A stretch of DNA of 64,000 nucleotides, taken from NCBI GenBank assembly GCA_041662125.1, contig JBAZTA010000002.1, forward strand, positions 140,154 to 204,153. Reading direction: 5' to 3'. This DNA comes from Candidatus Omnitrophota bacterium (GTDB lineage Bacteria > Omnitrophota > Gorgyraeia > Gygaellales > Profunditerraquicolaceae). Below the pieces are notes generated by a model, which did not search any database, was not told where the DNA came from, and worked only from the letters and a program-made list of their open reading frames with translations. Position 1 is the first letter of the stretch. The number at the start of each line of letters is the position of its first letter. Below are positions 1 through 64,000 of the stretch, in pieces. A program made the translations under genes and the position numbers.

Positions 1-30
1 GAACCCGATTTTACCATAAATGGGTTTAAG

Positions 31-3000
31 ATGAGTTCAAAAGGAGAATTGTCTGCAGATGAAGTTGCACTTCAAGATTTAAAGCAGGGTATTATAAGAA
101 TAAAGAGGGAGTATCATAATTTTTTCCAATTGTTCAACACAATGTTAAGAGCTGTTTATTTCAAGAATAAACTGGGGTTTGTTTTTGATGCGCGCTTGGA
201 ATCAATTATAAATGGGCGCAATTGGCAAGAAAGGTTAATCAACCTTATTACTATTCAAATCCCTTATTTCTTTGATAGGGTATTTCATCTGAAATTTGAA
301 CCTTGGGTGACTTGGATGTTGTTTAAGAGTCATGTTAAAAAGACCGAGATAAAGCTTAAAGGTGTATTGAGTAAGGGAGAAAAGACGAGTGCCGGTTCCC
401 CTGTCAGTAATGTTCTGGGAGCTTTAGCAATTAATAGCCAAGGATATGCCCAGACATTTTCTCGATGGATACCTGGTTTAGATATTGTATCTCCTGTGGA
501 TACGGAAAATATTACGGGGTTTGTTCAGTGGTTGAACTGGCATGGTTTTAATCAGTATCATGATGGGTTTGATTTTGCGGCATATAGGAGCGCAGACGGA
601 CTTTGTGCCTTAGGTTTGCCGGCGTATACTCCGGTCAGGGCAGTTGCGAAGGGAACAATCGTCAGCGCTGGCATAGAACAGATGTTTCGTGGTGAAAAGA
701 TGGAAGAACTCATGTATTATTTCCAGATCGTCATTGAACATGGAGAAGAAGATTCCGGCCTGACCTCTACCTATTTACATGTTACGCCAAAATTAAGTAT
801 GTGCAGAGAGGTGATCAAAGGCCAGGTGATAGGATATGTTTATAATGACAACTATGAGCGAAATACTCAGGGTGTATATTTAAATCATTTACATTTCCGG
901 ATCAATAATGGTTTTCGTGATCAACGTAATCTTGTTGATCCAGCGGTAATTCTTCCGGAATTAAATCGTCTGTATTGTCAGCCGCAAGGAGCTGCTCGAT
1001 TTAAAGTAGAAGGTATTGATGGCGAGCCGGTAATCTCCTTGCCGTCTTCAAAGAAGCTCTTGGGAGTCAGGTATGAGCCTCTTACGCATAGATCTGCATC
1101 TGCAGTGTCAGCAATGCTTATGTTGTCTGAAACTTGTAATCCAGAAAGAGTGTTTATCCTTGCGGGAGCTGCCCGCGCTCCGCCGGCTGTGTCTTCATCC
1201 AGCCCCATGATCAAAGCAATGCACGGCCGTTCTAAAACAGGTATTTTTGTCAGCGCTTTTAATCCTCTTACCACCGCAATGGAGGTAATGATGGAAGAAG
1301 CTAGGAAGCAATACGGCCTGGATAAAATAATCCTTATGCTGACGGCCAATCCTCTGTACACAAAAGCCTATGGGACAACACTTGAGCAAAGAAAAGAAAT
1401 GCTTCAGCTGTTTGTCGAAAGCAATCCGCAGTATTCCTATCAGGTAATCAATAAAAGTTTATATGTTGATATCCTCGAAGCTCTTAAAAAGCAACTCCAC
1501 CATGATGATCTGTATGTGATCCTGGGAATGCGTTCGTTTGAGCGTATCCTTTCCTGGGACTATGGCAGTAACCAGGAAGCTTTACCTGCATTGTTTGAGG
1601 GGCATCATTTTCTTATTGCGAATGAGAAGGATTTGCGTTTTGAGGATTTTAAGAATAATTCCTTGTTTTGTCGTACCTATGCCGGCAACCTTCATCCATT
1701 GCATATTGATGAAGAGTATCAAAAACACAGTTCCGCTGAAGTGCGGGTATTTGTCAAAGAAAAAGCTTCTCTTGCAGGGCTTGTTCCGGATGAGATCTTC
1801 CAATATATCCAGCAGAAGGGGATCTATCAAGGTTTTGCCGAATACGCGCAAGGCAGGGTCGCTTTAAGCGGGCAGACGTTTAAGGAATACCTTTTAACTA
1901 TGATGGCATCCTGTAAAAGGATCGATGGCAAAGGTAAGGTTATGGAGCGGGTCAAAGAATTCATCAGAGAGCGTTTAAGCCAGGGTGGTAAGGTTTCTAT
2001 ATTATCCATTGGCTGCGGCCAGGCAATTGACCTGGTTGTTTTAAAAGAGGCATTCCCGGATAATCCGTATATTGAATATTTGGGTATTGATATCAATCCT
2101 GATATTGTTGATGAAGCTCGGCTGGTCGCTTCAGATATGCATTTTATCGTGCGCGATATCATTGAACAGGATATCAGCGATTTAAAGCGGCGTTTTGATG
2201 TGGTCATGGTCACCAATACGCTCCATGAAGTCTATTCATATTATGGCAGGCCTACTCGCCGTGTCGAGGAAAGGATCAATCATGAACTTGGCCTTAGCTA
2301 TGTAAGTCAAGCGTTAGGTAATATTACCCAGATGCTTAAAGCCGCCGGGCATTTGTATGTTTATGACGGCGCGGATACCGCGCGGGATGAGCAATCTGAT
2401 CAGATAGTGATCAGGTTTAAGAAGAGGAATATCAAAGATGCATTCTATACTTTTGCCCATGAATTCCTGCCGAAAGAAGTGCCGTATGAGCAAGTCAATG
2501 GCGATGAGTATATGGTCAGGATATCCAAGAAAGATTTTATGCATTTTGTCTGCGAATATCAATATGTTGGAGACCAGCGGTGGGATATAGAAAAAGAAGA
2601 GAGTTGGCAGTATTTTTCAGTCGAAGAATATGTGACGGTGCTTTCCGGCCTCGGCTTCACGGTGAGTGTGGATAATTTTAGTCCAGAGAGGCAGCTAAAG
2701 TTATGGTCAGAAGACATCGAGATTATTTCGGAAAATGTCGATTTTCCGAGAATAGTATTATTTATTGAGGCAAGCTTAGACAAAAAGCGCAAAATTCAGG
2801 CCATTGATGAACAGGACGCGGCATTTTTGGTGCCGGAAGTAAAATCCAATGACCATAAAGGCAGCCGGGGAAGAGTATTGATTGCCGGAGGTTCGATAGG
2901 GAAATATTTAGGCGCGCTGCAGTTGGCGTCAAAAGCAGCGTTGCAGAGCGGCTCTGGTATGGTATATGCGGGTGTCTTGAAATATCTCTGGAGCATGTTT

Positions 3001-6000
3001 TACGCTAAGTCAGCGGATGAGGTCATGGCCTGCGCGTTGCCGCACCGGAAAGATCATTCGTTTGACCTGCTTTCGGCAGAAGGGCTCTTGCGGGAAGCTT
3101 CTCAAAATAAAATAGACGCGCTCGCTATTGGCCCCGGGCTTATCGTGAAAGAAGAACAGTCCCATGAAATTATGTACCGGTTATTAAGAAATATCCAGGT
3201 TCCTCTGGTTTTGGATGCCGGCGCTCTTAATGCTTTGGCGGGCAAGGCTTCAATTTTACGCAATGCCTGGGGCAGGACGGTCATTACGCCGCATATTGTT
3301 GAAATGGCGCGTTTGAGCGGTATACCTGTGGCAGAAATAATGTCGCGTCGTATTGATGTTGCCAGGGAGTTTGCTTGTGCGTACGGGACAGTGGTGGTGC
3401 TCAAGGGCGATGAAAACGATCGCACGCTTGTCGCATGCCCGGATGGAAGCGTCTATAGTAATTCTACCGGAAATAAATATATGGCAAAAGCCGGGATGGG
3501 GGATGTGCTTACCGGAATTATTGTCAGTTTTATCGGACAAGGTTTGTCTTCCCGTGAAGCAGCCGTATTGGGAGTCTATGTGCACGGGTTGGCAGCAGAT
3601 ATGGTTGTAAGCATCCAGAAGAGAAAAAGAGGGCTTCTCCCGACCCATGTGATAGAACAACTCTCCTTTGCCATCGATAGCCTCTGGGAGCATCGGGAAT
3701 CTTTTGTGCACCGTGATAAGGCCGTGCAGATCACGCCTCATGAGTTCAGAAGGATCGCCGCGGTTTATGGGCTGGAAATCGATAGTGATTCGCTTGATTT
3801 TCAAGGATTGAATAATAAGGTCGCCATACTCGATACGCATAATAAAGGCAAGGTCGTCATTAAGAAATCAGTCTGGGATTTAAAAGGCACGCTGTGGGAG
3901 CAAGAGCTTTTCAATAATTTAGCCAACAGGCAATTGCCTGAAATCATATATACGGAAGAAGGCAATGCCGCATATGTGGAAGCAGATGCTATCTTTACCG
4001 TGTATCGATTTGATTCTTTGGGAAGAATTTATGCATACGAAGAATTGACCGCGGAAATGTTTAAAAGTTTGGCTGAGTTTTTGGCCTGGCTGCATGTTTC
4101 TACCATGGATGGAAGAGTGTTGCATGTGCGAGGGGAAAGGATCACCGATCCTGTGGTTAAGTTCGCAGGCGTTGATGATCGTATGCTGAAATTAGACGAA
4201 GCATACCAGCGTTTTATTGCGAAAAACCCTGCCGGGTGGAACTTCGGGGAGCGTCTTTTTGTAGAGCATCAGCCTTTCTTTAAAGAGCAGATAGCTCTTG
4301 CAATACGTCATTTGGCAGGGATATATGAGCGCCTGCCGCGCGCTGTAATTCATGGGGATTTTCGCGCGGAAAACGTGACCATATCCGGTGATCATATTAG
4401 TAAGGTTCTTGACTGGGAAATTGCCAGAGAAGAAGTAAGGGTTTACGATTTGATCCGCAGCCTTTTCTATGACCTGCATAAATCCGGCGCGGAATTCAAT
4501 ATGGATGAGCTAAAAATCTGGGTGATCCTGTATCAGAAAGCAGCAGAGAAGTTCGGATACCCTTTAACGAGGGAAGAAATAATGATTATTCCTGAAATGC
4601 TGCGGCTGAAATTTATACAGCAGTTTAGTTGGCTGGTGCGATGGAATACCATTGAACGCCTTGAACAAGATCAAAATGAAAGACGGTTTTTTGAAAATTT
4701 GATAAAGGCTGCAAAAGTATTGGATGAGCAGGATTGGCAGAAGTTTTTTGCGGATGTTTTATCCGTGAGCAGGTGGGATCCCCGGAACTGCCTGGAAGAA
4801 TATGATTTCGCCCGGAAGAAAATTAATGAGGTAAACGGTAATATTGAGCATGCGGCTGTTTTGGTTGCGCAATACCGGCAAATAAAGAAACAAGATCGTC
4901 CAATTAAAATAAGCGTTTTTGTCCCTACCGCAAACTGCCTGCATAATGCTCATCAACGCCTCATTGAAGTTGCTCAAGATATACGCTTGCCGGGAGGGGA
5001 TCGTTTTGACGAAACAATAGTATTGCTGGGGACCAAACACGCTGAAAAAGAGGTAAAAGGCATGTCGCTTGAGGATAGGATCCTTACGGTCAAGGCTGTT
5101 TTTGATGAACACAAGGCAGAAGGTACGGCTGGAATCGATAAATTATTTTTAGTCAACACTGGCTGGTATTTGGAGATGGTAGTAGCCTTAAAAGCATATT
5201 ACCGGGAAAACTATTTCCAGGAAATCGAAGTTTATTTTATTATTGGAAAAGATTCGATGCAATCAACGCTTGCAAGTGAATTTGGGAAACTGTTGGAAGA
5301 AAGCTATTTTGTGGTAATGGACAGGCAGGGTTCCCGGATCGAAGATACGCTTGAATATAAAGAATTAGTTAAAGAAAAAGATAAAATCCTTACCCTGCAA
5401 TTTATCCCGAAGCCGGAAGAAGCCGATTTATCTTCGTCTAAGATTCGTCAGATGGTTAAGGATGGATTGTCTGTCGGGCGATTGGTTCCCCTGGCTGTTA
5501 ACGCTTTTATTATTGAGACGGGCGTATATCGTGATAGGGAAATGTATGAAGAGCGCCTGGTAAGGCTGGAGAAGATGCTTGAAGGTAGAAGATTGTTAGC
5601 TTCGTCTTCACCCATTACTTTTAAAGATGTAAATATCCTGGGTGTGGAAGAAGAGAAGTTGGGAATACTGCCGCTTATGTTCTTAAAGCAGAATAAAGGA
5701 AATTATCGGTTCGGTTACCAAATTTCAAATGGGCATGGAAGATATTGGGAAGTCAGGCAGCAGAAGACAGTGCGGTATATAGGTAAAGATATAAGGAGTT
5801 TATTTAAGTCTATAGCGGTTAGGCAGGATATTGAACAGTTCGACGCGGCAGGTAATCGAGAGGAGAAGATCGTGATTGTTTTGCCTACGGTTGGCGATCC
5901 TCTATACAAGCAATGGCTTCAGTCGCAGGTGCAAAGCCTGGGGAATCACTATAGGCTTACCTTTGTAGTTAACCTTAGTTTAAAGGATACTCTTGGCCTG

Positions 6001-9000
6001 AATACCACAAGAATGGGATGGCATTTAGGGAAGATATCGTATGTGCATATTTCTCATCAGGAGATCTATAAGCTGGAATTTCAAAATAGGAATTTGGTCA
6101 GGCCGACCGAATCTTTATATGAATATTTCAAATATCCCTATAGCCGTTATTTAGGAAATAAAGTTACTCAGGAAAATATAATTGACCTGGGGATAGGCGA
6201 GATTTCGATAGTGAGTGCTTTACATAAGGCAATAGAGCCTGTTGCCGATAAGAGGGAGATAGATTTGTTGCGCGATATTATTAAAACAGGCGAGTTTGAG
6301 CAAGTTTATTATATGTTTTCTTATTTATTGGATACCGGTAAGGATGATTATCAATTTCTGGCAAAGCTATACGTATTCTTTGATTATGAGGATTTCTTAG
6401 AGCGTTTTGGAGAGAGAAAAGCGAAAATCCTTCATTCACTCTATTCTGATTATCTTGAAGCTCGCTGGTCCAAGTCCAGCAGCGCGATGCTTACCCGTCG
6501 CCAGTTTATAACGGTCTTAGCAGGGAGTGTGTTATTCGCTGACGTCAGGAATGCCTTTGCCCAAAAGATTATGAAAGGTCTGGAGTTGGGAGAAATAATG
6601 CAAAAAGAGTTTAAAGACTTGGCTTTTGCGGAAGCCGAATATTTAAATTATACCTTTGGGCTTTTTAGTGTCAGTAGAACAGTCCAGGAAAGGATCAAAG
6701 TCATTGCTCCTCTCTATGCTTCCCGGGAAAGGCTCAATTTTGTTAAGGCGGACAATGTTGCCCGGCTGGCAGCTTCTTTAGGATACTATTTTGATGGAAG
6801 AGTCCCTTCTGTTACTATAGCGCTGAACAATCCGCAAACCAAACAGTATTCTTATTTGATTGTGTTCCAGAGCGATCTGTTCGGACAAAATCAGAATCAT
6901 TTCCCGGGGGTGTTGGCGCATGAATTATTTGGGCATGTTTATGACTTTGAAGCAAATCCCCATAAATACAACAATGATATCGCCAAAGCGCTTTCTTTAA
7001 AGAAATATGTTTTGATTTCCGAAGAGTTCGCATATGCTACTGCAGAGGCTATTCTCCAGGAAATCATCGTTAAGTTGAAACAAAAACATGCACAGCTGCC
7101 AAAAGAGCAGAAAATAGCATCATTGGCCGTAATAGAGATATTTGAAGCGGATCTGGCGCAGCATAAAGAAGCTCACCGCTATTGGAAACAAAAAGCATCT
7201 TCGCCGTTTAGCTGTCAACCGCTCATAGTATCTGCCGTCTCGCCTGTAGAAGCTTTCATGCAATTGATGAGTGGAATGCATAAGAAGAAGATAATGCCTT
7301 ACTATGGCAGTGATAATGCTGGTTGGGAAGAGTTTGTGAAGGCTGTAAAGGCGCTCAGAAAAGAGAAAGATATTGATGCTACGGTCATCAGCGGGCCGGA
7401 TTTAGACTGTGATTCTTTTGAGGCGTTCTACGAGTCTATAGGTTATGTTCCTTCTGCAATGTCATTTTTATTAGGAAAGAACGGTAAGATAACTAAAACC
7501 GAAAGAGAAAAAGAATTCCTGCGTTATTGCATAGGCAATATTTATCAGCATGTATCGAAAGGGATAGGATTGATTCTACGGTATGAAACGGCATTAGAAG
7601 GCGGCAGATGCGCAATAATCAGCCTTTCTGATAATGGTGACGGGTTTATTCATGGAGATAGCCAACGGCTGGTGCCTATTAGCGAAGCAATAAGATTTGG
7701 CAAGCGTTTCAGTTTTGGGGCTGGTGGTCATGCGGGCAGAGGATTGCCACTTGCATTGATCCAAGCGGATATATCTGTGATTATTACTCCTCAAGAGGCC
7801 GCAATTATACATCCCAGAAGACGAAAACCCGGTGATACCGGTATGCGAATACTACAGAGCGTTAAGGTGGCCAAAGGCGCATGGCGAGGCACATGTATAT
7901 GCGGCGTTATCTATACGGGGGAAAGTAAAGGCTCCTGCTCGCGGGAGGTGATTTGCACATGGGAAAAATTATTATCTTTTTTAAGTGTTGCCTCCTCGCC
8001 GCTTAGTAAGCCACACAACCAAACCGGTCCTGATTGTTCGCAGATTACCCTCAAGGCTTTATTGTCCGAATTAGATTCTCTACAGATGGCATTAGGATGT
8101 GAAACCTCGTTTAATATCATTCGTATTACGTCTTGGTTGACTTTGCCGCTTGAGGAATTTGTTGCCAACGCTGCACTCCTCGTGAGTAAGATTAAAGGAT
8201 GGGAAGACAAGAAAAAGATTGCTGTCCTTTGGGCCCTACGGGAAGTTGCAGGTGAATTTCCAAGAAGCGATATCGCGCAAGCAAAGAAGTATCTGCAAGG
8301 GAAAACGGAAAAATGCTTAATTGATTTAAGCGATGAGTCCTTGGAGGCGTTGAACAGTGAACTTTCAAGCTCTGGGTGGATTTTTATAAGAAACAGAAAT
8401 CTCGGCAATACTGTAACAGAATTAATGCCTCAGGCTCAATGTATGGTAGATAAGGCAATCAGACAGTTGATAGGAGATGATGAATATGAACGGCTTTTTG
8501 GATTCTTAGGCAGATACGATGATATTGTTGCGAAGTCGCGTAGAGTAATCACCTTGAGTCAAGAGATTCAACAAATTTTAAGGAGCATATCACAACCCTG
8601 TTCTTCGCCGCAGGCGCAAGGGCAAAATGTAAGTATTGATGAGGACAGATTAGAGTCTTTTATGAGCAGCTTGATTTGTTCAGGAAAATCGTTTAGCCTC
8701 GTGACTTCGCCAAAAGTAATTGAACAAATGAATATCTGGGATTTCCCCTATCTCAACACGCTCTTAGAGCAGCATATTCAGGTAGGGCAGGTACAGCAGG
8801 ATTACCTAGAGCCGCACTACCTAAAAATAAAAAAGCAGCAGCCGGAGTTGATTATAGGGATTGGTATGGGATCGGTGATCGAATGGGCCAAGTTATTAGG
8901 CCATAAATTAGATAAAAATGTGATCGTTATCCCTAGCGCCGTCTCCACAAATGCTATGTTTACCCGCTCTGTTATCATAGGGAATGGTGCAGGTGATTCT

Positions 9001-12000
9001 TTTACGAGGACGACTATCCCGGCAAAAGCGCCGTCAAAAGTTATTATAGATACGAGGTTCGCAAGTTTAAACCGTCGGGGAAATATCAGCGGTGCCGGTA
9101 ATTTATTTGGCAATAGGATTGATTTAGTTGATTGGGATCTGGCAATAAAGTACGGGCAGGAAAGCGATACTCAACAAGAACACAGGGATAGAGTTCGCCG
9201 GCAGATGAATTTAATCGAAGATATACTTTGGCATGACGATGAGGCTATCAGCGCCAATACCAGACATGGGGTTAGCCAACTGACGGAACTTAATTGTTGG
9301 CTTTCAGGTTTGACGCAGGAAGTTAATCCCCATGGCCCTGATGGCACAAGTATAAGGATCCTTTTCGATTCAATAAAGAGGCAATCGCCCAATATAAAAC
9401 TTATTCACGGGGAAGGAGTAGCAATAGCTACGATACTCATGGCTTATTTGTATAACTTAGATTATAGAATGTTTATTACTGATGCGCAGCGTTTGGGGTT
9501 ACCTGTGGCTATCAAGGATATTGGCCTTACTCGGGAATCTTTGGTTCTTAGTTTGCTAACGGCTAAGCCTGACAAGCGGGGGTTCTCGTGGTTTAACAAT
9601 AATTCTATACAGGAAGAACAAGCAAGGCGGGTCATTGATGCGGTATTCGGCGCAAATTTAACATCAGGGAAAGTAGGTAAGATACGACCGCATTATTCTT
9701 GGAGAGGCAGGGAAGAGGATATCCCTGCGTTAAGTGGAGGGCCTCATCAGCGCGCCGAAATAATTGCTGGTTACCTTAGTGAACAAGGTATTTATTCTGA
9801 CCCTAAAGCGGAGTTACCGTCAAGGCAAGAATTAATGAAAATCATCAATACTGCAAGCTTAGCAATGAATTGTAATAGCGAAAAAGGCATGTTAGGGCGG
9901 AATATAAATGAGATTACGGCTGAATGTTTATTCAGGGAGGGGCATGTTATTTTTATTCCTAAATTAGATGAGTTTGCTTGCATTATGAGCGATGTTCAAG
10001 GGGACCTCCTTTCTCTTAATAGCCTGTTAGAGCAAGCAGGGTTTGTTCATAACATGGAAAGCGGGAAAAAGAACATAAGATTGATAGCACTGGGTGATTA
10101 TATTGACGGCGGTATTAATAATCTGGGAGTCTTAGTGAGGCTGATGGAATTAAAAATAAAATATCCCGAGCATGTTATCCTGTTAAGGGGTAATCACGAA
10201 TCGCGGAATGACCGGGAAGCTGTTAAACATTTCCCTGCTTATGAAAGGGATAGATTCAGGCGCCTTAACCAGAGCAAAATGTTAAGAGAGTTAGGGTATG
10301 TTAAATCGCAATCATATCTTATTTTTGAATTAATCGCGCGATACGGAGCGCAAGACGCAGATAAAATCTACGGCTCTCTCCTCAATTTGTTTAAACAATT
10401 GCCTACGCTTGCGGTAACCGCCACAAGGTTGGTTATGGCCCATGGCAATGCCCCTAACGAAGACAACGTGAGCCTTATCGACATTGCATATAATGATAAA
10501 ATCGCCAAGCAAATACGGGTTAATTCTTTCTGGGGCGATAAAGATTCTCCTAATGAACGTTTAACCGGCAGTTCGTATAAGATTAGAAAAAAAGGCTTTG
10601 AGAATTTTTTGCGGCGCATCGGGGGAAAGATATTCATTGGCGGGCATGTGTCTAAGGAGTCAGGCAACATTCAATGCGACGGCAAAATGATTGTGATCCA
10701 TTCGCAGAATAATCTGGCCAGCCGCGACAGCGGTTACTATTTCTTCCGTCAGGGCATTGGTAAAGGTTGTTATATCTGGCTCCCGTTAAATATTTCTTAT
10801 GATTTGTTCCCGCAGGAAGCTTTAAGGATCATGCCGTCGTCTAGTAATTCTTTAGCATTAACCTGCGCCTCACCGCTGGCTTTAAGAAATAACGAAAATG
10901 AAATCACCTGTTTTTCTATCTACGAAACTATTATGCCTAGTTTTACTCTTAATTTGGATCAATTTAAACATAATCTAAAGAGGGCATCTTTAGGAAAATT
11001 TATTTTTGTAAAACAGCTTAGCCATAACACCTGGCTAATGCGTGGCATTGACAATAAAAAGCGGTTGACCATAAAGATAATTACTCCGAGTATGACAAAA
11101 AAGGCTGGCTGCTTAAGGAATATTAAAGATACTAAGAGAATTATAAATATTATAGACAAATGGGATCCTCCCCATAAAATGCTTGCTCAAGGATTTTACA
11201 TAACAGATCGCGAAGGGAGTTTAGCGGTAGTTTCTCGTTATGTCATAGGCGTTGATCTGCAAGAATTCTTGACAGAAGGTCGTAGAAAATTTAATAATCC
11301 GGAATTATATGTTAAGTGGAGTGTGCAAGTTGCAAAAAAAATATTGCCGCAGGTGCGTGATTCGGTTAGTTATTTATATAGGGAGATACCTGGCCTGAAA
11401 GTATTTGATGCTGCGCCGTCAAATCTTATTGTTTCTAGTCAAGGTGTTACTTGGCTGTTAGACGTATTTATGCTTAATACAAGGAATAACGACGAAACCA
11501 CTGCTGTAATTGAAGTTAATCATATGATTGATTTGATAGCCAGAATTATAGCAAAAGAATTTGAACCATTTAAAATTGAAAAGATGATAGAAGCATATTT
11601 GATTTATGGCTATCCGTATCTAGACGATATTTGTGATTTAATTAAAAAGCAATGTGCCTCTCCGCTTGCGCAGAATGTCTTGAATGTATGGTCGCAATTG
11701 AAGCGTTTCCTGATACCTGAGAACAAAATAAGCAGATATCAGCCACTCGAAATTAAGCTCGATGGAATAGTAGGGCAAAATATTGATAATCCTTTGGTGT
11801 ATCATCAAAGGCTGGAATTTTTGCGGGCGGAGAGGATAAATTTATTAAGAAATCTAATATGCTACGAGTTAATAGTTGAACTTGGCCATGGAGGGAATCC
11901 AAACCTTTATGAAGATATCCGCAGAGTAGGTTTCCAGGGTTCTTATTCCGCGTTAGATTACTTTCCCTTTAATCAAAGGTGTCCTCTTAAAGGATTCCCC

Positions 12001-15000
12001 CATGTAGAAATTGACGTAAGAAACGCAGGCGCCGTAAACGAAATAATTGGTAAGTTACCAGCAGCAATAGTTTCAAATAATTTCTTGAGGCATTTAGGTG
12101 CGCACTATGCGCAAGGAATATGCTCACGAGATAATGCTTATATGGTGGCAGAGCTTTTACACAGTTACAACGCAGATCTACACATGCATGTAGGAGGGAT
12201 CCCTTCGGATGAAGCGGAGAGAAATAGCCGTTTTGCTGTACAAGACCAGATGGAATATATAAATTACATGAATCAAATACCGGAAGCATTAATAAAAAAA
12301 GGGTGGAGAGTTATCTTCCTGGAACATCATGGATATCGCGACTGGGTGTTTATCCGAGACGGCAGCTATATCAGTAGTGTCATGGCTGAATGGTTTAAGA
12401 ATATAATAAGTAGTGAGGATAAAATCAAGATAAGTCCCAATGCCTGTGGCGGCACTGCAGCCTCGCCGCTGGCAGAAAGGCTGCGTCACCATGCATTTGT
12501 CAGGCAGTTAGGGGGGGAAGCCATTACTTTTCTTGTTTCTTTATTGAAAAGGCCATCCAGCGAATTCGTAGCAGACGACCTGTTATCTGCCTTTAAAACT
12601 TTTAATAGTAATAAAAAAATAAAAATAATTAAATTAAGCGGAGAACCTTCCGAGTTAGCTGGAAAGCTTGAAGAATATTTAAATGGCAGTAGCGATACAT
12701 TGGTTCTCGTCGAACTTAAATTGGAATTCTTATATCATATTGAATATGCAGTGATAATTGATGAGGCGCGTTACATAAAATCACAATTAAACAAAATTAC
12801 GAAAGGGAGTGTGAGTAATTATGATTTTGAATTTGTCTTTTCAGCGGCGGTTTTCGAAAGATATGTTAATTTTGACTATATTTCTTTAGGCCGCACCCCG
12901 GAGGTTGTTGCGCGATTACGGGAAAAACATTTGATGTCAAAGACGTTTAAGAAAATTGTGGTTTTCCTTGAAAACAGGCACTTGAATAACAAGGTCAGGT
13001 TTTCTATAGCCAAAGGAAACTCTTTAATGGAGCACTGGGCAAAGAAATACTTCAGCGCAGAATGCATAGTGCCTAGTGAAAATCTTCAATACTGGGAAGG
13101 AATTATCGGAGCCCGCGCCTTATCCTCATCGCCGCTGATTTTTAGTCGAAACTCTTCATCTTCAATAGGGTTAAATAGGGGCAGCCCCAGGATTATACAG
13201 AAAAGAATTATGCCGAATATATTATCTTATAGGGCTGTATTTACGCTTCTGACTCCTTGTATTTGGACATTGGCTGGGTTAGCTTTGCTGCCTTATTCTT
13301 TTGCCAGGCAATTAGTTCTCATTCCTGTGGCTGTAGTCATTGTTAGTTATAGCGCAACTGCTTCTTTATTCTGGCTTATCAGAATATTCCGCTATCGAAA
13401 TTTGTCCTGGAAGGCAAAAGAAAGCTTTGCCAGGGTATTTATGCATCTGCGTATTTTTAACATATTCTTAGGCGCCGCTTTATTATTGCTTATAGGTTTA
13501 AATATTGCTGATGCCAAGCTTCCCAAATGCCTGCATTTAACCGGTACTGTGCAGTGGGGTTTTTCATTGTGGGCTGTTGTTGATATAGTACAGCATTTTA
13601 TTTATAAAATGGTCGGCGGAGTAAGAGGTTTACGCGATGAGATGCTTTGGAATATTGTATTATCAGTTTTAGGTAAACCTTATGATTTCAGCCGTCCAAA
13701 GGGAGGGACTGTTGGAAGAGAGTTGTCAAAATTAATCGAACGGATAAATAAACGTGAAATTTGTGCTTCTTCGCCGCTGGACGGCCAAGCAATTTTATTA
13801 AAAACCTGGCAGCAGGTAGCCAATGTTGGTGATTTAGACCAGATAAGGGCAATGGATATATTTGGATTTGCCCGCGCGTTAGGCGCTAAGGAAATGCAAC
13901 CGAAAAGATTTGATTCACTCCGTAGCCTGTGTGGACTATCCGTGACCCCGGCTTTGGTATGCATTTCAATTGAGGCTTGGCATCGTATCAGGGGAGATAG
14001 GATTGCCGAAGGGTTGAAAGAAAAACATTATGACATCCTTATTAGAAATCTATCACGCATACCGCAGATAGATGGCCCAGGACTGTATTATCGTAAAAAG
14101 GGAGTTCAAAACTATCCCAAGAGCGCTTTTGTGCATGAACTCCTGGAATTCAACGTTATAAATTCAGGATTAATAAACAGTAACTTTTATAATTTCTTAG
14201 GAAACTCCCATCAGATAGTGTTAGAAGGAGAATTGCGATTTGCCAGGCTTATCGGCATCCATGAATTCAGCCTAAGCCTTGAAAACATGCAGAAAAGGAT
14301 AGATACGTTAAAGGACGTTATATCTCAGTATTCTATTATTGAAGCAAAAAGAGAAATACTACGCATTAGCCTGGAGATTAAAAGTTTAATAAACAGTTCA
14401 TATACAGATGATTTTTTGAAGTCTTCTTTAGAGTTATGGCATCAAGCAAGGAAGACGGCCTCTTCCCCGCTGGCGTATGGAGTAGGGTTACGCAGCCTTT
14501 TCTTAGGGAAAAAGCTCCCTCTGCGGCATGAGCGCTTTGCCTATTGCCAGATAAAAGAAATTTACCGGAATTTATATCCGGAATTATCCGCTCAAGCTGT
14601 AGAAAGATTTCTTTCTCGCATCAGTTTGGGTGAATTTTCAATGGTTCATTTCTTTGGAAGGATACCGCTGGTGGGAATTATGTTTTATGTCTTTTCGCGC
14701 GTTGTGGTATGTTTGGTAGCTGCATTGTTTGCCGCGGGGGTTTTTTCTGTGGTGCAAACGTGCGGGATCGGGCAAGCCCTGTCGCATCTGGATATCGATC
14801 TTTTGTCATTTAAGGAGAAATTCATTTTCGGGATTATTGCCTCAACCGCGCTCTTAAAACCCTTAACCAGTGATGTCCGCGAATTCGCCAAGACCCTCCG
14901 TAAGGCCAAAGGCATATGCATTATCGACCCTGTTGGAACAGCGACTATTTTATTCAGGCCTCAGCGTAAAGCCAAACTGTCATTTGATCTTTCACCAGTT

Positions 15001-17406
15001 TTGCCCCATGAATTAGCTCATGCGTTGTTGCCTGAAGATTCAGGGCCTCTGTATACCGAGGGGATCCCTGAATTATTAACAGCGATAAGCCTGCATGAAC
15101 AAGGGGCTAGCGGCCGCTATGAAACCCAGGTAACCAGAGTAACACGGCTGCTTATGCCGGATTTTTCCCTTTCTGAATTAGAGTTTAGTTTGAGCGAGAT
15201 CGCGATCCGGTATTATATCAAACATAAAAAATTCGGAGAATGGTCGTATGCTTTTGGAGAAGCGATGTTTGTCGCTCTCCAGTATTATTTTCCTGATAAT
15301 ACTTTCGCGCATTATAAGGCCGCGCGTCTTATGATCGAAGGGATGGGGATTGAAAATGCTATCCGTGTCGCTCAAGGTGGAGAAGTAGTTCCTGATGAAC
15401 AAGATGAAAATGCAAAACTTCTCCACATGTTAGCATGCAAAGACCGTGTGCAGCGTTTGCTTGAAGAGAAAAACATCCGCAGGAACATAAAAGGGGACGG
15501 TTCTATTTTTCAAAGTTCTTCATCGTTGGCGCTTCGGGTACAGGTGCCCGATTGTGTTTGCAAACGGTACAATCTTAACTCTGCACCAGGTGCGAAGTTG
15601 TATTTGCTTCAGGAGAGGATTCCTCGTTGTGCCTCGTCTTTCTTAGGTTGTTTTGTCGCGACACGGACAAGTAGTTCCCCTCTCTATAAGGTGATAAACG
15701 GCGGAAATATTGATGAGGACAGCCTTAGGGGAATCGCCCGCATTGATCAAGAAGTACAGAATTCGTCTTATTACACAGTTTTTCCAAGAGATAACGGCCT
15801 TATCTGGAGAATAGCGGCAGATCCGGCGAATACTATTTATCTTAATGTCCTGGAAAATAAAATTTCCGGGTATCTTATATCCGGGCCGTTTGCTGGTTAT
15901 CCTGCTTATCTTTATTATATGGCAGTTGTGCCTCTATATCCTAAAGGGTATCTCGAAACCGGCTTATTGCGGGAACATATCCAGGCGATGCAAGAGAGCG
16001 CTGTTAATCAGATAACGCTGCATGTTAATGAGGATAGTTATGCTGGAGAATTTTATTACAAATTATATCAGAAGGAATTACCTATGCAGGTTATCGGCGT
16101 TGGATTTAAACGGGAGCGCAATGATATAAGCCATGAAGGCGTTATATACCTGCCTGGCGAAGCCGGCCCCTATAAAAGAGTGCAGATATTCTTAAAGAAA
16201 AATTTAGCTGCTTCACCGATACATGATCATGATCTGTATAGCCAGGATACGGCATTAAAGAAGATGTATTCATCTCTATTCTTAAACAGGATAACCGGCC
16301 CGTGGTTGATGAAGAGATTCTTAAGGAAAGGTGATCCGGAGAGATTAGGCAGGTTTTTATTATCGCTTGATCTATGTGTGGGATGGCGGCAGATATCGAC
16401 TAAACAATTTGTTCGGACTAATAAAGGGATTATGAAAGCTGTTGAATTTGCCCTGCAGAAAGATTTACTCACCAAGTATAGTTTTAACAACTATGGGGAA
16501 GTCGAGGAGGTATTACAGAGAGGGCACATTATTATTCTTAACGGTTCTATCCCCGCATTGATCGATACCGTAAGTATCCTTAACCGAAAGAAATGGCTCA
16601 GGGCGTATTATTTGGCAAATGGCCATAGGATTGATTTGGATAGTTTAATGTCTTCAGCAGGGGCGATTGAGCTGCTTTTATCCGCAAACGTTTGCAGTTT
16701 AGGCCAGGCATCGGCGTCTCCGATTATCTCCCCGGTTGGATCAAAAGACGTGGAGTCTTTTTTAGAAGAAGGGCGCATTTCTTTGAATAATGTAAAAGGC
16801 GGGCCGGCGATAGTCATCGATTCTGATCTAACGATATTTTTAAAAAAACCATTTGTAAAGATTGGTGATATTAAGTGGCACCTTTCTGATACGTACGCGG
16901 AGAAAACAAAGTACCTGACGATAGATGAAATAACGATTAAGGAAACCCTTGATGGGCAGGATCTCCAGGGCGGTGGTATCGGAGAAACTGTTTTTGTTTT
17001 CCTCGCCGCCTATCTATTATATTTAGGGCAGCAATATGAAGTTGATTTTGAATTACGGGTTGATCGAGTAGGGGATATACGGCTGTTAAATATTGTAAAA
17101 AGTATTTTTGCCCAAAAGTATCTTTTTGTCGATAATCAACGTATGAGCCAATCTTCTGGAGAGATACATCTCATCCGCCCGGGCAGCACAAAATTAATAC
17201 AACCGGTTGATATCCGCGTAGTTGTTTCTGCGCAAAGCATTATTTCTCAGCATATTGCTGTGAGCAGGAGCGCTTCTTCAGCGATAGAAGAAAAAAAAGC
17301 TTTTGAAGAGTCAGAGCGTGGGAGTGCCATGAAATTTACCATTACGCATACACAAAATCAAAAAGAAAGGCAGGTGAGGTTACGATGGAAGAGCGCAGGC
17401 ACCTAA
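31..17406 (+). CDS. giant multidomain protein (at least 5791 aa; the frame is still open at nt 1, so it may start upstream of the window)
   Basis: An ORF of 17.4 kb with no stop is far too long to arise by chance at this base composition. There is no in-frame stop in nt 1-30 and no good SD before the ATG at 31. The product contains many recognisable catalytic motifs, listed below as sub-features. Confidence 0.9.
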   Translation: MSSKGELSADEVALQDLKQGIIRIKREYHNFFQLFNTMLRAVYFKNKLGFVFDARLESIINGRNWQERLINLITIQIPYFFDRVFHLKFEPWVTWMLFKSHVKKTEIKLKGVLSKGEKTSAGSPVSNVLGALAINSQGYAQTFSRWIPGLDIVSPVDTENITGFVQWLNWHGFNQYHDGFDFAAYRSADGLCALGLPAYTPVRAVAKGTIVSAGIEQMFRGEKMEELMYYFQIVIEHGEEDSGLTSTYLHVTPKLSMCREVIKGQVIGYVYNDNYERNTQGVYLNHLHFRINNGFRDQRNLVDPAVILPELNRLYCQPQGAARFKVEGIDGEPVISLPSSKKLLGVRYEPLTHRSASAVSAMLMLSETCNPERVFILAGAARAPPAVSSSSPMIKAMHGRSKTGIFVSAFNPLTTAMEVMMEEARKQYGLDKIILMLTANPLYTKAYGTTLEQRKEMLQLFVESNPQYSYQVINKSLYVDILEALKKQLHHDDLYVILGMRSFERILSWDYGSNQEALPALFEGHHFLIANEKDLRFEDFKNNSLFCRTYAGNLHPLHIDEEYQKHSSAEVRVFVKEKASLAGLVPDEIFQYIQQKGIYQGFAEYAQGRVALSGQTFKEYLLTMMASCKRIDGKGKVMERVKEFIRERLSQGGKVSILSIGCGQAIDLVVLKEAFPDNPYIEYLGIDINPDIVDEARLVASDMHFIVRDIIEQDISDLKRRFDVVMVTNTLHEVYSYYGRPTRRVEERINHELGLSYVSQALGNITQMLKAAGHLYVYDGADTARDEQSDQIVIRFKKRNIKDAFYTFAHEFLPKEVPYEQVNGDEYMVRISKKDFMHFVCEYQYVGDQRWDIEKEESWQYFSVEEYVTVLSGLGFTVSVDNFSPERQLKLWSEDIEIISENVDFPRIVLFIEASLDKKRKIQAIDEQDAAFLVPEVKSNDHKGSRGRVLIAGGSIGKYLGALQLASKAALQSGSGMVYAGVLKYLWSMFYAKSADEVMACALPHRKDHSFDLLSAEGLLREASQNKIDALAIGPGLIVKEEQSHEIMYRLLRNIQVPLVLDAGALNALAGKASILRNAWGRTVITPHIVEMARLSGIPVAEIMSRRIDVAREFACAYGTVVVLKGDENDRTLVACPDGSVYSNSTGNKYMAKAGMGDVLTGIIVSFIGQGLSSREAAVLGVYVHGLAADMVVSIQKRKRGLLPTHVIEQLSFAIDSLWEHRESFVHRDKAVQITPHEFRRIAAVYGLEIDSDSLDFQGLNNKVAILDTHNKGKVVIKKSVWDLKGTLWEQELFNNLANRQLPEIIYTEEGNAAYVEADAIFTVYRFDSLGRIYAYEELTAEMFKSLAEFLAWLHVSTMDGRVLHVRGERITDPVVKFAGVDDRMLKLDEAYQRFIAKNPAGWNFGERLFVEHQPFFKEQIALAIRHLAGIYERLPRAVIHGDFRAENVTISGDHISKVLDWEIAREEVRVYDLIRSLFYDLHKSGAEFNMDELKIWVILYQKAAEKFGYPLTREEIMIIPEMLRLKFIQQFSWLVRWNTIERLEQDQNERRFFENLIKAAKVLDEQDWQKFFADVLSVSRWDPRNCLEEYDFARKKINEVNGNIEHAAVLVAQYRQIKKQDRPIKISVFVPTANCLHNAHQRLIEVAQDIRLPGGDRFDETIVLLGTKHAEKEVKGMSLEDRILTVKAVFDEHKAEGTAGIDKLFLVNTGWYLEMVVALKAYYRENYFQEIEVYFIIGKDSMQSTLASEFGKLLEESYFVVMDRQGSRIEDTLEYKELVKEKDKILTLQFIPKPEEADLSSSKIRQMVKDGLSVGRLVPLAVNAFIIETGVYRDREMYEERLVRLEKMLEGRRLLASSSPITFKDVNILGVEEEKLGILPLMFLKQNKGNYRFGYQISNGHGRYWEVRQQKTVRYIGKDIRSLFKSIAVRQDIEQFDAAGNREEKIVIVLPTVGDPLYKQWLQSQVQSLGNHYRLTFVVNLSLKDTLGLNTTRMGWHLGKISYVHISHQEIYKLEFQNRNLVRPTESLYEYFKYPYSRYLGNKVTQENIIDLGIGEISIVSALHKAIEPVADKREIDLLRDIIKTGEFEQVYYMFSYLLDTGKDDYQFLAKLYVFFDYEDFLERFGERKAKILHSLYSDYLEARWSKSSSAMLTRRQFITVLAGSVLFADVRNAFAQKIMKGLELGEIMQKEFKDLAFAEAEYLNYTFGLFSVSRTVQERIKVIAPLYASRERLNFVKADNVARLAASLGYYFDGRVPSVTIALNNPQTKQYSYLIVFQSDLFGQNQNHFPGVLAHELFGHVYDFEANPHKYNNDIAKALSLKKYVLISEEFAYATAEAILQEIIVKLKQKHAQLPKEQKIASLAVIEIFEADLAQHKEAHRYWKQKASSPFSCQPLIVSAVSPVEAFMQLMSGMHKKKIMPYYGSDNAGWEEFVKAVKALRKEKDIDATVISGPDLDCDSFEAFYESIGYVPSAMSFLLGKNGKITKTEREKEFLRYCIGNIYQHVSKGIGLILRYETALEGGRCAIISLSDNGDGFIHGDSQRLVPISEAIRFGKRFSFGAGGHAGRGLPLALIQADISVIITPQEAAIIHPRRRKPGDTGMRILQSVKVAKGAWRGTCICGVIYTGESKGSCSREVICTWEKLLSFLSVASSPLSKPHNQTGPDCSQITLKALLSELDSLQMALGCETSFNIIRITSWLTLPLEEFVANAALLVSKIKGWEDKKKIAVLWALREVAGEFPRSDIAQAKKYLQGKTEKCLIDLSDESLEALNSELSSSGWIFIRNRNLGNTVTELMPQAQCMVDKAIRQLIGDDEYERLFGFLGRYDDIVAKSRRVITLSQEIQQILRSISQPCSSPQAQGQNVSIDEDRLESFMSSLICSGKSFSLVTSPKVIEQMNIWDFPYLNTLLEQHIQVGQVQQDYLEPHYLKIKKQQPELIIGIGMGSVIEWAKLLGHKLDKNVIVIPSAVSTNAMFTRSVIIGNGAGDSFTRTTIPAKAPSKVIIDTRFASLNRRGNISGAGNLFGNRIDLVDWDLAIKYGQESDTQQEHRDRVRRQMNLIEDILWHDDEAISANTRHGVSQLTELNCWLSGLTQEVNPHGPDGTSIRILFDSIKRQSPNIKLIHGEGVAIATILMAYLYNLDYRMFITDAQRLGLPVAIKDIGLTRESLVLSLLTAKPDKRGFSWFNNNSIQEEQARRVIDAVFGANLTSGKVGKIRPHYSWRGREEDIPALSGGPHQRAEIIAGYLSEQGIYSDPKAELPSRQELMKIINTASLAMNCNSEKGMLGRNINEITAECLFREGHVIFIPKLDEFACIMSDVQGDLLSLNSLLEQAGFVHNMESGKKNIRLIALGDYIDGGINNLGVLVRLMELKIKYPEHVILLRGNHESRNDREAVKHFPAYERDRFRRLNQSKMLRELGYVKSQSYLIFELIARYGAQDADKIYGSLLNLFKQLPTLAVTATRLVMAHGNAPNEDNVSLIDIAYNDKIAKQIRVNSFWGDKDSPNERLTGSSYKIRKKGFENFLRRIGGKIFIGGHVSKESGNIQCDGKMIVIHSQNNLASRDSGYYFFRQGIGKGCYIWLPLNISYDLFPQEALRIMPSSSNSLALTCASPLALRNNENEITCFSIYETIMPSFTLNLDQFKHNLKRASLGKFIFVKQLSHNTWLMRGIDNKKRLTIKIITPSMTKKAGCLRNIKDTKRIINIIDKWDPPHKMLAQGFYITDREGSLAVVSRYVIGVDLQEFLTEGRRKFNNPELYVKWSVQVAKKILPQVRDSVSYLYREIPGLKVFDAAPSNLIVSSQGVTWLLDVFMLNTRNNDETTAVIEVNHMIDLIARIIAKEFEPFKIEKMIEAYLIYGYPYLDDICDLIKKQCASPLAQNVLNVWSQLKRFLIPENKISRYQPLEIKLDGIVGQNIDNPLVYHQRLEFLRAERINLLRNLICYELIVELGHGGNPNLYEDIRRVGFQGSYSALDYFPFNQRCPLKGFPHVEIDVRNAGAVNEIIGKLPAAIVSNNFLRHLGAHYAQGICSRDNAYMVAELLHSYNADLHMHVGGIPSDEAERNSRFAVQDQMEYINYMNQIPEALIKKGWRVIFLEHHGYRDWVFIRDGSYISSVMAEWFKNIISSEDKIKISPNACGGTAASPLAERLRHHAFVRQLGGEAITFLVSLLKRPSSEFVADDLLSAFKTFNSNKKIKIIKLSGEPSELAGKLEEYLNGSSDTLVLVELKLEFLYHIEYAVIIDEARYIKSQLNKITKGSVSNYDFEFVFSAAVFERYVNFDYISLGRTPEVVARLREKHLMSKTFKKIVVFLENRHLNNKVRFSIAKGNSLMEHWAKKYFSAECIVPSENLQYWEGIIGARALSSSPLIFSRNSSSSIGLNRGSPRIIQKRIMPNILSYRAVFTLLTPCIWTLAGLALLPYSFARQLVLIPVAVVIVSYSATASLFWLIRIFRYRNLSWKAKESFARVFMHLRIFNIFLGAALLLLIGLNIADAKLPKCLHLTGTVQWGFSLWAVVDIVQHFIYKMVGGVRGLRDEMLWNIVLSVLGKPYDFSRPKGGTVGRELSKLIERINKREICASSPLDGQAILLKTWQQVANVGDLDQIRAMDIFGFARALGAKEMQPKRFDSLRSLCGLSVTPALVCISIEAWHRIRGDRIAEGLKEKHYDILIRNLSRIPQIDGPGLYYRKKGVQNYPKSAFVHELLEFNVINSGLINSNFYNFLGNSHQIVLEGELRFARLIGIHEFSLSLENMQKRIDTLKDVISQYSIIEAKREILRISLEIKSLINSSYTDDFLKSSLELWHQARKTASSPLAYGVGLRSLFLGKKLPLRHERFAYCQIKEIYRNLYPELSAQAVERFLSRISLGEFSMVHFFGRIPLVGIMFYVFSRVVVCLVAALFAAGVFSVVQTCGIGQALSHLDIDLLSFKEKFIFGIIASTALLKPLTSDVREFAKTLRKAKGICIIDPVGTATILFRPQRKAKLSFDLSPVLPHELAHALLPEDSGPLYTEGIPELLTAISLHEQGASGRYETQVTRVTRLLMPDFSLSELEFSLSEIAIRYYIKHKKFGEWSYAFGEAMFVALQYYFPDNTFAHYKAARLMIEGMGIENAIRVAQGGEVVPDEQDENAKLLHMLACKDRVQRLLEEKNIRRNIKGDGSIFQSSSSLALRVQVPDCVCKRYNLNSAPGAKLYLLQERIPRCASSFLGCFVATRTSSSPLYKVINGGNIDEDSLRGIARIDQEVQNSSYYTVFPRDNGLIWRIAADPANTIYLNVLENKISGYLISGPFAGYPAYLYYMAVVPLYPKGYLETGLLREHIQAMQESAVNQITLHVNEDSYAGEFYYKLYQKELPMQVIGVGFKRERNDISHEGVIYLPGEAGPYKRVQIFLKKNLAASPIHDHDLYSQDTALKKMYSSLFLNRITGPWLMKRFLRKGDPERLGRFLLSLDLCVGWRQISTKQFVRTNKGIMKAVEFALQKDLLTKYSFNNYGEVEEVLQRGHIIILNGSIPALIDTVSILNRKKWLRAYYLANGHRIDLDSLMSSAGAIELLLSANVCSLGQASASPIISPVGSKDVESFLEEGRISLNNVKGGPAIVIDSDLTIFLKKPFVKIGDIKWHLSDTYAEKTKYLTIDEITIKETLDGQDLQGGGIGETVFVFLAAYLLYLGQQYEVDFELRVDRVGDIRLLNIVKSIFAQKYLFVDNQRMSQSSGEIHLIRPGSTKLIQPVDIRVVVSAQSIISQHIAVSRSASSAIEEKKAFEESERGSAMKFTITHTQNQKERQVRLRWKSAGT
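430..960 (+). other. domain in the giant ORF: peptidase M23 (LytM-like)
   Basis: HDGFDF (HxxxD) lies at about nt 559 and HLHFRI (HxH) at about nt 886. These are the characteristic zinc ligands of M23 peptidases. Confidence 0.6.
1230..1830 (+). other. domain in the giant ORF: NadD/cytidylyltransferase-like nucleotidyltransferase fold (copy 1, degenerate)
   Basis: GIFVSAFNPLTTAM resembles the GxFxPxHxxH box, with His replaced. The C-terminal ...SSAEVRVFV... resembles the SxxxIR motif. Confidence 0.35.
1900..2600 (+). other. domain in the giant ORF: class I SAM-dependent methyltransferase
   Basis: Motif I is ILSIGCGQAIDL, motif II is YLGIDINPDIVDEAR, and a later motif is FDVVMVTNTLHEV. Confidence 0.65.
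2840..3640 (+). other. domain in the giant ORF: NAD(P)H-hydrate dehydratase (YjeF C-terminal / Nnr2-like carbohydrate-kinase fold)
   Basis: The family signatures GSRGRVLIAGGSIGKYLGALQLA, VITPHIVEMARL, VVVLKG..T and GMGDVLTGII occur in the canonical order. Confidence 0.75.
3900..4700 (+). other. domain in the giant ORF: aminoglycoside-phosphotransferase/choline-kinase-like (APH) kinase
   Basis: VIHGDFRAENV is the Brenner HGDxxxxN catalytic loop. VLDWE is the metal-binding DxE. Both lie at nt 4345-4420. Confidence 0.7.
4900..5530 (+). other. domain in the giant ORF: NadD/cytidylyltransferase-like nucleotidyltransferase fold (copy 2)
   Basis: ISVFVPTANCLHNAHQRL resembles the (H/T)xGH box. The SSSKIRQMV tail resembles the SxxxIR motif. 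Confidence 0.45.
8840..8970 (+). other. domain in the giant ORF: DHQ-synthase/Fe-alcohol-dehydrogenase-like nucleotide-binding segment
   Basis: GIGMGSVIEWAKLLG followed by VIVIPSAVSTNAMFT resembles the GGGSxxDxAK and PTTxxTGSE blocks of the DHQS/glycerol dehydrogenase superfamily. Confidence 0.35.
9950..10750 (+). other. domain in the giant ORF: PPP-family (calcineurin-like) metallophosphatase, possibly divergent
   Basis: GDLLS stands in for GDxHG, GDYIDGG for GDxVDRG, and LLRGNHE is a perfect GNHE motif. The first-motif His and the Arg of motif 2 are substituted. Confidence 0.55.
13200..13620 (+). other. domain in the giant ORF: cluster of about 4 predicted transmembrane helices, with another at about 14640-14770
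   Basis: Long hydrophobic runs occur at VFTLLTPCIWTLAGLALLPY, LVLIPVAVVIVSYSATASLFWLI, IFLGAALLLLIGLNIA and FSLWAVVDIVQHFIY. A later run is LVGIMFYVFSRVVVCLVAALFAAGVF. Confidence 0.5.
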
Positions 17407-18092
17407 CAAGGTGGCATATCAATAAAGATTGTAAAATAAAGCTGGAAGGGGCTTTAGCATATGCTGATGCTCAGGTTAAGGATGTTAATTTTAAAGGAGG
17501 AAGTATTTCTTTAAAAAAACATTTAGTGCTGGATAAATTCTTAAAAATGCATATAATAATTTCTGAGGGGTTCTCTTTTGAAGCAGAGCTTTGGATCATC
17601 TGGCAGAAGCGAATTGCTGACACTACCGTTTATGGCTTTTGTTTCAAAACCCTTAAGGACCAGGATAAGGAGCAGTTATATAAATTTATCCGCAACCAAT
17701 ATCCCGGGCAGCTCAACCGGCAATGGTGGAGAGAGGATATTAAAAAAGGAGGAGGTACTGTTATGCACGATGAGAGTTTCGATGATAAAAGGATTTTTGA
17801 GCGGTTTTCGGTTAGTTTATCGTTAAAACTGTTAGCGTTAGATTCCAATATGGAAGATGCCGCGCAGGTGCAGGATATTAGTGCTAAAGGATTGGGTTTA
17901 GTGACAAGAGGCTGGTACCCTCCTCATACGCCGCTTGAGATGTGGCTTTCTGTTCCTGACCAGGGGCAGCCGCTTTATACCCGAGGTTCTGTATCATGGT
18001 CAAATCTGGAAGGCCCTGATAATTTCAGGACAGGCGTTGAATTAGAAAAAGCTGATTTAATGGGAGTTTCTCGAGTCTTGAGGGCGGTGTAA
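17385..18092 (+). CDS. tandem PilZ-domain protein (c-di-GMP receptor-like)
   Basis: Two PilZ signatures are present: RRHLTRW...DVNFKGGSISL and RIFERFSVSL...QDISAKGLGL. An SD (aggtgagg) lies 7 nt upstream. The start overlaps the giant ORF stop by 22 nt. Confidence 0.7.
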   Translation: MEERRHLTRWHINKDCKIKLEGALAYADAQVKDVNFKGGSISLKKHLVLDKFLKMHIIISEGFSFEAELWIIWQKRIADTTVYGFCFKTLKDQDKEQLYKFIRNQYPGQLNRQWWREDIKKGGGTVMHDESFDDKRIFERFSVSLSLKLLALDSNMEDAAQVQDISAKGLGLVTRGWYPPHTPLEMWLSVPDQGQPLYTRGSVSWSNLEGPDNFRTGVELEKADLMGVSRVLRAV

Positions 18093-18234
18093 TGAGCAGC
18101 GCAATAAAGTGCAATGTTTTCGTTTATGAAGAGTAAGAAGGCATGGTAATTATTTTTTAATAAGATAGTAAAGAGTTTTATAAATAATTTTTATTTTAGT
18201 TCCTTTGGGTTTTATTAAAATTGAGTATTAAAGT

Positions 18235-19704
18235 ATGGTTTTGAAGTTTTCCATGAAAGATACGATAGCCGCGATAGCTACTGCTCCGGGGGTATCGGCA
18301 ATCGGTATTATTAAAATAAGCGGTTCGCAAGCCTTGGAGATCGCCGATAGAGTTTTTATTGCGCAAAGCGGGGTAAATCCTTCGCAATGCAAAAGTTATA
18401 CGGTTCATTATGGATGGGTTGTTGCGGGAAAGAACGCAGATAAGCTTGCGCCCTCTGCCCCGCAATCGCAGAAAAAAATCTTTTCCTGTAAACCAGCCTG
18501 CCTGAAAAAAAATATCCTTGATGAGGCCATCTTGACCGTGATGCGCGCGCCGAAAAGCTATACCAGAGAAGATGTTGTGGAGATCAGCTGCCACGGAGGC
18601 TATGTTGCCGCACGCGCAGTCTTAGGTGTTGTTTTAGAAAAGAGATGCCGTTTAGCAGAGCCCGGAGAATTTACCAAGCGGGCATTTTTAAACGGAAGGA
18701 TCGATTTATCTCAGGCAGAAGCTGTCCTGGATATTATTAAAGCAAAAACCGATTCTGCTTTAAAGTTGGGCCTCCAGCAATTAGAAGGTGTTTTTTCCCG
18801 GCAGATTAATTCTTTAAGGGATGATATTGTTAAGATCCTTGCGCTTATTGAAGTGCAGATCGATTTTCCGGAAGAATACTCTGGCGATGCGGGGAAAAAA
18901 GAACTTTGCCGCGGGTTGGAGGATATTCATTCCAGGCTGAGCTGTATGCTTGAAGAAGCAAAACACGGGCAGGTATACCGTGAAGGGATCCATGTTGTTA
19001 TTTGCGGCATGCCCAATACCGGCAAGTCGTCTCTTTTGAACGCCCTGTTAAGAAAGGAACGTTCTATTGTCACTTCCGTTGCCGGGACTACCAGGGATAT
19101 TATTGAAGAGGTCATCGATATTAAAGGTATTCCGGTACGGATCGTTGATACTGCCGGAATTATTGAGCCGCGTGATTTGATTGAAAGAAAAGCCGTCAAG
19201 CGCAGCCGCCAGTGTATTGACTCAGCTGATCTGGTCATCGCGGTTTTTGATGCCGCTCGGCGGTTACGCGCTGATGATAAGGTTTTGATGCGGGCCTTGG
19301 TTAAGAAGAAAAAGGTAGTTATAGCAGTCCTTAATAAAATTGATTTAAAGATCAATATCCAGCAGGAGGAAGTGACAAGGCGATTTCCCTCGTGTGTCGC
19401 TCTTTCTGCGAAGAAATCAAAAAATATAAATCTTTTAGAACGAACGATCGTAGAATTGGTCCAAACAGGCCGAGTGGCGCTTGGAGAATCCAGGTCGTTC
19501 ATTAATACACGCCACCAGCATGTCATTGCTCAAGCGCACCGTAATCTTAAAAGTGCGCTCTGTTCCTTAAGAGAAGATTTGTCGTTTGAGTATGTTGCTC
19601 AAGATATTAAAGATGCGGTATCTTGCCTGGATGAACTCCTCGGGAAGCGGTTCTCGGAAGATGTCCTGGATAAGATTTTTAACGAGTTTTGTATTGGTAA
19701 GTAA
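18235..19704 (+). CDS. mnmE: tRNA modification GTPase MnmE (TrmE)
   Basis: The N-terminus is [14 protein letters not shown]1 is [18 protein letters not shown] is present, and the C-terminus ends CIGK. The alternative start is at 18253. Confidence 0.9.
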
Positions 19705-19717
19705 AAGTGAGGTGGAT

Positions 19718-20275
19718 ATGGATTTAAAAAAGATTGAAAAGGCAGTCAGGGATATATTAGAGGCGATCGGCGAAAATCCGAAGAAAAAAGACCTCTTAGA
19801 TACTCCTAAGCGTGTCGCGGAAATGTACGGGGAAATATTCGCGGGGATCCATCAAGACCCTGAAGAAGAGATGGAAGTTATTTTAGACCAGAAACACAGT
19901 GAAATCGTTTTACTGAAAGATATTCCGCTCTATAGTGTTTGTGAACATCATCTCCTGCCGTTTTTCGGTAAAGCGCATGTTGCGTATATCCCTAAACACG
20001 GCAGGGTTACCGGTTTGAGTAAGCTGGCCCGTGTCGTTGATATATTCTCCCGCAGGCCTCAGGTCCAGGAACGATTAACGACACAGATCGCTGAGATTAT
20101 CATGAGAAAGTTGAAACCTTTGGGGGTCATGGTTGTGATTGAGGCGGAACACTTGTGTATGTCGATGCGGGGGGTAAGAAAACCAGGGACGCTCACCGTG
20201 ACTTCAGCGGTACGGGGAATATTCGAAGATAACCAAAAAACGCGTTCAGAAGCTTTAATGCTGATGAAGTCATAA
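19718..20275 (+). CDS. folE: GTP cyclohydrolase I
   Basis: [18 protein letters not shown] and QVQERLT motifs are present. A GAGGTG SD precedes the ATG at 19718. The longer ORF from 19586 would overlap mnmE and is not supported. Confidence 0.85.
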
Positions 20276-20300
20276 ATTAAAAAAAGTTTTGGAATGATTT

Positions 20301-21413
20301 TTAGGTTACGGCTCTTTTGCGGTAAATACGGCAGTTGGCGTTAACTTCTTCAAATATCTCTTTTGCTTCCGGCCACATGGTTTCGGTGAGCCCCATAACC
20401 AGGTAGCCGCCCGGTTTTAATGAATTGAAGAATTTCATGAGAAGCTGGTCCTGGAGGCTGCGCGTAAAATAAATAAATACATTGCGGCAGAAGACAATGT
20501 CGGTGTTTCTGATATAGTCGGAGGCAATGAGATCCAGTGGTTTAAATGATACCATGTTTTTGATCTCATCTTTTAATTTCCAGCTGTTGAGTTGCGGTGT
20601 GAAATGCGCTTTAAGGTATTCGCTCTTTAGGTTTTTTAACGCTGTTTTAGGATAATCTGCTTTAAAAGAGGCGCGCAGCGCTTTTGGGTCAAGGTCTGTA
20701 GCGGTTATTTCCAGATTGACCTTAGCGCCTGATTGTTTTAATAATTCGTTGAGCAGTATGGCTAATGAGTATGGTTCTTCCCCGTATGCGCAGGCAGCAG
20801 ACCAAATACATAATTTATTATCAGTCTTGCCGGTTTTTTGTTGAATGAGGTCTTTAATGATCGGAGTCATTGCTTCCCAGACCGGCGGGTCGCGAAAAAA
20901 CTCGGAAACATTAATGCAGAGGACTTCGAATAATTTGTCATACTCGTGCGGGTTATTGATGAGGTACATCAGGTAATCTGAAAGCGAAGTTAATTTATTC
21001 ATGTTCATGCGCATGGCGATGCGCCGTTTGATCAGGTCAGAATGATAGTGATGGAAATCCAGCCCTCTGTCTTGATAGATTTTATCCAGGACTAACTGAA
21101 AGGTTTGTTCCTTGTTTTCTTTTACCTGGTGGCGGGGGCTTTTGCTTATAATATCAATGGCGGCGATTGTCGCTCGCCCGACTTCTGCTTCTTTTTCAAG
21201 TTTGGTTTGTTCGATGATGGTGTGGAGGGCTCCTAATTCAGTGGTCACATACTTAGCTGGTACGCGGGATAAGACGTATGCGAGCATATCGTTCTTGCAT
21301 GCGCTGCATCTGCAGATATCAATCCGGGTTGATAGCGCGCTATTCAGGAAATCGACCGCGATATCTTCAATGATGTTGCGTAATTTGTCAGCCATAGAAA
21401 AAGTATAACACAA
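20301..21413 (-). CDS. CheR-type protein-glutamate O-methyltransferase with an N-terminal Cys-containing domain
   Basis: CheR SAM-binding block LCIWSAACAYGEEPYSLAILL and VFCRNVFIYF are present. The N-terminus contains CRCSAC. Confidence 0.7.
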   Translation of the reverse strand: MCYTFSMADKLRNIIEDIAVDFLNSALSTRIDICRCSACKNDMLAYVLSRVPAKYVTTELGALHTIIEQTKLEKEAEVGRATIAAIDIISKSPRHQVKENKEQTFQLVLDKIYQDRGLDFHHYHSDLIKRRIAMRMNMNKLTSLSDYLMYLINNPHEYDKLFEVLCINVSEFFRDPPVWEAMTPIIKDLIQQKTGKTDNKLCIWSAACAYGEEPYSLAILLNELLKQSGAKVNLEITATDLDPKALRASFKADYPKTALKNLKSEYLKAHFTPQLNSWKLKDEIKNMVSFKPLDLIASDYIRNTDIVFCRNVFIYFTRSLQDQLLMKFFNSLKPGGYLVMGLTETMWPEAKEIFEEVNANCRIYRKRAVT

Positions 21414-21593
21414 AAAAAAAGACTGGAAAGAACTTTATTGATACAGTAACGGCTCAGAGCTTATTGCTATGAACAAAGAAATCAAGAATACGGGGGGATG
21501 CGGGAACAGATGCTATAAGACTTAAAAAAAGTATTAAGTTTGTATAAATAATAGTATAATAAGAATACCGGAAAATTCTTTACTATACAAAAG

Positions 21594-22007
21594 GTGGCTA
21601 TGGCAAAAGAAAAACAGTCTTCAAGTATCGTTTATGCGTTAGCTGATTACAAACAGCTGGTTTTGGCATATAAAACAAAATATACTGAACTGGTTAAAAA
21701 AGTAACCTTTTGGCGGACATCAGCTTTATGGTTTATTTTAATGCTGTTATGCGCGAGTGTTATTTTAATCTTTGAGCTGGCAAATAACAAAAATAGGCTG
21801 GCAGAAAGTAAGAGCCGAGTTGTCCGCTTAGATGCAGCGCTGGAGACGATGTCTCAAAAACTTGATAAACTTAAACAGGAACTTGTTACCGTTAATCGAG
21901 AGTTGGAAAATAAAGATACCGTGATTAAGCAGTTGGAGCAAAATGTATCTAACACTTCAAAGAAATTGTTAGAAAAACTATTGACCGCACCAAAAAATAA
22001 TCAGTAA
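21594..22007 (+). CDS. hypothetical membrane-anchored coiled-coil protein
   Basis: One TM helix (LWFILMLLCASVILIF) is followed by heptad-rich sequence. An AT-rich promoter-like region lies upstream. Confidence 0.4.
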   Translation: MAMAKEKQSSSIVYALADYKQLVLAYKTKYTELVKKVTFWRTSALWFILMLLCASVILIFELANNKNRLAESKSRVVRLDAALETMSQKLDKLKQELVTVNRELENKDTVIKQLEQNVSNTSKKLLEKLLTAPKNNQ

Positions 22008-22093
22008 GTACCCATTCCTTTAATAAAACATCTTTTTGTTGCACCCGAGGAACTGCCGCGTTATAATAACATGCACTAATTCCAGGACTGGAT

Positions 22094-22459
22094 ATGAAAA
22101 GTAAGATACTTATTGTTGATGATGAACCGGATGTCATTTTTTTTGTTAAAAAACAATTAGAAGCGCATGGATATGAAGTAAGCGCTGCTTCTGATGGAGC
22201 GGCAGGATTGCAAAAAGCTTTTGAAGAAGCCCCCGATCTTATTCTTTTGGATGTTGTCATGCCCCATCGCGATGGTTTCAGCGTGCTGCATGAATTGCAA
22301 TCGGCAGAGAAAACAAAACACATCCCTGTTATTATGCTTACCGCTAAAGCTGAATCAACCGCGGTATTCCAGGGGCAAGAATTAGGCGCGGCAGATTATA
22401 TTATCAAGCCGTTTGATGTTCAGGTATTGTTGAAATTTATTAAGAAATACACGGTATAA
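22094..22459 (+). CDS. stand-alone response regulator receiver (CheY-like)
   Basis: ILIVDDEPD is present, the phospho-Asp is in LILLDVVMP, T is in MLTAKA and K is in IIKPF. Confidence 0.8.
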   Translation: MKSKILIVDDEPDVIFFVKKQLEAHGYEVSAASDGAAGLQKAFEEAPDLILLDVVMPHRDGFSVLHELQSAEKTKHIPVIMLTAKAESTAVFQGQELGAADYIIKPFDVQVLLKFIKKYTV

Positions 22460-22520
22460 AATTGGTATATCCGGCGTCTCTGTGAAAGATGTTCCGGATA
22501 TCTATGCAGGAGATACGGTT

Positions 22521-22946
22521 ATGGGGAGTGATTATTCAGGTTCGGAGCGGCGCAGGGGTAAGCGTGTCAGAGTGAGCCTTTCGGTGATTTATCGAATTAA
22601 TGAGCCTTTGGCAGTGCGGCTTTTAACCGCGAATAAGGAAATCAAGGCGACCATGATTGATTTAAGCAAGAGCGGGATGGCGATCTTTACTGACTATGAA
22701 ATCCCGGTAAATACCGTCTTAATGATACGTTTTACTTTGTTTAAGGTTGAGAAAGATGATGTTAGTTTTTACGGGCCGGTTGAAATAACCGGTGAAATAA
22801 AATATTGCGTAAAAGAAGTTGATGAATGCCGTTTAGGGGTCCAATTTATCTCTATCTCCGATAAAGACAAGCAGGAGATAGAGAATTTCGCTGCTATGGC
22901 GATCAATCTCACCAAGAAGAATCCTCAGCAAGACCCGATGTCCTGA
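22521..22946 (+). CDS. PilZ-domain protein
   Basis: ERRRGKRVRVS (RxxxR) and DLSKSGMAI (DxSxxG) are present. An AGGAG SD lies 9 nt before the ATG at 22521. A GTG at 22482 is the alternative start. Confidence 0.65.
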   Translation: MGSDYSGSERRRGKRVRVSLSVIYRINEPLAVRLLTANKEIKATMIDLSKSGMAIFTDYEIPVNTVLMIRFTLFKVEKDDVSFYGPVEITGEIKYCVKEVDECRLGVQFISISDKDKQEIENFAAMAINLTKKNPQQDPMS

Positions 22947-23196
22947 TCTTCCTGTTCCCATTTTCCTCTCTTTTGGAAATATACTTTCCTTTTTTTCTCC
23001 GTCACCCGAGGTGTCCATATATATTGATTTGTTTTTGGAAAAAAGATTGATTATATGCTATAGTTTAATTAGATAGAGTAGTTCGTTCAATATAGTTTTC
23101 AACCTACTGAAAAAGGCAAACTAGCAGTAATGCTGGGGCGCAAAGCGACAGCCCCGATTATTTAATCGGGGGGCTGCGTTGCCAAAGAGGAAAAGC

Positions 23197-23230
23197 AAGC
23201 CCTTGAAAGTGCCTTTGAGGGCTTTTTTCT
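23197..23230 (+). terminator. rho-independent terminator (hairpin gccct/agggc plus a T6 run)
   Basis: The stem-loop aagccctTGAAAGTGCCTTTGAgggctt is followed by tttttt. Confidence 0.45.
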
Positions 23231-23240
23231 TTTCTCACTA

Positions 23241-23272
23241 CCCCGGCTGATTAAGCCGGGGTTTTGTTTTTT
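23241..23272 (+). terminator. rho-independent terminator (8 bp GC-rich stem plus a T-run)
   Basis: ccccggct-gatta-agccgggg is followed by ttttgtttttt. Confidence 0.6.
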
Positions 23273-23283
23273 AAAGGGGAGAT

Positions 23284-23928
23284 ATGCTTTTATTCAAACC
23301 GTTGATGGCTCTCAAAAGTCCTGTCCAGTGCGTTTTCGCAATACAATCAAAAAGAAAGATTTTTACCGCAAGCGAATGCCTTATCCTGGTTTTATTAATA
23401 GCGTTTTATGTGAATACTCATACTGTTTTTGAATTTCCTCAGCCGTCTGTTACTATTCAAGGATTCCTCCATGAGAAGCCTTTAGCAAGCCTTCCTGCGG
23501 ATCCGCGCCTTTCAATTGAAATGAGCGCTGAACTGTGGAGCTATTTAAGGACAGGCTTGCATTACCTGGAGTCTTCCAATATAAATTACCTTCCGAGTTT
23601 TGAGCATCCCGGAAAGAAAGCGTATGGGGCGCTTGGGTTAAGCAGGATCGCGGCGGAAGATGTTCGGCTGCATTATCCATCGTTATCAGGATTTACGCAG
23701 GAAGATGTTTTTAGTAAACAGGAGGTTTATGAGATTTTCGCGCAAAAATACGCCGATCTTTTATTGCGGCAGTATTTGAAGATCGATTATGCTTCCATGG
23801 TGGCTCCTGAGGTTTTTAGTGTGCTGCAAAAAGCCTGGTTCTTAGGCCCGGGGTTATTTAAAAAAGGAGTAGGTGTTATTGCTTCCCGGGAAAAAAGGGC
23901 GCAGGAATATATGGCAAGAATGCGTTAA
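23284..23928 (+). CDS. hypothetical protein with an N-terminal TM segment
   Basis: The ORF has an N-terminal hydrophobic helix (CLILVLLIAFYV). No motif was recognised. Confidence 0.4.
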   Translation: MLLFKPLMALKSPVQCVFAIQSKRKIFTASECLILVLLIAFYVNTHTVFEFPQPSVTIQGFLHEKPLASLPADPRLSIEMSAELWSYLRTGLHYLESSNINYLPSFEHPGKKAYGALGLSRIAAEDVRLHYPSLSGFTQEDVFSKQEVYEIFAQKYADLLLRQYLKIDYASMVAPEVFSVLQKAWFLGPGLFKKGVGVIASREKRAQEYMARMR

Positions 23929-23996
23929 AGGTGTTTTTAGTAGTGTCTGTCCTAAAAATATTGAATTATTGAGCGTATTGTGGTAGAGTACTTATT

Positions 23997-24353
23997 ATGC
24001 AAGAACGTAGAAATAAAATAAGGATTAATGCGTCTTTAGTAGTCAGTTATCGTTTGCTGAATACTGTTTTTAAGACCGCTTCCCGCAGCAAAAACATTTC
24101 AGTGACAGGGATATGCCTGCCTTTTCCTCAGAGGCTGGAGCCGGGAAGATTCCTCGATTTGGAAATTCAGTTGCTTGATTTTAGCGACCCCATCAAGATC
24201 ACCGGTAAGGTCATTTGGATTAAAGCAATCAGCTCCGCGGAATTTCCTTTTCAGGTGGGGATTGAGTTTGTTACCATAAACCCCGTCGATCAGGATAAAT
24301 TATTTAAGCATATCTTTAAAGAAGGGACTCCGGGGATAGAGATGCTTCCCTAG
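23997..24353 (+). CDS. PilZ-domain protein
   Basis: ERRNKIRIN (RxxxR) and KNISVTGICL (DxSxxG-like) are present, and the size is typical of a single PilZ domain. Confidence 0.65.
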   Translation: MQERRNKIRINASLVVSYRLLNTVFKTASRSKNISVTGICLPFPQRLEPGRFLDLEIQLLDFSDPIKITGKVIWIKAISSAEFPFQVGIEFVTINPVDQDKLFKHIFKEGTPGIEMLP

Positions 24354-24452
24354 GGTTCTTTCAAGAATGCTGCTTCTGCGATACTTGAAAAGCAGCCGCC
24401 TTCCTTGTAATATAAGAATAACTTATGTAGACGCCAGGATAATAGTTATAAT

Positions 24453-25901
24453 ATGAAGCCGAAAACTTCTTTTGCGCAAAGAATTTTTTTGATCTTGTGT
24501 GGTGTTTTTTTCTTTCTCTTTTCTCTGGAAATTGGATTGCGCCTGAGTGGATTGGTTATTGTATCTGTTTGGGAAAAGCGCAACGAGGTTTCTTTGAGGA
24601 AGCACGGGGCGTACCGGATTATGTGTTTAGGAGAGTCAACCACAGCCGGAAAAGCTGAAGCTTATCCTGCTATGCTTGAAGAAACCCTTAGCCGCCTTGT
24701 GCCGGGGATATCTTTTAGTGTCATTAATTGCGGGATCCCTTCAGTAAATTCCTCCTATATCCTTTCTCATCTTAAGAGTAGCCTCGATAAATATAACCCT
24801 GATATGGTGATTGCGATGATGGGTGTTAATGATGGGGAAGATTATGTTTTCTCCGAGACTAAGCAAACTTCTGCGGTTAAGCTTTTTTTCAGGTCGTTTA
24901 AAGTTTATCGGCTCATGAAGCTGATGATGCGTCATTTGACGAGTAAGATTGGAGCTAAGGGTTTTTCAGGTTTAAACGATTCTGCTGCCCGTCCAACGGG
25001 GTGGTCGATCTTTATAAAGAATGATTTTAGTTGCGCAGGGGTTGGCAGGCGTATTGGCAAACCGGCTCCCGCGATTATTCAGCGTGAGTATCTCAGGGCA
25101 AAAAAAGATTTTGAACGAGGCCAGTATGATCAAGCTGAACAAAGATACAAGAGAATAATTGAGCTGAACCCGGACAATGATGAGGCATATCTTGAGTACG
25201 CGTTATTTTATCAGAAACAGGATAAATTTCCGCAAGTTGTCGCGCTGCTGCAAAAGGCCATTGATTTAGCCCCTCATAAAGGAATGGCCTATGTATACTT
25301 AGGTTGGTGTTATGAGCAAATGCACGCATATGATAAGGCACAAAGAATGTTCAGAAAAGCTGCTGAAGTAGAGCCGCGTAATCCCGAAGCATATATCGGG
25401 TTAGGGTATTTGTGCGAGCGTCAGGGGTTATATGCAAAGGCTGAGCCTTTATTTAAGAAGGCGGTGGGTTTAAATCCTATGTACGAGAACCGGAGTTATA
25501 AATTCTTGATAGGTTTATATAGAAGCACGGGTGATAATGCTCGTGCAGAGGGATATTCTCGTTTGATAGGAAAACGAAACTATTATAATTCGGTGACAAT
25601 GGGTAATTATCAAAAGCTGAAAAATATTGTGGTTGATGAACGGGGAAAGAAGCTTGTATGCATGTCCTATCCCTTGGAAAGCATAGATCCACTGAGAAGG
25701 TTATTTGACGGGCAGCCGGATGTTATCCTGGTGGATAATGGGCATGTTTTTAAAGACGCGGTAGAAAAAGAAGGGTGTAACTCCTATTTTATTGATATGT
25801 TTGCCGGTAGTTTCGGGCATTGCACAAAAAAGGGCAATAATTTTTTAGCGAACAATGTCGCTAAGGCCATCGTAAAGGTATTAGAGAAGGCGCAGCCGTG
25901 A
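24453..25901 (+). CDS. SGNH/GDSL-like hydrolase with inserted TPR repeats and an N-terminal TM anchor
   Basis: Block I is CLGESTT, block III is MMGVNDG, and the C-terminal block V is VILVDNGHV. TPR-like repeats (EAYLEYALFYQKQDKF, MAYVYLGWCYEQ, EAYIGLGYLCERQG) lie between them. Confidence 0.55.
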   Translation: MKPKTSFAQRIFLILCGVFFFLFSLEIGLRLSGLVIVSVWEKRNEVSLRKHGAYRIMCLGESTTAGKAEAYPAMLEETLSRLVPGISFSVINCGIPSVNSSYILSHLKSSLDKYNPDMVIAMMGVNDGEDYVFSETKQTSAVKLFFRSFKVYRLMKLMMRHLTSKIGAKGFSGLNDSAARPTGWSIFIKNDFSCAGVGRRIGKPAPAIIQREYLRAKKDFERGQYDQAEQRYKRIIELNPDNDEAYLEYALFYQKQDKFPQVVALLQKAIDLAPHKGMAYVYLGWCYEQMHAYDKAQRMFRKAAEVEPRNPEAYIGLGYLCERQGLYAKAEPLFKKAVGLNPMYENRSYKFLIGLYRSTGDNARAEGYSRLIGKRNYYNSVTMGNYQKLKNIVVDERGKKLVCMSYPLESIDPLRRLFDGQPDVILVDNGHVFKDAVEKEGCNSYFIDMFAGSFGHCTKKGNNFLANNVAKAIVKVLEKAQP

Positions 25902-26185
25902 TGCGGCAACCCCTGTCTGTTAATGACGGCAAGGGAAGGGATATGCAAGCCAAAGGCCGCTGGTTCTCCGGAAGACGTCTGGAGATAAATGAAACAATAA
26001 GAAAAAGAGTGTTTGTTGTAGTATTAAGTATATAATGAATGAGTGTCCTGCCTAACGTAAGAACTTGTTTTTTGTGAGCTAAAGGTTTTATATGAAAGCT
26101 AAAAGGCTGTCTTGGTGTGCATCGATTTTGTCTTCTTTTGGGGAAAGAAATATCTTGCATTGTAGTAATCAGGGGAACTTATGCG

Positions 26186-29100
26186 ATGAAAATAAAAAAG
26201 GTTGACCATAAAAGGAAATTAATCTCTCAAAATAAGAATAATGCTACGGTTAAGGTGGCACCTGTTTCGGGGGAAGGTTTGAATAATTCTTGCGAAAACA
26301 GTTTTCCTGTTGTCGGCATTGGGGCGTCGGCAGGCGGGCTGGCGGCATTCGAGGCTTTCTTTTCTGCCATACCCGTTGATCAGAATATGAGGATGGCTTT
26401 TGTCTTGGTGCAACATTTAGCACCGGACCATAAGAGTATCTTGAGTGATCTGATTAGGCGTTACACTCGGATGCAGGTCTTTGAAGTGGAGGATGGGATG
26501 GTGGTGAGGCAAAACTGCGTTTACATCATTCCGCCAAACCGGGATATGGCTTTATTAAATGGGCATCTACAGTTATTAGAGAAAGATGTTTCTCGAGGCC
26601 ACGGTTTGTCTATTGACTTTTTCTTTCGTTCCCTGGCCCAGGATCAGCACGAGCGGGCTATTGGCATTATTCTTTCCGGCACAGGCAGCGATGGCGTTAT
26701 GGGTGTGCGGGCGATCAAGGGCGAGGGCGGCATGGTGTTAACGCAGAAGCCCGAATCCACTGAGTACGATGGTATGCCTCGCAGCGCTATCGCTACCGGC
26801 CTCATGGATTATGTGCTGTTGCCTGCAGAGATGCCTTTACAGCTTCTGGTTTACGCAAGGCATGCGTTCGGGCAAAAAGCATTTTTTTCCTCTATTGGAA
26901 CTCTCAAGGCTGAAGATGCGCTTAAAAAGATATTCATTATCCTGCGCGACAAGTCCGGGCACGATTTTTCTCAATATAAGCCAATTACTATTAGCCGGCG
27001 TATCGAAAGGCGTATGGCTGTTCATCAGATCAATCGGCTGGAGGATTATGTGCGCTATTTGCAGAAAACTCCGGTTGAGGTTGAGGCTCTCTTTTATGAT
27101 CTCTTGATCGGCGTTACAAGCTTTTTCCGGGACCCTGAGGTTTTTAATACGCTTGAGGCCCAGGTTATCCCGCGCCTTTTTGCCGATAAGCCCGCAGGCT
27201 CAGTGATCCGTGTTTGGGTCCCGGGATGTTCTACGGGTGAAGAGGCCTATTCCCTTGCCATTTTACTGCAGGAAAAGATGGAAGAGCTTAAGCAGTCCTT
27301 TAGGTTACAGGTGTTTGCCTCTGATATTGACTCTCGTGCCATTGCGCAGGCTCGCAGGGGTGTTTATCCTTCCAGCATTGCCGCGGATGTTTCTCCCCAG
27401 CGTTTGGCGCGGTTTTTCATCAGTGATCGGGCGGGTACTACCTTTAGCGTCCACAAAAACATTCGTGATGTAATGGTTTTTTCCGAACACGATCTGATTA
27501 AAGATCCGCCGTTCTCTAAGCTCGACCTGATCAGCTGCCGCAACCTATTAATCTATATGGGAGGGGAGCTGCAGAAAAAGATTATTTTATTATTTCATTA
27601 TGCTTTAAATCCTGCGGGGATCCTTTTGTTGGGTACGTCAGAAACCGTGAGTGAGTCGTTGATGAAATTCTTTAATGTAATGGATCGTAAGGCAAAGATG
27701 TATGAGCGCTGTGAGGACAGTATAAAGGTACCCCGTTTGAGCATGTCCAAGGCTTTTTCGCCGATGAGGCCATGCGGGGCGGAGGTTGCCTTTTTAGCTC
27801 AGGAATCCGGCGAGAATAAACTTCACCTGCGCGAGCTCATGGAACGGACGATACTGCAACAATACGCTTGCGTCGGCTTGCTCGTTAATGACCGCGGCGA
27901 CATTTTGTATATTCATGGCCGTACGGGCCGGTATCTCGAGCCGTCTCCCGGTGAGTCGGTGATGAATATCCTGAGAATGGCGCGCGAAGGATTGCAGCCG
28001 GAATTGAGTGTTGCCTTGTGTAAAGCCGTTAAGCAGCACAAGGTCGTTTGCTGCAAGGGCTTGCGGGTTAAAACGAACGGCAATTTTAGCATCGTCAATG
28101 TAACCGTGCGGCCGGCAATAAAAACTTTTGACACGGCGGCTGAACCGCGGTTGTTCATGGTCATTCTGGAAGAGTCCCTTATTGAAAAGCCAGAGCTTCT
28201 TAAGAAGGGCAAAGATATCCAGGGCCGTAATCGCGGGGGAAAAAGCTCCTACCGCGCTGATGCGCGTATCAAGGCGCTCGAGCGGCAATTGCAGGTAACC
28301 AAGGAGCATCTTCAATCGACCTTGGAGGAAATGCAGGTTTCCGGCGAAGAGCTTAGGTCTTCCAATGAGGAACTGCAGTCTCTCAACGAAGAAATGCAAT
28401 CCACGAACGAGGAAATGGAAACCGCAAAGGAGGAATTGCAATCTGTTAATGAGGAATTGAGTACAGTCAATTGCGAACTGCAGACCAAGGTAGCTGAGTT
28501 GTCGCGGGTCAATAATGATATGAATAACCTGATATCGGGCATCGGCATAGGGACCATTTTTGTGGATCATCAATTGCGTATTCAGCGCTTTACTCCTGCC
28601 GTTACCCAGGTCATTAATCTGATCTCGACCGATGTGGGGCGATCCGTGGGGCATATTGTTTCGAACCTGGTGGGTTATGATTGCTTGGTCGCGGATATCC
28701 AGTCCGTGCTGGACACGCTGCTTCCTCAAGAAACTCAAGTTCAGAGCAAATCTGGTGTGTGGTATCAGCTCAACATTCGGCCCTATCGCACACTCGAGAA
28801 CATGATCGAGGGCGCGGTGATCACCTTTGTTGATATTTCTCAGATGAAGCAGGCAGACGAGGCGCTGCGCAGGGCCAATAATGATTTGTCCCGGCTGGCT
28901 ACGGTAGTACGCGACTCCTACGATGCCATAACGGTACAAGATTTAGAGGGCCGCATATTGGCCTGGAATCAGGCGGCAGTGAAGCTGTACGGTTGGGCCG
29001 AAGCCGAAGCCTTGTCCATGAATATCTCTGACCTGATTCCAAAGAGCAAGCTTCAGGATGAGGCTGCCATAGTTAAGAAATTGCGCCAGTGTGAGATCAT

Positions 29101-29230
29101 AGCGCCGTACCGTACGCAGAGGCTCGCCAAAAACGGCCGGATCATTGAAGTATTGCTTACCGTGAACACTTTGGTCAATGAGGCCGGGAAGGTATATGCC
29201 TTAGCGACTACTGAAAAAGAAGTGAAATAG
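26186..29230 (+). CDS. CheB methylesterase-CheR methyltransferase fusion protein with a coiled coil and PAS domains
   Basis: The CheB block is VVGIGASAGGL...VLVQHL. The CheR block is VWVPGCSTGEEAYSLAILL. A heptad-repeat coiled coil (EELRSSNEELQSLNEEMQS...) is followed by a PAS-like C-terminus. The start is placed at ATG 26186 after an aggggaa SD. Confidence 0.8.
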   Translation: MKIKKVDHKRKLISQNKNNATVKVAPVSGEGLNNSCENSFPVVGIGASAGGLAAFEAFFSAIPVDQNMRMAFVLVQHLAPDHKSILSDLIRRYTRMQVFEVEDGMVVRQNCVYIIPPNRDMALLNGHLQLLEKDVSRGHGLSIDFFFRSLAQDQHERAIGIILSGTGSDGVMGVRAIKGEGGMVLTQKPESTEYDGMPRSAIATGLMDYVLLPAEMPLQLLVYARHAFGQKAFFSSIGTLKAEDALKKIFIILRDKSGHDFSQYKPITISRRIERRMAVHQINRLEDYVRYLQKTPVEVEALFYDLLIGVTSFFRDPEVFNTLEAQVIPRLFADKPAGSVIRVWVPGCSTGEEAYSLAILLQEKMEELKQSFRLQVFASDIDSRAIAQARRGVYPSSIAADVSPQRLARFFISDRAGTTFSVHKNIRDVMVFSEHDLIKDPPFSKLDLISCRNLLIYMGGELQKKIILLFHYALNPAGILLLGTSETVSESLMKFFNVMDRKAKMYERCEDSIKVPRLSMSKAFSPMRPCGAEVAFLAQESGENKLHLRELMERTILQQYACVGLLVNDRGDILYIHGRTGRYLEPSPGESVMNILRMAREGLQPELSVALCKAVKQHKVVCCKGLRVKTNGNFSIVNVTVRPAIKTFDTAAEPRLFMVILEESLIEKPELLKKGKDIQGRNRGGKSSYRADARIKALERQLQVTKEHLQSTLEEMQVSGEELRSSNEELQSLNEEMQSTNEEMETAKEELQSVNEELSTVNCELQTKVAELSRVNNDMNNLISGIGIGTIFVDHQLRIQRFTPAVTQVINLISTDVGRSVGHIVSNLVGYDCLVADIQSVLDTLLPQETQVQSKSGVWYQLNIRPYRTLENMIEGAVITFVDISQMKQADEALRRANNDLSRLATVVRDSYDAITVQDLEGRILAWNQAAVKLYGWAEAEALSMNISDLIPKSKLQDEAAIVKKLRQCEIIAPYRTQRLAKNGRIIEVLLTVNTLVNEAGKVYALATTEKEVK

Positions 29231-29275
29231 TTGTTAGCTTGTATTTTTCAACTGAAGGCTTAAGACTGATAGCTC

Positions 29276-30853
29276 ATGAGGGGATCGTCCATGCGTGGGA
29301 AAAAGAAGGGTTTAGATGTAAAGGCTGCTTTACGCAACCGGGCGGAGGCAGAAGTAAAGGCGAAAAGTATTGCAATCAAGGATACTCTGTCACCCAAAGA
29401 TATGCGTAAGGTGTTTCATGAGCTGCAGGTGCATCAAGTAGAGCTGCAGATGCAGAACGAAGAGCTGCGCCGGACGCAGGGAGAGTTAGAGGCCTCGCAG
29501 GCGCGCTACTTTGACCTGTATAACCTGGCGCCGGTGGGATATTTCACCATTAGTAAACAAGGGGTGATCTTGGAAGCCAATTTAACTGCTGCTGAATTGT
29601 TGGGTGTGGAGAAGAATTTCCTGAACAAGAAAGTATTTCCCTCTTTTCTTTTGCCTGAGGATGCGAATCTTTACTATTTATTGCAAAAGAAACTTTTTGA
29701 ATTAGGCCAGCCGCAATCGGGCGAATTTCGGATGTTGCGGGCGAACGCGCTTCCTTTTTGGGCGCGGATGGATGTGAATTGTGTCGATGATCCTGATGGA
29801 GTACCCGTCTGCCATGCCGTAGTGAGCAATATCACCGAGCGCAAGCGCGCGCAGGATGCGTTGCTGGCAAGTGAAAACAAGTATCGTTCAATCGTAGAAA
29901 ATATTAATGATGCCCTTTATATCCATGATTTTAAAGGGACTATTCTTGATGTTAATGAAAATGCCTGCAGGATGACAGGATACAATCGGGAAGAACTTCT
30001 CGGGGCTTCTTTGGCTAAGATCGATAGTCCGGAAAATACGCAGTTAATGCAGAAGCATATGCAGCGGTTACTCAATGATGGCAAAGTTGAATTTGATGGG
30101 CAGCATATGAGAAGCGATGGCAGTCGTGTATGGGTGACGGTCAGCGCTAAAATTGTCTCTCGTTTGGACAATGGTATTGTGCAGGGATTTGTAAAAGATA
30201 TTACCGATCGCAAGCGCGCTGAGGAAAAAATAAAAGAAGCGCTTGTTGAAAAAGAGCTTTTACTGCGGGAGGTCAACCACCGCGTTAAGAATAACCTTCA
30301 GATCATTAATAGTTTGTTTAATTTGCAGGCTCGTAAGGTCACAGATGAAGGAGTAAAAGAAATTTTACGGGAAAGCTGTTCCCGGATCAAATCAATTGCG
30401 CTGGTGCATGAGAAATTATATGGTTCACCGGACCTTTCCCGGATCGATATGAAGGAATATTTGACCAGCCTTGTTCGTAGTATCTCTCATTCATTGAATG
30501 TTGGACGGGATGGCATTTACGTTACCGTTCTGACCGATGAAGGAATACGGTTTGATATGGACAGGGTTATTTATTGCGGGTTGATCGTTAATGAATTGGT
30601 GACTAACGCGTTTAAGTATGCATTCCCGGATAAGAGAAAGGGTGAGATTTGTATTGAGCTGAAGATAAATAAAAGTAATAATTATGAGCTTATAGTCCGG
30701 GATGACGGTGTGGGTTTACCAAAAGATTTTGATTGGGAAGATTCAGAAACATTAGGGCTTGAATTAGTAAAGACATTGGCGCATCAGCTTGGTGAGATTA
30801 AACTGCAGCGCAAAGGAGGAACGGCGTTTAAGATCACGTTGCATAAGGGGTAA
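29276..30853 (+). CDS. PAS-domain sensor histidine kinase (HisKA_2/HWE-type)
   Basis: The coiled coil LQMQNEELRRTQ is followed by two PAS-like segments. The H-box EVNHRVKNNLQII is typical of HisKA_2. A HATPase_c tail (DDGVGLP) follows. Confidence 0.8.
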   Translation: MRGSSMRGKKKGLDVKAALRNRAEAEVKAKSIAIKDTLSPKDMRKVFHELQVHQVELQMQNEELRRTQGELEASQARYFDLYNLAPVGYFTISKQGVILEANLTAAELLGVEKNFLNKKVFPSFLLPEDANLYYLLQKKLFELGQPQSGEFRMLRANALPFWARMDVNCVDDPDGVPVCHAVVSNITERKRAQDALLASENKYRSIVENINDALYIHDFKGTILDVNENACRMTGYNREELLGASLAKIDSPENTQLMQKHMQRLLNDGKVEFDGQHMRSDGSRVWVTVSAKIVSRLDNGIVQGFVKDITDRKRAEEKIKEALVEKELLLREVNHRVKNNLQIINSLFNLQARKVTDEGVKEILRESCSRIKSIALVHEKLYGSPDLSRIDMKEYLTSLVRSISHSLNVGRDGIYVTVLTDEGIRFDMDRVIYCGLIVNELVTNAFKYAFPDKRKGEICIELKINKSNNYELIVRDDGVGLPKDFDWEDSETLGLELVKTLAHQLGEIKLQRKGGTAFKITLHKG

Positions 30854-30909
30854 AAATTTGTCTCCAGGATGAACTGCGCAAGTTTATGAGTAATATATAG
30901 GAAGAAATC

Positions 30910-31200
30910 GTGATAAAATTACCTCCTCTTTTTTTTGCTCCGTTACATGTATATCTTACCAATATATTAGAATTTCTAATTACGAAGTTTAGCAAATACA
31001 TTGTTTTGTCTATAAGTATATTTTTAGTGTTTTTCCCTGAAGAGGGTTATGCCTATATTGACCCCGGGGCGGGGAGCAGTATTTTCCAGGTCGTGGTAGC
31101 GTCTTTAGTGGTTGGTTTTTTCGTGATCAAGACGGCTTTTGGAAAGATCAAAATGTGGCTGGGCCGCGTTTTTTTCAGGAAAAAGCAAAAAAAGGATTAA
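30910..31200 (+). CDS. small membrane protein whose N-terminus is paralogous to that of the 32592 gene
   Basis: FFAPLHVYLTNILEF here matches FFTPLQIYLTNRLEF at the start of the 32592 protein. The ORF has two hydrophobic helices. Confidence 0.35.
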   Translation: MIKLPPLFFAPLHVYLTNILEFLITKFSKYIVLSISIFLVFFPEEGYAYIDPGAGSSIFQVVVASLVVGFFVIKTAFGKIKMWLGRVFFRKKQKKD

Positions 31201-31203
31201 CCT

Positions 31204-32595
31204 ATGCCAATTTCTGACAGCTGTTTTTCTGTCTCAGGGTCGTTTCGTGATCCGAGTGGTTTTCTTTTTGAGAAAGATGGCCTGATTTTTAGGCAAGTGA
31301 ATAAGGGCTATCAAGAACAGTATGATTGCCTTATGAATTCCGGCCTTTATGCGTCATTGGTATCAGCGGGATTTCTTATCTCACATGTTGAAGCGGATGT
31401 TCCCGCTTTAAATGGCGAAATAGCGTATAAAGTCATTAAACCCGAAATAATCCCGTTTATTTCCTATCCCTATGAATGGTGTTTTAGCCAATTAAAGCAG
31501 GCCGCTTTAACGACGCTGCGTATTCAGAAGATGGCGCTTGAATTCGGCATGACGTTAAAAGACAGTAGCGCCTACAATATCCAATTCCTTAACGGCAAGC
31601 CGCTTTTAATTGATACCCTTTCTTTCGAGAAATATCGTTCTGGCGCGCCCTGGGGTCCTTACCGGCAGTTTTGTCAGCATTTCTTGGCGCCGCTGGCTTT
31701 GATGAGTTGTGTCGATGCGAGAATGAATCAATTGTCTCGTAATTATCTCGATGGCATACCGTTAGATTTGGCGAGTTCTCTCTTGCCGGTTTGGAGCCGT
31801 TTGAGACCGTCTTTATTTTTTCACCTGTATGGCCATGCTAAATTTCAAAATCACTACGAAGATAAGGCATCCCAGTCGCGTTCTTGCCGCCTCAGCCGCT
31901 TAGCTCTTCAAGCGCTGCTCGATAATCTGGAATCAGTGGTAGCGGGTATGAAAGGCCGTTTTCGAAAGTCGCACTGGCTCAGGTATTATTCAGATGCTCA
32001 CCATTCTCAAGAAACGATAACGGCAAAGCAGGAATTAGTGGCTGAATTCCTTCGGCGATACAGCCCGGGGTTCATGTATGACATGGGCTCTAATACGGGT
32101 ATTTTCAGCCGTATAGCCAGTCGTCAAAATATTCGGGTTGTATCATTTGATAACGATCATTCTGTGGTTGAGGAAAATTATCAGACGTGTTTTAAGGAGA
32201 GGCTGTTTTCTGTTTTGCCTTTGGTTGTCGATATTACTAATCCAAGCCCGGCCACAGGTTGGGCTCTAGAGGAGAGGGATTCATTTTTTGAGCGCGGGCC
32301 TGTAGATGCTGTTTTGGCCTTGGCGATCATTCATCATTTGGTGATCTCTTCCGGAATTCCTTTAGAGAAAATAGCGGCTTTGTTTCAGAAGATTTGTCGA
32401 TACGCGCTTGTTGAATTCATTCCTAAAAGCGACTCTCTGGTTCAGCGGCTTCTGGTGAATAGGGAGGACATTTTTTCGGGATATACACGGGGAAATTTCG
32501 AACAAGAGTTTGGGCGGTATTTTGAAATCGAGGATTCTCGGCCCTTGCCAGGTTCGTCGAGGATCGTGTATTTTTTTAAAAGAAAGCAAAGATGA
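31204..32595 (+). CDS. class I SAM-dependent methyltransferase (domain C-terminal; N-terminal region unknown)
   Basis: Motif I is MYDMGSNTGIFS, and the acidic motif II is VVSFDND. Confidence 0.5.
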   Translation: MPISDSCFSVSGSFRDPSGFLFEKDGLIFRQVNKGYQEQYDCLMNSGLYASLVSAGFLISHVEADVPALNGEIAYKVIKPEIIPFISYPYEWCFSQLKQAALTTLRIQKMALEFGMTLKDSSAYNIQFLNGKPLLIDTLSFEKYRSGAPWGPYRQFCQHFLAPLALMSCVDARMNQLSRNYLDGIPLDLASSLLPVWSRLRPSLFFHLYGHAKFQNHYEDKASQSRSCRLSRLALQALLDNLESVVAGMKGRFRKSHWLRYYSDAHHSQETITAKQELVAEFLRRYSPGFMYDMGSNTGIFSRIASRQNIRVVSFDNDHSVVEENYQTCFKERLFSVLPLVVDITNPSPATGWALEERDSFFERGPVDAVLALAIIHHLVISSGIPLEKIAALFQKICRYALVEFIPKSDSLVQRLLVNREDIFSGYTRGNFEQEFGRYFEIEDSRPLPGSSRIVYFFKRKQR

Positions 32596-34412
32596 GCCGT
32601 TTTCTTTCTATGAAGGGCTGCGCTGTCCTCAAGAAGACTGATACCTGTATTGCCGCTGTTTTGTTTTCCCTGACGCTTTTTTTCTTTACCCCGCTTCAAA
32701 TATATTTAACCAACCGGCTGGAATTCCCTTATGTTTTTTCTCAGGTTGCGTCTGTTTTCGTTATGATCTCGTTTTCTGCCGCTCTGCTCTTTACTGTGAC
32801 CCTGCTGCTTTTGCCTGCGGCGCTTCGTAAAAGATGTGTGGTTGGTATGGCTATTGTGTCCTTGTTGATATGGCTGCAGGGAAATATCTTTGTTTGGAAC
32901 TACGGTGTTTTTGACGGCAAGGAGATCGAGTGGATTAAATTCCGGGTGCAGGGCTTTTTTGATGCGTTTGTTTGGTTGGCAGGGGCCGCTTTAGTTGTTT
33001 TTAAGGCGGAACTGGTCTGTAGAGGAATACGAAAATTGGCTGCCGGCCTTTTTTTGATACAATTTATTTCAGCCTTGTGGATAATGGGCCAGGCCTCGGA
33101 ACTCCCGAGCGCCGAGAAAGTCGAAATAAACAATAAAAACCTCGCTCGTTATTCGTCGGAGAAAAACGTTATCATCCTTTTATTGGACGCCTTTGAATCT
33201 GATGTTTTTCAGGAGATCATTGATGAGGATCCTTCGGGAATAAGGCCTTTCCAGGGATTTGTCTATTTCCGTAACGCCCTGGCTCCGTTTCAATGTACCT
33301 ATCCTGCTATCACCACGATTATGACGGGCCGCTATTACGACAACACGGTTGAGATACAGAAGTTTATTAAAGATGAATTTACCCGCCATTCACTGCCGGC
33401 TCATTTACGTGATCATGGATTCGATATCGAATTATACCCTTATTTTAACCACTACTCAATTTATTGTGACCCTGCTCTGGCATCGAATCTTGAGGCGGTT
33501 AAAAAGGCGGTGGGGATTCATCATATAGCATATATGTATGATATCGCGTTATTCCGTTCATCCCCGCAATTATTAAAAAAGATACTGTACCATGATCAAC
33601 AATGGTTTTTAAGAAGGGTATTATTGCGTGAAACCGCAAAAAAGTCCGGCCGGTTCAGGCAAGATCAGCTGCCGCCGTCAAAACGGAATGAATTTCAGGA
33701 AACGGTAAAGTTTTTCCAGGAGAGTTCTTCGAGGGTTTCTTTAAGTAAGAATATTAAATTGTTTAAATACATCCATCTTCCGGGGATGCATTTTCCTTTG
33801 ATGTTTAATGAAAAGCTGGAGCCTGAATTCCTGCCGCCTGACCGGCAGGGATATAAAAAACAAGCCGGGGGGCTTTTAAAATTAGTTTCAACGTTTCTGG
33901 GTAAGTTAAAAGACACAGGCGTTTATGATAATTCTTTGATCGTCATAATGGGGGATCATGGATCTTTGCGGGATGTTTATATGCCTCCAGAGAAGCGCCG
34001 GATTGCCGGGCAGGTATATTATTCGGGAAGGGGGGGAGGGTTGCCCCTTGTTCTTATCAAGCCATTTAATGCAAACGGCCTTATGCGTGTTTCAGACAAT
34101 CCGGTTTCTCTGTCGGATATCCCCAAGACAATTATGTCAGAGCTTGGTTTAAAAGATGATTTTCCCGGCGTCTCTATGTTTGACGTTGGTATATCAGAGA
34201 GTCGCGTCAGGAAATTTTATGCCTACAGTTGGAATGAGCAAAGAATAAAAGAAGATTATTTACCGGTCATGACTGAATATAGCGTTTCGGGATTCAGCTG
34301 GTTCGCTGATTCCTGGAAAGAGACAGGGCAGTATTTGCCTGCCAAAAAGACTATTATCTACCATCCGGTGGCCATCTGGGAGCGAATTCAGGGCCTTTTG
34401 GCTGAACGCTAG
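32592..34412 (+). CDS. membrane-anchored sulfatase/alkaline-phosphatase-superfamily protein (LtaS/phosphoglycerol-transferase-like)
   Basis: About 5 N-terminal TM helices are followed by VIILLLDAFESD and IVIMGDHGS metal-site motifs. Confidence 0.6.
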   Translation: MSRFLSMKGCAVLKKTDTCIAAVLFSLTLFFFTPLQIYLTNRLEFPYVFSQVASVFVMISFSAALLFTVTLLLLPAALRKRCVVGMAIVSLLIWLQGNIFVWNYGVFDGKEIEWIKFRVQGFFDAFVWLAGAALVVFKAELVCRGIRKLAAGLFLIQFISALWIMGQASELPSAEKVEINNKNLARYSSEKNVIILLLDAFESDVFQEIIDEDPSGIRPFQGFVYFRNALAPFQCTYPAITTIMTGRYYDNTVEIQKFIKDEFTRHSLPAHLRDHGFDIELYPYFNHYSIYCDPALASNLEAVKKAVGIHHIAYMYDIALFRSSPQLLKKILYHDQQWFLRRVLLRETAKKSGRFRQDQLPPSKRNEFQETVKFFQESSSRVSLSKNIKLFKYIHLPGMHFPLMFNEKLEPEFLPPDRQGYKKQAGGLLKLVSTFLGKLKDTGVYDNSLIVIMGDHGSLRDVYMPPEKRRIAGQVYYSGRGGGLPLVLIKPFNANGLMRVSDNPVSLSDIPKTIMSELGLKDDFPGVSMFDVGISESRVRKFYAYSWNEQRIKEDYLPVMTEYSVSGFSWFADSWKETGQYLPAKKTIIYHPVAIWERIQGLLAER

Positions 34413-34440
34413 TAAAGCTTAAGAATCCGATTTAAAATAT

Positions 34441-35823
34441 ATGGACAAAAAGATAACTATTACAATACTGGCGATGGTAATACTTTGCTCAGTAGTAATT
34501 TATAGAGCAAGAAATACGCTTCCCCATAAAAATAAACCGAATATTATTATAATTAATTTAGATGCATTGAGGCCAGACCATCTTGGGTGTTATGGTTATG
34601 CCAGGAATACAAGCCCGCATATCGATGACTTTGCGCGGCATTCTAATTTGTATTTGAATTGTTTTTCGGCTGCAACCTGGACCATACCTGCTAATTATTC
34701 CTTACTCACGTCTCTCTACCCAGAACAACATACGATGTATGATTGGAATTCCATACTTGATAAGAAGATACCTACTATGTTTTCTCTTCTCCGGGATTAT
34801 GGGTATGTTCAGGGATTTTTTAGTAATTCCGGGTTCCTGGTAAAGAATTTTAAGGTAAACTTTTCTCAGATACTGAATACGTGTAGCAATGTATCTCATG
34901 CGCATTCTGTCACAAAGAGTGCTCTTTCTTGGATGCAACGGCAGCGAGCTCCTTTTTTTGCCTGGATTTATTACTTAGAGCCGCATCGGCCGTATACCCC
35001 TCCTGCGCCCCACAATAATTTATATACGTATCAAGAAGGCATACAATTGCCGATTGAAAAAGTTGACAAGGATTATTCGGGAGGATGGGATTATATCCCG
35101 GATACGGTTGCTGAAAGAAAGATTCAAGATGTCAACTATTATATTGCTCAGTACGACGGAGAAGTGCATTACGTTGATGAGGAGGTGGGAAAATTATTGG
35201 CAGAGCTCAAGAGATCAGGTTTGTTTGATCAGAGTTTAATATTATTGACGAGTGACCATGGTGAAAGCTTAGGCGAGCACCATCTTTATTTTAATCATAT
35301 TTTCACCCTTTTTAATGAAGTTATTAAGATTCCTTTGTTCATCAAGATGCCGGCTCAGCGACAGGGGGTTATCGTTAAGGAAAATGTGAGTTCACTGGAT
35401 ATCCTCCCGACAGTCTTAAACAGCATAGGGATAAAGGATTGCCAGAAGTGCGAAGGGATAAACCTTTTTGATGCATTTAACCAAAAAAGAGGGCTTTTTG
35501 CATATGTGTCTAGAAATATGTATTGTTTTATATATGATACGTGGAAATTAATAAAGTATCCTCGCGTGTCTGATGAAAAACACGGATATATGAAGATATT
35601 TTTTCCGGAATACGGCTCGCAAGAGTATCAACTTTTTAATATGGAAAAAGATCCCGGGGAGCTTGTTGATTTAAAAAGCATGTCCGTGGCTGAATTTCAA
35701 GAATTAATATCGCAACTGTCTCAAAAAGTGGAAAAAATTAAACCCATGTCTGAAACCGCTGAATTCTTCAAGATCGCTGAGCAAGAAGCAGAAAAGATGC
35801 GTTCTTTAGGATATGTTCAGTAG
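34441..35823 (+). CDS. sulfatase-family protein with an N-terminal signal anchor
   Basis: NIIIINLDALRPDHLGCYGY and LLTSDHGESLGEH are hallmark alkaline-phosphatase-superfamily motifs. Confidence 0.65.
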   Translation: MDKKITITILAMVILCSVVIYRARNTLPHKNKPNIIIINLDALRPDHLGCYGYARNTSPHIDDFARHSNLYLNCFSAATWTIPANYSLLTSLYPEQHTMYDWNSILDKKIPTMFSLLRDYGYVQGFFSNSGFLVKNFKVNFSQILNTCSNVSHAHSVTKSALSWMQRQRAPFFAWIYYLEPHRPYTPPAPHNNLYTYQEGIQLPIEKVDKDYSGGWDYIPDTVAERKIQDVNYYIAQYDGEVHYVDEEVGKLLAELKRSGLFDQSLILLTSDHGESLGEHHLYFNHIFTLFNEVIKIPLFIKMPAQRQGVIVKENVSSLDILPTVLNSIGIKDCQKCEGINLFDAFNQKRGLFAYVSRNMYCFIYDTWKLIKYPRVSDEKHGYMKIFFPEYGSQEYQLFNMEKDPGELVDLKSMSVAEFQELISQLSQKVEKIKPMSETAEFFKIAEQEAEKMRSLGYVQ

Positions 35824-37126
35824 GAAGGGGAGTTTTACCTTGTTAAATATGAGGAAAACCAAAAAATCCACATTTGAAACAGTGCTATTTTCCTTGTGTA
35901 TTATTTTATGCGTCATGGTATCGCTCCAAATCGGCAGCAAGGTATTAAACGATGAATTGCATCCCGATGAGCTGCTGTATGTTTATTACGCGGGCTTATT
36001 CAAATCATTCTTCATCACCCATAATATTAATAATCCGTACTGGTATTCAGATCTAAGATATTCAGCGGTCCCCATAGGGGTTTATGTGATCGGTTTAGAT
36101 CTTTATTATAGCCCTTGGCGGTCCATGATGAGAGAGCCGGATACGATCCTGAGTTTTGTTAGATTTTCTGACGGAGCTATAGAAAAACATCCCGTGCCCC
36201 ATGTTGCCGATTTGATCTATATCGTCAGATCGAACATGCTCGTTTTCATGGCACTTTGTGTGGTGTTGATATTTGCCCTGGGTTGGCATTTGGGATGGTA
36301 TTATTGCGGCCTCCCCGCAGTATATTTACTCTTGGCTAATAGGTACTTTGTCTCTATCACCGGTAAAGCTCTCTTGGAATCTATCTGGTTATTCCAACAC
36401 TTCTTAAACATTCTTTTAATTCTTGCGTATTTATCCCGCTGGCAAAATAAAGAAAAAAAAGAGGATTGGCTGCTCTTGCTTGCGCTACTGATAGGAATAA
36501 GTGCGGGTTTCTTGACGGGGACGAAAATTCACGGAGCGTTGAATATCGTTATTTTTCTCATCTGCTACTTAGCCGTTCTGGTAAAACAAATCTTGCTCCC
36601 GGGGCTTCGCAGAACGGCGATACTGAAAAGTTTATTTCACGTAAGTATCATTATCGGTGTTTCTTTTTTCGTATTTGTCCTTTTTAATCCTGCGTTATAT
36701 GCAAATCCGGCGGAAGGAATCAAAGAAATAATATTCAAGCGGTTTCATTATTTTTCCGCACAAATCAGCTGCTTGCCCTTTGCTTCTTTGCCTACCTTTA
36801 TGAGCCGTCTGAAGTTTGTCATTCAAATAGTGCATCCAACGTTTGTCACAGCATCGTTATTTCTTATTGGCTTTGCCGCTCTTGGGCGAAAGATAGCGAA
36901 GTCTTTCGAAAAAGACGGATCTATCGGAATTTATTATCTTCTTGGAACCGCTTTTCTGGTCGAGTTGGCGGCTATATTGAAATGCATGGAGGTAGCTTTT
37001 CCTCGCTACGTGATAGTCCTGCTTCCTTATTTTTATTTAATTGTATGCTATGGGGCGACATGGTTAGTAAAAAAACTGTTTCACCTTTTAAAAATATCCC
37101 GGTTCAATACTGTATTCAGCAGATAA
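35813..37126 (+). CDS. polytopic integral membrane protein (glycosyl/lipid-transferase-like)
   Basis: There are at least 9 hydrophobic helices. The start overlaps the stop of the upstream gene. Confidence 0.5.
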   Translation: MFSRKGSFTLLNMRKTKKSTFETVLFSLCIILCVMVSLQIGSKVLNDELHPDELLYVYYAGLFKSFFITHNINNPYWYSDLRYSAVPIGVYVIGLDLYYSPWRSMMREPDTILSFVRFSDGAIEKHPVPHVADLIYIVRSNMLVFMALCVVLIFALGWHLGWYYCGLPAVYLLLANRYFVSITGKALLESIWLFQHFLNILLILAYLSRWQNKEKKEDWLLLLALLIGISAGFLTGTKIHGALNIVIFLICYLAVLVKQILLPGLRRTAILKSLFHVSIIIGVSFFVFVLFNPALYANPAEGIKEIIFKRFHYFSAQISCLPFASLPTFMSRLKFVIQIVHPTFVTASLFLIGFAALGRKIAKSFEKDGSIGIYYLLGTAFLVELAAILKCMEVAFPRYVIVLLPYFYLIVCYGATWLVKKLFHLLKISRFNTVFSR

Positions 37127-37914
37127 TCGAGCTGTACCGGGTTAGGGACTGGTATTATTTATTAGGCCTGATAGTGCTGGGTTTTATTTTTACAAAAGGC
37201 GCCTTTTATCCGGGTCCCGATTTATGGATAAGTCTTTTTATCGGCTTAAGCTATCTTTTGTACGGCTATTCTTTTAACCGTCTTTGCGATACGACGCCTA
37301 AGGATTGGCTTCCTGGTGAGTTATTTTTCGTATTTTCCCCCATTTTTGCAGGGCTATTTTTAACGGCTCTGCGTTTTCCACCACTTATTTTGCCTCTTGG
37401 CATCGCTGTTTTTCTTAACACTCTGTATTCTTTACCGTCGATTCTATGGAAAAGAAACACCTTCGTTAGCAGTATGATAAACGCCTATCTTTTTGGGTGT
37501 CTTTTCCTGGTCGGAGCCTATGCAGGATACGGATCTTATACCCCCTCGATCATTGTCATGAGTTTTTATATGGCCTCATTCTTTATCCCCGGGCAATTAT
37601 GGCACGAGCTTGCGCACGCTCAAGAAGATAAAAGATTTTTATCGATTTCCAGAAACCGGAAAAAATATCTCGCAGGAATCCTTGTGTCTATCGGCTTCTT
37701 GTGTATTTTCTCTCTGGTACTAAAAATACGATTGTCTCTAGGGTGGGTTTTTGTATCCAGCCATCTTTTATGGGCCGTTTTTCTTTGGTGCTTTTATACA
37801 TCGGGAATATGGACTGATTTTTCTGTCGATAAAGCCCGCAGGTTAAGAAAATGTTTTAAAATAATTGGTATGATGTTCGGGATATGCTATCTTTTTGAAT
37901 TTTTGACGCGATGA
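37060..37914 (+). CDS. polytopic integral membrane protein (start uncertain; overlaps the previous gene in another frame)
   Basis: The ORF 36982-37914 has about 8 TM helices. The candidate start MVSKK is at 37060. There is a weak NxxxD...D resemblance to a prenyltransferase motif. Confidence 0.4.
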   Translation: MVSKKTVSPFKNIPVQYCIQQIIELYRVRDWYYLLGLIVLGFIFTKGAFYPGPDLWISLFIGLSYLLYGYSFNRLCDTTPKDWLPGELFFVFSPIFAGLFLTALRFPPLILPLGIAVFLNTLYSLPSILWKRNTFVSSMINAYLFGCLFLVGAYAGYGSYTPSIIVMSFYMASFFIPGQLWHELAHAQEDKRFLSISRNRKKYLAGILVSIGFLCIFSLVLKIRLSLGWVFVSSHLLWAVFLWCFYTSGIWTDFSVDKARRLRKCFKIIGMMFGICYLFEFLTR

Positions 37915-38045
37915 AACGCGGAATCTTTGCAACATTGCTTGAAGCAAAAGTGCTTGTAGGGCGTTGGAAGAAAGAATATAATAAAATTAGGCCGCATAGT
38001 CCGCTGATTTATCATCCTTTTGCTCCAGAGACTATTAAACTATAG
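37911..38045 (+). mobile_element. remnant of an IS transposase (C-terminal end of an rve integrase core), 44 codons
   Basis: The product MKRGIFATLLEAKVLVGRWKKEYNKIRPHSPLIYHPFAPETIKL matches the conserved ...LEEAxxxIxxWxxxYNxxRPHSSLGYxTPxEF tail of IS3/IS481-type transposases. Confidence 0.5.
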
Positions 38046-38091
38046 TGTTTAGAAAATTCGGTTGTTCGAGAACGACCGTGAGATTTAGGAG

Positions 38092-38544
38092 ATGTTAGTC
38101 GTGATGGCAAAAAGAATTCAAAAAAAAGCAATGCGGGCTCCGGATTCCCTTAATGAGCCTATAGAGTATAATAAATCTTTTTCGAGAGGGTTGCGCGTTG
38201 ACCTGGGGAAATTTTGCCTTTGTGTTATTTCAGGTACCGCGAGTATTGATAAGCGCGGGCGAACGGTTAATCGTAACAACTTTCAAGATCAGGTGCAGCG
38301 CACGTTCGACAATATAACCGCCCTTTTAAAATCTGAAAATCGTGATTGGCATGATATTGTTCAAACCAGGTGTTATTTAAAGAATATGAAGAAACATTAT
38401 AAAGAGTTTAATGAGTTTCGAAACCGATTCTATCAAAAACACAAGCTTTCTCCTTTTCCTGCGAGTGTCTGTGTTGAAGCGCGGCTTTGTCGGCCTGAAC
38501 TTTTGGTAGAGATAGAGGCGCTGGCTGTTTTTGAGAAAAGGTGA
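38092..38544 (+). CDS. RidA/YjgF-family (Endoribonuclease L-PSP-like) protein
   Basis: The size and the C-terminal SVCVEARLCRPELLVEIEALA (YjgF signature region) fit the family. Confidence 0.65.
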   Translation: MLVVMAKRIQKKAMRAPDSLNEPIEYNKSFSRGLRVDLGKFCLCVISGTASIDKRGRTVNRNNFQDQVQRTFDNITALLKSENRDWHDIVQTRCYLKNMKKHYKEFNEFRNRFYQKHKLSPFPASVCVEARLCRPELLVEIEALAVFEKR

Positions 38545-38557
38545 AGTTTTTCAATCG

Positions 38558-40084
38558 TCATAATTTCTGGTCCAGGCTCCTGTATTGCACGGCTTCCGCG
38601 ATATGCTCGCTGCGTATTATTTCTGCCCCTGCCAGGTCCGCGATGGTGCGGCTGACACGGATCACTTTGTTGTAAGCCCGCGCCGATAATCCCAATTCTG
38701 TCATCGCCAGCCGAAGTAATTCTTTTGCTTCATCTTCCAGGGGACAGTATTTTTTGATCAGTTTTGTGTTCATGCGGGAGTTATAAAAAATCCGGTCGCT
38801 GCAAAACCGTTCTCTTTGTATTGCCCGTGCTTTTTCAACGCGCGCTTTAATGGCCGCGGAAGGCTCTGCCTCTTTGGTGTCGGTTAATTCTTTATATTTT
38901 ACGGCAGGTATTTCAATATGGATATCGATCCTGTCTAAGAGGGGGCCGGAGATCTTGCTTAAGTAATGAGCGATTTTTACGGGGTTACATTTGCAGGGTT
39001 TGTGAGGGTCAGTGTAATATCCGCAGGGGCAGGGGTTCATCGCGCAGGCAAGCATGAAAGAAGCCGGGAAAACAAATGATCTATTGACTCGGGATATGGA
39101 GATCGTTCCGTCTTCGAGAGGCTGCCGTAATGATTCAAGGCAATTCCTGTTGAATTCCGGCAATTCATCCAGGAATAATACGCCTTGATGCGCCAGGCTT
39201 ATTTCACCTGCTTGCGGGGTTGATCCTCCGCCTACAAGCGCCGCGCCTGAGATGGTGTGATGCGGTAAACGGAAAGGGCGCTGAGTAATGATCCCGTCTC
39301 TTATCGGCAAGATACCGGCTATAGAATGTATTTGGGTTATTTCTAAAGCTTCAGGGAGCGTGAGGTCGGGAATGATCGTGGGGATCCTTTGGGCAAGCAT
39401 TGTTTTGCCGCTTCCCGGAGGGCCGATGAAGAGGATGTTATGGCCTCCGGCAACTGCAATTTCGAGAGCTCGTTTTGCGAAATATTGCCCTTTTACTTCT
39501 GAGAAATCTTCCTGATAACGCGCATGATCATGGAATATATCTTTAATATTGATTTTAAAGGGTTGGATCGTTTCAGGATTACTTAAGAATTCCACTGTTT
39601 CCCGTAATGTCCGTAAAGGATAAACATTGATATCGGAAATGACCGCTGCTTCTTTTGCATTCCAAGAGGGGACAATCACGTCTTTTATTTTGGTTTTTGC
39701 TAAGGATATACTGATAGGTAAGATGCCTTTAGTTGGCCTGATTGAACCGTCTAAGGAAAGTTCTCCTAATATGCAGAATCTCTCTAGATTTACGCTGTTA
39801 AGCTGTTCTGATGCAGCCAGGATCCCTAAGGCTATCGCCAGGTCAAATCCTGCGCCTTCTTTTTTGATATCTGAGGGCGCCAGGCTTATCGTGATCCTCT
39901 CTGCCGGCCATTTGAATCCGGAATTCTTGATAGCTGATTTAACGCGTTCTTTGCTTTCTTTTACCGCGGTATCCGCTAACCCGACAATAGCTAATGCCGG
40001 CAGGCCATTTGATATATCTATCTCGATATCAATAGGATACGCTTCTAAACCCCACAAGCTGAAGCTGAATATTTTTGCTACCAT
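38558..40084 (-). CDS. YifB/ComM-family Mg-chelatase-like AAA+ ATPase
   Basis: The N-terminal Lon-like domain is MVAKIFSFSLWGLEAYPIDIEIDIS. Walker A is GPPGSGKTM. The C-terminal ChlI-like domain contains a Cys cluster. Confidence 0.85.
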   Translation of the reverse strand: MVAKIFSFSLWGLEAYPIDIEIDISNGLPALAIVGLADTAVKESKERVKSAIKNSGFKWPAERITISLAPSDIKKEGAGFDLAIALGILAASEQLNSVNLERFCILGELSLDGSIRPTKGILPISISLAKTKIKDVIVPSWNAKEAAVISDINVYPLRTLRETVEFLSNPETIQPFKINIKDIFHDHARYQEDFSEVKGQYFAKRALEIAVAGGHNILFIGPPGSGKTMLAQRIPTIIPDLTLPEALEITQIHSIAGILPIRDGIITQRPFRLPHHTISGAALVGGGSTPQAGEISLAHQGVLFLDELPEFNRNCLESLRQPLEDGTISISRVNRSFVFPASFMLACAMNPCPCGYYTDPHKPCKCNPVKIAHYLSKISGPLLDRIDIHIEIPAVKYKELTDTKEAEPSAAIKARVEKARAIQRERFCSDRIFYNSRMNTKLIKKYCPLEDEAKELLRLAMTELGLSARAYNKVIRVSRTIADLAGAEIIRSEHIAEAVQYRSLDQKL

Positions 40085-40439
40085 GTAACCTCCATAATAA
40101 GGCGTGACTTAAGGAGTTTAAATCAATTTAAGGCGAGGTGTGCGGCAAAACACATGCCTTCACTACTAATAGACGTTTCAAAACGCCAAATCTAACGAAG
40201 ATTTATTGAATTATTTTGTGGTTGTCTCTGTGGAAATAGCAATAGCTTTTCAATCTGGATGCCGCATGAGAAGGGGGGCGTTATCCCGGGTAAAGTATGG
40301 TAATAGATTGAGCCTGAGTTTCAGGAGGGCTAAAGAATTGTTGAGGAGGCCTAAAAGTAATGCTAAACTATTGTTACGTGTAAGGTTGAGATTTTAATAG
40401 AAGATAGTCGGCAGTTGTGAGTGAGCCAAAAGTGTCCCG

Positions 40440-42095
40440 GTGAGGGGGGGAATGGTGAATGTTAAATTTGTTCCGTTATTGTTTATATTAAAGCTTGTAG
40501 CCGTTTGTGTGATTGTTTTAGGGCTGCAATTTGTGTTGCTGTATCCTTTGCATGTTTCAATGGATCTGCCAACAGCGGATGAATCTAACTATATGAGTTT
40601 TGGAAGAAGTTTTGGTTTGGGCTTGAGTAAACTTAATGATATTTCTCAAGCGCCCGCCTATTTACTGCTTTATTCTATATTCACAAGATTTTTTGGGACG
40701 ATCGAGAGCATTTTTTTTATGAAATATTTTTTGACTCTCGGGACAACGGTGATGCTTGTGATTTTTCTTATCTTTTATTTGCGTTCTCTCTTGCTTGCTT
40801 TTTTTCTGTCCTTGCTTTGGGTAGTATCTAGTTACAATATCAAAGCAACGATTATGGTTTATCATTTCGGCGCGCTTGTTTTCTTGGCAGCTTTAATCCT
40901 GAATAAGAGATGTAAGATGTCTGCGGTTATGCTCTTAGTGTTGTGTGTGTTCATCCGACTGGAATATGTCCTTGTTTTAGTCTCCTATCTGGCTTTTCTG
41001 ATCTGGCGTTATATCAAAACTAAAAAGAATAATGCTCTTTTGCCGAAAAAGAGGTTTAAAGATAGCGTTTTGTCATTGAGCATTTCAGCCTTTCTGCTGG
41101 CAGTAGTGATTTTTATGGGCGTTCATATGGCGCGTTGGAATACGAGATCTCGTGGTGCTTGGTGGGCATTTAAGGCTTACTATTCTTTTGCACAGGTGAA
41201 ATCCGGCCGGTTTGACCTAGACCCGTGGTATGATTATAATCTTATTATTGAAAAGGATTTTCCGGGAAGTCAATCGTTGAGGGATGCGGTTTTTATAAAT
41301 CCGGCAGCGTTTATTTCCCATGTTGCAAAAAACGTCACAAATTTGCCTGTAAGCTTCTTAGAGCTTATCTTGCCAGCTGTTATCGTAAAGTGTCGGTATA
41401 CCCATATTATTTTCTGGCTATTTTTTCTCGCAATTCCTATTTTGCTGTTAAGGCGGAAAAACTTTTTTTTACAAGCAAAAGCCATTTTCCTGGAATCCAA
41501 GGATACAACTGTTTTGTGTTTAATGTCTCCCTTGGCGTTAATCCCCAGTTTGATTGTATGCTCATCGGCCCGATATTCAATAATGGCACTGCCCTTGATC
41601 CTTCTTCTTATAGGTGTTGCCTGTAAGGCTTTTGTAAAGTCTCATGGATCAGCGTATGTGAGATTGCTTGTCAACGGGGCCTTGATTGTTTTAATATCGG
41701 TGATTATATCTTTTATCTTGATCATGCCTAAACCTTTTAGGCCACATAATCCATTGAGGCCTATTTACGAAAAAGTTTTAAGGGTGAGAAAGATTTGGCC
41801 GGCTAAAAAGGCAAAATTATTAGGGGCTAGCTCATATTTTTACTGTAATTATATCGGCAGGGGGGATAGATGTGTCCCGCTCCTTCTTTTGGCTACTGAA
41901 GGAGGAGGCGATATTAAGCCGGGTTTGGTCAATCTATATGATATGATATCTCTGTGTAACCCGGACGTCGTAATGATCAATAAAAGATTGCTTAATTCAA
42001 AGAATTTTGATCAGTATTCTTTAAAAGCCCTGGATCCTGCAAATTGGACAGCGTATACCGTTAGTAACGATGAGACGCTTTATTTCAAGAAATAA
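40440..42095 (+). CDS. polytopic integral membrane protein, hypothetical
   Basis: There are more than 10 hydrophobic helices and no catalytic motif was recognised. Confidence 0.5.
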   Translation: MRGGMVNVKFVPLLFILKLVAVCVIVLGLQFVLLYPLHVSMDLPTADESNYMSFGRSFGLGLSKLNDISQAPAYLLLYSIFTRFFGTIESIFFMKYFLTLGTTVMLVIFLIFYLRSLLLAFFLSLLWVVSSYNIKATIMVYHFGALVFLAALILNKRCKMSAVMLLVLCVFIRLEYVLVLVSYLAFLIWRYIKTKKNNALLPKKRFKDSVLSLSISAFLLAVVIFMGVHMARWNTRSRGAWWAFKAYYSFAQVKSGRFDLDPWYDYNLIIEKDFPGSQSLRDAVFINPAAFISHVAKNVTNLPVSFLELILPAVIVKCRYTHIIFWLFFLAIPILLLRRKNFFLQAKAIFLESKDTTVLCLMSPLALIPSLIVCSSARYSIMALPLILLLIGVACKAFVKSHGSAYVRLLVNGALIVLISVIISFILIMPKPFRPHNPLRPIYEKVLRVRKIWPAKKAKLLGASSYFYCNYIGRGDRCVPLLLLATEGGGDIKPGLVNLYDMISLCNPDVVMINKRLLNSKNFDQYSLKALDPANWTAYTVSNDETLYFKK

Positions 42096-42158
42096 AGGAG
42101 TTGTTATTGCCTGCGCTAGCCCGGAGGGCTAATATCTTCTGGTGGGTCGGGAAAGAAC

Positions 42159-42186
42159 TTGCTTTTTCCGGTGTCTGGTATATAAT
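42159..42186 (+). promoter_or_regulatory. sigma70-like promoter candidate (TTGCTT-16-TATAAT)
   Basis: cttgctttttccggtgtctggtatataat lies about 35 nt upstream of the 42220 ATG. Confidence 0.4.
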
Positions 42187-42219
42187 TATACAATGTGCTA
42201 AAGCATGTAAGGAGCTTTC

Positions 42220-42855
42220 ATGAAGCATCTAAAAATTATTTTTATAGCTTTTTTGATCGGCATAACCATATTTACTGTTTATATGTATATTGCTTCACTA
42301 CAGGAAAAATATGATATGCTCACTACACTTGAGAAAATAAAGGTTGAAGTCGTTTCTTTGAAAAATGAAAATCAGAACCTTTTAGTTTCTCTGGGGAATG
42401 AAAAAACGCTTAATAATTCTTTAACTGCTGAAAATGCCGGGCTCAAAGAAGAGCTGTTAGCCGGTGAAGAGAAACTGAATAAGCTGGGTGAGGAGTTTCA
42501 GTCAGCGCTTAAGAATATCGAAGAGCTGAATAATGAGGTTGTTGCTTTAAAAGCTGAAAATGTGTCTTTGGCAAACCAGAAAGAAATAATGACCCTCCAG
42601 GTGGCTCAGGTTGCCCAGGAAAAGAAAGATTTAGAAGAAAAAATGGATTCAGTAGTTGAACTCAAGAAGATGATCAGGAATTTAAAAAAGCACGTGCGTA
42701 AAACCACTAAAGAAGTCAAAACATTGGTTAAAATAGAAAAGGTAAAAGCAGCTCAACTGCGCGAGATGCTTGGAAACAACGGTTATATTATCAGGGACGG
42801 AAAACCGACGTTTTCTCCCCGGATTAAGATACAAGTCGAGCCGATCTCACAATAA
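42220..42855 (+). CDS. membrane-anchored coiled-coil protein, hypothetical
   Basis: An N-terminal TM helix is followed by heptad repeats rich in E, K and L. Confidence 0.45.
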   Translation: MKHLKIIFIAFLIGITIFTVYMYIASLQEKYDMLTTLEKIKVEVVSLKNENQNLLVSLGNEKTLNNSLTAENAGLKEELLAGEEKLNKLGEEFQSALKNIEELNNEVVALKAENVSLANQKEIMTLQVAQVAQEKKDLEEKMDSVVELKKMIRNLKKHVRKTTKEVKTLVKIEKVKAAQLREMLGNNGYIIRDGKPTFSPRIKIQVEPISQ

Positions 42856-42865
42856 AATCATAGCT

Positions 42866-43318
42866 ATGGACAACATTTTTACCCAGTTTTACCATAACAA
42901 GATCTTGATGGTTACGCTGGTGAGCTGGGTAGCTGCTCAGACCGTCAAAGTCATCATCGGTGTTATTAAAGAAAAGAAATTTGATTTTCGCTGGTTTATA
43001 GGAACTGGCGGGATGCCGTCCAGCCACACTGCCGGAGCCTCCTGTTTAGCAACGGCGATCGGTTTATCAGAAGGGTTTAATAGTGTTGATTTCGCGCTCG
43101 CCGCGTCATTTGCGATCGTGGTCATGTTTGACGCTCAGGGGGTCAGGCGTTCTGCCGGCAAACAGGCGTCGATTTTAAATAAGATAATGGAAGACATATA
43201 TTGGCAAGGCAAGATCCAGGAAGGGCGGCTGCGGGAATTAGTCGGCCACACTCCTATTGAAGTTATCGGCGGATTCTTGTTGGGAGTTGTCATAGCGATT
43301 ACCGCGCAACTGATTTAA
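42866..43318 (+). CDS. divergent PAP2 / DUF212 (YuiD-like) membrane protein
   Basis: The family hallmarks FIGTGGMPSSHTAGASCLATAIGL and VVMFDAQGVRRSAGKQA are present. Confidence 0.6.
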   Translation: MDNIFTQFYHNKILMVTLVSWVAAQTVKVIIGVIKEKKFDFRWFIGTGGMPSSHTAGASCLATAIGLSEGFNSVDFALAASFAIVVMFDAQGVRRSAGKQASILNKIMEDIYWQGKIQEGRLRELVGHTPIEVIGGFLLGVVIAITAQLI

Positions 43319-43319
43319 G

Positions 43320-43560
43320 TGATGTAACACCCCGCGCTAAGAGGCACCCAGCCTAATTGGTGTGGCTGGGTGTGCGGCTTTCTGCCGTAAATTGCGCGGG
43401 CACTTGCCTTAATTGGATAGGCAAGTACGCCGCTTTCTGCGGCGTGTTTCACTTACTGTGAACACCCCACGCTAATTGGAATTGCGTGGGTATGCGCCTT
43501 TCTGCTTACACCCGGCGCTTATAGGTATTGCGCCGGTGTTTCACTTACTGCGAAAGGAGT
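43320..43560. repeat. array of 4 degenerate tandem repeats of about 55-65 nt, each a hairpin with a conserved TAATTGG-like loop and a GCTTTCTGC tail
   Basis: The hairpins are cacccagcc-TAATTGGTG-tggctgggtg, gcacttgcc-TTAATTGGATA-ggcaagtac, ccccacgc-TAATTGGAATT-gcgtgggt and acccggcgc-TTATAGGTATT-gcgccggtg. Each is followed by gc(g/c)(g/c)ctttctgc. gtttcacttactg(t/c)gaa occurs twice. Confidence 0.6.
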
Positions 43561-43565
43561 CATAG

Positions 43566-44372
43566 GTGAGAAGAATTCTTGTGATCATAATCCCTCTGGT
43601 TTTAATTATAGCGGTGGTTTTCCTGGTACTTAAAATGAGTTCGCATACCATGCCTCAACAGCTTAAGGGAGGGTCTGTTCCATCGTTACTCAGTCAGGCA
43701 AAAGACCTTGAAGCTCAGGGGAAAATTCTTGAGGCTAAAAACGTATACGTAAAATTGATCGGTGATTTTTCCAGTTCACGCGATATGTCTTCTTGGCAGA
43801 AGAAAGTCGAAGAACTGAATATAAAACTGCTTTTTTCTCCTGAAATCATCCCCCGGACGACCGCGTATGAAATAAAGCCGGGAGATACGCTGAGCAAGAT
43901 CGCTAAAGAATTTAAGACGACCCCTGATCTGATCATTAAAAGTAATAATTTAGCCAATGATCTGATCATTCCCGGGAAAAAACTTAAAGTATGGACCGTC
44001 CGGTTTACGATAATGGTAGATAAATCTCAGAATGTCCTTTTGCTTAAAACTGAAGATGAGATCCTCAAGACCTATACGGTTTCCACCGGGCTTAATAATT
44101 CCACTCCTGTCGGGACGTTTAAGATCATTAATAAATTGCAGAACCCGACATGGTTTAAGGCAGGGGCGGTGGTAGCTCCGGGGAGCGCCGAGAATGTCCT
44201 GGGCACCCGCTGGCTCGGGTTCAATATCCCCGGTTATGGTATTCATGGTACTGTTGAACCGGAGAAACTGGGGCAGCAGGTGACACAAGGGTGTGTGCGG
44301 ATGTTGAATACGGATGTTGAGGAGCTTTACACGATCGTGCCTGTGGATACCGAAGTAACCATCGTTGATTAA
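43566..44372 (+). CDS. LysM-domain L,D-transpeptidase (YkuD family)
   Basis: The ORF has a GTG start with an AAAGGAG SD, a signal anchor, the LysM block GDTLSKIAKEF, and the catalytic GYGIHGT...GCVRM (His/Cys) of L,D-transpeptidases. Confidence 0.75.
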   Translation: MRRILVIIIPLVLIIAVVFLVLKMSSHTMPQQLKGGSVPSLLSQAKDLEAQGKILEAKNVYVKLIGDFSSSRDMSSWQKKVEELNIKLLFSPEIIPRTTAYEIKPGDTLSKIAKEFKTTPDLIIKSNNLANDLIIPGKKLKVWTVRFTIMVDKSQNVLLLKTEDEILKTYTVSTGLNNSTPVGTFKIINKLQNPTWFKAGAVVAPGSAENVLGTRWLGFNIPGYGIHGTVEPEKLGQQVTQGCVRMLNTDVEELYTIVPVDTEVTIVD

Positions 44373-44416
44373 CATCATGAGGGCTTGCATGTTGAGCCGT
44401 CTAACCTTTTAATGTA

Positions 44417-45364
44417 ATGAACCGACTCGAATTCGAAAAACCCATTGTAGAGCTTGAAAAAAAGATACAGGAATTAAAAAGCTTTGTTTCAGATAAAAAG
44501 ATCGATCTATCTTCTGAGGTAAAACGTTTAGAAGAAAAACTGGAATCATTGCGTAAAGAAACCTATAGCCATTTGACTCCGTGGCAGAGGGTCCAGATCG
44601 CCCGTCATCCTCACCGTCCGTATACGCTTGATTATATCGCTTTGATCATGACTGATTTTATTGAGTTGCACGGGGATAGAAGTTTCGCTGACGATAAAGC
44701 GCTGATCGGGGGTTTCGCGAAAATTAATAAGCAGAAGATCATGGTTATGGGCCACCAAAAGGGTAGGGATACCAAAGAAAATTTGAAAAGGAATTTTGGG
44801 TGCGCTCATCCGGAAGGGTATCGTAAGGCGTTGCGTTTGATGCAGATAGCAGATAAGTTCAATCTGCCTATTGTGGTTTTGGTTGATACTCCCGGCGCTT
44901 ATCCAGGAATAGGCGCTGAAGAGCGCGGCCAGGCGCAGGCTATTGCGCTTAACTTGCGGGAAATGACCGTCATATCCGTTCCTATTATTACCATTGTCAT
45001 AGGAGAAGGTGGTTCGGGAGGCGCATTAGGTGTCGGGGTAGCTGATAAGGTTTGTGTTTTTGAGAATGCTTATTATTCAGTTATTTCGCCTGAAGGCTGC
45101 GCTGCGATTTTATGGAAAAGCAGTTCAAAAGCTCCTGAAGCGGCGGCAGCGTTGAAATTGACCGGAGAAGACCTGCTAAAAATGGGTATTATTGATGAAG
45201 TAATTCCTGAGCCGCTGGGAGGGGCGCATCGTGACCCTCAAAAGATGGCAGCGGTTTTAAAAGAAAGAATAGAGAAAAACTTAAAGGAGCTATTGGGGTT
45301 AAAGAAGGAAGAATTGCTCAAGCTCCGGTATCAAAAGTTTCGGAATATCGGTAGTTTCGGATGA
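44417..45364 (+). CDS. accA: acetyl-CoA carboxylase carboxyltransferase subunit alpha
   Basis: [20 protein letters not shown], the RPYTLDYI oxyanion region and GGSGGALG are all present. Confidence 0.9.
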
Positions 45365-45876
45365 TAGCGCATGAATTGATATTATTGGGTTTACTGAAAG
45401 AAAGCCCAAAACACGGATATGAGATTAAGAAAGAGATCCGTGATATTTTCGCTCAATTTGCCGGAATCGATCCGAGCTCAATTTATTATCCGTTACGCGT
45501 TTTAGAAGAAAAAGGTTTTATTGTAAAGACTACCGTTAAAACAGGCAGGCGCCCAACGCGGTATGTCTATGAACTTACTCCGAAAGGCCAAAGCCGTTTT
45601 ACCGCGCTTCTTACCAAAAGTTTCCTTGATTTTAAAAGGCCGCAATTCAGTATAGATTTAAGTTTGTATTTTCTTAATTATTTAAAGCCTGGTATGGTCA
45701 AGCGCCGGTTGCAGGCTCGGATGTTTCTTTTACGTAAGCTTTCTGTCGGATTAGGGCAAAAGGTCAAATCTTTAGGAAAAAAGAAGCCGGGTTCGTTGGC
45801 CCGTATTTTAAATCATAACCGGCAGATGGTTGAAGCTGAAGGGCTGTTCTTGGAGAACCTTACAAAAACACTTTAA
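45361..45876 (+). CDS. PadR-family transcriptional regulator
   Basis: [21 protein letters not shown]...[16 protein letters not shown] is the canonical PadR winged helix. The start overlaps the accA stop (ATGA). Confidence 0.75.
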
Positions 45877-45902
45877 AAGAGGGCATGCGAAAGGGAGGTC
45901 TG

Positions 45903-46289
45903 ATGGATCGTAAAGCTAAAATACTGGTTATTGATGATGAAGAAGATATTTGCCATTTTTCGAAGTCGATCCTGGAAAAAACGGGAAAGTTCGAAGTGTT
46001 GACTTCGATGAGCCCGTTGCAGGGAATTAATTTAGCAAAGATGCATCAGCCTGATTTGATCCTTTTGGATGTTTTCATGCCTGAAATGGATGGTTCCAAG
46101 GTTGCTGAACAGCTGTTAAAAGAAGAAGTGACCAGGAATATCCCTATTGTATTCTTGACTGCTCTGGTCAAGGAAAATGAATTAGGTTCCGGTACCGGGA
46201 AAATCGGAGGCCGTAGATTTATCCCTAAACCGGTAGCTCCTCAAGAGTTGGTAAGCCAGGTAAAATCAATCTTGAATATAAAAGACTAA
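45903..46289 (+). CDS. stand-alone response regulator receiver
   Basis: KILVIDDEED is present, the phospho-Asp is in LILLDVFMP, and T is in FLTAL. A GGGAGG SD precedes the ATG at 45903. Confidence 0.75.
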   Translation: MDRKAKILVIDDEEDICHFSKSILEKTGKFEVLTSMSPLQGINLAKMHQPDLILLDVFMPEMDGSKVAEQLLKEEVTRNIPIVFLTALVKENELGSGTGKIGGRRFIPKPVAPQELVSQVKSILNIKD

Positions 46290-46317
46290 ACACGTTAACC
46301 CTATGGTACCGTTTTAC

Positions 46318-46346
46318 TTGACAGGGGGTTTTTTTTGTGGTATATA
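46318..46346 (+). promoter_or_regulatory. sigma70-like promoter candidate (TTGACA-17-TATATA) upstream of marR
   Basis: The sequence is ttgacagggggttttttttgtggtatata. Confidence 0.45.
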
Positions 46347-46360
46347 TATTAATATAGTTG

Positions 46361-46381
46361 ATATTTAATGTAGTTAAATAT
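46361..46381. promoter_or_regulatory. palindromic operator candidate ATATTTAA-N5-TTAAATAT between the promoter and the marR start
   Basis: A perfect 8 bp inverted repeat of this kind is typical of MarR-family autoregulatory sites. Confidence 0.4.
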
Positions 46382-46395
46382 TTACAGGGTTAAAT

Positions 46396-46848
46396 ATGAC
46401 TGAAGTTTCTTTGTTGGAATTTGCCGATAAGTTAAATGCTCTTATGCCGGTCATTATGCGGGAATTCGCTAAGCGGCAGGCTAATGAATTGTATAAAGGA
46501 AAGATCACGCTGCCGCAATTTTTGATTTTGGATATTATCCATAAAGAAGGTGAATCAAAGATGACTGATCTGGCTCATCTTATGGATGTTTCTACCGCGG
46601 CAATGACCGGGATCGTTAATCGTTTAGTGAAAGGCGGCTATGTCGTGCGTAAGTATGATGCCCAGGACCGCCGTATTATAAAAGTGATCTTGAGCTCTAA
46701 AGGCAATGAATTGGTAAAGAAAACTTCAGAGCAGCGCCGGCAAATGGCCATTAAAATATTCGGCAAGATATCAGAATCTGACCGGCGGGACCATCTGCGG
46801 ATACTCGGACAGATACGCGATATTCTCCTGCAGGAAAAAGAGGGTTAA
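46396..46848 (+). CDS. MarR-family transcriptional regulator
   Basis: ITLPQFLILDIIHKEGESKMTDLAHLMDVSTAAMTGIVNRLVKGGYV is a MarR wHTH. Confidence 0.8.
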   Translation: MTEVSLLEFADKLNALMPVIMREFAKRQANELYKGKITLPQFLILDIIHKEGESKMTDLAHLMDVSTAAMTGIVNRLVKGGYVVRKYDAQDRRIIKVILSSKGNELVKKTSEQRRQMAIKIFGKISESDRRDHLRILGQIRDILLQEKEG

Positions 46849-46849
46849 A

Positions 46850-48112
46850 ATGAAACTGCGCAGTATCATCATGATCATGGTTTTTGCTATTCTACCGCTG
46901 GGTTTTGGGTATGCAGAAGAGCTTTCTTTGACGATTGATGAAGCGCTTGCCCTTGCCCTGCGTAATAATGCGTCGGTGCTTTTAAAGCAGGAAGATGTGC
47001 AAAAAGCAAAAGCATCGATCGCCGAGGCTCGCTCCGCTCTCCTGCCGGCTTTGACGGCCAAAGCCAGCTTAAGCGATACTCGCGGCTTGTATGGGAAAGA
47101 TATCAGCCAGGCATCTTCGCAGCTTTCAGTCAAGCAATACCTGTATAAAGGCGGAGCTATCAGCAATACGATAAAACAAAATGAATTCTTCTTAGCGGCT
47201 ACTGAGGCCGGATTAGACGCGGCAAAGCAGGAAATAGCCTTGAATGTGAAAAAGGCGTTTTATACGCTTCTTTTCGCCGGAAAATTTGCCGCGCTCAATA
47301 AAAGTATCCTTGAGAATACCCGCGCGCATTACGCAATGGTTAAAGAGCGGTATGCTTTTGGCCAAGCTTCAGAATCGGAAGTCTTAACCATGGAGCAATC
47401 CTTACGCAGTGTCCAGGAAGCATACGATAGCTCGTTAAACGAACTGGATTCAGGCCGGGCGGTATTGAATAATGTTTTGTTTGTCCAGGACGATGTTGTG
47501 ATAACCCTTAGGGGTGAGCTTGGCTGTGAACCGGAAGCCATCGCCTATGATGAAGCATTCTTAAAAGCAATGCGCATGAGGCCTGAGATAAAACAATATG
47601 AGGCGCTGGAAAAAGAATCAGAGAAAGCCATTGAGGTAGCCAAAGCCGATAGCCGTCCCAGTGTGTATGCATCCTGGGATTATTACAGCGCCACGCGTGC
47701 AACCGCCAGCGCTGCCAAGAATAATAATGACTATAACATATTAGGGGTCACGGTTTCCTGGCCGGTATTTGACGGATGGGCGGCAAAAGCAAAAGTCCAG
47801 CGGGCTTTGGTAGATTTAAAACAATCCCGGCTGAGTAAAGAAAAAGTGATCAAAGATATCCGTTTAGAAGTCAAAAATGCCTATTTGGGATTAAAAAATT
47901 CCCTTTCGTTCATGCAGCTGATGCAGTCGCAGGTCGTGGTATATCAAGATACTCTTTTAACAATTCAGGATAAGTCTAAGGCAGGAATTGCCAGTACGTT
48001 AGATTTAAATGATGCTTCTTTGGGATATCAAATATCTTTGTTTAACCAGGAACAATCAATGTATGATTATATTATTGCCAAAGCGCGGTTTGATTTGGCA
48101 GTGGGAGGTTAA
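46850..48112 (+). CDS. TolC-like outer-membrane efflux protein
   Basis: A signal peptide is followed by LTIDEALALALRNN and the two-repeat OEP architecture. Confidence 0.8.
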   Translation: MKLRSIIMIMVFAILPLGFGYAEELSLTIDEALALALRNNASVLLKQEDVQKAKASIAEARSALLPALTAKASLSDTRGLYGKDISQASSQLSVKQYLYKGGAISNTIKQNEFFLAATEAGLDAAKQEIALNVKKAFYTLLFAGKFAALNKSILENTRAHYAMVKERYAFGQASESEVLTMEQSLRSVQEAYDSSLNELDSGRAVLNNVLFVQDDVVITLRGELGCEPEAIAYDEAFLKAMRMRPEIKQYEALEKESEKAIEVAKADSRPSVYASWDYYSATRATASAAKNNNDYNILGVTVSWPVFDGWAAKAKVQRALVDLKQSRLSKEKVIKDIRLEVKNAYLGLKNSLSFMQLMQSQVVVYQDTLLTIQDKSKAGIASTLDLNDASLGYQISLFNQEQSMYDYIIAKARFDLAVGG

Positions 48113-48114
48113 GA

Positions 48115-49014
48115 ATGCGGAATAAGAAAATAGCGGTTTATCTTTTGATGCTTATATTGCTTGGCGGATGCCAGAAAGAAGAAAAAAAAGCGGCCGTCCC
48201 TGATGTCATACCGGTGAAGACGCGGCTGCTTGCCCTGGAGAATATAGAAAAAACTATCGATTACGTAGGAAGTATCAAGGCCAGCGAGGAGGTTTTGGTT
48301 TACCCCAAGGTCAGCGGTAAGATCAGTGAACAAATTTTCCAGGTAGGCAGCAGTGTTGCCAAAGGCCAACCCATCTTTTATATAGACCGGGATGAAGTAG
48401 GCTTGAAGTTTGAGAAAGCTCCGGTGGTAAGTCCTTTGGACGGTGTAGTAGGTAAGGTTTTTATTGATATCGGGGATCATGTTTTACCGCAGAATCCCGT
48501 TGCATTGGTAGTTACTTTGGAAAAAGTGCAGGTTGTTTTGGATATCCCTGAAATATATTTGCCGAAAATATTCCTGGGGCAGGAGGCTGTAATACTCGTT
48601 GATGCCTACCCTGAGCAGAAATTCACGGGTAAAATAACCAAGATCAGCCCGATGGTAAATTTAGAGAATCGCGCAGCGCCGGTGGAGATCACCATCGAGA
48701 ATCCGGGGTATTTGCTTAAATCAGGGATGTTTGTGGAGGTTTCTTTGACGCTTGAAAAACATATCGCTGTGCCGGTGATCTTGAAGGAGTCGATCATCGG
48801 GAAAGAACCGGAGGCGTATGTGTATACGGTAGAAAATAACCTGGCGCGTATGCATAAGGTTGCTTTTGGGATACGCAGGGGCTCTCTGTATGAAGTTACC
48901 AGCGGGTTAAAAGAGGGGGATATGGTTGTGATCGTGGGGCAACAGCGCCTCTATGAGGGGGCTGTGGTAAGTATCGATCAGGGAAATGGCAACGGGAAAG
49001 GAGAAATAAAATGA
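48115..49014 (+). CDS. RND efflux periplasmic adaptor (HlyD/MFP family)
   Basis: A lipoprotein-like N-terminus (LLGGCQ) and biotinyl-lipoyl-like and beta-barrel MFP segments are present. The gene is adjacent to the RND pump. Confidence 0.8.
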   Translation: MRNKKIAVYLLMLILLGGCQKEEKKAAVPDVIPVKTRLLALENIEKTIDYVGSIKASEEVLVYPKVSGKISEQIFQVGSSVAKGQPIFYIDRDEVGLKFEKAPVVSPLDGVVGKVFIDIGDHVLPQNPVALVVTLEKVQVVLDIPEIYLPKIFLGQEAVILVDAYPEQKFTGKITKISPMVNLENRAAPVEITIENPGYLLKSGMFVEVSLTLEKHIAVPVILKESIIGKEPEAYVYTVENNLARMHKVAFGIRRGSLYEVTSGLKEGDMVVIVGQQRLYEGAVVSIDQGNGNGKGEIK

Positions 49015-52000
49015 GATTGCCGGAATTTGGCGTAAAAAAACCCGTTACTAATCTGATGATATTTTCTTCGATCATTATCCTTGCCATGTACAGCCTTTCC
49101 CGTATCGGTATTGACAGCATGCCTAAGATCGAACCGCCGGTGATCACGGTAATTTCTGTTTATCCGGGCGCCAGCCCCGAAGACGTCGAGGCAAAAGTCT
49201 CGGAACCCTTGGAGAACCAGTTGGCTACTACTCCGGGCCTTGAGAAAATAACCTCCAAGTCTTCAGAGGGATCTTCTTTGATCACCATGAAATTCATCTG
49301 GGGGACAAACCTTGACGCTGCCACCAATGATGTGCGCGACCGCATTGAATTAGCCAAACGCTTTTTGCCCGATATCCCTGGTGAAATGGATAATCCCTTT
49401 ATCTATAAATTCAATACTGCAAACATTCCCATTCTTTTTATGGGTATTACCGCTCAGCAGTCATATTCGCAATTAAATGATCTGATCGATAAAAAGGTAG
49501 GCGATGCTATCCGCCAATTACCCGGAGTAGGAACGGTTGAGCTTATCGGAGGCTTGGAGCGCCAGGTCAATGTCTTGCTGGATAAGACCCGCCTGGAAGG
49601 TTACGGGCTTTCTATTCTTGATATCCAGAATATCTTAAAACAGGAAAATATCTCCCAGCCATTAGGCAAGCTTAAAACAGGGTTAACCGATTATCTGATT
49701 CGCCTGCCGGGAGAGTTTCTTGATCCGGAGGAAATAAACACGGTTATCCTGGGTAAACACGACGGGAAAGTGGTGTATTTAAAGGATGTGGCAACGATAG
49801 AAGACGGGTTTAAAGAAGTGACGCTTAATGTCCGCATTAACAGCCGCCCCGGCTTAATGTTAATGATCCAAAAGCAGGCTGATACCAATACGGTTGAAGT
49901 CGCTGCCCGTATTAAAAAGAAGCTTAAAGAATTAGAGAAAACACTGCCTGCTGATGTTGCGATGTTTACTATTTTTGATACCTCGCAGGATATCAATGAC
50001 TCGTTGGATTCTTTAAAGTCTTCAGTCTATTTGGGCATTGGTTTGGTGGTTGTGGTGGTTTGGTTTTTCCTGCGCCAGTTCCTGCCCAGCCTGATCATCG
50101 CCCTTACCATACCGTTCTCTCTTTTGATCGCCTTTATTTATCTTTTTTTAAGCGGAAAGACCATCAATACGATAAGCCTTTCTTCCCTGGCAATTGCCGC
50201 GGGGATGGTCGTCGATAACGCTATTGTTGTTGTCGATAATATATATCGCAAGTTAGACAGAGGCAATAGGCCTACAGAGGCAGCGATATTCGGCACGCAG
50301 GAAATGTTCCTGGCTGTGGCGGCTTCAACTTTAACAACGGTAGTTGTTTTCATGCCTATGCTTTTTATTCCCGGGGTCATCGGTATTATCTTCTCAGAGT
50401 TAGCGGTCATTGTTACGGTGACTCTTCTGGGCTCGCTTTTTACCGCCGTCACATTCAGCCCGATGCTTTGTTCTCAATGGATGAAAACTGTTTATCATGC
50501 CAGGAAAGATAAACGGTTTTTTGACCGCTTCTATGAATTCTCTGAGAATATGTTCCGCTCATGGGAGTCTTTTTACGCGGGCATTTTAAGTTGGTGCCTG
50601 CGCCATAAAAAGACGGTTCTTATCGGGTTTACGGCGGCTTTCTTTGCCACGATGCTCTTAGTGCCTTTTGTAGGCAATGAATTTTCTCCTGAAGAAGATA
50701 CCGGGGATATTCGCCTGACCATTCATCTTCCGTTAGGGACACGCTTTGAAGAATCTAATAAAGTCGGCCAGCGGATAGAAGGGATCCTTAAAAATGATAT
50801 TCCTGAAGCGCGGTTTTATTATGCCCGTACAGGAACAGTAGAAGGCAGAGGCAGGGGAATGGGACAGGTTTCCGGTACAAATATCGTTACCGCGGGGGCC
50901 AAGCTGGTCGTTAAAACAAAACGCAAGCGCTTAGTCTGGGAAATAGCGCAGGACCTGCGTAATAAGATTAAGTCGATCCCCGGTGTCCTTAAAATCGATA
51001 TTCAAACCGGCAATCCCATCGGCAGAATGCTCACCGGTATGGGGGGCAAAGCAGTGCAAATTGAGATCGTCGGAAATTCGTTCTCGCAAACCGATGAGGT
51101 CGCGCAGAGAATAAAAAAGATCATGGAAAAGATCCCCGGTACGGTCGATGTATCGATCTCCCGGGAATTGCAGCTGCCTGAGTTAATGATAGAAGTTGAC
51201 CGGCAGAAAGCGGCAAGCCTGGGGTTGAATATGAATATTATTTCTAATACGCTTAAGACTTGCATTGAAGGTTCGACTGCCAGTAAGTACCGGGAAAAAG
51301 GCGATACCTATGATATTTATGTGCGGCTGCAGGAATCTTCGCGCCAGAATATAGAAGATATTGAGAATTTAACTATAGTTTCTCCTGTTACTCAAAGCCA
51401 GGTGAGGCTCTCGAATATAGCGGTGATCCGTGAGGGAGTCATCCCGCGTGAAATTGAGCGTCAGAACCGTGAGCGGGTGGTCAGGGTAGAATGTAATACC
51501 TATAATCGTTCTACCGGCAAGGTCGTGGAAGACCTGATGCTTGAATTGCGAAAGATCGTCTTGCCTTCGGATATGATGATCAATGTCGGAGGAGAAGCAG
51601 AAGAGCAGAAAAAAGCCTTCCGTGACCTTACCCTGCTTTTATTATTAGGTATCGCGCTGGTGTATATGGTCATGGCAGCGCAATTCGAATCGTTGCTGGA
51701 TCCGTTCATTATCATGTTTTCCATTCCGTTTACTTTTATCGGTGTTATTTTTGGTTTTATTCTTACGGGGACCACATTAAATATCGTAAGTTTCTTGGGA
51801 GCGATCATGCTTATCGGGATCGTTGTTAACAATGCGATCGTATTGATCAGTTATATTATTATTTTACGCGCGCGCGGAGAGTCGATGCATGAAGCGGTGA
51901 CCAATGCCGGAAGGGACAGGTTACGGCCGGTGCTCATGACTACCATTACTACTTTGGTTGGATTATTGCCGCTTGCGATATCAAACGGCGTGGGCTCTGA

Positions 52001-52136
52001 AACCTGGCGCCCGCTGGGTATTACCATGTTCGGGGGGCTTACGGTTTCCACGTTGATCACGATGCTTTTTGTCCCGACGCTCTATGCGGTGTTTCATAGA
52101 AAAAGCGATAGTAAGAAGAATAATAAACATGTTTGA
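49011..52136 (+). CDS. RND (AcrB/HAE1-like) efflux pump
   Basis: It is 1041 aa with 12-TM topology and two large periplasmic loops. AcrB-like blocks AIVVVDN and GSETWRPLG are present. Confidence 0.9.
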   Translation: MRLPEFGVKKPVTNLMIFSSIIILAMYSLSRIGIDSMPKIEPPVITVISVYPGASPEDVEAKVSEPLENQLATTPGLEKITSKSSEGSSLITMKFIWGTNLDAATNDVRDRIELAKRFLPDIPGEMDNPFIYKFNTANIPILFMGITAQQSYSQLNDLIDKKVGDAIRQLPGVGTVELIGGLERQVNVLLDKTRLEGYGLSILDIQNILKQENISQPLGKLKTGLTDYLIRLPGEFLDPEEINTVILGKHDGKVVYLKDVATIEDGFKEVTLNVRINSRPGLMLMIQKQADTNTVEVAARIKKKLKELEKTLPADVAMFTIFDTSQDINDSLDSLKSSVYLGIGLVVVVVWFFLRQFLPSLIIALTIPFSLLIAFIYLFLSGKTINTISLSSLAIAAGMVVDNAIVVVDNIYRKLDRGNRPTEAAIFGTQEMFLAVAASTLTTVVVFMPMLFIPGVIGIIFSELAVIVTVTLLGSLFTAVTFSPMLCSQWMKTVYHARKDKRFFDRFYEFSENMFRSWESFYAGILSWCLRHKKTVLIGFTAAFFATMLLVPFVGNEFSPEEDTGDIRLTIHLPLGTRFEESNKVGQRIEGILKNDIPEARFYYARTGTVEGRGRGMGQVSGTNIVTAGAKLVVKTKRKRLVWEIAQDLRNKIKSIPGVLKIDIQTGNPIGRMLTGMGGKAVQIEIVGNSFSQTDEVAQRIKKIMEKIPGTVDVSISRELQLPELMIEVDRQKAASLGLNMNIISNTLKTCIEGSTASKYREKGDTYDIYVRLQESSRQNIEDIENLTIVSPVTQSQVRLSNIAVIREGVIPREIERQNRERVVRVECNTYNRSTGKVVEDLMLELRKIVLPSDMMINVGGEAEEQKKAFRDLTLLLLLGIALVYMVMAAQFESLLDPFIIMFSIPFTFIGVIFGFILTGTTLNIVSFLGAIMLIGIVVNNAIVLISYIIILRARGESMHEAVTNAGRDRLRPVLMTTITTLVGLLPLAISNGVGSETWRPLGITMFGGLTVSTLITMLFVPTLYAVFHRKSDSKKNNKHV

Positions 52137-52157
52137 TACCGGTAAAGCGAGGCATTT

Positions 52158-52448
52158 ATGAAAATGGTGATGGTTGTTTATAATGAGGCTGTTGATGCTG
52201 AGGTCATGGAAGTCCTGGGGAGTTGCGCGATGAAGAATTATACCAAAGTTATGGGTGTTTTTGGTAAAGGCAGCACTTCGGGAACACATGGCGGAGATGA
52301 TATTTGGCCCGGCAGGAATAATATACTTTATGTTGCCTGTGATGATAAACAGGCAAAGCAGATGGTTTCATGCGTAAAAGAATTAAGGAAAAGCCTTGGT
52401 AAAGAAGGTGTTAAGGCATTCCTCCTGCCTCTGGAAGAAATGACCTGA
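52158..52448 (+). CDS. small PII-like (GlnB-fold-like) protein, hypothetical
   Basis: It is 96 aa with a betaalphabeta-like pattern (MVMVVYNEAVDAEVMEVL...ILYVACDD). It lies immediately downstream of the RND pump. Confidence 0.35.
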   Translation: MKMVMVVYNEAVDAEVMEVLGSCAMKNYTKVMGVFGKGSTSGTHGGDDIWPGRNNILYVACDDKQAKQMVSCVKELRKSLGKEGVKAFLLPLEEMT

Positions 52449-52571
52449 GAGGTCTGTTTTCTAAGCTGTCAGCATATTTTTTCAAATTTTTCATTGAATA
52501 AGGTGTTATTTCGCAGTAGAATATACCTAGATTGTTATTGAGATGGCGAATAAAACCTTAGTGGGGTAGCA

Positions 52572-52996
52572 ATGAAAAAGCTTGTTAAAGTCCAGCAAAA
52601 AGCCAATACGCCTTTTGCTTTAAAGATCAACGATTCCATTATTAAAACTTCAGAAAATACCTCGGTACGGGAAATCGCCAAGATCTTAAAACAAAATAAA
52701 ATAGGCGCGATAATCGTTGAAAGAAACGGTGATCTTGCGGGTATTATTTCAGAACGCGATGTCGTTTGGAGGGTAGTTGCCGAGGATAAGTCTTTGGATG
52801 AGACAAAAGCAAAAGATATTATGACCAGTGATGTAGTGTCTGTTGATCTGGATGATGGTATAGATAAAATCTATGAAATGATGAAAAAAGTCCCTTTCGG
52901 CATCTTCCGGTGCGTAAGGGCGATAAGGTTATCGGTATGGTCTCAAGCAGGGATCTTATGTATCTGCGTAATCTTAAAACTGCTAACACGCCATAG
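52572..52996 (+). pseudogene. CBS-pair domain protein interrupted by a -1 frameshift at an A6 run (52884-52889)
   Basis: Frame A reads ...IDKIYEMMKK and then drifts into nonsense. The -1 frame reads SPFRHLPVRKGDKVIGMVSSRDLMYLRNLKTANTP*, a canonical second CBS motif ending at 52996. Confidence 0.6.
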
Positions 52997-53037
52997 GAAG
53001 TTTCTTTATACTATATCAGCGTGCATCAGAAGGAGTA

Positions 53038-53322
53038 GTGATCATGGCTATTAAAACTATTGAAGTAATATGCAGGCCCTGCCCTAAATGCGAATTCATT
53101 GAAAAAAAAATACGGGAAGTCATAAAGTCACTGGAAATACAATATAAAACCAAGATATTCTTCGAGTTTAAACATACCGAAAACTTAAAAGCCATGCAGC
53201 GTTATAGTTTAAGCCCCGCGCAGGTCCCGGTTGTTCTTATTAATGGCAATGTCGAATTAGCCGGCAGGATTGAGGCCGCGTCAATCAAGACCAAGATGGA
53301 ATCGATCCTCAGGGGGTATTAA
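53038..53322 (+). CDS. small thioredoxin-fold protein (CxxC; redox-active disulfide protein-like)
   Basis: A CPKC motif is near the N-terminus. It is 94 aa with VPVVLINGNVELAGR, typical of the Thioredoxin_3 family. Confidence 0.55.
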   Translation: MIMAIKTIEVICRPCPKCEFIEKKIREVIKSLEIQYKTKIFFEFKHTENLKAMQRYSLSPAQVPVVLINGNVELAGRIEAASIKTKMESILRGY

Positions 53323-53478
53323 AGCCCTTAAGGTATCTTTTTTAGTCCCGCAGTAATTCCTTTTAAGAGAGCAGATGTGCGCGTTTACACTTGACAAAAA
53401 ACAATTTGATTATAAAATATGAGGAAATAATATAGTAAAATTTTACTATTACGTGGGGTTCTCAGGGGTGTTTGAACT

Positions 53479-53742
53479 ATGGAATGGGAAGCGCAGATAC
53501 AGGAAAAATTTATCAGTATTATTGTAAAATTGCCTGTTTTTCACCGGCATATCGCTGAGAGTGCGGTAAGAAAAAAAGCAGAAGAGAACGCGATCACTCG
53601 TCAATCTGCTGTGGTGCAGGAGCATGATGTGATCAGTGCTTTCTTTTCCGATGTTCCCACGCCTTTTTACAGTATGATGGTGCGGTTATTAGAGCAGGCA
53701 GGCCTTGATTATAAGAAATACGGTTTTCCGAAGACAAAATAA
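53479..53742 (+). CDS. small protein with a PCP_red-like (protochlorophyllide reductase subunit C-terminal-like) domain, hypothetical
   Basis: WEAQIQEKFISIIVKLPVFHRHIAESAVRKKAEENA resembles the WxxEAxxxLxxIPxFVR consensus. A TTGACA-containing promoter-like sequence lies upstream at about 53391. Confidence 0.3.
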   Translation: MEWEAQIQEKFISIIVKLPVFHRHIAESAVRKKAEENAITRQSAVVQEHDVISAFFSDVPTPFYSMMVRLLEQAGLDYKKYGFPKTK

Positions 53743-53765
53743 ATAATAATAAAAGGATTTGGCAT

Positions 53766-54776
53766 ATGAAAATAGCAATTATCGGCGGCGGGGCAATTGG
53801 AGGTTTAATAGCGGGATATTTAAAATTTAAAGGTGAAATGGCCTCTTTAATTGTCCGCCCTGAACAGGCCAATGCAATACGGGATAATGGTTTAACCGTG
53901 ACAGGTACGCGGGGCAATATTAAGGTCACTGTCGATGTTTTCGAGAGTTTGCAGGAAACTTTTGATTTGGTAATTTTGACGGTCAAAACACAGGATATAG
54001 TGAAGACAATTAAGCAGAACCTTAAATTTCTGAAAAACAGCACTATCCTGACTATCCAGAATGGTGTCCAGGCGGATATTCTTGTCGCCGAATTGGTGCC
54101 GCGGGAACATATTATCTCAAGTATTGTCATGTTTGGCGCGACCTACGTTGCCCCTGCCCATGTCGCGCAAAATTTTGAAGGCCCCTGGGTTATCGGCAGG
54201 CTTTCCGGTAAACAGGACCAAATACTTCAGGAAGTCTTTCATCTTTTAAAAAAAATGTTTCCTATGGTCATCGGCGAAGATGTCGTAGCAATGAAGTATC
54301 TCAAGATCTTTCTTAACGCGAATAACTGCCTGCCGGCGATATTAGGGATCAGTATTCAAGAAGCTTTTGCCGATATAGAAATAAGCCGGCTTGCAATTAC
54401 CATATGGCGTGAGGGATTGGAAGTTTTTACTCAGGCAGGCATAAAGATGGCTGGTTTGCCTGATTTTCCGGTTGAACGCCTAAAAAGTTTAACTTCGATG
54501 CCGTTGGTTGAATCTTCCAGGATCATGTCTGAAATAATGATTAATTTGAGCAAGGAACCGCTCTATGGTTCCATTCTGCAGAGTATCAAGAGAAACAGGC
54601 CTACAGAAATTGATTATATTAATGGAGAATATGTGCGTGTTGCCCGTAATAAAAAGCTACAGGCTCCCCTGAATGAAAGATTGGTTGAAATGGTGCATTT
54701 GGTTGAACGTACCGGAAAATTCTTTAGTAAGCATCATTTGCTCTCTGATACAAAGAAGTACATCAAGGTCCCGTAA
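53766..54776 (+). CDS. 2-dehydropantoate 2-reductase-family (PanE/ApbA-like) NAD(P)-dependent oxidoreductase
   Basis: The Rossmann motif is MKIAIIGGGAIGG, and FDLVILTVKTQD is present. Confidence 0.75.
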   Translation: MKIAIIGGGAIGGLIAGYLKFKGEMASLIVRPEQANAIRDNGLTVTGTRGNIKVTVDVFESLQETFDLVILTVKTQDIVKTIKQNLKFLKNSTILTIQNGVQADILVAELVPREHIISSIVMFGATYVAPAHVAQNFEGPWVIGRLSGKQDQILQEVFHLLKKMFPMVIGEDVVAMKYLKIFLNANNCLPAILGISIQEAFADIEISRLAITIWREGLEVFTQAGIKMAGLPDFPVERLKSLTSMPLVESSRIMSEIMINLSKEPLYGSILQSIKRNRPTEIDYINGEYVRVARNKKLQAPLNERLVEMVHLVERTGKFFSKHHLLSDTKKYIKVP

Positions 54777-54781
54777 ATTCC

Positions 54782-55387
54782 ATGATACAATCTCCGTTCC
54801 CAAAGTTAAAATTGACTGTCCAAAATGTTTATGGTGAATGTTATCACGGGTATAAAACCGGTGATGAGCTCATTTTAGAGGATTTTACGCATCCTCCGAA
54901 ACATTTTTGTCTGGGATTAGCGCACGCTCTTTTTCCGGTGATCTATGCTTTGAGTTTCGGCGCGAAGTTCCCGTTTATGGAAAATCAACGTTCGCTTTTG
55001 GTAACCTGCCCAGATGGAGGCAAGTTGGAATTCAAAGCGGAAATCCTGGATAAAGAAGGAAACGTTGAGTCGATCCCGAGAGATTTGCAGCATAAAGGGC
55101 CGAATCCGAAGAAGATGGTTATTGAAGTAGTGAAAGCTCCGGGGAAATGTACGTTCGGATATAAGGTTGGTGATACCTGGGAAACTGTTGGATTAAAATG
55201 TATCCCGGGATTTTGCGGGGCCGCGTTTCATACGGCGTTTCCGGCGCTTTTCGCGCTTAATTTCGGCGCCAAATTCTCATTTATGAAGAATCCGGATTCA
55301 ATCAATACGGTTACTTGTCCTGATGGCGGTAGTATCGTTTTTGAGGTCAGAAGAGTAGAGGAAACAAAGCCGCCAGAGTGTAAATGA
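54782..55387 (+). CDS. tandem-repeat Cys/His-rich protein (2 x about 90 aa; TIGR04076-like)
   Basis: Both repeats share CxxGYKxGD...FCxxAxHxxFPxxxALxFGAKFxFMxNxxSxxxVTCPDGG. Repeat 1 is GECYHGYKTGD...TCPDGGKLEF and repeat 2 is GKCTFGYKVGD...TCPDGGSIVF. Confidence 0.45.
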   Translation: MIQSPFPKLKLTVQNVYGECYHGYKTGDELILEDFTHPPKHFCLGLAHALFPVIYALSFGAKFPFMENQRSLLVTCPDGGKLEFKAEILDKEGNVESIPRDLQHKGPNPKKMVIEVVKAPGKCTFGYKVGDTWETVGLKCIPGFCGAAFHTAFPALFALNFGAKFSFMKNPDSINTVTCPDGGSIVFEVRRVEETKPPECK

Positions 55388-56652
55388 AAACTATGGAAAA
55401 ACGACGCGTAGTTATAACGGGCATAGGTGTTATTTCACCCAACGGCATTGGCAAAGAAAATGCCTGGAAGGCATTTATCTCGGGTAAATCAGGCATTAAG
55501 AAAGTGGAAGATTTTGATGTTTCTGTTTTTAATACCAAGATCGCCGCGCAGGTCAAAGATTTTGACCCTTTCGCGCTGGGTTTAACGCACGATGAAGCAG
55601 TGCGTATGGACCGGTATGTGCAATTCGGGGTGGTCGCGGCAAATATGGCGGTTAAGGACAGTAAACTTGATTTTTCGCGGGAAGACCCTGAACGCGTCGG
55701 GGTTTGCCTGGCAAACGCTATTTGCGGCACCAAGTATATGGAAGAAGAATTCGCCCTGGTGACGGATAATGGTAAGAAACCGATTAATCCCGCTTTGGTA
55801 CGGCCTGACCTTTATGACGCGGCAATGTTTAATACTCCCTCAATAGAAATATCCTCGAAATACGGCTTGCGCGGCATATGTGATACGTTGTCTACCGGCT
55901 GTACCGCAGGGACCGATTCCTTAGGGTTTGCTTTAGAGACGATACAGGACGGCCAGCACGATATTATGATCGCCGGGGCAGCGGAAGCGCCTCTGACGCC
56001 GATCACCTTTGGTGCTTTTGATGTCGTAAACGTTTTATCAACGCTCAATGATAATCCTGAAGCAGCAAGCCGCCCTTTTGATAACAAGCGTAACGGCTTT
56101 GTTTTATCAGAAGGCGCGGGTATTTTGATATTAGAGGAACTCAGGCATGCGTTAAAACGTAATGCGACGATTTATTGCGAGGTCCTGGGGTTTGGCACCA
56201 GTTGTAACGCTTTTCATATGACTGATCTCCCCGGGGATGGGACGGCAATGGCTCAGTGCATTAGATTAGCGCTTCTTGATTCGCACGTTAAACCTGAGCA
56301 GATAGATTATATTAACGCGCATGGTTCATCGACGCGCATGAATGATATATTTGAGACAAGTGCTTATAAAATGATTTTCGGCGATTATGCGTATAAATTA
56401 CCTATCAGCTCTCTTAAATCGATGTTCGGCCATCCCTTGGCCGCGGCAAACGCGGTTGAACTTACCATTTGCGCGATGATCTTTCAAAACCACATCCTTC
56501 CTCCGACGATAAACCAGGAGGAAAAAGACCCGTTGTGCGATCTCGATTATATTCCCAACGTCGCGCGCCAGAAAAAAGTCAAAACCATCATTAAAACAAG
56601 CAGCGGTTTTTCAGGGATACATTCTTCTTTAGTCTTGAGGCGGCTGGAATGA
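55384..56652 (+). CDS. beta-ketoacyl synthase (KS-alpha / FabF-like) with a complete Cys-His-His triad
   Basis: The active-site Cys is in TLSTGCTAGTDS. His residues are in FHMTD and INAHGSST. K and H are in KSMFGHPLAAANAVE. Confidence 0.85.
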   Translation: MKTMEKRRVVITGIGVISPNGIGKENAWKAFISGKSGIKKVEDFDVSVFNTKIAAQVKDFDPFALGLTHDEAVRMDRYVQFGVVAANMAVKDSKLDFSREDPERVGVCLANAICGTKYMEEEFALVTDNGKKPINPALVRPDLYDAAMFNTPSIEISSKYGLRGICDTLSTGCTAGTDSLGFALETIQDGQHDIMIAGAAEAPLTPITFGAFDVVNVLSTLNDNPEAASRPFDNKRNGFVLSEGAGILILEELRHALKRNATIYCEVLGFGTSCNAFHMTDLPGDGTAMAQCIRLALLDSHVKPEQIDYINAHGSSTRMNDIFETSAYKMIFGDYAYKLPISSLKSMFGHPLAAANAVELTICAMIFQNHILPPTINQEEKDPLCDLDYIPNVARQKKVKTIIKTSSGFSGIHSSLVLRRLE

Positions 56653-57878
56653 AAAGAATAGCTATTACCGGATTAGGTATTGTTGCTCCTTCTGGTATCG
56701 GAAAACGGCAGTTTTGGGCAAATATTAAATCAGGCAGGCCTTTTGTCAAAGCCATTACGCGTTTCGACGCCTCTCTCTATCCGTCGCGTGTTGCCGGCCA
56801 GATCGATGATCTGGAAAAATATTCGCATGTATCTGAACGGCTTTTAAAGAAGATCGATGTCTTTTCTCATATGGCTTTGATCGCTTCAGAAATGGCTTTG
56901 CAGGATGCCGGTATTGATCTTAAAAATGAGGATCCTAACCTTGTGGGGATATTCCTGGGGAATGCTTTGGGCGGTTGGTTATACGCGGAAACGGAATTGC
57001 GTGACCTTTATATCGAAGGCCGGGAAGGAGTTTCTCCCTATATGGCTTCAGCGTGGTTTCCGGCAGCTCCTCAGGGCCAGGTGTCCATTTATTACGGGAT
57101 CAAAGGCTTTAGTAAAACAGTTGTATCAGACAGAGCTAGTTCTTTGATGGCGTTAGGGTATGCGCGCACTACTTTAGCGAAGAAAAAACTTAATCTTATC
57201 TTGGCAGGAGGTATGGAGGCGCCGGTTACTCCCTATGCTTTATTATGTTGTAATACCTATGGCGCGCTTTCTACGCGTAATGATGATCCGAAAAGCGCCT
57301 ACCGGCCGTTTGATAAAAAACGTTCCGGCTTTGTGATCGCAGAAGGAGCGGGTATTGTTGTTATGGAAGACTTTGACCATGCTCAAGCCCGTAATGCTGC
57401 AATCGCGGCATATATTTGCGGTTTTGGTACGACCTGTGATGGCAAGGACAGGATCCATCCGGATTCAGACGGGAAACAATTAGCCCGCGCTATTACTATA
57501 GCGCTTACTGATGCCGGGGCTTTGCCTGAAGAAATAGATTATATCAGTTTAGACGGCCTTGCGGTCGATGAGTGGGATAATACGGAAATAGCGGCAATAA
57601 AGGAAGTTTTTGGCAAGCATGCCAAGGATATTCCTTTGAGTTGCCCGAAATCGATGTTTGGGAATCTGCTGGGTGCATCGGGCGCGGTTGATCTGATCAC
57701 CACGATTTTAAGTATGGAGCATGATTTAGTTCCTCCGACCATTAATTTGGATGAACCCTTTTACAGCGGATTAAATTTTGTCACGCAAAAAGCGCTCCCG
57801 CATAAGATCAAGAAAGCGTTGATCCTTTCCCGAGGGAGAGGCGGGATCAATTCGGCGTTAATAGTGGAGAAGCCGTAG
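56649..57878 (+). CDS. KS-beta / chain-length-factor-like ketosynthase homologue lacking the catalytic Cys and His
   Basis: It has the same fold and length as the KS but carries ...TVVSDRASS... at the Cys position, ISLDGLAV at the NAHG position and KSMFGNLLG (H to N). Its start is translationally coupled to the KS stop (ATGA overlap). Confidence 0.7.
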   Translation: MKRIAITGLGIVAPSGIGKRQFWANIKSGRPFVKAITRFDASLYPSRVAGQIDDLEKYSHVSERLLKKIDVFSHMALIASEMALQDAGIDLKNEDPNLVGIFLGNALGGWLYAETELRDLYIEGREGVSPYMASAWFPAAPQGQVSIYYGIKGFSKTVVSDRASSLMALGYARTTLAKKKLNLILAGGMEAPVTPYALLCCNTYGALSTRNDDPKSAYRPFDKKRSGFVIAEGAGIVVMEDFDHAQARNAAIAAYICGFGTTCDGKDRIHPDSDGKQLARAITIALTDAGALPEEIDYISLDGLAVDEWDNTEIAAIKEVFGKHAKDIPLSCPKSMFGNLLGASGAVDLITTILSMEHDLVPPTINLDEPFYSGLNFVTQKALPHKIKKALILSRGRGGINSALIVEKP

Positions 57879-57900
57879 GTATAATTCTAAAGGGGGTTTT

Positions 57901-59361
57901 ATGAAGATATTATTTGTCATGCCAAAAGTAGGTGCCTGGGCTACGCACGGGACACACCGTTCGCCAAATCAATTGTATGCGCACTGGGCAGCGTATGTGC
58001 GGGAAAGAGGATATGAGGATGTCTCGGTTATCGACGGAAAAGCAGATCAGATCCCTATGGACCAGCTGGTTGAGCAGGTTAAGGTTCGCAAGCCTGATAT
58101 TGTGGTGATGGGTGAACAGTTGCATGGCTACGGAGGCTATGGAGTGTTGCGTCATTTTAAAGAGGCAGCTATAGGGATTAAAAAGGCATTGCCTAAGACA
58201 AAAATAATTTTGGGCGGAATGTGGTACTCAGCCATGCCCGTGCCTACGTTAGAAGAGAATCCGGCAGTTGATTTTGTGGTCATGGGTGAAGAAGAATCCT
58301 TTGGGGATTTAATTGAGGCTATCGATAAAAAGAAAGACCTTAAAGATGTAGGCGGTGTTACTTCACGGATTGATGGCAAGATCGTGATGGGGCCGCATAA
58401 GCCGCTTTTAGAGGATCTCGATAAATTGCCTTTGCCGGCATATGATTTATTCCCGATGGATAAGTATGTGGGGCATACGTATTGGAAACCGTTTGTGGAT
58501 ATGGTGACTTCCCGGGGCTGTCCTTCAGCCTGCACCTTTTGTTACGAATGGGACCAGTTTGACCCGCGTTCTCCGTCTGACTTCTTGAAATGGCGCGCTA
58601 AAAGCCCTGAGCGGGTCATTGAAGAAATGGAATTGTTGCAGAATAAATACGGCGTTAAGGTAGTGGTGATTCAGGATGACAACTTCAATGTTGACCCTAA
58701 GCGTGTGGAGAAATTCTGCAATCTCAAGAAGCAGAAGAAGATCGATATCAAATGGGTTTCCCTTGGCCGGGCTATTGATTGGGTCAATTGTGAGTCGATT
58801 TTGCCGCTGATGAAGGAAACAGGCCTGTTTATGGGAGTTTTTGGTATTGAAGTAACCACGCAGTCAGAGCTTAAGAAAATCGCCAAGGGGATTACCCTCG
58901 ATCAGATCAAAAAGACCATTGAGATCCTGCGCAAAAACGATATTGCCATTGTCGCGGATATCATGATGGGTTTTGATTATGATACGGAAGCCATTATAAA
59001 ACAGCGCTTTGAGTTTACTGATCAGGTCGATCCGGATATCCTTTGGGTTGGTTACGTGACGCCCGCTCCGAATTCGCCTATGTGGAGGATCTCTTTAAAG
59101 AAGAACTGGGTTGACCCTAAGAAAGTTGATTTCAGCCAGTGGGACTTTTTACATCCGGTTATTCCGACGGATCATTTGACTATTGAGGATCTCGGCCGTT
59201 TGGGTTCATGGTGTATGCGGGAATTTTTCTCAAAACCCGGCCGCATCAATCGTATCATGGAGAGCAATTTTGATCCGTTGGCCAAACTCTGTTTCCAGGA
59301 TGTTATGGCAGGGGTGGGGAAATGGGAGGCAGGAGCGACAAAGGGAGAAGTTCATATTTAA
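57901..59361 (+). CDS. B12-binding radical SAM protein (class B rSAM, putative methyltransferase)
   Basis: The N-terminal cobalamin-binding Rossmann-like domain (DIVVMGEQLHGYGG...ILGGMW) is followed by the CxxxCxxC cluster SRGCPSACTFCYEW. Confidence 0.8.
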   Translation: MKILFVMPKVGAWATHGTHRSPNQLYAHWAAYVRERGYEDVSVIDGKADQIPMDQLVEQVKVRKPDIVVMGEQLHGYGGYGVLRHFKEAAIGIKKALPKTKIILGGMWYSAMPVPTLEENPAVDFVVMGEEESFGDLIEAIDKKKDLKDVGGVTSRIDGKIVMGPHKPLLEDLDKLPLPAYDLFPMDKYVGHTYWKPFVDMVTSRGCPSACTFCYEWDQFDPRSPSDFLKWRAKSPERVIEEMELLQNKYGVKVVVIQDDNFNVDPKRVEKFCNLKKQKKIDIKWVSLGRAIDWVNCESILPLMKETGLFMGVFGIEVTTQSELKKIAKGITLDQIKKTIEILRKNDIAIVADIMMGFDYDTEAIIKQRFEFTDQVDPDILWVGYVTPAPNSPMWRISLKKNWVDPKKVDFSQWDFLHPVIPTDHLTIEDLGRLGSWCMREFFSKPGRINRIMESNFDPLAKLCFQDVMAGVGKWEAGATKGEVHI

Positions 59362-59459
59362 GTTATTGCTCTCCTACGCTCATCGATAAGTAAAATGATG
59401 GTAGAGCTTCGGAGGAGTTTCGCTGGATAAAGTTTTAAGGTGCTCAAGGGGGGACAGGT

Positions 59460-59699
59460 ATGGATACAAAAGCTAAAATTAAAGATATTTTAGTCAAATT
59501 GTTACGCGTAAAAGTAGAAGAGCTTAAAGATAGCGTAACTTTGCAGGAAAGTATCGGGGTTGATTCTACTGAGATGGTTGAAGCAATCATTGCATTAGAG
59601 AAGGCGTTTAATACAAAAATAAGCACGAAGGAAATCTCTAAATTATCAACAATTGATGAGATTGAGCAGGTTATTCAATCGAAATTGTCAAAAGTTTAA
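59460..59699 (+). CDS. acyl carrier protein
   Basis: It is 79 aa. The phosphopantetheine-attachment region IGVDSTEMVEAIIALE is a DSx variant of DSL. Confidence 0.7.
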   Translation: MDTKAKIKDILVKLLRVKVEELKDSVTLQESIGVDSTEMVEAIIALEKAFNTKISTKEISKLSTIDEIEQVIQSKLSKV

Positions 59700-59726
59700 A
59701 GCTTTTTTACGCAAAGCTAAAACTAT

Positions 59727-60536
59727 ATGCAAATAATCGACTTAAGTTTGCCAATCGATGAAAAAGCTTTTGAAGTCCACCATGTGGATATTGAACGGGT
59801 AACTCATAAGTCCGGGGTAGAAAAGTTTAACCGCGTGATCATGGGCAAGGCTTTTTTAGGTAAGGTTAAGTATTTACTGGGCCAGCGTATAGTCAGCCCG
59901 GAAGATTTGCCTGATGGAGAATTCTTGTCTTTAGAAGTGGTCCATTCGCCGGTCCATGTCGGCACACATTTAGATTATTCCTTTCACTATGGTTCACAAT
60001 CAGAAGGGCGTCCTTCTAAAACAGCGGAAGAAATCCCTTTAGAATGGTGTTATTCTGATGGAGTGCGTTTGGATTTGACGCATAAAAAACCCGCAGATGT
60101 TATTACTGCCCACGATGTAGAGGCATGCCTTAATAAGATAAAATACACCCTCAAGCCTTTTGATATTGTCCTTTTTTATACGGGCGCGGATAAATTCTAT
60201 GGCGGGCCGAAGTATTTCTCAGACTATCCGGGAGTAGATGTTACTGCGATTGATTACTTACTTGATAGAGGTATTAAAATCTTTGGCGTTGATACTATGG
60301 GTATTGACCGGCCGTATAAATTCATGCTTAAAGAATTCCTGCAGGATAAAAAGAAGCATCCTTTGTATCCTGCGCATTTCTACGGGCGAAAGAGAGAGTT
60401 TATTCATATAGAGCGTCTCGCTAATTTAAAAGCATTGCCTGATTTCGGCTTTAAGATCAATTGTTTTCCGATAAAGATCAAATGCACCGGCGCTGCCTGG
60501 GCGCGGGTGGTAGCGGTAAGGAGCGACAATGATTAA
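59727..60536 (+). CDS. cyclase-family protein (PF04199-like; kynurenine-formamidase/polyketide-cyclase fold)
   Basis: HSPVHVGTHLDYSFHY matches the HxGTHxD metal-binding motif of the family. Confidence 0.65.
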   Translation: MQIIDLSLPIDEKAFEVHHVDIERVTHKSGVEKFNRVIMGKAFLGKVKYLLGQRIVSPEDLPDGEFLSLEVVHSPVHVGTHLDYSFHYGSQSEGRPSKTAEEIPLEWCYSDGVRLDLTHKKPADVITAHDVEACLNKIKYTLKPFDIVLFYTGADKFYGGPKYFSDYPGVDVTAIDYLLDRGIKIFGVDTMGIDRPYKFMLKEFLQDKKKHPLYPAHFYGRKREFIHIERLANLKALPDFGFKINCFPIKIKCTGAAWARVVAVRSDND

Positions 60537-60843
60537 ATCAGTGATTGGCGATTTAGATGCGATGATGGAGTTCCCCCGTGACGGGGTTTTTAGCAAGGTG
60601 CTGGTTAAGACCGATACTTCTAATTATACGCTGATGTGCCTGGCAAAGGGGAGTGATATTTCTGAGCATACTTCTACGCGTGAAGCGGCAGTTACCGTGT
60701 TAAAAGGCAAAGGCACTTTTGTTTTAAACGGTAAAAAAATTAAAATGAAGCCGGGTGTTTTTATCTTTATGCCCAAAAACGCGCCGCATTCATTAAGCGC
60801 GTCTGAAAATCTGGCGATAGTGTTGAGTTTGTTTGGAAAATAA
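60529..60843 (+). CDS. cupin-domain protein (TcmJ-like)
   Basis: The size and beta-rich composition fit a cupin, with ...HTSTREAAVTVLKGKGTFVLNGK...PKNAPHSLSA. The start overlaps the cyclase stop. Confidence 0.5.
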   Translation: MIKSVIGDLDAMMEFPRDGVFSKVLVKTDTSNYTLMCLAKGSDISEHTSTREAAVTVLKGKGTFVLNGKKIKMKPGVFIFMPKNAPHSLSASENLAIVLSLFGK

Positions 60844-60852
60844 GGAGATCAT

Positions 60853-61299
60853 ATGGGACATACGTGTAATTCAATTATTATCAATGCGCCGTACGAAAAA
60901 GTTTTTGCTATTTCAAACGATATCCCGCGCTGGACAGAGTTATTCGGCAGTGAATATCAAAAAGCTGAAGTAGTCAAGAAAGAGGGTAATAAAATTACCT
61001 TTCGCCTGACCGATGATGAAGGGAAATCCTGGCAATCCTGGAGGCTTTTATTTAAGGAAAAATGTTTTACCTATTCTGAGCGGGAAGAGCCGAAATTTCC
61101 GTTTAACTATATGAAGATTATCTGGCTTTATACTCCTCAAGAAGAAGGTATAGAATTGACCTGGATCCAGCATTTTCAGATGGATGATAAGGCGAAGTTC
61201 AATGATGAACAGGTGGAAGGGTTTATTAATAAGCATTCGAAGGAAAACCTTTTGATCTTTAAGAACGTGATAGAGCGTGAAGGTGCGCAGGGAACTTAA
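60853..61299 (+). CDS. SRPBCC (Bet v1-like) polyketide cyclase/aromatase-like protein
   Basis: It is 148 aa. The N-terminal CNSIIINAPYEKVFAISNDIPRWTELF is typical of Polyketide_cyc2/SRPBCC. Confidence 0.55.
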   Translation: MGHTCNSIIINAPYEKVFAISNDIPRWTELFGSEYQKAEVVKKEGNKITFRLTDDEGKSWQSWRLLFKEKCFTYSEREEPKFPFNYMKIIWLYTPQEEGIELTWIQHFQMDDKAKFNDEQVEGFINKHSKENLLIFKNVIEREGAQGT

Positions 61300-61312
61300 A
61301 GGGGGGTATATA

Positions 61313-62086
61313 ATGTCTAAGTTAAGGGGGAAGGCTGCAATAGTGACGGGTGCCAGCCGCGGTATCGGCAAGGCTTTGGCTTCAACCTGCGCTGATTTAG
61401 GGGTTAATCTTGTCATTGCCGCTCGTAATGAAGGGCCATTAAAGGAAACTGCGGATGAAATCCGGAAGAAATACAAGGTGGAGGTTTTACCGGTTGCCTG
61501 CGATGTTACTAAGTTTGAAGATTTGGAAAACCTGGTGAATAAGGCAAAAGAGAAATTTGGCACTATCGATATCCTGATCAATAATGCCGGGGTTTCCAGC
61601 CAGTCGCCTTTCGAGAAGCAGCCATTTGACGATTTCGAGAAATTGGTGCATACTAATTATCTAGGGTATGTGCGCTTGATTCGGCTGGTAATCAATGATA
61701 TGATTAAGAATAAGGCGGGAGCGATCATCAATATGGTTTCAGGGTCTACGCTCTGTGACCCGCTGCCCCGGAATTTTTTGGTGTATAGTTCGCTTAAAGT
61801 AGGGCTACGCGCTTTCTCTAAGGGATTGTTTTGGGAGATGCGCGACTATGGGATCAAAATCACCTCTATCCTGCCCGGTGTTACCGATACGGATTTAACC
61901 GGTAAGTTGACGGAAATAACCGCTGATACTTCCCGGCTTATGACGACAGAGGCGATTGAAAACGCGGTTCGGTTTGCTTTAACCGTGCCGGCGAATGTCT
62001 GTCCCTTGGAGATCGCGGTGATCAACCAGCAAACGCCGTGGACTAATCCCGTGATACCATTTAAACAGCAGCATCCGGGCAAGTAA
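61313..62086 (+). CDS. short-chain dehydrogenase/reductase (ketoreductase-like SDR)
   Basis: The cofactor motif is AAIVTGASRGIGKALA, NNAG is present, and the catalytic YxxxK is YSSLK. A GGGGGG SD precedes the ATG at 61313. Confidence 0.8.
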   Translation: MSKLRGKAAIVTGASRGIGKALASTCADLGVNLVIAARNEGPLKETADEIRKKYKVEVLPVACDVTKFEDLENLVNKAKEKFGTIDILINNAGVSSQSPFEKQPFDDFEKLVHTNYLGYVRLIRLVINDMIKNKAGAIINMVSGSTLCDPLPRNFLVYSSLKVGLRAFSKGLFWEMRDYGIKITSILPGVTDTDLTGKLTEITADTSRLMTTEAIENAVRFALTVPANVCPLEIAVINQQTPWTNPVIPFKQQHPGK

Positions 62087-62165
62087 GTTCAAACGCTTAT
62101 GAGAATATCAGGTTTTACGTATAGTAAGAAAACAGGATTAACAGGAAAAAACAAGGAGGAATAAT

Positions 62166-62774
62166 ATGAAGGTCCTGATTTTGAGTTTAATGTTTGCTCT
62201 TGGTGTAACTTCATTATGTTTGGCGCAGGAGAAAGCATTATTGATCGACGATTTTGAATGTGTTATTTCAGGAGGGCTTGAAGGGACGGTTGATTTCGGC
62301 ACAGGGGGTGATTCTAAATTAGAGGTTACGGCCTCAACCGATATTCAGCATGGCGGTAAGCAATCATTAAAATTGACCTACGATGCTGTCCCCGGCGGCT
62401 ATATGTGGGCGGCGCGGGGCTTTGAATTGGATTCGAAAAATACCGCCTGGCTTGTGAAAACACAAGATATCGACTGGGCTAAATATAACGCGATCTCTTT
62501 TTATATGTACGGCAGCAATTCAGGCGCATATATATGTTTTGATATAAAAGATAACGGGAAAGAAATTTGGCGCACTATGGCCAGTGATGATTTTACTGGA
62601 TGGAAGCAGATCGTATTGCCCTTTGCAGATTTCTACCCCAGGAAAGACTGGCAGCCTGACGCCGCAGATAAGAATGATACGTTGGATTTTCCGATAAAGA
62701 GTTACCAGTTTGAGCCGAAAGCTGAGGCAAAAGGTGTCTTGTGTATTGATGATGTTGAATTGGTCAAGAAATAA
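62166..62774 (+). CDS. secreted protein with a CIA30/CBM-like beta-sandwich domain, hypothetical
   Basis: A signal peptide (MKVLILSLMFALGVTSLCLAQE) is followed by aromatic-rich beta-strand sequence. Confidence 0.4.
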   Translation: MKVLILSLMFALGVTSLCLAQEKALLIDDFECVISGGLEGTVDFGTGGDSKLEVTASTDIQHGGKQSLKLTYDAVPGGYMWAARGFELDSKNTAWLVKTQDIDWAKYNAISFYMYGSNSGAYICFDIKDNGKEIWRTMASDDFTGWKQIVLPFADFYPRKDWQPDAADKNDTLDFPIKSYQFEPKAEAKGVLCIDDVELVKK

Positions 62775-62792
62775 AAGCGAGGGCAAAAACCT

Positions 62793-63209
62793 ATGGATAA
62801 GCAGGATGTGCGGAATTTGAAAAAGCGGTATTTATTGTGGTTATATAAGACGACTAAAGATGCGTTTGATACATATGAGCGCAAGTTCACCCAGCTTGAG
62901 ATCGATGAATTTATTCTTGAGTCAATGGAGAATATCCTTAAAGGATCATATCTGCCCCGTGAGAAAAAGCCCCTGGAACAGTTTGTCAATGATTTCAGGG
63001 ATTATATCGTGGAAAAAGAAAAGGCCACCCTTGAGCTTAAATATAAGGGAAAGAAAGTGAATCCGCAGTTCATCTTTTTGGATTTAAAATTAGAGGCAAT
63101 AGAGAAGGCAATTGTAAAAGAGCTGGGGAAAGAAACGCTTAATGAGATCAAATCTCTCTATGAAGTGGAGATGATAGGGCGGATCTTAAAGAGTTCCAAA
63201 CAGCCGTAA
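62793..63209 (+). CDS. hypothetical protein
   Basis: The ORF has a plausible start and is charged and alpha-helical. No motif was recognised. Confidence 0.35.
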   Translation: MDKQDVRNLKKRYLLWLYKTTKDAFDTYERKFTQLEIDEFILESMENILKGSYLPREKKPLEQFVNDFRDYIVEKEKATLELKYKGKKVNPQFIFLDLKLEAIEKAIVKELGKETLNEIKSLYEVEMIGRILKSSKQP

Positions 63210-63255
63210 AGCTTGTATTATGTTGTGCGTAGAGCCTGGCCAATAAACGCAATAT

Positions 63256-64000
63256 ATGATAATAGACAGCCATAGCCATTGGTTACCCGCTGAAATTATT
63301 AATAACGCGCATTTCTTCTCGCAAGCCTGGGGCGATATTGAGTCACAGCTTGCGATGATGGACCGTTTAGGGATCGATAAAGCTGTTTTAAGTTATCCAA
63401 CTACCGATGCGCATCTGAAATTAGGCAGTATCAGTGAGGTTACGTATGCCTTTAATAAAAATGTCGCGAAGATCCTGAAACGTTTCCCGGGTCGTTTTAT
63501 CGGCGCTGCGGTTCTTCCTATCGATAATGCTTCTGATATGCTTGATCAATTCAAGCGAGCTACCGAAGAATCGGGGTTTCAAGCGCTTTCATTTGCAAGC
63601 AGCTATAACGGCAGGTATCTTGACGATAAGCTTTTTATCCCTGTTTATGAAGAATCACAAAAGAAAAATATCCCGATTTTCGTCCATTCTCAGATAGTTA
63701 ATCCTATTGGTTATGAACGGGTTGGGGATCCGTTATTGACGCCGGTTATAGAATATGTTTTTGATACTACGATCTGTATCGGTAAACTTTTAATGTCAGA
63801 TGTATTGCGAGATTATCCGCAGGTTAAATTTATCTTTGCTTATTTTGGCGGGGTGATCTGCCACTTGTCTCATCGTTTTGACACGACCTATCAGATGTTG
63901 CGGGGTATCAATTTTGTTAAAGACCTGCAAGCAAATCCTTCAGAGTATTTAAAGAATATTTATGTTGATACAAGCGGAGATACCACTGCCGCTAATTTCC
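63256..64000 (+). CDS. amidohydrolase-2 (ACMSD-like metal-dependent hydrolase), truncated by the 3' end of the window
   Basis: The N-terminal metal ligands are MIIDSHSHWLP. HSQ and DTT blocks follow. The frame is still open at nt 64000. Confidence 0.65.
   Translation, partial: MIIDSHSHWLPAEIINNAHFFSQAWGDIESQLAMMDRLGIDKAVLSYPTTDAHLKLGSISEVTYAFNKNVAKILKRFPGRFIGAAVLPIDNASDMLDQFKRATEESGFQALSFASSYNGRYLDDKLFIPVYEESQKKNIPIFVHSQIVNPIGYERVGDPLLTPVIEYVFDTTICIGKLLMSDVLRDYPQVKFIFAYFGGVICHLSHRFDTTYQMLRGINFVKDLQANPSEYLKNIYVDTSGDTTAANF

Follow-up and report, generated by a model that had tools for sequence, protein, structure and literature searches.

The REP and BIME elements of enterobacteria and pseudomonads are imperfect palindromes of about 30 nt that exist in many extragenic copies, often within operons, and are accompanied by REP-associated tyrosine transposases (RAYTs). 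Their clusters mix motif types, their stems vary while the hairpin is kept, and they are transcribed within mRNAs. The MIRUs of Mycobacterium are intercistronic units of 40 to 100 nt, oriented with the genes and variable in copy number, in which small open reading frames (ORFs) bridge the stop codon of one gene and the start codon of the next. In Streptococcus pneumoniae, BOX elements are assembled from boxA, boxB(n), and boxC, with a 45-nt middle module present in variable tandem number. Several hairpins exposing GGA in their loops also characterize the leaders bound by CsrA/Rsm and the sponge RNAs CsrB and RsmZ.

Here, we analyzed a hairpin array located immediately upstream of a gene for a LysM-YkuD L,D-transpeptidase (ldt) within a 64,000-nucleotide stretch of Omnitrophota DNA, referred to below as the window. 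A first-pass annotation of this stretch had described four successive hairpins, with their loops and repeated motifs, and all of them were present at the positions that it gave. The array is a local tandem and nested pile-up of a module, some 55 nt long, whose other copies are scattered over the genomes of Omnitrophota. We therefore describe the locus together with its dispersed relatives, and weigh what the module may do against the ways in which it may spread.

Results

Anatomy of the array upstream of ldt

A DUF212 gene and ldt are separated by a spacer (43319-43565) that the array occupies, and array and genes share the plus strand. Downstream of ldt come accA, a PadR-family gene, and a response-regulator gene. 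Between positions 43327 and 43559, the window contains five A hairpins with conserved loops, including one that is nested inside another, together with five B hairpins of small size (Table 1). Together they make up four head-to-tail units, spaced by 57, 64, and 46 nt, and one nested unit. The B hairpins follow either the pattern GCNGC-TTTCT-GNNGC or the longer pattern GTTTCRC-TTWCT-GYGAA, and two of the five A loops of the window carry GGU instead of GGA. Matches to model R1 were obtained at 43342-43389 (A1, 35.4 bits), 43398-43444 (A2, 25.3 bits), 43460-43505 (A3, 43.1 bits), and 43506-43559 (A4, 62.7 bits, E value of 6e-17). The array is richer in G+C than the window (53.8% versus 43%), and its plus strand folds at -115.9 kcal/mol compared to -86.3 +/- 5.1 kcal/mol in shuffled sequences (z = -5.8). 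Folding of the minus strand is just as favorable (z = -7.9).

TABLE 1 Hairpins of the array and the two genes that flank it (window coordinates)
Feature	Position	Strand	Description
DUF212 gene	42770..43318	+	Directly upstream; PF02681 in syntenic loci
Outer A-type hairpin	43331..43400	+	Inverted repeat; CCCGCGC (43331-37) pairs with GCGCGGG (43394-400)
Hairpin A1	43345-53 / 43364-72	+	CACCCAGCC / GGCTGGGTG, loop TAATTGGTGT; 9 bp, 100% complementary
Hairpin B1	43374..43388	+	GCGGC-TTTCT-GCCGT; fold and direct-repeat family
Hairpin A2	43402-09 / 43419-26	+	ACTTGCCT / AGGCAAGT, loop TAATTGGAT; inverted repeat
Hairpin B2	43427..43445	+	ACGCCGC-TTTCT-GCGGCGT; 7-bp inverted repeat
Long B hairpin, copy 1	43446..43465	+	GTTTCAC-TTACT-GTGAAC(AC)
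Hairpin A3	43466-72 / 43484-90	+	CCCACGC / GCGTGGG, canonical loop TAATTGGAATT; fits the genome-wide pattern
Degenerate B3 tail	43492..43507	+	ATGCGCCTTTCTGCTT
Hairpin A4	43512-18 / 43530-36	+	CCGGCGC / GCGCCGG, loop TTATAGGTATT; belongs to the last unit, which is canonical
Long B hairpin, copy 2	43538..43559	+	GTTTCAC-TTACT-GCGAAA; runs into the Shine-Dalgarno AGGAG (43555-59)
LysM-YkuD L,D-transpeptidase gene (ldt)	43566..44372	+	GTG start; served by the terminal array unit

In the minimum-energy fold, the half-loops TAAGAG and TAAATT of the outer A hairpin enclose unit 1 as a nested copy, forming a three-way junction, and the same nesting was found in loci L003, L017, L117, L121, L122, L124, and L125. 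The same fold pairs the CCUUUC of the degenerate B3 tail with GAAAGG at the Shine-Dalgarno sequence. The tail of the form GC..CTTTCTGC that the first-pass annotation had placed after every unit is indeed present behind units 1 to 3, whereas unit 4 is followed by the hairpin GTTTCAC-TTACT-GCGAAA. That annotation had overlooked that these tails are B hairpins, that a fifth A-type stem surrounds unit 1, and that the last unit meets AGGAG and the GTG codon. As it had reported, a second motif occurs twice: GTTTCACTTACTGYGAA is repeated at 43446-62 and 43538-54, with 0.18 occurrences expected by chance. GCNNCTTTCTGC is found three times as an exact match in the array; a fourth exact match, at 51203-14, lies inside a coding region and was put down to chance. 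The stem orthologous to the first long B hairpin reads TTTCGC / GCGAA in L003 and L017, both arms having changed.

The terminal unit carries or abuts the Shine-Dalgarno sequence of ldt, and the array runs directly into the GTG start. This start is supported by the presence of the Shine-Dalgarno sequence and by full-length homologues, which span 100% of the product when it is read from the GTG at 43566. The public call of the gene (P0001, 240 amino acids [aa]; JGI) begins at 43650, i.e., 28 codons downstream; because the gene caller picked this later start, the full protein is without an exact database record. No ORF bridges the array, several stops being present in all three frames of 43319-43568, and no promoter-like or terminator-like site within it rose above chance; the B stems are too variable to accommodate a -10 box. 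Neither motif searches nor model R1, run with its filters off, revealed a second array site in the 64-kb window, and weak matches at 25710, 46799, and 23238 were rejected as copies.

A search with Rfam 15, using gathering thresholds on the whole window and E values up to 10 at the locus, returned no family for the array, in agreement with the initial remark that it was not recognized as a known element. The locus matches at E values up to 10, to miRNA and anti-hemB families, represent chance only. Elsewhere in the window, Rfam recognized only a c-di-GMP-I-GGC riboswitch, located at 23106-23187 (+), which scored 63.9 bits (gathering score, 59); it is followed by two G+C-rich hairpins (23197-23224 and 23240-23262) and a T run, which look like its expression platform. 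The literature on Omnitrophota hairpins, RNA motifs, REP elements, CsrA, or the loop sequence yielded nothing relevant. No description of this repeat family, which is akin to short interspersed palindromic repeats, was thus found in Rfam 15 or in the literature. The exclusion of a CRISPR also stands, since the units differ in their stems, lack spacers, and nest within one another, and no identical repeats are present.

Both hairpins are conserved as structures

The two-hairpin structure was evaluated over 58 units, in which 93.8% of the cells were paired and 10 of the 15 pairs changed on both sides; none of 500 shuffles reached this level, and slid registers collapsed. The stems thus covary beneath conserved loops, which supports selection on the structure, as proposed from the letters of the window. 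For helix A in the lineage of the window, pair 9-79 was represented by all four Watson-Crick types (GC 26, CG 19, AT 7, and TA 6). In the broader family, hairpin A is almost invariant in sequence, and hairpin B retains its pairing among 89 distinct sequences in about 115 copies from the matches listed. The B hairpins that precede rpsC, rpmI, dnaN, comM, and ribH are among those in which orthologues from different species differ by paired changes. Both hairpins are therefore conserved as structures.

In helix A, G.U pairs outnumbered A.C pairs by 11 to 2 and by 8 to 1 in two overlapping sequence sets, an excess that favors pairing as sense-strand RNA. Stem variants recur between copies, however, and copy replacement, which can change both arms at once, can partly yield covariation without stepwise compensation. 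Covariation within one array is consequently weaker evidence than it had appeared.

The module is dispersed before unrelated genes of Omnitrophota

Hairpin A was described by the pattern CACCCNNNNCNNATTGGAATWGNNNNGGT, which contains 19 fixed bases, and searched in a species-representative genome set of 596 Gb. It matched at least 114 stretches, compared to about 2 expected by chance according to our own calculation. Among the matches listed, which came from 52 assemblies, about 46 assemblies were labeled Omnitrophota or had canonical Omnitrophota-type loci, and six appeared to be chance matches in other phyla. A single assembly contributed up to 8 of the listed stretches, the genome of L003 accounting for 6 of them, and an identical 29-nt hairpin A was present at 36 loci in 22 of the listed assemblies. 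No match to the element was detected in viral contigs. The long B hairpin of the lineage, searched as GGTGTTTCRCTTNCTGYGAAAGG, retrieved 43 further metagenome stretches, nine of them from metagenome Ga0265297. About 35 of the 43 had the layout of A, long B, AAAGGAG, and start before other genes, and about half of these window-lineage stretches were arrays of 2 to 7 units. The unit is hence scattered over many intergenic sites of Omnitrophota, which the first-pass annotation had anticipated as the mark of a plain REP-like repeat. In a metagenome-assembled genome labeled Firmicutes, locus L083 (5514-5680, minus strand) carries three tandem units of about 57 nt with a weak model match of 20 to 27 bits, and these are probably unrelated.

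The module usually occurs as a single unit, composed of AAGR, hairpin A, hairpin B, a Shine-Dalgarno sequence (AAGGAGG or AAAGGAG), and a start codon. Its canonical layout is AAGR / CACCC(C/G)GCGC-TAATTGGAATT-GCGC(G/C)GGGT / GTTGTCTAGGTAGACAAGGAGG / 5 to 9 nt / ATG. Hairpin A has a 7+2-bp stem (CACCCnnCGC / GCGnnGGGTG) and an A/U-rich loop of 10 to 12 nt with an invariant GG, usually GGA; the stem of hairpin B is variable, and the start codon most often lies 26 to 30 nt past A. Conservation runs from -4 to about +22, which gives a module of about 55 nt. A Shine-Dalgarno sequence and a start codon follow on the same strand within 150 nt in 91 of the 123 distinct matches listed, about 60 of them at 21 to 35 nt after A. 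When these listed matches were viewed as 123 clusters, 93 were followed within 60 nt by the start of a gene on the same strand, 77 were preceded within 60 nt by the end of one, and 3 were convergent. Many of the exceptions are units that are cut by the end of the locus, that precede short genes, or that another repeat separates from the start. A second repeat family (ccccctcgcgggagctcggggtcatttttccccaagcgccggaggctggggaaaaATGAGGAGG) intervenes between the A/B units and the start codon in L035, L069, and L116, sometimes as two tandem copies.

The genes served are unrelated to each other and often have housekeeping functions. From their N-terminal sequences, we take them to include rpsC, rpmI, groEL, ssb, dnaN, greA, carB, glyA, ndk, ribH, phoU, and accB, and those behind the GGTGTTTCRCTTNCTGYGAAAGG stretches presumably include rpsF, rplL, slyD, and ilvC, among others. 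Several copies depart from this arrangement. Units stand directly before tRNA-Gly genes in L086, L110, and L120, where the 3' arm of B overlaps the 5' end of the tRNA (GCGGGAG), and one unit in L113 precedes what we judged by eye to be a cobalamin-riboswitch-like sequence; the module is thus not limited to protein-coding starts. At L026 (5308-5363, plus strand), an antisense copy with its own AAAGGAG and no gene behind it lies between two minus-strand ORFs, presumably pstS and pstC. At L099 (4376-4424) and in the orthologous L101, an 862-aa ORF contains an in-frame A+B unit that lacks a Shine-Dalgarno sequence and encodes STPRLLELRGCSPGGE; this could be a tolerated insertion or a fusion of two genes. 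The tRNA-Gly copies and the orphan of L026 argue that placement follows GGAG-like sequence and not translational need, and the odd copies reveal a module that moves, or is copied, in one piece.

Gain, loss, and multiplication of units

The Ldt protein assigns the window to Omnitrophota. Where Ldt is 78 to 85% identical (L001/L017 and L003/L004), the gene order is the same and a similar but longer array is present. Where it is 60 to 68% identical (L005 to L012), the gene order is again the same and the spacer measures only 19 to 35 nt with a plain Shine-Dalgarno sequence; the covariance model found no match in these loci, the array being absent from them. In L011 (1817-2000), the spacer between the DUF212 gene and ldt contains another kind of repeat, which is about 165 nt long and has many inverted repeats (AATGACTAATGAC... 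/ ...GTCATTCATTCGACATTCGTCATT). L010 and L012, whose Ldt protein is identical to that of L011, lack it. The short spacers of the distant relatives and the variable repeat of L011 indicate that this spacer is an insertion hotspot and that the array is specific to its lineage.

Alignment of the arrays of the window, L017, and L003 revealed indels of one exact 45-nt A+B unit, of about 100 nt at the 5' end, and of 20 nt, and the orthologous hairpins of the three arrays differed on both arms. The suggestion that the array was not a recent duplication is therefore half right: close relatives differ by whole units. The 20-nt indel corresponds to a third hairpin, C, inside a B loop. Hairpin C, a CCTGCCTRNCGGCAGG-like palindrome, was seen at 3685-3704 and 3846-3865 of L017 and also in L102, L106, L127, and L149, either in B loops or beside units. 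Tandem and nested copies were found outside the ldt locus as well. Elsewhere, nested copies always split an A loop into a TNNGG half and an AATT half, and some of the nesting A loops resemble a Shine-Dalgarno sequence, e.g., TTAAGAGGAATT. Filled and empty states of an orthologous site were also observed, an acrB-like gene having a unit in L039 and the acrB-like gene of the window having none. Together, these differences show that genomes acquire, lose, and amplify the module in unit-sized increments.

Possible insertion signature and candidate mobilizing enzyme

Miniature elements derived from IS200/IS605 enter on the 3' side of a particular tetranucleotide, in a single orientation and without duplicating the target, and occur as both filled and empty alleles. 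The dispersed copies of the module have a conserved AAGR left flank, no duplication, and presence/absence differences at orthologous sites, with no filled and empty pair close enough to fix the junctions. A target-site duplication was considered since the left-hand AAGR resembles the right-hand AAGG; nested copies have no right-hand GG, so that no duplication can be claimed.

Locus L163 encodes, at 214-612, a 132-aa Y1 (IS200-like) transposase that matched PF01797 (E value of 9e-26) and NF033573 (80.5 bits) and scored 40.7 bits with the REP_Tyr_transpos model, for which the cutoff is 80. Those of its homologues that have source names all come from Omnitrophota, and nearly all were seen on one contig, apparently as single copies. 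In the contexts examined (L163, L170, L171/L172, and L173), the Y1 gene sits in an operon-like arrangement, packed between neighbors with no room for element ends, and in two of these four contexts, L170 and L173, it lies beside a radical-SAM (UPF0004) gene. The Y1 transposase thus resembles a domesticated transposase. Model R1, run with filters off, placed no unit beside the Y1 genes of L163 and L170 to L173 (five contexts). Because the Y1 genes examined are not flanked by the module, the link to RAYTs is a lead and not a finding.

Discussion

From comparisons of sequence and predicted structure, we consider it probable that the array and its dispersed relatives are a REP/BIME-like hairpin module that changes in copy number, is tied to ribosome-binding sites, and is transcribed as part of mRNA leaders. 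The module would act as sense-strand RNA, either in an mRNA leader or in the spacer between two cistrons. Hairpin A may show its GGA loop to a trans-acting factor, which could be the 30S subunit, through the anti-Shine-Dalgarno sequence, or a GGA-binding protein, and hairpin B may stack on the Shine-Dalgarno sequence and keep upstream structure off it. The two hairpins together could then set the translation initiation or the mRNA stability of the downstream gene. Units would spread by copy-and-paste or by duplication, in some cases entering an A loop at its Shine-Dalgarno-like sequence, and arrays would result. The equal folding of both strands and the two GGU loops out of five in the window count against this reading, as do the share of covariation that copy replacement may produce, the copies before tRNA-Gly genes and the orphan of L026, the negative outcome of a low-power search for CsrA, Hfq, and FliW in 1.19 Mb of sampled DNA, and the presence of a single such locus in the 64-kb window. 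A further-reaching version, in which the module is a self-propagating portable leader used phylum-wide, its A loop read by the 30S subunit at a standby site or by a CsrA-like protein and its arrays, as versions of high avidity, tuning or titrating that factor, is speculative and seems to us rather unlikely to hold in full.

An alternative that deserves serious weight, even if we hold it to be less than probable, is that the module is a selfish palindromic DNA element, REP/RAYT-like or a miniature derived from IS200/IS605, that inserts as single-stranded DNA beside purine-rich AAGR or GGAGG. Where it lies relative to genes, and which way it points, would then simply reflect the target sequence, and any effect as RNA would be incidental. 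Such an element would account for the presence/absence differences at orthologous sites, the conserved AAGR left flank without target duplication, and the insertions nested in Shine-Dalgarno-like A loops, as well as for the identical hairpin A at 36 of the loci listed. The copies before tRNA-Gly (5' GCGGGAG), the antisense orphan, and the in-frame copy in the 862-aa ORF agree with it too, and a candidate enzyme is encoded by the Y1 transposase gene (PF01797), which is apparently present in single copy and for which every named homologue belongs to Omnitrophota. However, the Y1 genes examined have no flanking element, and the element is absent from viral contigs. Hairpin B, in addition, is diverse among the copies listed and yet paired, with paired changes between orthologues, a diversity that fits selection on structure and not recent copying, and G.U exceeds A.C on the sense strand.

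The GGA loops also bring to mind a global regulator of the CsrA/Rsm type that binds GGA. Arrays such as this one would serve as its sponge or as a leader of high avidity, titrating the protein, and single units would be operators on many mRNAs. In A loops, GG, mostly as GGA, is central, and a second GGA lies in the Shine-Dalgarno sequence about 30 nt downstream; the combination of a GGA in a central loop with one in the Shine-Dalgarno sequence at this spacing is the geometry of CsrA-repressed leaders. Arrays of 2 to 7 units are, moreover, common in the lineage of the window. Nevertheless, a tblastn search for CsrA, Hfq, and FliW, which is of low power in the 1.19 Mb of sampled DNA, gave no match, the loops measure 10 to 12 nt where a hexaloop is usual, their flanking bases fit the SELEX consensus poorly, and GGU replaces GGA in two of the five loops here. 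The array also lacks a terminator of its own and leads straight into the ldt start. We regard this regulator-specific reading as improbable, and a separate sRNA or sponge is likewise unlikely; nothing points to a separate RNA gene. Least credible of all, and in our judgment already excluded, is a riboswitch, attenuator, or operator array that controls ldt specifically. The array is highly structured and immediately upstream of ldt, as such a device would be, but it is absent from orthologues that are 60 to 68% identical and have the same gene order, the same module stands before dozens of unrelated genes, and there is neither an Rfam match nor a terminator above chance. Among the candidates listed in the first-pass annotation, the REP/BIME-like element is the only one to survive, the sRNA, the decoy array, and the ldt-specific operators having found no supporting evidence.

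If the REP/BIME-like module is active as RNA, it would constitute a phylum-wide standardized leader before many housekeeping genes of Omnitrophota and a natural counterpart of the engineered insulators that are placed before ribosome-binding sites. To our knowledge, Omnitrophota have never been cultured, and the module would then offer a route into translation control in a phylum without cultures. If it is only selfish DNA, it would still be unusual in docking on Shine-Dalgarno-like sequence and nesting in its own loop. In practice, the module marks true start codons, and it explains assembly breaks and hotspots of variable repeat number in the Omnitrophota genomes that carry it.

Comparison with known systems

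Compared to the systems described above, the array resembles CsrA/Rsm leaders and the CsrB and RsmZ RNAs in that its hairpins show GGA loops and a further GGA is present in the Shine-Dalgarno sequence. Unlike CsrB and RsmZ, which form their own transcription unit with a promoter and an intrinsic terminator, it abuts a Shine-Dalgarno sequence and a GTG codon, its loops are larger, and some of them carry GGU. The nearest counterparts of the module are REP/BIME, MIRU, and BOX repeats, which it matches in size, in dispersal between genes, and in modular clustering. With BOX, the module shares a modular, strongly folding, intergenic nature and the lack of its own transposase, whereas BOX sequences are unrelated to it, and BOX elements are tied neither to ribosome-binding sites nor to a single orientation. 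The similarity to MIRUs lies in the location between operon genes, in the same orientation, with a copy number that varies among close relatives; in contrast to the small bridging ORF of MIRUs, the array has stops in all three frames, and conserved-loop hairpins are not a defining feature of MIRUs. REP and BIME elements alternate or invert in orientation, begin with a 5' tetranucleotide of the GTAG type, and have a RAYT gene flanked by REPs, whereas the units of the module run head to tail and are co-oriented with the downstream gene, their foot is AAGR followed by CACCC, and the five Y1 contexts are without the module. Unlike REP and BIME elements, the module is also fixed at 26 to 30 nt from the start codon and runs into the Shine-Dalgarno sequence. 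What it has in common with them, besides clusters of mixed motif types, stems that vary under a retained hairpin, and a probable transcription within mRNAs, is its basic form, that of a short repeated extragenic palindrome, in this case a 29-nt hairpin A found in at least 114 stretches from about 46 assemblies.

What the first reader, a model, noticed from the sequence alone, without database searches (positions are those of the whole stretch)
54782..62086. Compact type II polyketide-synthase-like biosynthetic gene cluster
Ten co-directional, tightly spaced or overlapping genes follow the PanE-like reductase. These are a tandem-repeat Cys/His protein, KS-alpha (Cys-His-His intact), KS-beta/CLF (catalytic residues lost) and a B12-radical SAM. 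They continue with ACP, a PF04199-type cyclase, a cupin, an SRPBCC aromatase/cyclase-like protein and an SDR ketoreductase. The set KS-alpha, CLF, ACP, ARO/CYC, cupin, cyclase and KR is the hallmark of aromatic type II PKS pathways. These are overwhelmingly actinobacterial and rare elsewhere. In this AT-leaning genome with Gram-negative envelope and efflux genes, the cluster suggests an undescribed aromatic polyketide or an unusual specialised lipid. An RND/TolC exporter lies 2-8 kb upstream.
Basis: partly seen in the sequence, partly recalled or inferred. Interest (0 to 1): 0.85.

Follow-up and report, generated by a model that had tools for sequence, protein, structure and literature searches.

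The report
Conserved anaerobe-type aromatic polyketide cluster
This is a real gene cluster for an aromatic polyketide, of the ancient kind known from anaerobes such as the clostrubin producer Clostridium beijerinckii, and it is kept almost unchanged in at least 80 uncultured Omnitrophota genomes together with enzymes that should work without oxygen.

Summary
All the genes named are present at the stated coordinates, and catalytic residues are as described.

- **Host:** a Candidatus Omnitrophota MAG.
- **Conservation:** the cluster is syntenic in the 80 closest species-representative contigs. Core enzymes are 77-90% identical (median), against 52-67% for flanking genes.
- **Extent:** it runs beyond the finding, from a DUF2621-like gene (53479) to a LigW-like aromatic-acid decarboxylase homologue that runs off the window end.
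- **Aromatic chemistry:** the SRPBCC protein matches only TcmN/WhiE-VI/ZhuI aromatase/cyclases among solved structures, and its pocket residues are invariant.
- **KS pair:** KS1 groups with type II KS-alpha rather than FabF, and KS2 groups with chain-length factors.
- **Closest named relative:** a C. beijerinckii type II PKS cluster, which I infer to be clostrubin's. It shares KS, CLF, PF04199 cyclase, TcmN-like cyclase, decarboxylase homologue and the TIGR04076 domain, there fused to the ACP.

So this is the "ancestral" KS-CLF-ACP-TcmN-OxyN architecture. The Omnitrophota extras are a BchE-like B12 radical-SAM enzyme with a DUF2621 partner, a free-standing tandem TIGR04076 protein, a PanE-like reductase and an SDR.

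The cupin is accessory, and the SDR cannot be called a polyketide ketoreductase. The product is unknown. Verdict: a new variant of a known kind, of moderate-to-high interest.

The parts
53391..53418 (+). Best sigma-70-like promoter match (TTGACA-16-TAAAAT, 11/12), upstream of orf87. Candidate operon start.
   Evidence: It coincides with the upstream limit of conserved synteny. This is a consensus match only.
53479..53742 (+). orf87, a small DUF2621/PCP_red-like protein. Inferred partner of the B12 radical-SAM enzyme.
   Evidence: Weak Pfam hits: DUF2621 at 22 bits, PCP_red at 15 bits. Syntenic in 56 loci. In the divergent Omnitrophota locus L090 an orf87-like domain (46% identity) forms the C-terminus of the 575-aa B12 rSAM, a Rosetta-stone fusion. 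Also present in the Nitrospirota locus L097.
53766..54776 (+). PanE/ApbA-family NAD(P)H-dependent reductase. Either a cluster-linked reductase or housekeeping ketopantoate reductase.
   Evidence: Pfam ApbA + ApbA_C; TIGR00745 at 177 bits against a cutoff of 141. Always adjacent (57 loci), but only 52% median identity. Kept next to the TIGR04076 genes in L090 and L097. One database protein fuses ApbA to TIGR04076 (P0246; this may be an artefact).
54782..55387 (+). Tandem TIGR04076 protein with two Cys-rich domains. A recurrent accessory component of this PKS family; biochemical role unknown.
55393..56652 (+). KS-alpha, the condensing subunit (Cys170-His310-His347).
   Evidence: A 100%-identical 419-aa protein is annotated from an Omnitrophota MAG.
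56649..57878 (+). KS-beta / chain-length factor. Catalytic Cys->Arg162, His->Asp302, His->Asn339.
   Evidence: Arg at the Cys position is shared with the Azospirillum, Bacillus, Bacillota-MAG, C. beijerinckii and Rhizonema CLFs. The two Streptomyces CLFs compared have Gln.
57901..59361 (+). B12-binding radical-SAM enzyme of the BchE/HpnJ-like group. Inferred oxygen-independent tailoring step (C-methylation or oxidation/cyclisation).
   Evidence: Pfam B12-binding + Radical_SAM. Best NCBIfam hit is BchE at 212 bits (cutoff 481); TIGR04072 scores only 73 (cutoff 360). CxxxCxxC is invariant in 81 loci. It is the most conserved gene, at 90% median identity. It is remote from solved structures (AprD4 58 bits) and from plasmid-borne BchE/HpnJ (28% or less).
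59460..59699 (+). Acyl carrier protein (Ser36 in the DS motif).
   Evidence: PP-binding at 37.8 bits. Ser is invariant in 79 loci.
59727..60536 (+). PF04199 ('OxyN-type') metal-dependent cyclase.
   Evidence: Pfam Cyclase at 103 bits. The HxGTHxD..H motif is invariant. It is 45-49% identical to the cyclases in the B. bombysepticus, Bacillota-MAG, C. beijerinckii and Nitrospirota type II PKS clusters.
60529..60843 (+). Small cupin_2 protein. An accessory, non-core gene.
   Evidence: Pfam Cupin_2 at 46 bits. Present in only 11 of about 76 related loci.
60853..61299 (+). Monodomain TcmN-type aromatase/cyclase (SRPBCC).
   Evidence: The only significant PDB hits are TcmN ARO/CYC (83 bits), WhiE-ORFVI and ZhuI. 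The residues aligning to TcmN pocket positions that I recalled from memory (W28, F32, Y35, W63, R69, M91, W95, Q110, N136) are present and invariant in 70-72 orthologues.
61313..62086 (+). Classical SDR oxidoreductase. Tailoring reductase of unspecified substrate.
   Evidence: adh_short at 177 bits. The TGxxxGxG and S-Y-K motifs are conserved. 85% median identity. Best PDB hits are generic, and actinorhodin KR is not among the 20 hits at E<=1e-25. In most relatives an MFS transporter gene sits just upstream of it; that gene is absent here.
62166..62774 (+). Secreted CBM_11-like protein. A variable insert, probably unrelated.
   Evidence: Pfam CBM_11 at 92 bits. Present in about half of the loci at 56% median identity. 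It has its own promoter-like site at 62138-62165.
62793..63209 (+). orf138, a conserved hypothetical protein in cluster synteny.
   Evidence: No family hit. Syntenic in 53 loci at 60% median identity.
63256..64000 (+). Amidohydro_2 (ACMSD/LigW-type) non-oxidative aromatic-acid decarboxylase homologue, cut by the window end.
   Evidence: Lies directly after orf138 in 47 of 49 loci, at 73% median identity. The full-length L001 orthologue hits Pfam Amidohydro_2 at 114 bits. Its best PDB hits are 5-carboxyvanillate decarboxylase LigW (92 bits), gamma-resorcylate decarboxylase and ACMSD. A 35%-identical homologue lies in the C. beijerinckii cluster.
46396..52448 (+). MarR regulator, TolC-like OEP, RND adaptor, RND pump and a P-II-like protein. 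A possible exporter; linkage is unproven.
   Evidence: Pfam MarR and P-II. The same gene set with Pfam OEP/RND/ACR_tran lies upstream in L001. RND is 67% median identity across 14 loci.

Best explanation
The region is the Omnitrophota version of the 'ancestral', non-actinomycete aromatic type II polyketide synthase (architecture KS-CLF-ACP-TcmN-OxyN).

**Assembly (inferred from the families).** KS-alpha (Cys-His-His) paired with a catalytically dead CLF builds a poly-beta-keto chain on the discrete ACP from malonyl units. An AccA gene is in the window. Malonyl transferase and PPTase would be supplied from elsewhere, as is common for type II PKSs.

**Cyclisation (inferred).** The monodomain TcmN-type aromatase/cyclase folds and aromatises the first ring of the unreduced chain. 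The PF04199 cyclase closes further rings.

**Tailoring (inferred).** The LigW-like Amidohydro_2 enzyme removes the terminal carboxyl. The SDR, and possibly the PanE-like reductase, reduce carbonyls. The BchE-like B12 radical-SAM enzyme, working with the small DUF2621 protein, performs an oxygen-independent step. This could be C-methylation or a hydroxylation/ring-forming oxidation. It would stand in for the oxygenases and SAM methyltransferases found in aerobic relatives.

**TIGR04076.** The tandem protein is an integral accessory of the minimal PKS, because relatives fuse this domain to the ACP. I suggest it is a Cys-ligated metal or cofactor domain that docks or escorts the ACP-bound intermediate.

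**Export and role.** Most relatives carry an in-cluster MFS gene; this genome lacks it and has an RND/TolC set upstream. The product is probably a small polycyclic phenol, anthrone or quinone. Its strong conservation suggests a physiological role, such as redox or oxygen protection as reported for clostrubin, rather than a strain-specific antibiotic.

**Shown versus inferred.** Shown: gene content, residues, homologies, synteny and fusions. Inferred: the order of steps, the rSAM chemistry, the TIGR04076 role, and the product and its function.
For: - **Domains and residues:**
- **KS1 nearer KS-alpha than FabF:** PDB scores are act KS-alpha 384 and AntD 376, against FabF 350 or less. Against plasmids, type II PKS KS score 372-427 bits and Bacillus FabF 332-350. 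The KS-alpha clade has 76% bootstrap.
- **KS2 among CLFs:** an 87% bootstrap CLF clade in the 15-sequence tree, but only 23% for the whole CLF clade once 25 sequences are included. The group of Omnitrophota plus a Nitrospirota CLF has 100%.
- **SRPBCC protein:** it hits only TcmN/WhiE-VI/ZhuI in the PDB, and its pocket residues are invariant.
- **Shared module with the C. beijerinckii cluster:** KS 46%, CLF 44%, TIGR04076 40-46%, PF04199 cyclase 49%, SRPBCC 40%, Amidohydro_2 35%. Similar sharing is seen with a Bacillota MAG, a B. bombysepticus plasmid and a Nitrospirota MAG.
- **Literature:** the KS-CLF-ACP-TcmN-OxyN architecture is described as ancestral; clostrubin, wexrubicin and dendrubin come from anaerobes; terminal decarboxylation has been proposed (PMC7693217).
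- **No oxygenase here:** the cluster has no oxygenase gene, whereas the Azospirillum relative has four ABM monooxygenases and the Bacillus relative has an FAD oxidoreductase and SAM methyltransferases.
- **Decarboxylase homologue:**
- **orf87-rSAM fusion:**
- **TIGR04076-ACP fusions:**
- **Conservation:** medians are rSAM 90, SDR 85, TIGR04076 81.5, KS1 80, SRPBCC 79, KS2 77 and CYC 76%. Flanking genes are RND 67, orf87 63 and PanE 52%.
- **Native to the genome:** there is no GC anomaly.
Against: - No product or expression data exist.
- By NCBIfam, KS1 and KS2 score best against fabF models. KS1 passes the PRK07314 subfamily cutoff (452.7 vs 387); KS2, at 359 bits, does not. KS2's best PDB hits are FabFs (292 bits) rather than act CLF (264).
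- Deep nodes of my NJ trees have only 23-76% bootstrap, taxon sampling is small, and I have no ML tree.
- The CLF has Arg instead of the Gln used for decarboxylative priming, and it also lacks both His. Chain initiation is therefore unexplained.
- No malonyl transferase or PPTase is in the window.
- The SDR and the PanE-like protein have no specific link to polyketide reductases.
- The rSAM is remote from every characterised enzyme, so its chemistry is a guess.
- A 57%-identical tandem TIGR04076 gene occurs outside any PKS cluster in another Omnitrophota MAG.
- That the C. beijerinckii locus is the clostrubin (clr) cluster is my inference, not something I checked against an accession.
Confidence: 0.72

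Rival explanations
1. The chemistry is the same (an aromatic type II polyketide), but the product is a primary-metabolism-like molecule. It could be a redox-active cofactor or quinone surrogate, or the aromatic head-group precursor of a prenylated quinone. It would be needed by most members of the lineage and would not be an exported antibiotic.
For: - The core enzymes are very strongly conserved relative to the flanks, and synteny is strict across the 80 closest species-level contigs.
- All catalytic residues are invariant.
- The in-cluster MFS transporter is dispensable: it is absent in this window although close relatives have it.
- The main Omnitrophota survey reports polyprenyltransferase without chorismate lyase, meaning an unknown source of the aromatic head group in some classes. 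It also reports patchy quinone pathways (PMC10066038).
- Clostrubin is reported to confer oxygen tolerance on its anaerobic producer (PMC8868522).
Against: - No prenyltransferase is linked to the cluster. The only UbiA-like hit is weak and lies 17 kb away.
- TcmN-type cyclases act on long chains that give polycyclic products, not on simple benzoates.
- Most relatives do carry an MFS gene, and an RND/TolC set lies nearby.
- I could not determine what fraction of Omnitrophota genomes carry the cluster.
Confidence: 0.25
2. It is a specialised lipid pathway. A FabF-like KS pair plus a B12 radical-SAM enzyme would make an unusual fatty-acid-derived membrane lipid, of the sort antiSMASH labels 'ladderane'.
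For: - The best NCBIfam hits of both KS proteins are fabF models.
- KS2's best PDB hits are FabFs.
- B12 radical-SAM enzymes accompany KS genes in ladderane-type clusters, and 'ladderane' BGCs have been called in Omnitrophota MAGs (PMC9902471).
- High conservation would suit a membrane component.
Against: - The conserved unit has no dehydratase (hotdog) or enoyl reductase.
- The rSAM scores 73 bits against the ladderane-associated TIGR04072 model, whose cutoff is 360.
- The unit contains a TcmN-type aromatase/cyclase with an intact pocket, a PF04199 cyclase and an aromatic-acid decarboxylase homologue.
- The nearest named relatives are aromatic type II PKS clusters.
Confidence: 0.07
3. It is a non-aromatic type II PKS-like system. 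The product would be a polyene or aryl-polyene pigment, or a small carbocycle of the cispentacin type.
For: - KS/CLF heterodimers also make polyenes and cispentacin (PMC10698177, listed).
- The CLF lacks the Gln typical of aromatic systems.
- There is a weak NCBIfam hit to AmcF (162 bits).
Against: - AmcF scores 162 bits against a cutoff of 325.
- Other KS-family models score far below their cutoffs: PRK09185 at 175 vs 407 and PRK06147 at 35 vs 342. From memory I associate these two with aryl-polyene clusters; the tool output does not say so.
- The ishigamide KS Iga11 scores 227 bits, against 384 for act KS-alpha.
- There is no hotdog dehydratase.
- TcmN-type and OxyN-type cyclases are present.
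Confidence: 0.04

Closest known systems
Clostridium beijerinckii type II PKS cluster (inferred to be the clostrubin clr cluster) and its Bacillota MAG relative
   Same: - Shares the KS-alpha (46% identity), Arg-type CLF (44%), PF04199 cyclase (49%), monodomain TcmN-like cyclase (40%), Amidohydro_2 decarboxylase homologue (35%) and TIGR04076 domain (40-46%).
- Both hosts are anaerobes.
- Neither cluster contains an oxygenase.
   Different: - In Clostridium the TIGR04076 domain is fused to the ACP, and there is a second free copy. Here it is a free-standing tandem protein upstream of the KS.
- Clostridium adds KSIII, a second ACP, alpha/beta hydrolases, two PPTases, and CMD, DUF362 and DUF169 genes.
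- Clostridium lacks the B12 radical-SAM enzyme, DUF2621, the PanE-like reductase and the SDR within 10 kb.
- The identification with clr rests on species and literature, not on an accession match.
'Ancestral' non-actinomycete type II PKSs with KS-CLF-ACP-TcmN-OxyN architecture (dendrubin den, AQ-256 ant, pyxidicycline pcy, wexrubicin wex; Hillenmeyer 2015 as cited in PMC7693217)
   Same: - The core architecture is the same.
- KS1 scores 376 bits against Photorhabdus AntD.
- Terminal decarboxylation is proposed for den and pcy, and a decarboxylase homologue is conserved here.
   Different: - den, ant and pcy use a di-domain TcmN-TcmN cyclase. This cluster has the monomeric form, as in the clostrubin clade.
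- None of those clusters is reported, in what I read, to contain a B12 radical-SAM enzyme or to name a TIGR04076 component.
- I did not place this cluster's CLF in a tree containing those reference sequences.
Actinobacterial aromatic type II PKSs (act, tcm, whiE)
   Same: - A KS-alpha/CLF/ACP minimal PKS, with act KS-alpha as the best PDB hit of KS1.
- A TcmN/WhiE-VI-type ARO/CYC.
   Different: - The CLF has Arg, not Gln, at the active-site position and is only 34-36% identical to Streptomyces CLFs.
- There is no TcmI-type cyclase, no oxygenases and no act-type KR.
- The phylum and the oxygen regime are different.
BchE / HpnJ group of B12-dependent radical-SAM enzymes
   Same: - The domain order is the same (B12-binding then radical SAM).
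- The best family hits are BchE (212 bits) and HpnJ (158 bits).
- Like BchE, the likely substrate is a planar aromatic molecule, and the partner domain resembles the PCP_red domain of protochlorophyllide reductase (weak).
   Different: - It scores far below both equivalog cutoffs (481 and 578).
- It is 24-28% identical to annotated BchE/HpnJ.
- It sits in a polyketide context.
Catalogued KS-CLF pairs of 'Candidatus Omnitrophica' (PMC10132072)
   Same: Probably the same genes. That survey lists Omnitrophica among 14 phyla with KS-CLF pairs, and describes 'type II KS + type II FAS-like' pairings in non-actinobacteria.
   Different: In the text I read, the catalogue gives no cluster anatomy, conservation analysis, accessory genes or product prediction for them.

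Membership tests
Aromatic type II PKS (minimal PKS KS-alpha/CLF/ACP) | KS-alpha with an intact Cys-His-His triad | tested here: met
   C170/H310/H347 are present and invariant in 67 orthologues.
Aromatic type II PKS (minimal PKS KS-alpha/CLF/ACP) | An adjacent KS paralogue (CLF) lacking the active-site Cys | tested here: met
   R162/D302/N339 are invariant in 74-75 orthologues. There is a 4-nt overlap with KS1.
Aromatic type II PKS (minimal PKS KS-alpha/CLF/ACP) | Gln at the CLF active-site position ('KSQ', decarboxylative priming) | tested here: not met
   The position holds Arg, as in the Azospirillum, Bacillus, Bacillota-MAG, C. beijerinckii and Rhizonema CLFs. The two Streptomyces CLFs compared have Gln.
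Aromatic type II PKS (minimal PKS KS-alpha/CLF/ACP) | A discrete ACP with the phosphopantetheine Ser | tested here: met
   PP-binding at 37.8 bits. Ser36 in the DS motif is invariant in 79 loci.
Aromatic type II PKS (minimal PKS KS-alpha/CLF/ACP) | The KS pair groups with type II PKS KS-alpha/CLF rather than FabF/FabB | tested here: met
   Bit-score ranking. In the NJ tree the KS-alpha clade has 76% bootstrap; the Omnitrophota + Nitrospirota CLF group has 100% and sits among CLFs, whose overall clade has 23-87% support depending on sampling. Support is moderate and no ML tree was built.
Aromatic type II PKS (minimal PKS KS-alpha/CLF/ACP) | The product is a cyclised aromatic polyketide | not testable with these tools
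   This needs expression and LC-MS/NMR.
Ancestral non-actinomycete type II PKS (KS-CLF-ACP-TcmN-OxyN) | A TcmN-type ARO/CYC | tested here: met
   The only significant PDB hits are TcmN, WhiE-VI and ZhuI, at 82-83 bits. Pocket residues are invariant.
Ancestral non-actinomycete type II PKS (KS-CLF-ACP-TcmN-OxyN) | An OxyN-type (PF04199) second cyclase | tested here: met
   PF04199 at 103 bits. It is 45-49% identical to the cyclase at the same position in the Bacillus, Bacillota, Clostridium and Nitrospirota clusters. That OxyN belongs to PF04199 is from my own knowledge.
Ancestral non-actinomycete type II PKS (KS-CLF-ACP-TcmN-OxyN) | The closest relatives are non-actinomycete clusters | tested here: met
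Type II fatty-acid synthase (housekeeping FabF) | Reaches the fabF equivalog cutoff; both KS active; fab partners (FabG/Z/I/D/H) adjacent | tested here: not met
   KS1 scores 467 bits against TIGR03150, below the 493.75 cutoff. KS2 is inactive. No fab genes are in the cluster.
Ladderane-type lipid cluster | A B12 radical-SAM enzyme of family TIGR04072 | tested here: not met
   It scores 72.8 bits against a cutoff of 360.
Polyene / aryl-polyene type II PKS | A hotdog dehydratase in the cluster, and a KS close to the Iga/APE families | tested here: not met
   No dehydratase domain is present. Iga11 scores 227 bits against 384 for act KS-alpha. The KS models PRK09185 and PRK06147, which I link to aryl-polyene clusters from memory, score far below their cutoffs.
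BchE (anaerobic Mg-protoporphyrin monomethyl ester cyclase) | Reaches the TIGR02026 equivalog cutoff | tested here: not met
   It scores 212 bits against a cutoff of 481.
TIGR04076 family | Reaches the family cutoff | tested here: met
   It scores 101 bits against a cutoff of 33, in two domains.

The most novel reading that the evidence does not exclude
The TIGR04076 domain is a so far unrecognised, ancient accessory subunit of the ancestral type II PKSs. It occurs free-standing in tandem in Omnitrophota, as two genes in Nitrospirota, and fused to the ACP in Clostridium. It would dock or escort the ACP-bound chain. In Omnitrophota the pathway, completed by a BchE-like B12 radical-SAM/DUF2621 pair, would make a fully oxygen-independent aromatic polyketide. 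The lineage would keep that product under near-housekeeping constraint as a redox or oxygen-protective molecule.
Probability: 0.3. Interest if true: 0.8.

Novelty: new variant of a known kind. Interest (0 to 1): 0.62.

Why it matters
Aromatic type II polyketides are studied almost entirely in aerobic actinomycetes. Only a handful are known from anaerobes (PMC7693217). Three points make this cluster worth attention.

- **A deep, abundant branch.** It shows that the ancestral architecture is fixed and under unusually strong constraint in many genomes of an uncultured phylum of ultra-small bacteria. That argues for a physiological role, not a sporadic antibiotic.
- **Candidate anaerobic tailoring.** The B12 radical-SAM enzyme plus its DUF2621 partner offers a concrete candidate for how anaerobes decorate aromatic polyketides without O2. 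The dendrubin authors note that their cluster lacks the methyltransferase and oxygenase genes needed for such steps.
- **A testable accessory domain.** The recurrent link of the TIGR04076 domain to KS/CLF/ACP is a testable lead for a function-unknown family. It may also bear on the reported failure to obtain soluble den PKS proteins by heterologous expression, a connection I only suggest.

Tried and rejected
- **Exact look-ups:** look-ups of the window KS1 and of P0001 found no contig, so the source contig beyond 64 kb could not be read.
- **TIGR04076 literature:** two incidental mentions only.
- **TIGR04076 protein searches:** no PDB sequence hit, no PADLOC hit and no plasmid hit.
- **Saturated homologue searches:** searches with KS1 and TIGR04076x2 returned only near-identical Omnitrophota proteins. 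Distant relatives came only from the representative search and from re-querying with a Bacillota CLF.
- **SDR as an act-type ketoreductase:** rejected as unsupported.
- **Cupin as a core component:** rejected, since it is in 11 of about 76 loci.
- **TIGR04076 as strictly a radical-SAM partner:** rejected. It does sit among B12 rSAMs in two unrelated loci. However, the Clostridium and Bacillota PKS clusters have it without any rSAM.
- **PNP_UDP_1 as futalosine hydrolase or MTA nucleosidase:** only generic nucleoside-phosphorylase hits.
- **RNA elements:** no riboswitch or other RNA element lies in or next to the cluster.
- **Papers:** the PKMiner paper and the dendrubin supplements gave nothing usable.
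- **Chain length:** prediction from CLF gatekeeper residues was not attempted, because I had no reliable act/tcm numbering.

Full report
**1. Observation**

The + strand of 53.4-64.0 kb carries a run of tightly spaced or overlapping ORFs. Pfam and NCBIfam identify them as listed here.

| Coordinates | Assignment |
|---|---|
| 53766-54776 | PanE/ApbA reductase |
| 54782-55387 | Two-domain TIGR04076 protein (101 bits, cutoff 33) |
| 55393-56652 | KS1 |
| 56649-57878 | KS2 |
| 57901-59361 | B12-binding + radical-SAM enzyme |
| 59460-59699 | ACP |
| 59727-60536 | PF04199 cyclase |
| 60529-60843 | Cupin_2 |
| 60853-61299 | SRPBCC/Polyketide_cyc protein |
| 61313-62086 | Classical SDR |

Alignment to E. 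coli FabF shows Cys-His-His intact in KS1. In KS2 those positions hold Arg, Asp and Asn. A MarR-OEP-adaptor-RND set lies at 46.4-52.1 kb. GC content shows no anomaly across the region. Minor corrections concern the start codons of KS1 and the SDR, and the gene count.

**2. Host and conservation**

KS1 is 100% identical to a protein annotated from a Candidatus Omnitrophota MAG. More than 120 database clusters are 81-96% identical to it, and those that carry an organism name are nearly all Omnitrophota.

I scanned one genome per GTDB species with the radical-SAM protein. This found 219 stretches that encode a relative. The best 80 lie on 80 distinct contigs. Most are labelled Omnitrophota, about a dozen carry a generic 'uncultured Planctomycetales' bin label, and all are 86-98% identical to the query.

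tblastn of all window proteins against these loci shows one conserved order:

orf87 - PanE - TIGR04076x2 - KS1 - KS2 - rSAM - ACP - cyclase - (cupin) - SRPBCC - (MFS) - SDR - (CBM11) - orf138 - Amidohydro_2

Median identities are as follows.

| Gene | Median identity (%) |
|---|---|
| rSAM | 90 |
| SDR | 85 |
| TIGR04076x2 | 81.5 |
| KS1 | 80 |
| SRPBCC | 79 |
| KS2 | 77 |
| Cyclase | 76 |
| Amidohydro_2 | 73 |
| RND | 67 |
| ACP | 66 |
| orf87 | 63 |
| orf138 | 60 |
| CBM11 | 56 |
| PanE | 52 |

The biosynthetic core is thus much more constrained than its surroundings. Every catalytic or ligand residue I checked is invariant across 62-81 orthologues, apart from one SDR position that reads Cys in 10 of 65.

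- The cupin occurs in only 11 of about 76 loci.
- An MFS transporter gene lies between the SRPBCC and SDR genes in 46 loci, including the closest relatives, but is missing in this window.
- The strongest promoter-like site in the region lies just upstream of orf87.
- A nucleoside-phosphorylase-family gene follows the amidohydrolase in 32 of 43 loci, at 85% median identity. It would lie beyond the window end.

**3. What kind of KS pair**

Among solved structures, KS1 scores best against actinorhodin KS-alpha (384 bits) and Photorhabdus AntD (376). These exceed all FabFs (350 or less) and far exceed the polyene KS Iga11 (227).

Against annotated plasmids, the best hits are KS genes of type II PKS clusters.

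| Plasmid hit | Identity to KS1 | Bits |
|---|---|---|
| Azospirillum brasilense type II PKS cluster | 49% | 427 |
| Bacillus bombysepticus type II PKS cluster | 48% | 400 |
| Streptomyces KS-alpha next to TcmI cyclases, aromatases and 'chain-length factor' genes | 44-46% | 372-397 |
| Bacillus fabF | about 44% | 332-350 |

KS2 taken alone scores slightly better against FabFs (292) than against act CLF (264). In NJ trees, however, it sits topologically among CLFs. The KS and CLF halves of the tree show the same branching order. In the 25-sequence tree the KS-alpha clade that excludes FabF has 76% bootstrap. The group of Omnitrophota plus a Nitrospirota CLF has 100%. The whole CLF clade has only 23% in that tree, although it had 87% in the smaller 15-sequence tree.

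Five of the six non-actinobacterial CLFs compared outside the Omnitrophota lineage share Arg at the lost-Cys position; the Nitrospirota CLF has Ser there. The two Streptomyces CLFs compared have Gln.

The trees are small and distance-based, so I rate this placement as moderately supported.

**4. Evidence for aromatic chemistry**

- **SRPBCC protein.** It has exactly three kinds of significant PDB hits: TcmN ARO/CYC, WhiE-ORFVI and ZhuI, all at 82-83 bits, and nothing else. The residues aligning to the TcmN pocket positions, which I recalled from memory (W28, F32, Y35, W63, R69, M91, W95, Q110, N136), are all present and invariant in 70-72 orthologues.
- **PF04199 cyclase.** It keeps its HxGTHxD..H metal motif.
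- **Amidohydro_2 gene.** Its best structural relatives are 5-carboxyvanillate decarboxylase LigW, gamma-resorcylate decarboxylase and ACMSD. This makes it a non-oxidative aromatic-acid decarboxylase homologue.
- **Absent functions.** The conserved unit has no dehydratase (hotdog), enoyl reductase, oxygenase or SAM methyltransferase.
- **SDR.** It is generic. Actinorhodin KR is not among its 20 PDB hits at E<=1e-25.

**5. Relatives outside the main Omnitrophota group**

A search of 1.84 billion representatives with the TIGR04076 protein found a small family, 309 representatives at E<=1e-3. Contexts of its members were informative.

- **L090, a divergent Omnitrophota MAG.** It holds the same genes in another order. 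The B12 rSAM sits at the end and carries a C-terminal orf87-like domain, which is a fusion linking orf87 to the rSAM. There is also an aldehyde:ferredoxin oxidoreductase and an acyl-CoA ligase.
- **L097, a Nitrospirota MAG.** It has DUF2621, AFOR, ApbA, two separate single-domain TIGR04076 genes orthologous to repeats 1 and 2, KS (61%), CLF (55%), ACP, cyclase and SRPBCC.
- **L094.** It has a PPTase, TIGR04076x2, KS and CLF.
- **TIGR04076-ACP fusions.** Two representatives are fusions of TIGR04076 with an ACP. One lies in a Bacillota MAG cluster: KS, CLF, TIGR04076-ACP, PF04199 cyclase, SRPBCC, PPTase and further genes.

Re-querying with that Bacillota CLF returned a 63%-identical Clostridium beijerinckii protein. 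Its locus contains the following:

- KS and CLF.
- A 175-aa TIGR04076-ACP fusion.
- A PF04199 cyclase and an SRPBCC cyclase.
- PPTases.
- A second TIGR04076 gene.
- An Amidohydro_2 gene.
- A second ACP, hydrolases and a KSIII.

C. beijerinckii is the source of clostrubin, made by a type II PKS (PMC8868522; PMC7693217). I infer that this locus is that cluster, but I did not verify it by accession.

The dendrubin paper describes such non-actinomycete systems as 'ancestral'. It gives their architecture as KS-CLF-ACP-TcmN-OxyN. It places ClrB/WexB in a C20 clade with monomeric TcmN. It also proposes terminal decarboxylation, and it notes that the den cluster lacks methyltransferase and oxygenase genes.

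**6. The accessory proteins**

*Radical-SAM enzyme.* It resembles BchE (212 bits) and HpnJ (158 bits) most, but is far below their cutoffs. It scores only 73 bits against the ladderane-associated TIGR04072 model, whose cutoff is 360. It is 28% identical or less to plasmid-borne BchE/HpnJ and remote from solved structures. Its partner orf87 gives weak DUF2621/PCP_red hits.

*TIGR04076.*
- Each repeat has an invariant Cys3His set. Three Cys are invariant family-wide.
- Multi-repeat family members lie among B12 radical-SAM genes in two unrelated loci.
- A 57%-identical tandem copy lies outside any PKS cluster in another Omnitrophota MAG.
- The firmest statement is that TIGR04076 is a recurrent accessory of this PKS family and is physically tied to the ACP in some members. 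Its biochemical role remains open.

**7. Interpretation**

The best explanation is an oxygen-independent aromatic type II polyketide pathway of the ancestral, clostrubin-like kind.

- The minimal PKS plus the TcmN-type and OxyN-type cyclases would give a polycyclic phenol.
- The LigW-like enzyme would decarboxylate it.
- The SDR, and possibly the PanE-like protein, would reduce it.
- The BchE-like rSAM/DUF2621 pair would methylate or oxidise it without O2.

Relatives in aerobes carry ABM or FAD oxygenases and SAM methyltransferases in the corresponding roles.

Priming is unexplained. The CLF lacks Gln and both His, and this window has no KSIII or ligase.

The reported role of clostrubin in oxygen tolerance suggests a protective or redox function, as does the near-housekeeping conservation. 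This is inference.

**8. What is already known**

- KS-CLF pairs from 'Candidatus Omnitrophica' are listed in a 2023 catalogue, which offers no description of them in the text I read (PMC10132072).
- 'Ladderane' BGC calls in Omnitrophota MAGs (PMC9902471) may or may not refer to this cluster.
- The main Omnitrophota genomics paper mentions no polyketide or ketoacyl synthase.
- I found no paper linking TIGR04076 to polyketide synthases.

**9. Verdict**

The finding is real and its interpretation is essentially right. It is not categorically new. It is a new, unusually conserved variant of the known ancestral type II PKS, carrying an anaerobic tailoring set and a recurrent accessory domain of unknown function.

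The product, the rSAM chemistry, the TIGR04076 role and the fraction of Omnitrophota genomes that carry the cluster all remain undetermined.

Noticed in passing
window 31-17406 (+): A giant ORF of 5791 aa. Its first half carries Peptidase_M23, methyltransferase, NAD(P)HX-dehydratase-like (Carb_kinase), APH and cytidylyltransferase domains. A paper on huge proteins lists Omnitrophota in its hits (PMC11573180).
   Followed up: partly
window 23106-23187 (+): A c-di-GMP-I-GGC riboswitch (64 bits, above the gathering score) lies upstream of an ORF with no family hit (23284-23928). PilZ-domain proteins lie at 17385-18092 and 22482-22946.
   Followed up: no
window 26117-29230 (+) and 20301-21413 (-): A 1037-aa CheB-CheR-PAS fusion protein and a ComFB-CheR fusion. 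A groundwater metagenome study reports Omnitrophica bins as lacking chemotaxis and flagellar pathways (PMC5383146).
   Followed up: no
window 61299-61313, compared with L002-L004: This genome lacks the MFS transporter gene that sits between the SRPBCC and SDR genes in 46 related loci, including relatives 95-98% identical in the neighbouring genes. This looks like a recent deletion.
   Followed up: partly
window 52572-53322 (+): A CBS-domain ORF has an odd, low-complexity C-terminal third and overlaps the start of a thioredoxin-like ORF (53038-53322). This may be a frameshift or a mis-called end.
   Followed up: no
L091 (Logan SRR22387818) 228-15212: A four-repeat TIGR04076 protein lies among four B12-binding radical-SAM genes, one further radical-SAM gene, an SDR and two 910-aa proteins with no family hit. 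This is an unrelated, uncharacterised cluster. L092/L093 show a similar pairing with a DUF362-ferredoxin.
   Followed up: partly
L096 (C. beijerinckii GCA_013296325) 11260-11787: The protein after the CLF is a 175-aa fusion of a TIGR04076 domain and an ACP. The precomputed Pfam listing shows no domain for it. A second free TIGR04076 gene lies at 15656-15946.
   Followed up: yes
L001 19824-20573; L090 6476-7231: A nucleoside-phosphorylase-family (PNP_UDP_1) gene stays next to the cluster even where the gene order is rearranged, and it is 85% conserved. It may remove the 5'-deoxyadenosine by-product of the radical-SAM enzyme. Only generic family hits were found.
   Followed up: partly
L090 17366-18609; L097 376-2277: Aldehyde:ferredoxin oxidoreductase genes flank the divergent Omnitrophota and Nitrospirota versions of the cluster. 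Those versions show no Amidohydro_2 gene within the sequence in view. This may be an alternative way of processing the product's carboxyl group.
   Followed up: no
window 36982-37914 (+): A weak UbiA-prenyltransferase-like ORF (29.7 bits, below the cutoff of 34.2) lies 17 kb upstream of the cluster.
   Followed up: no
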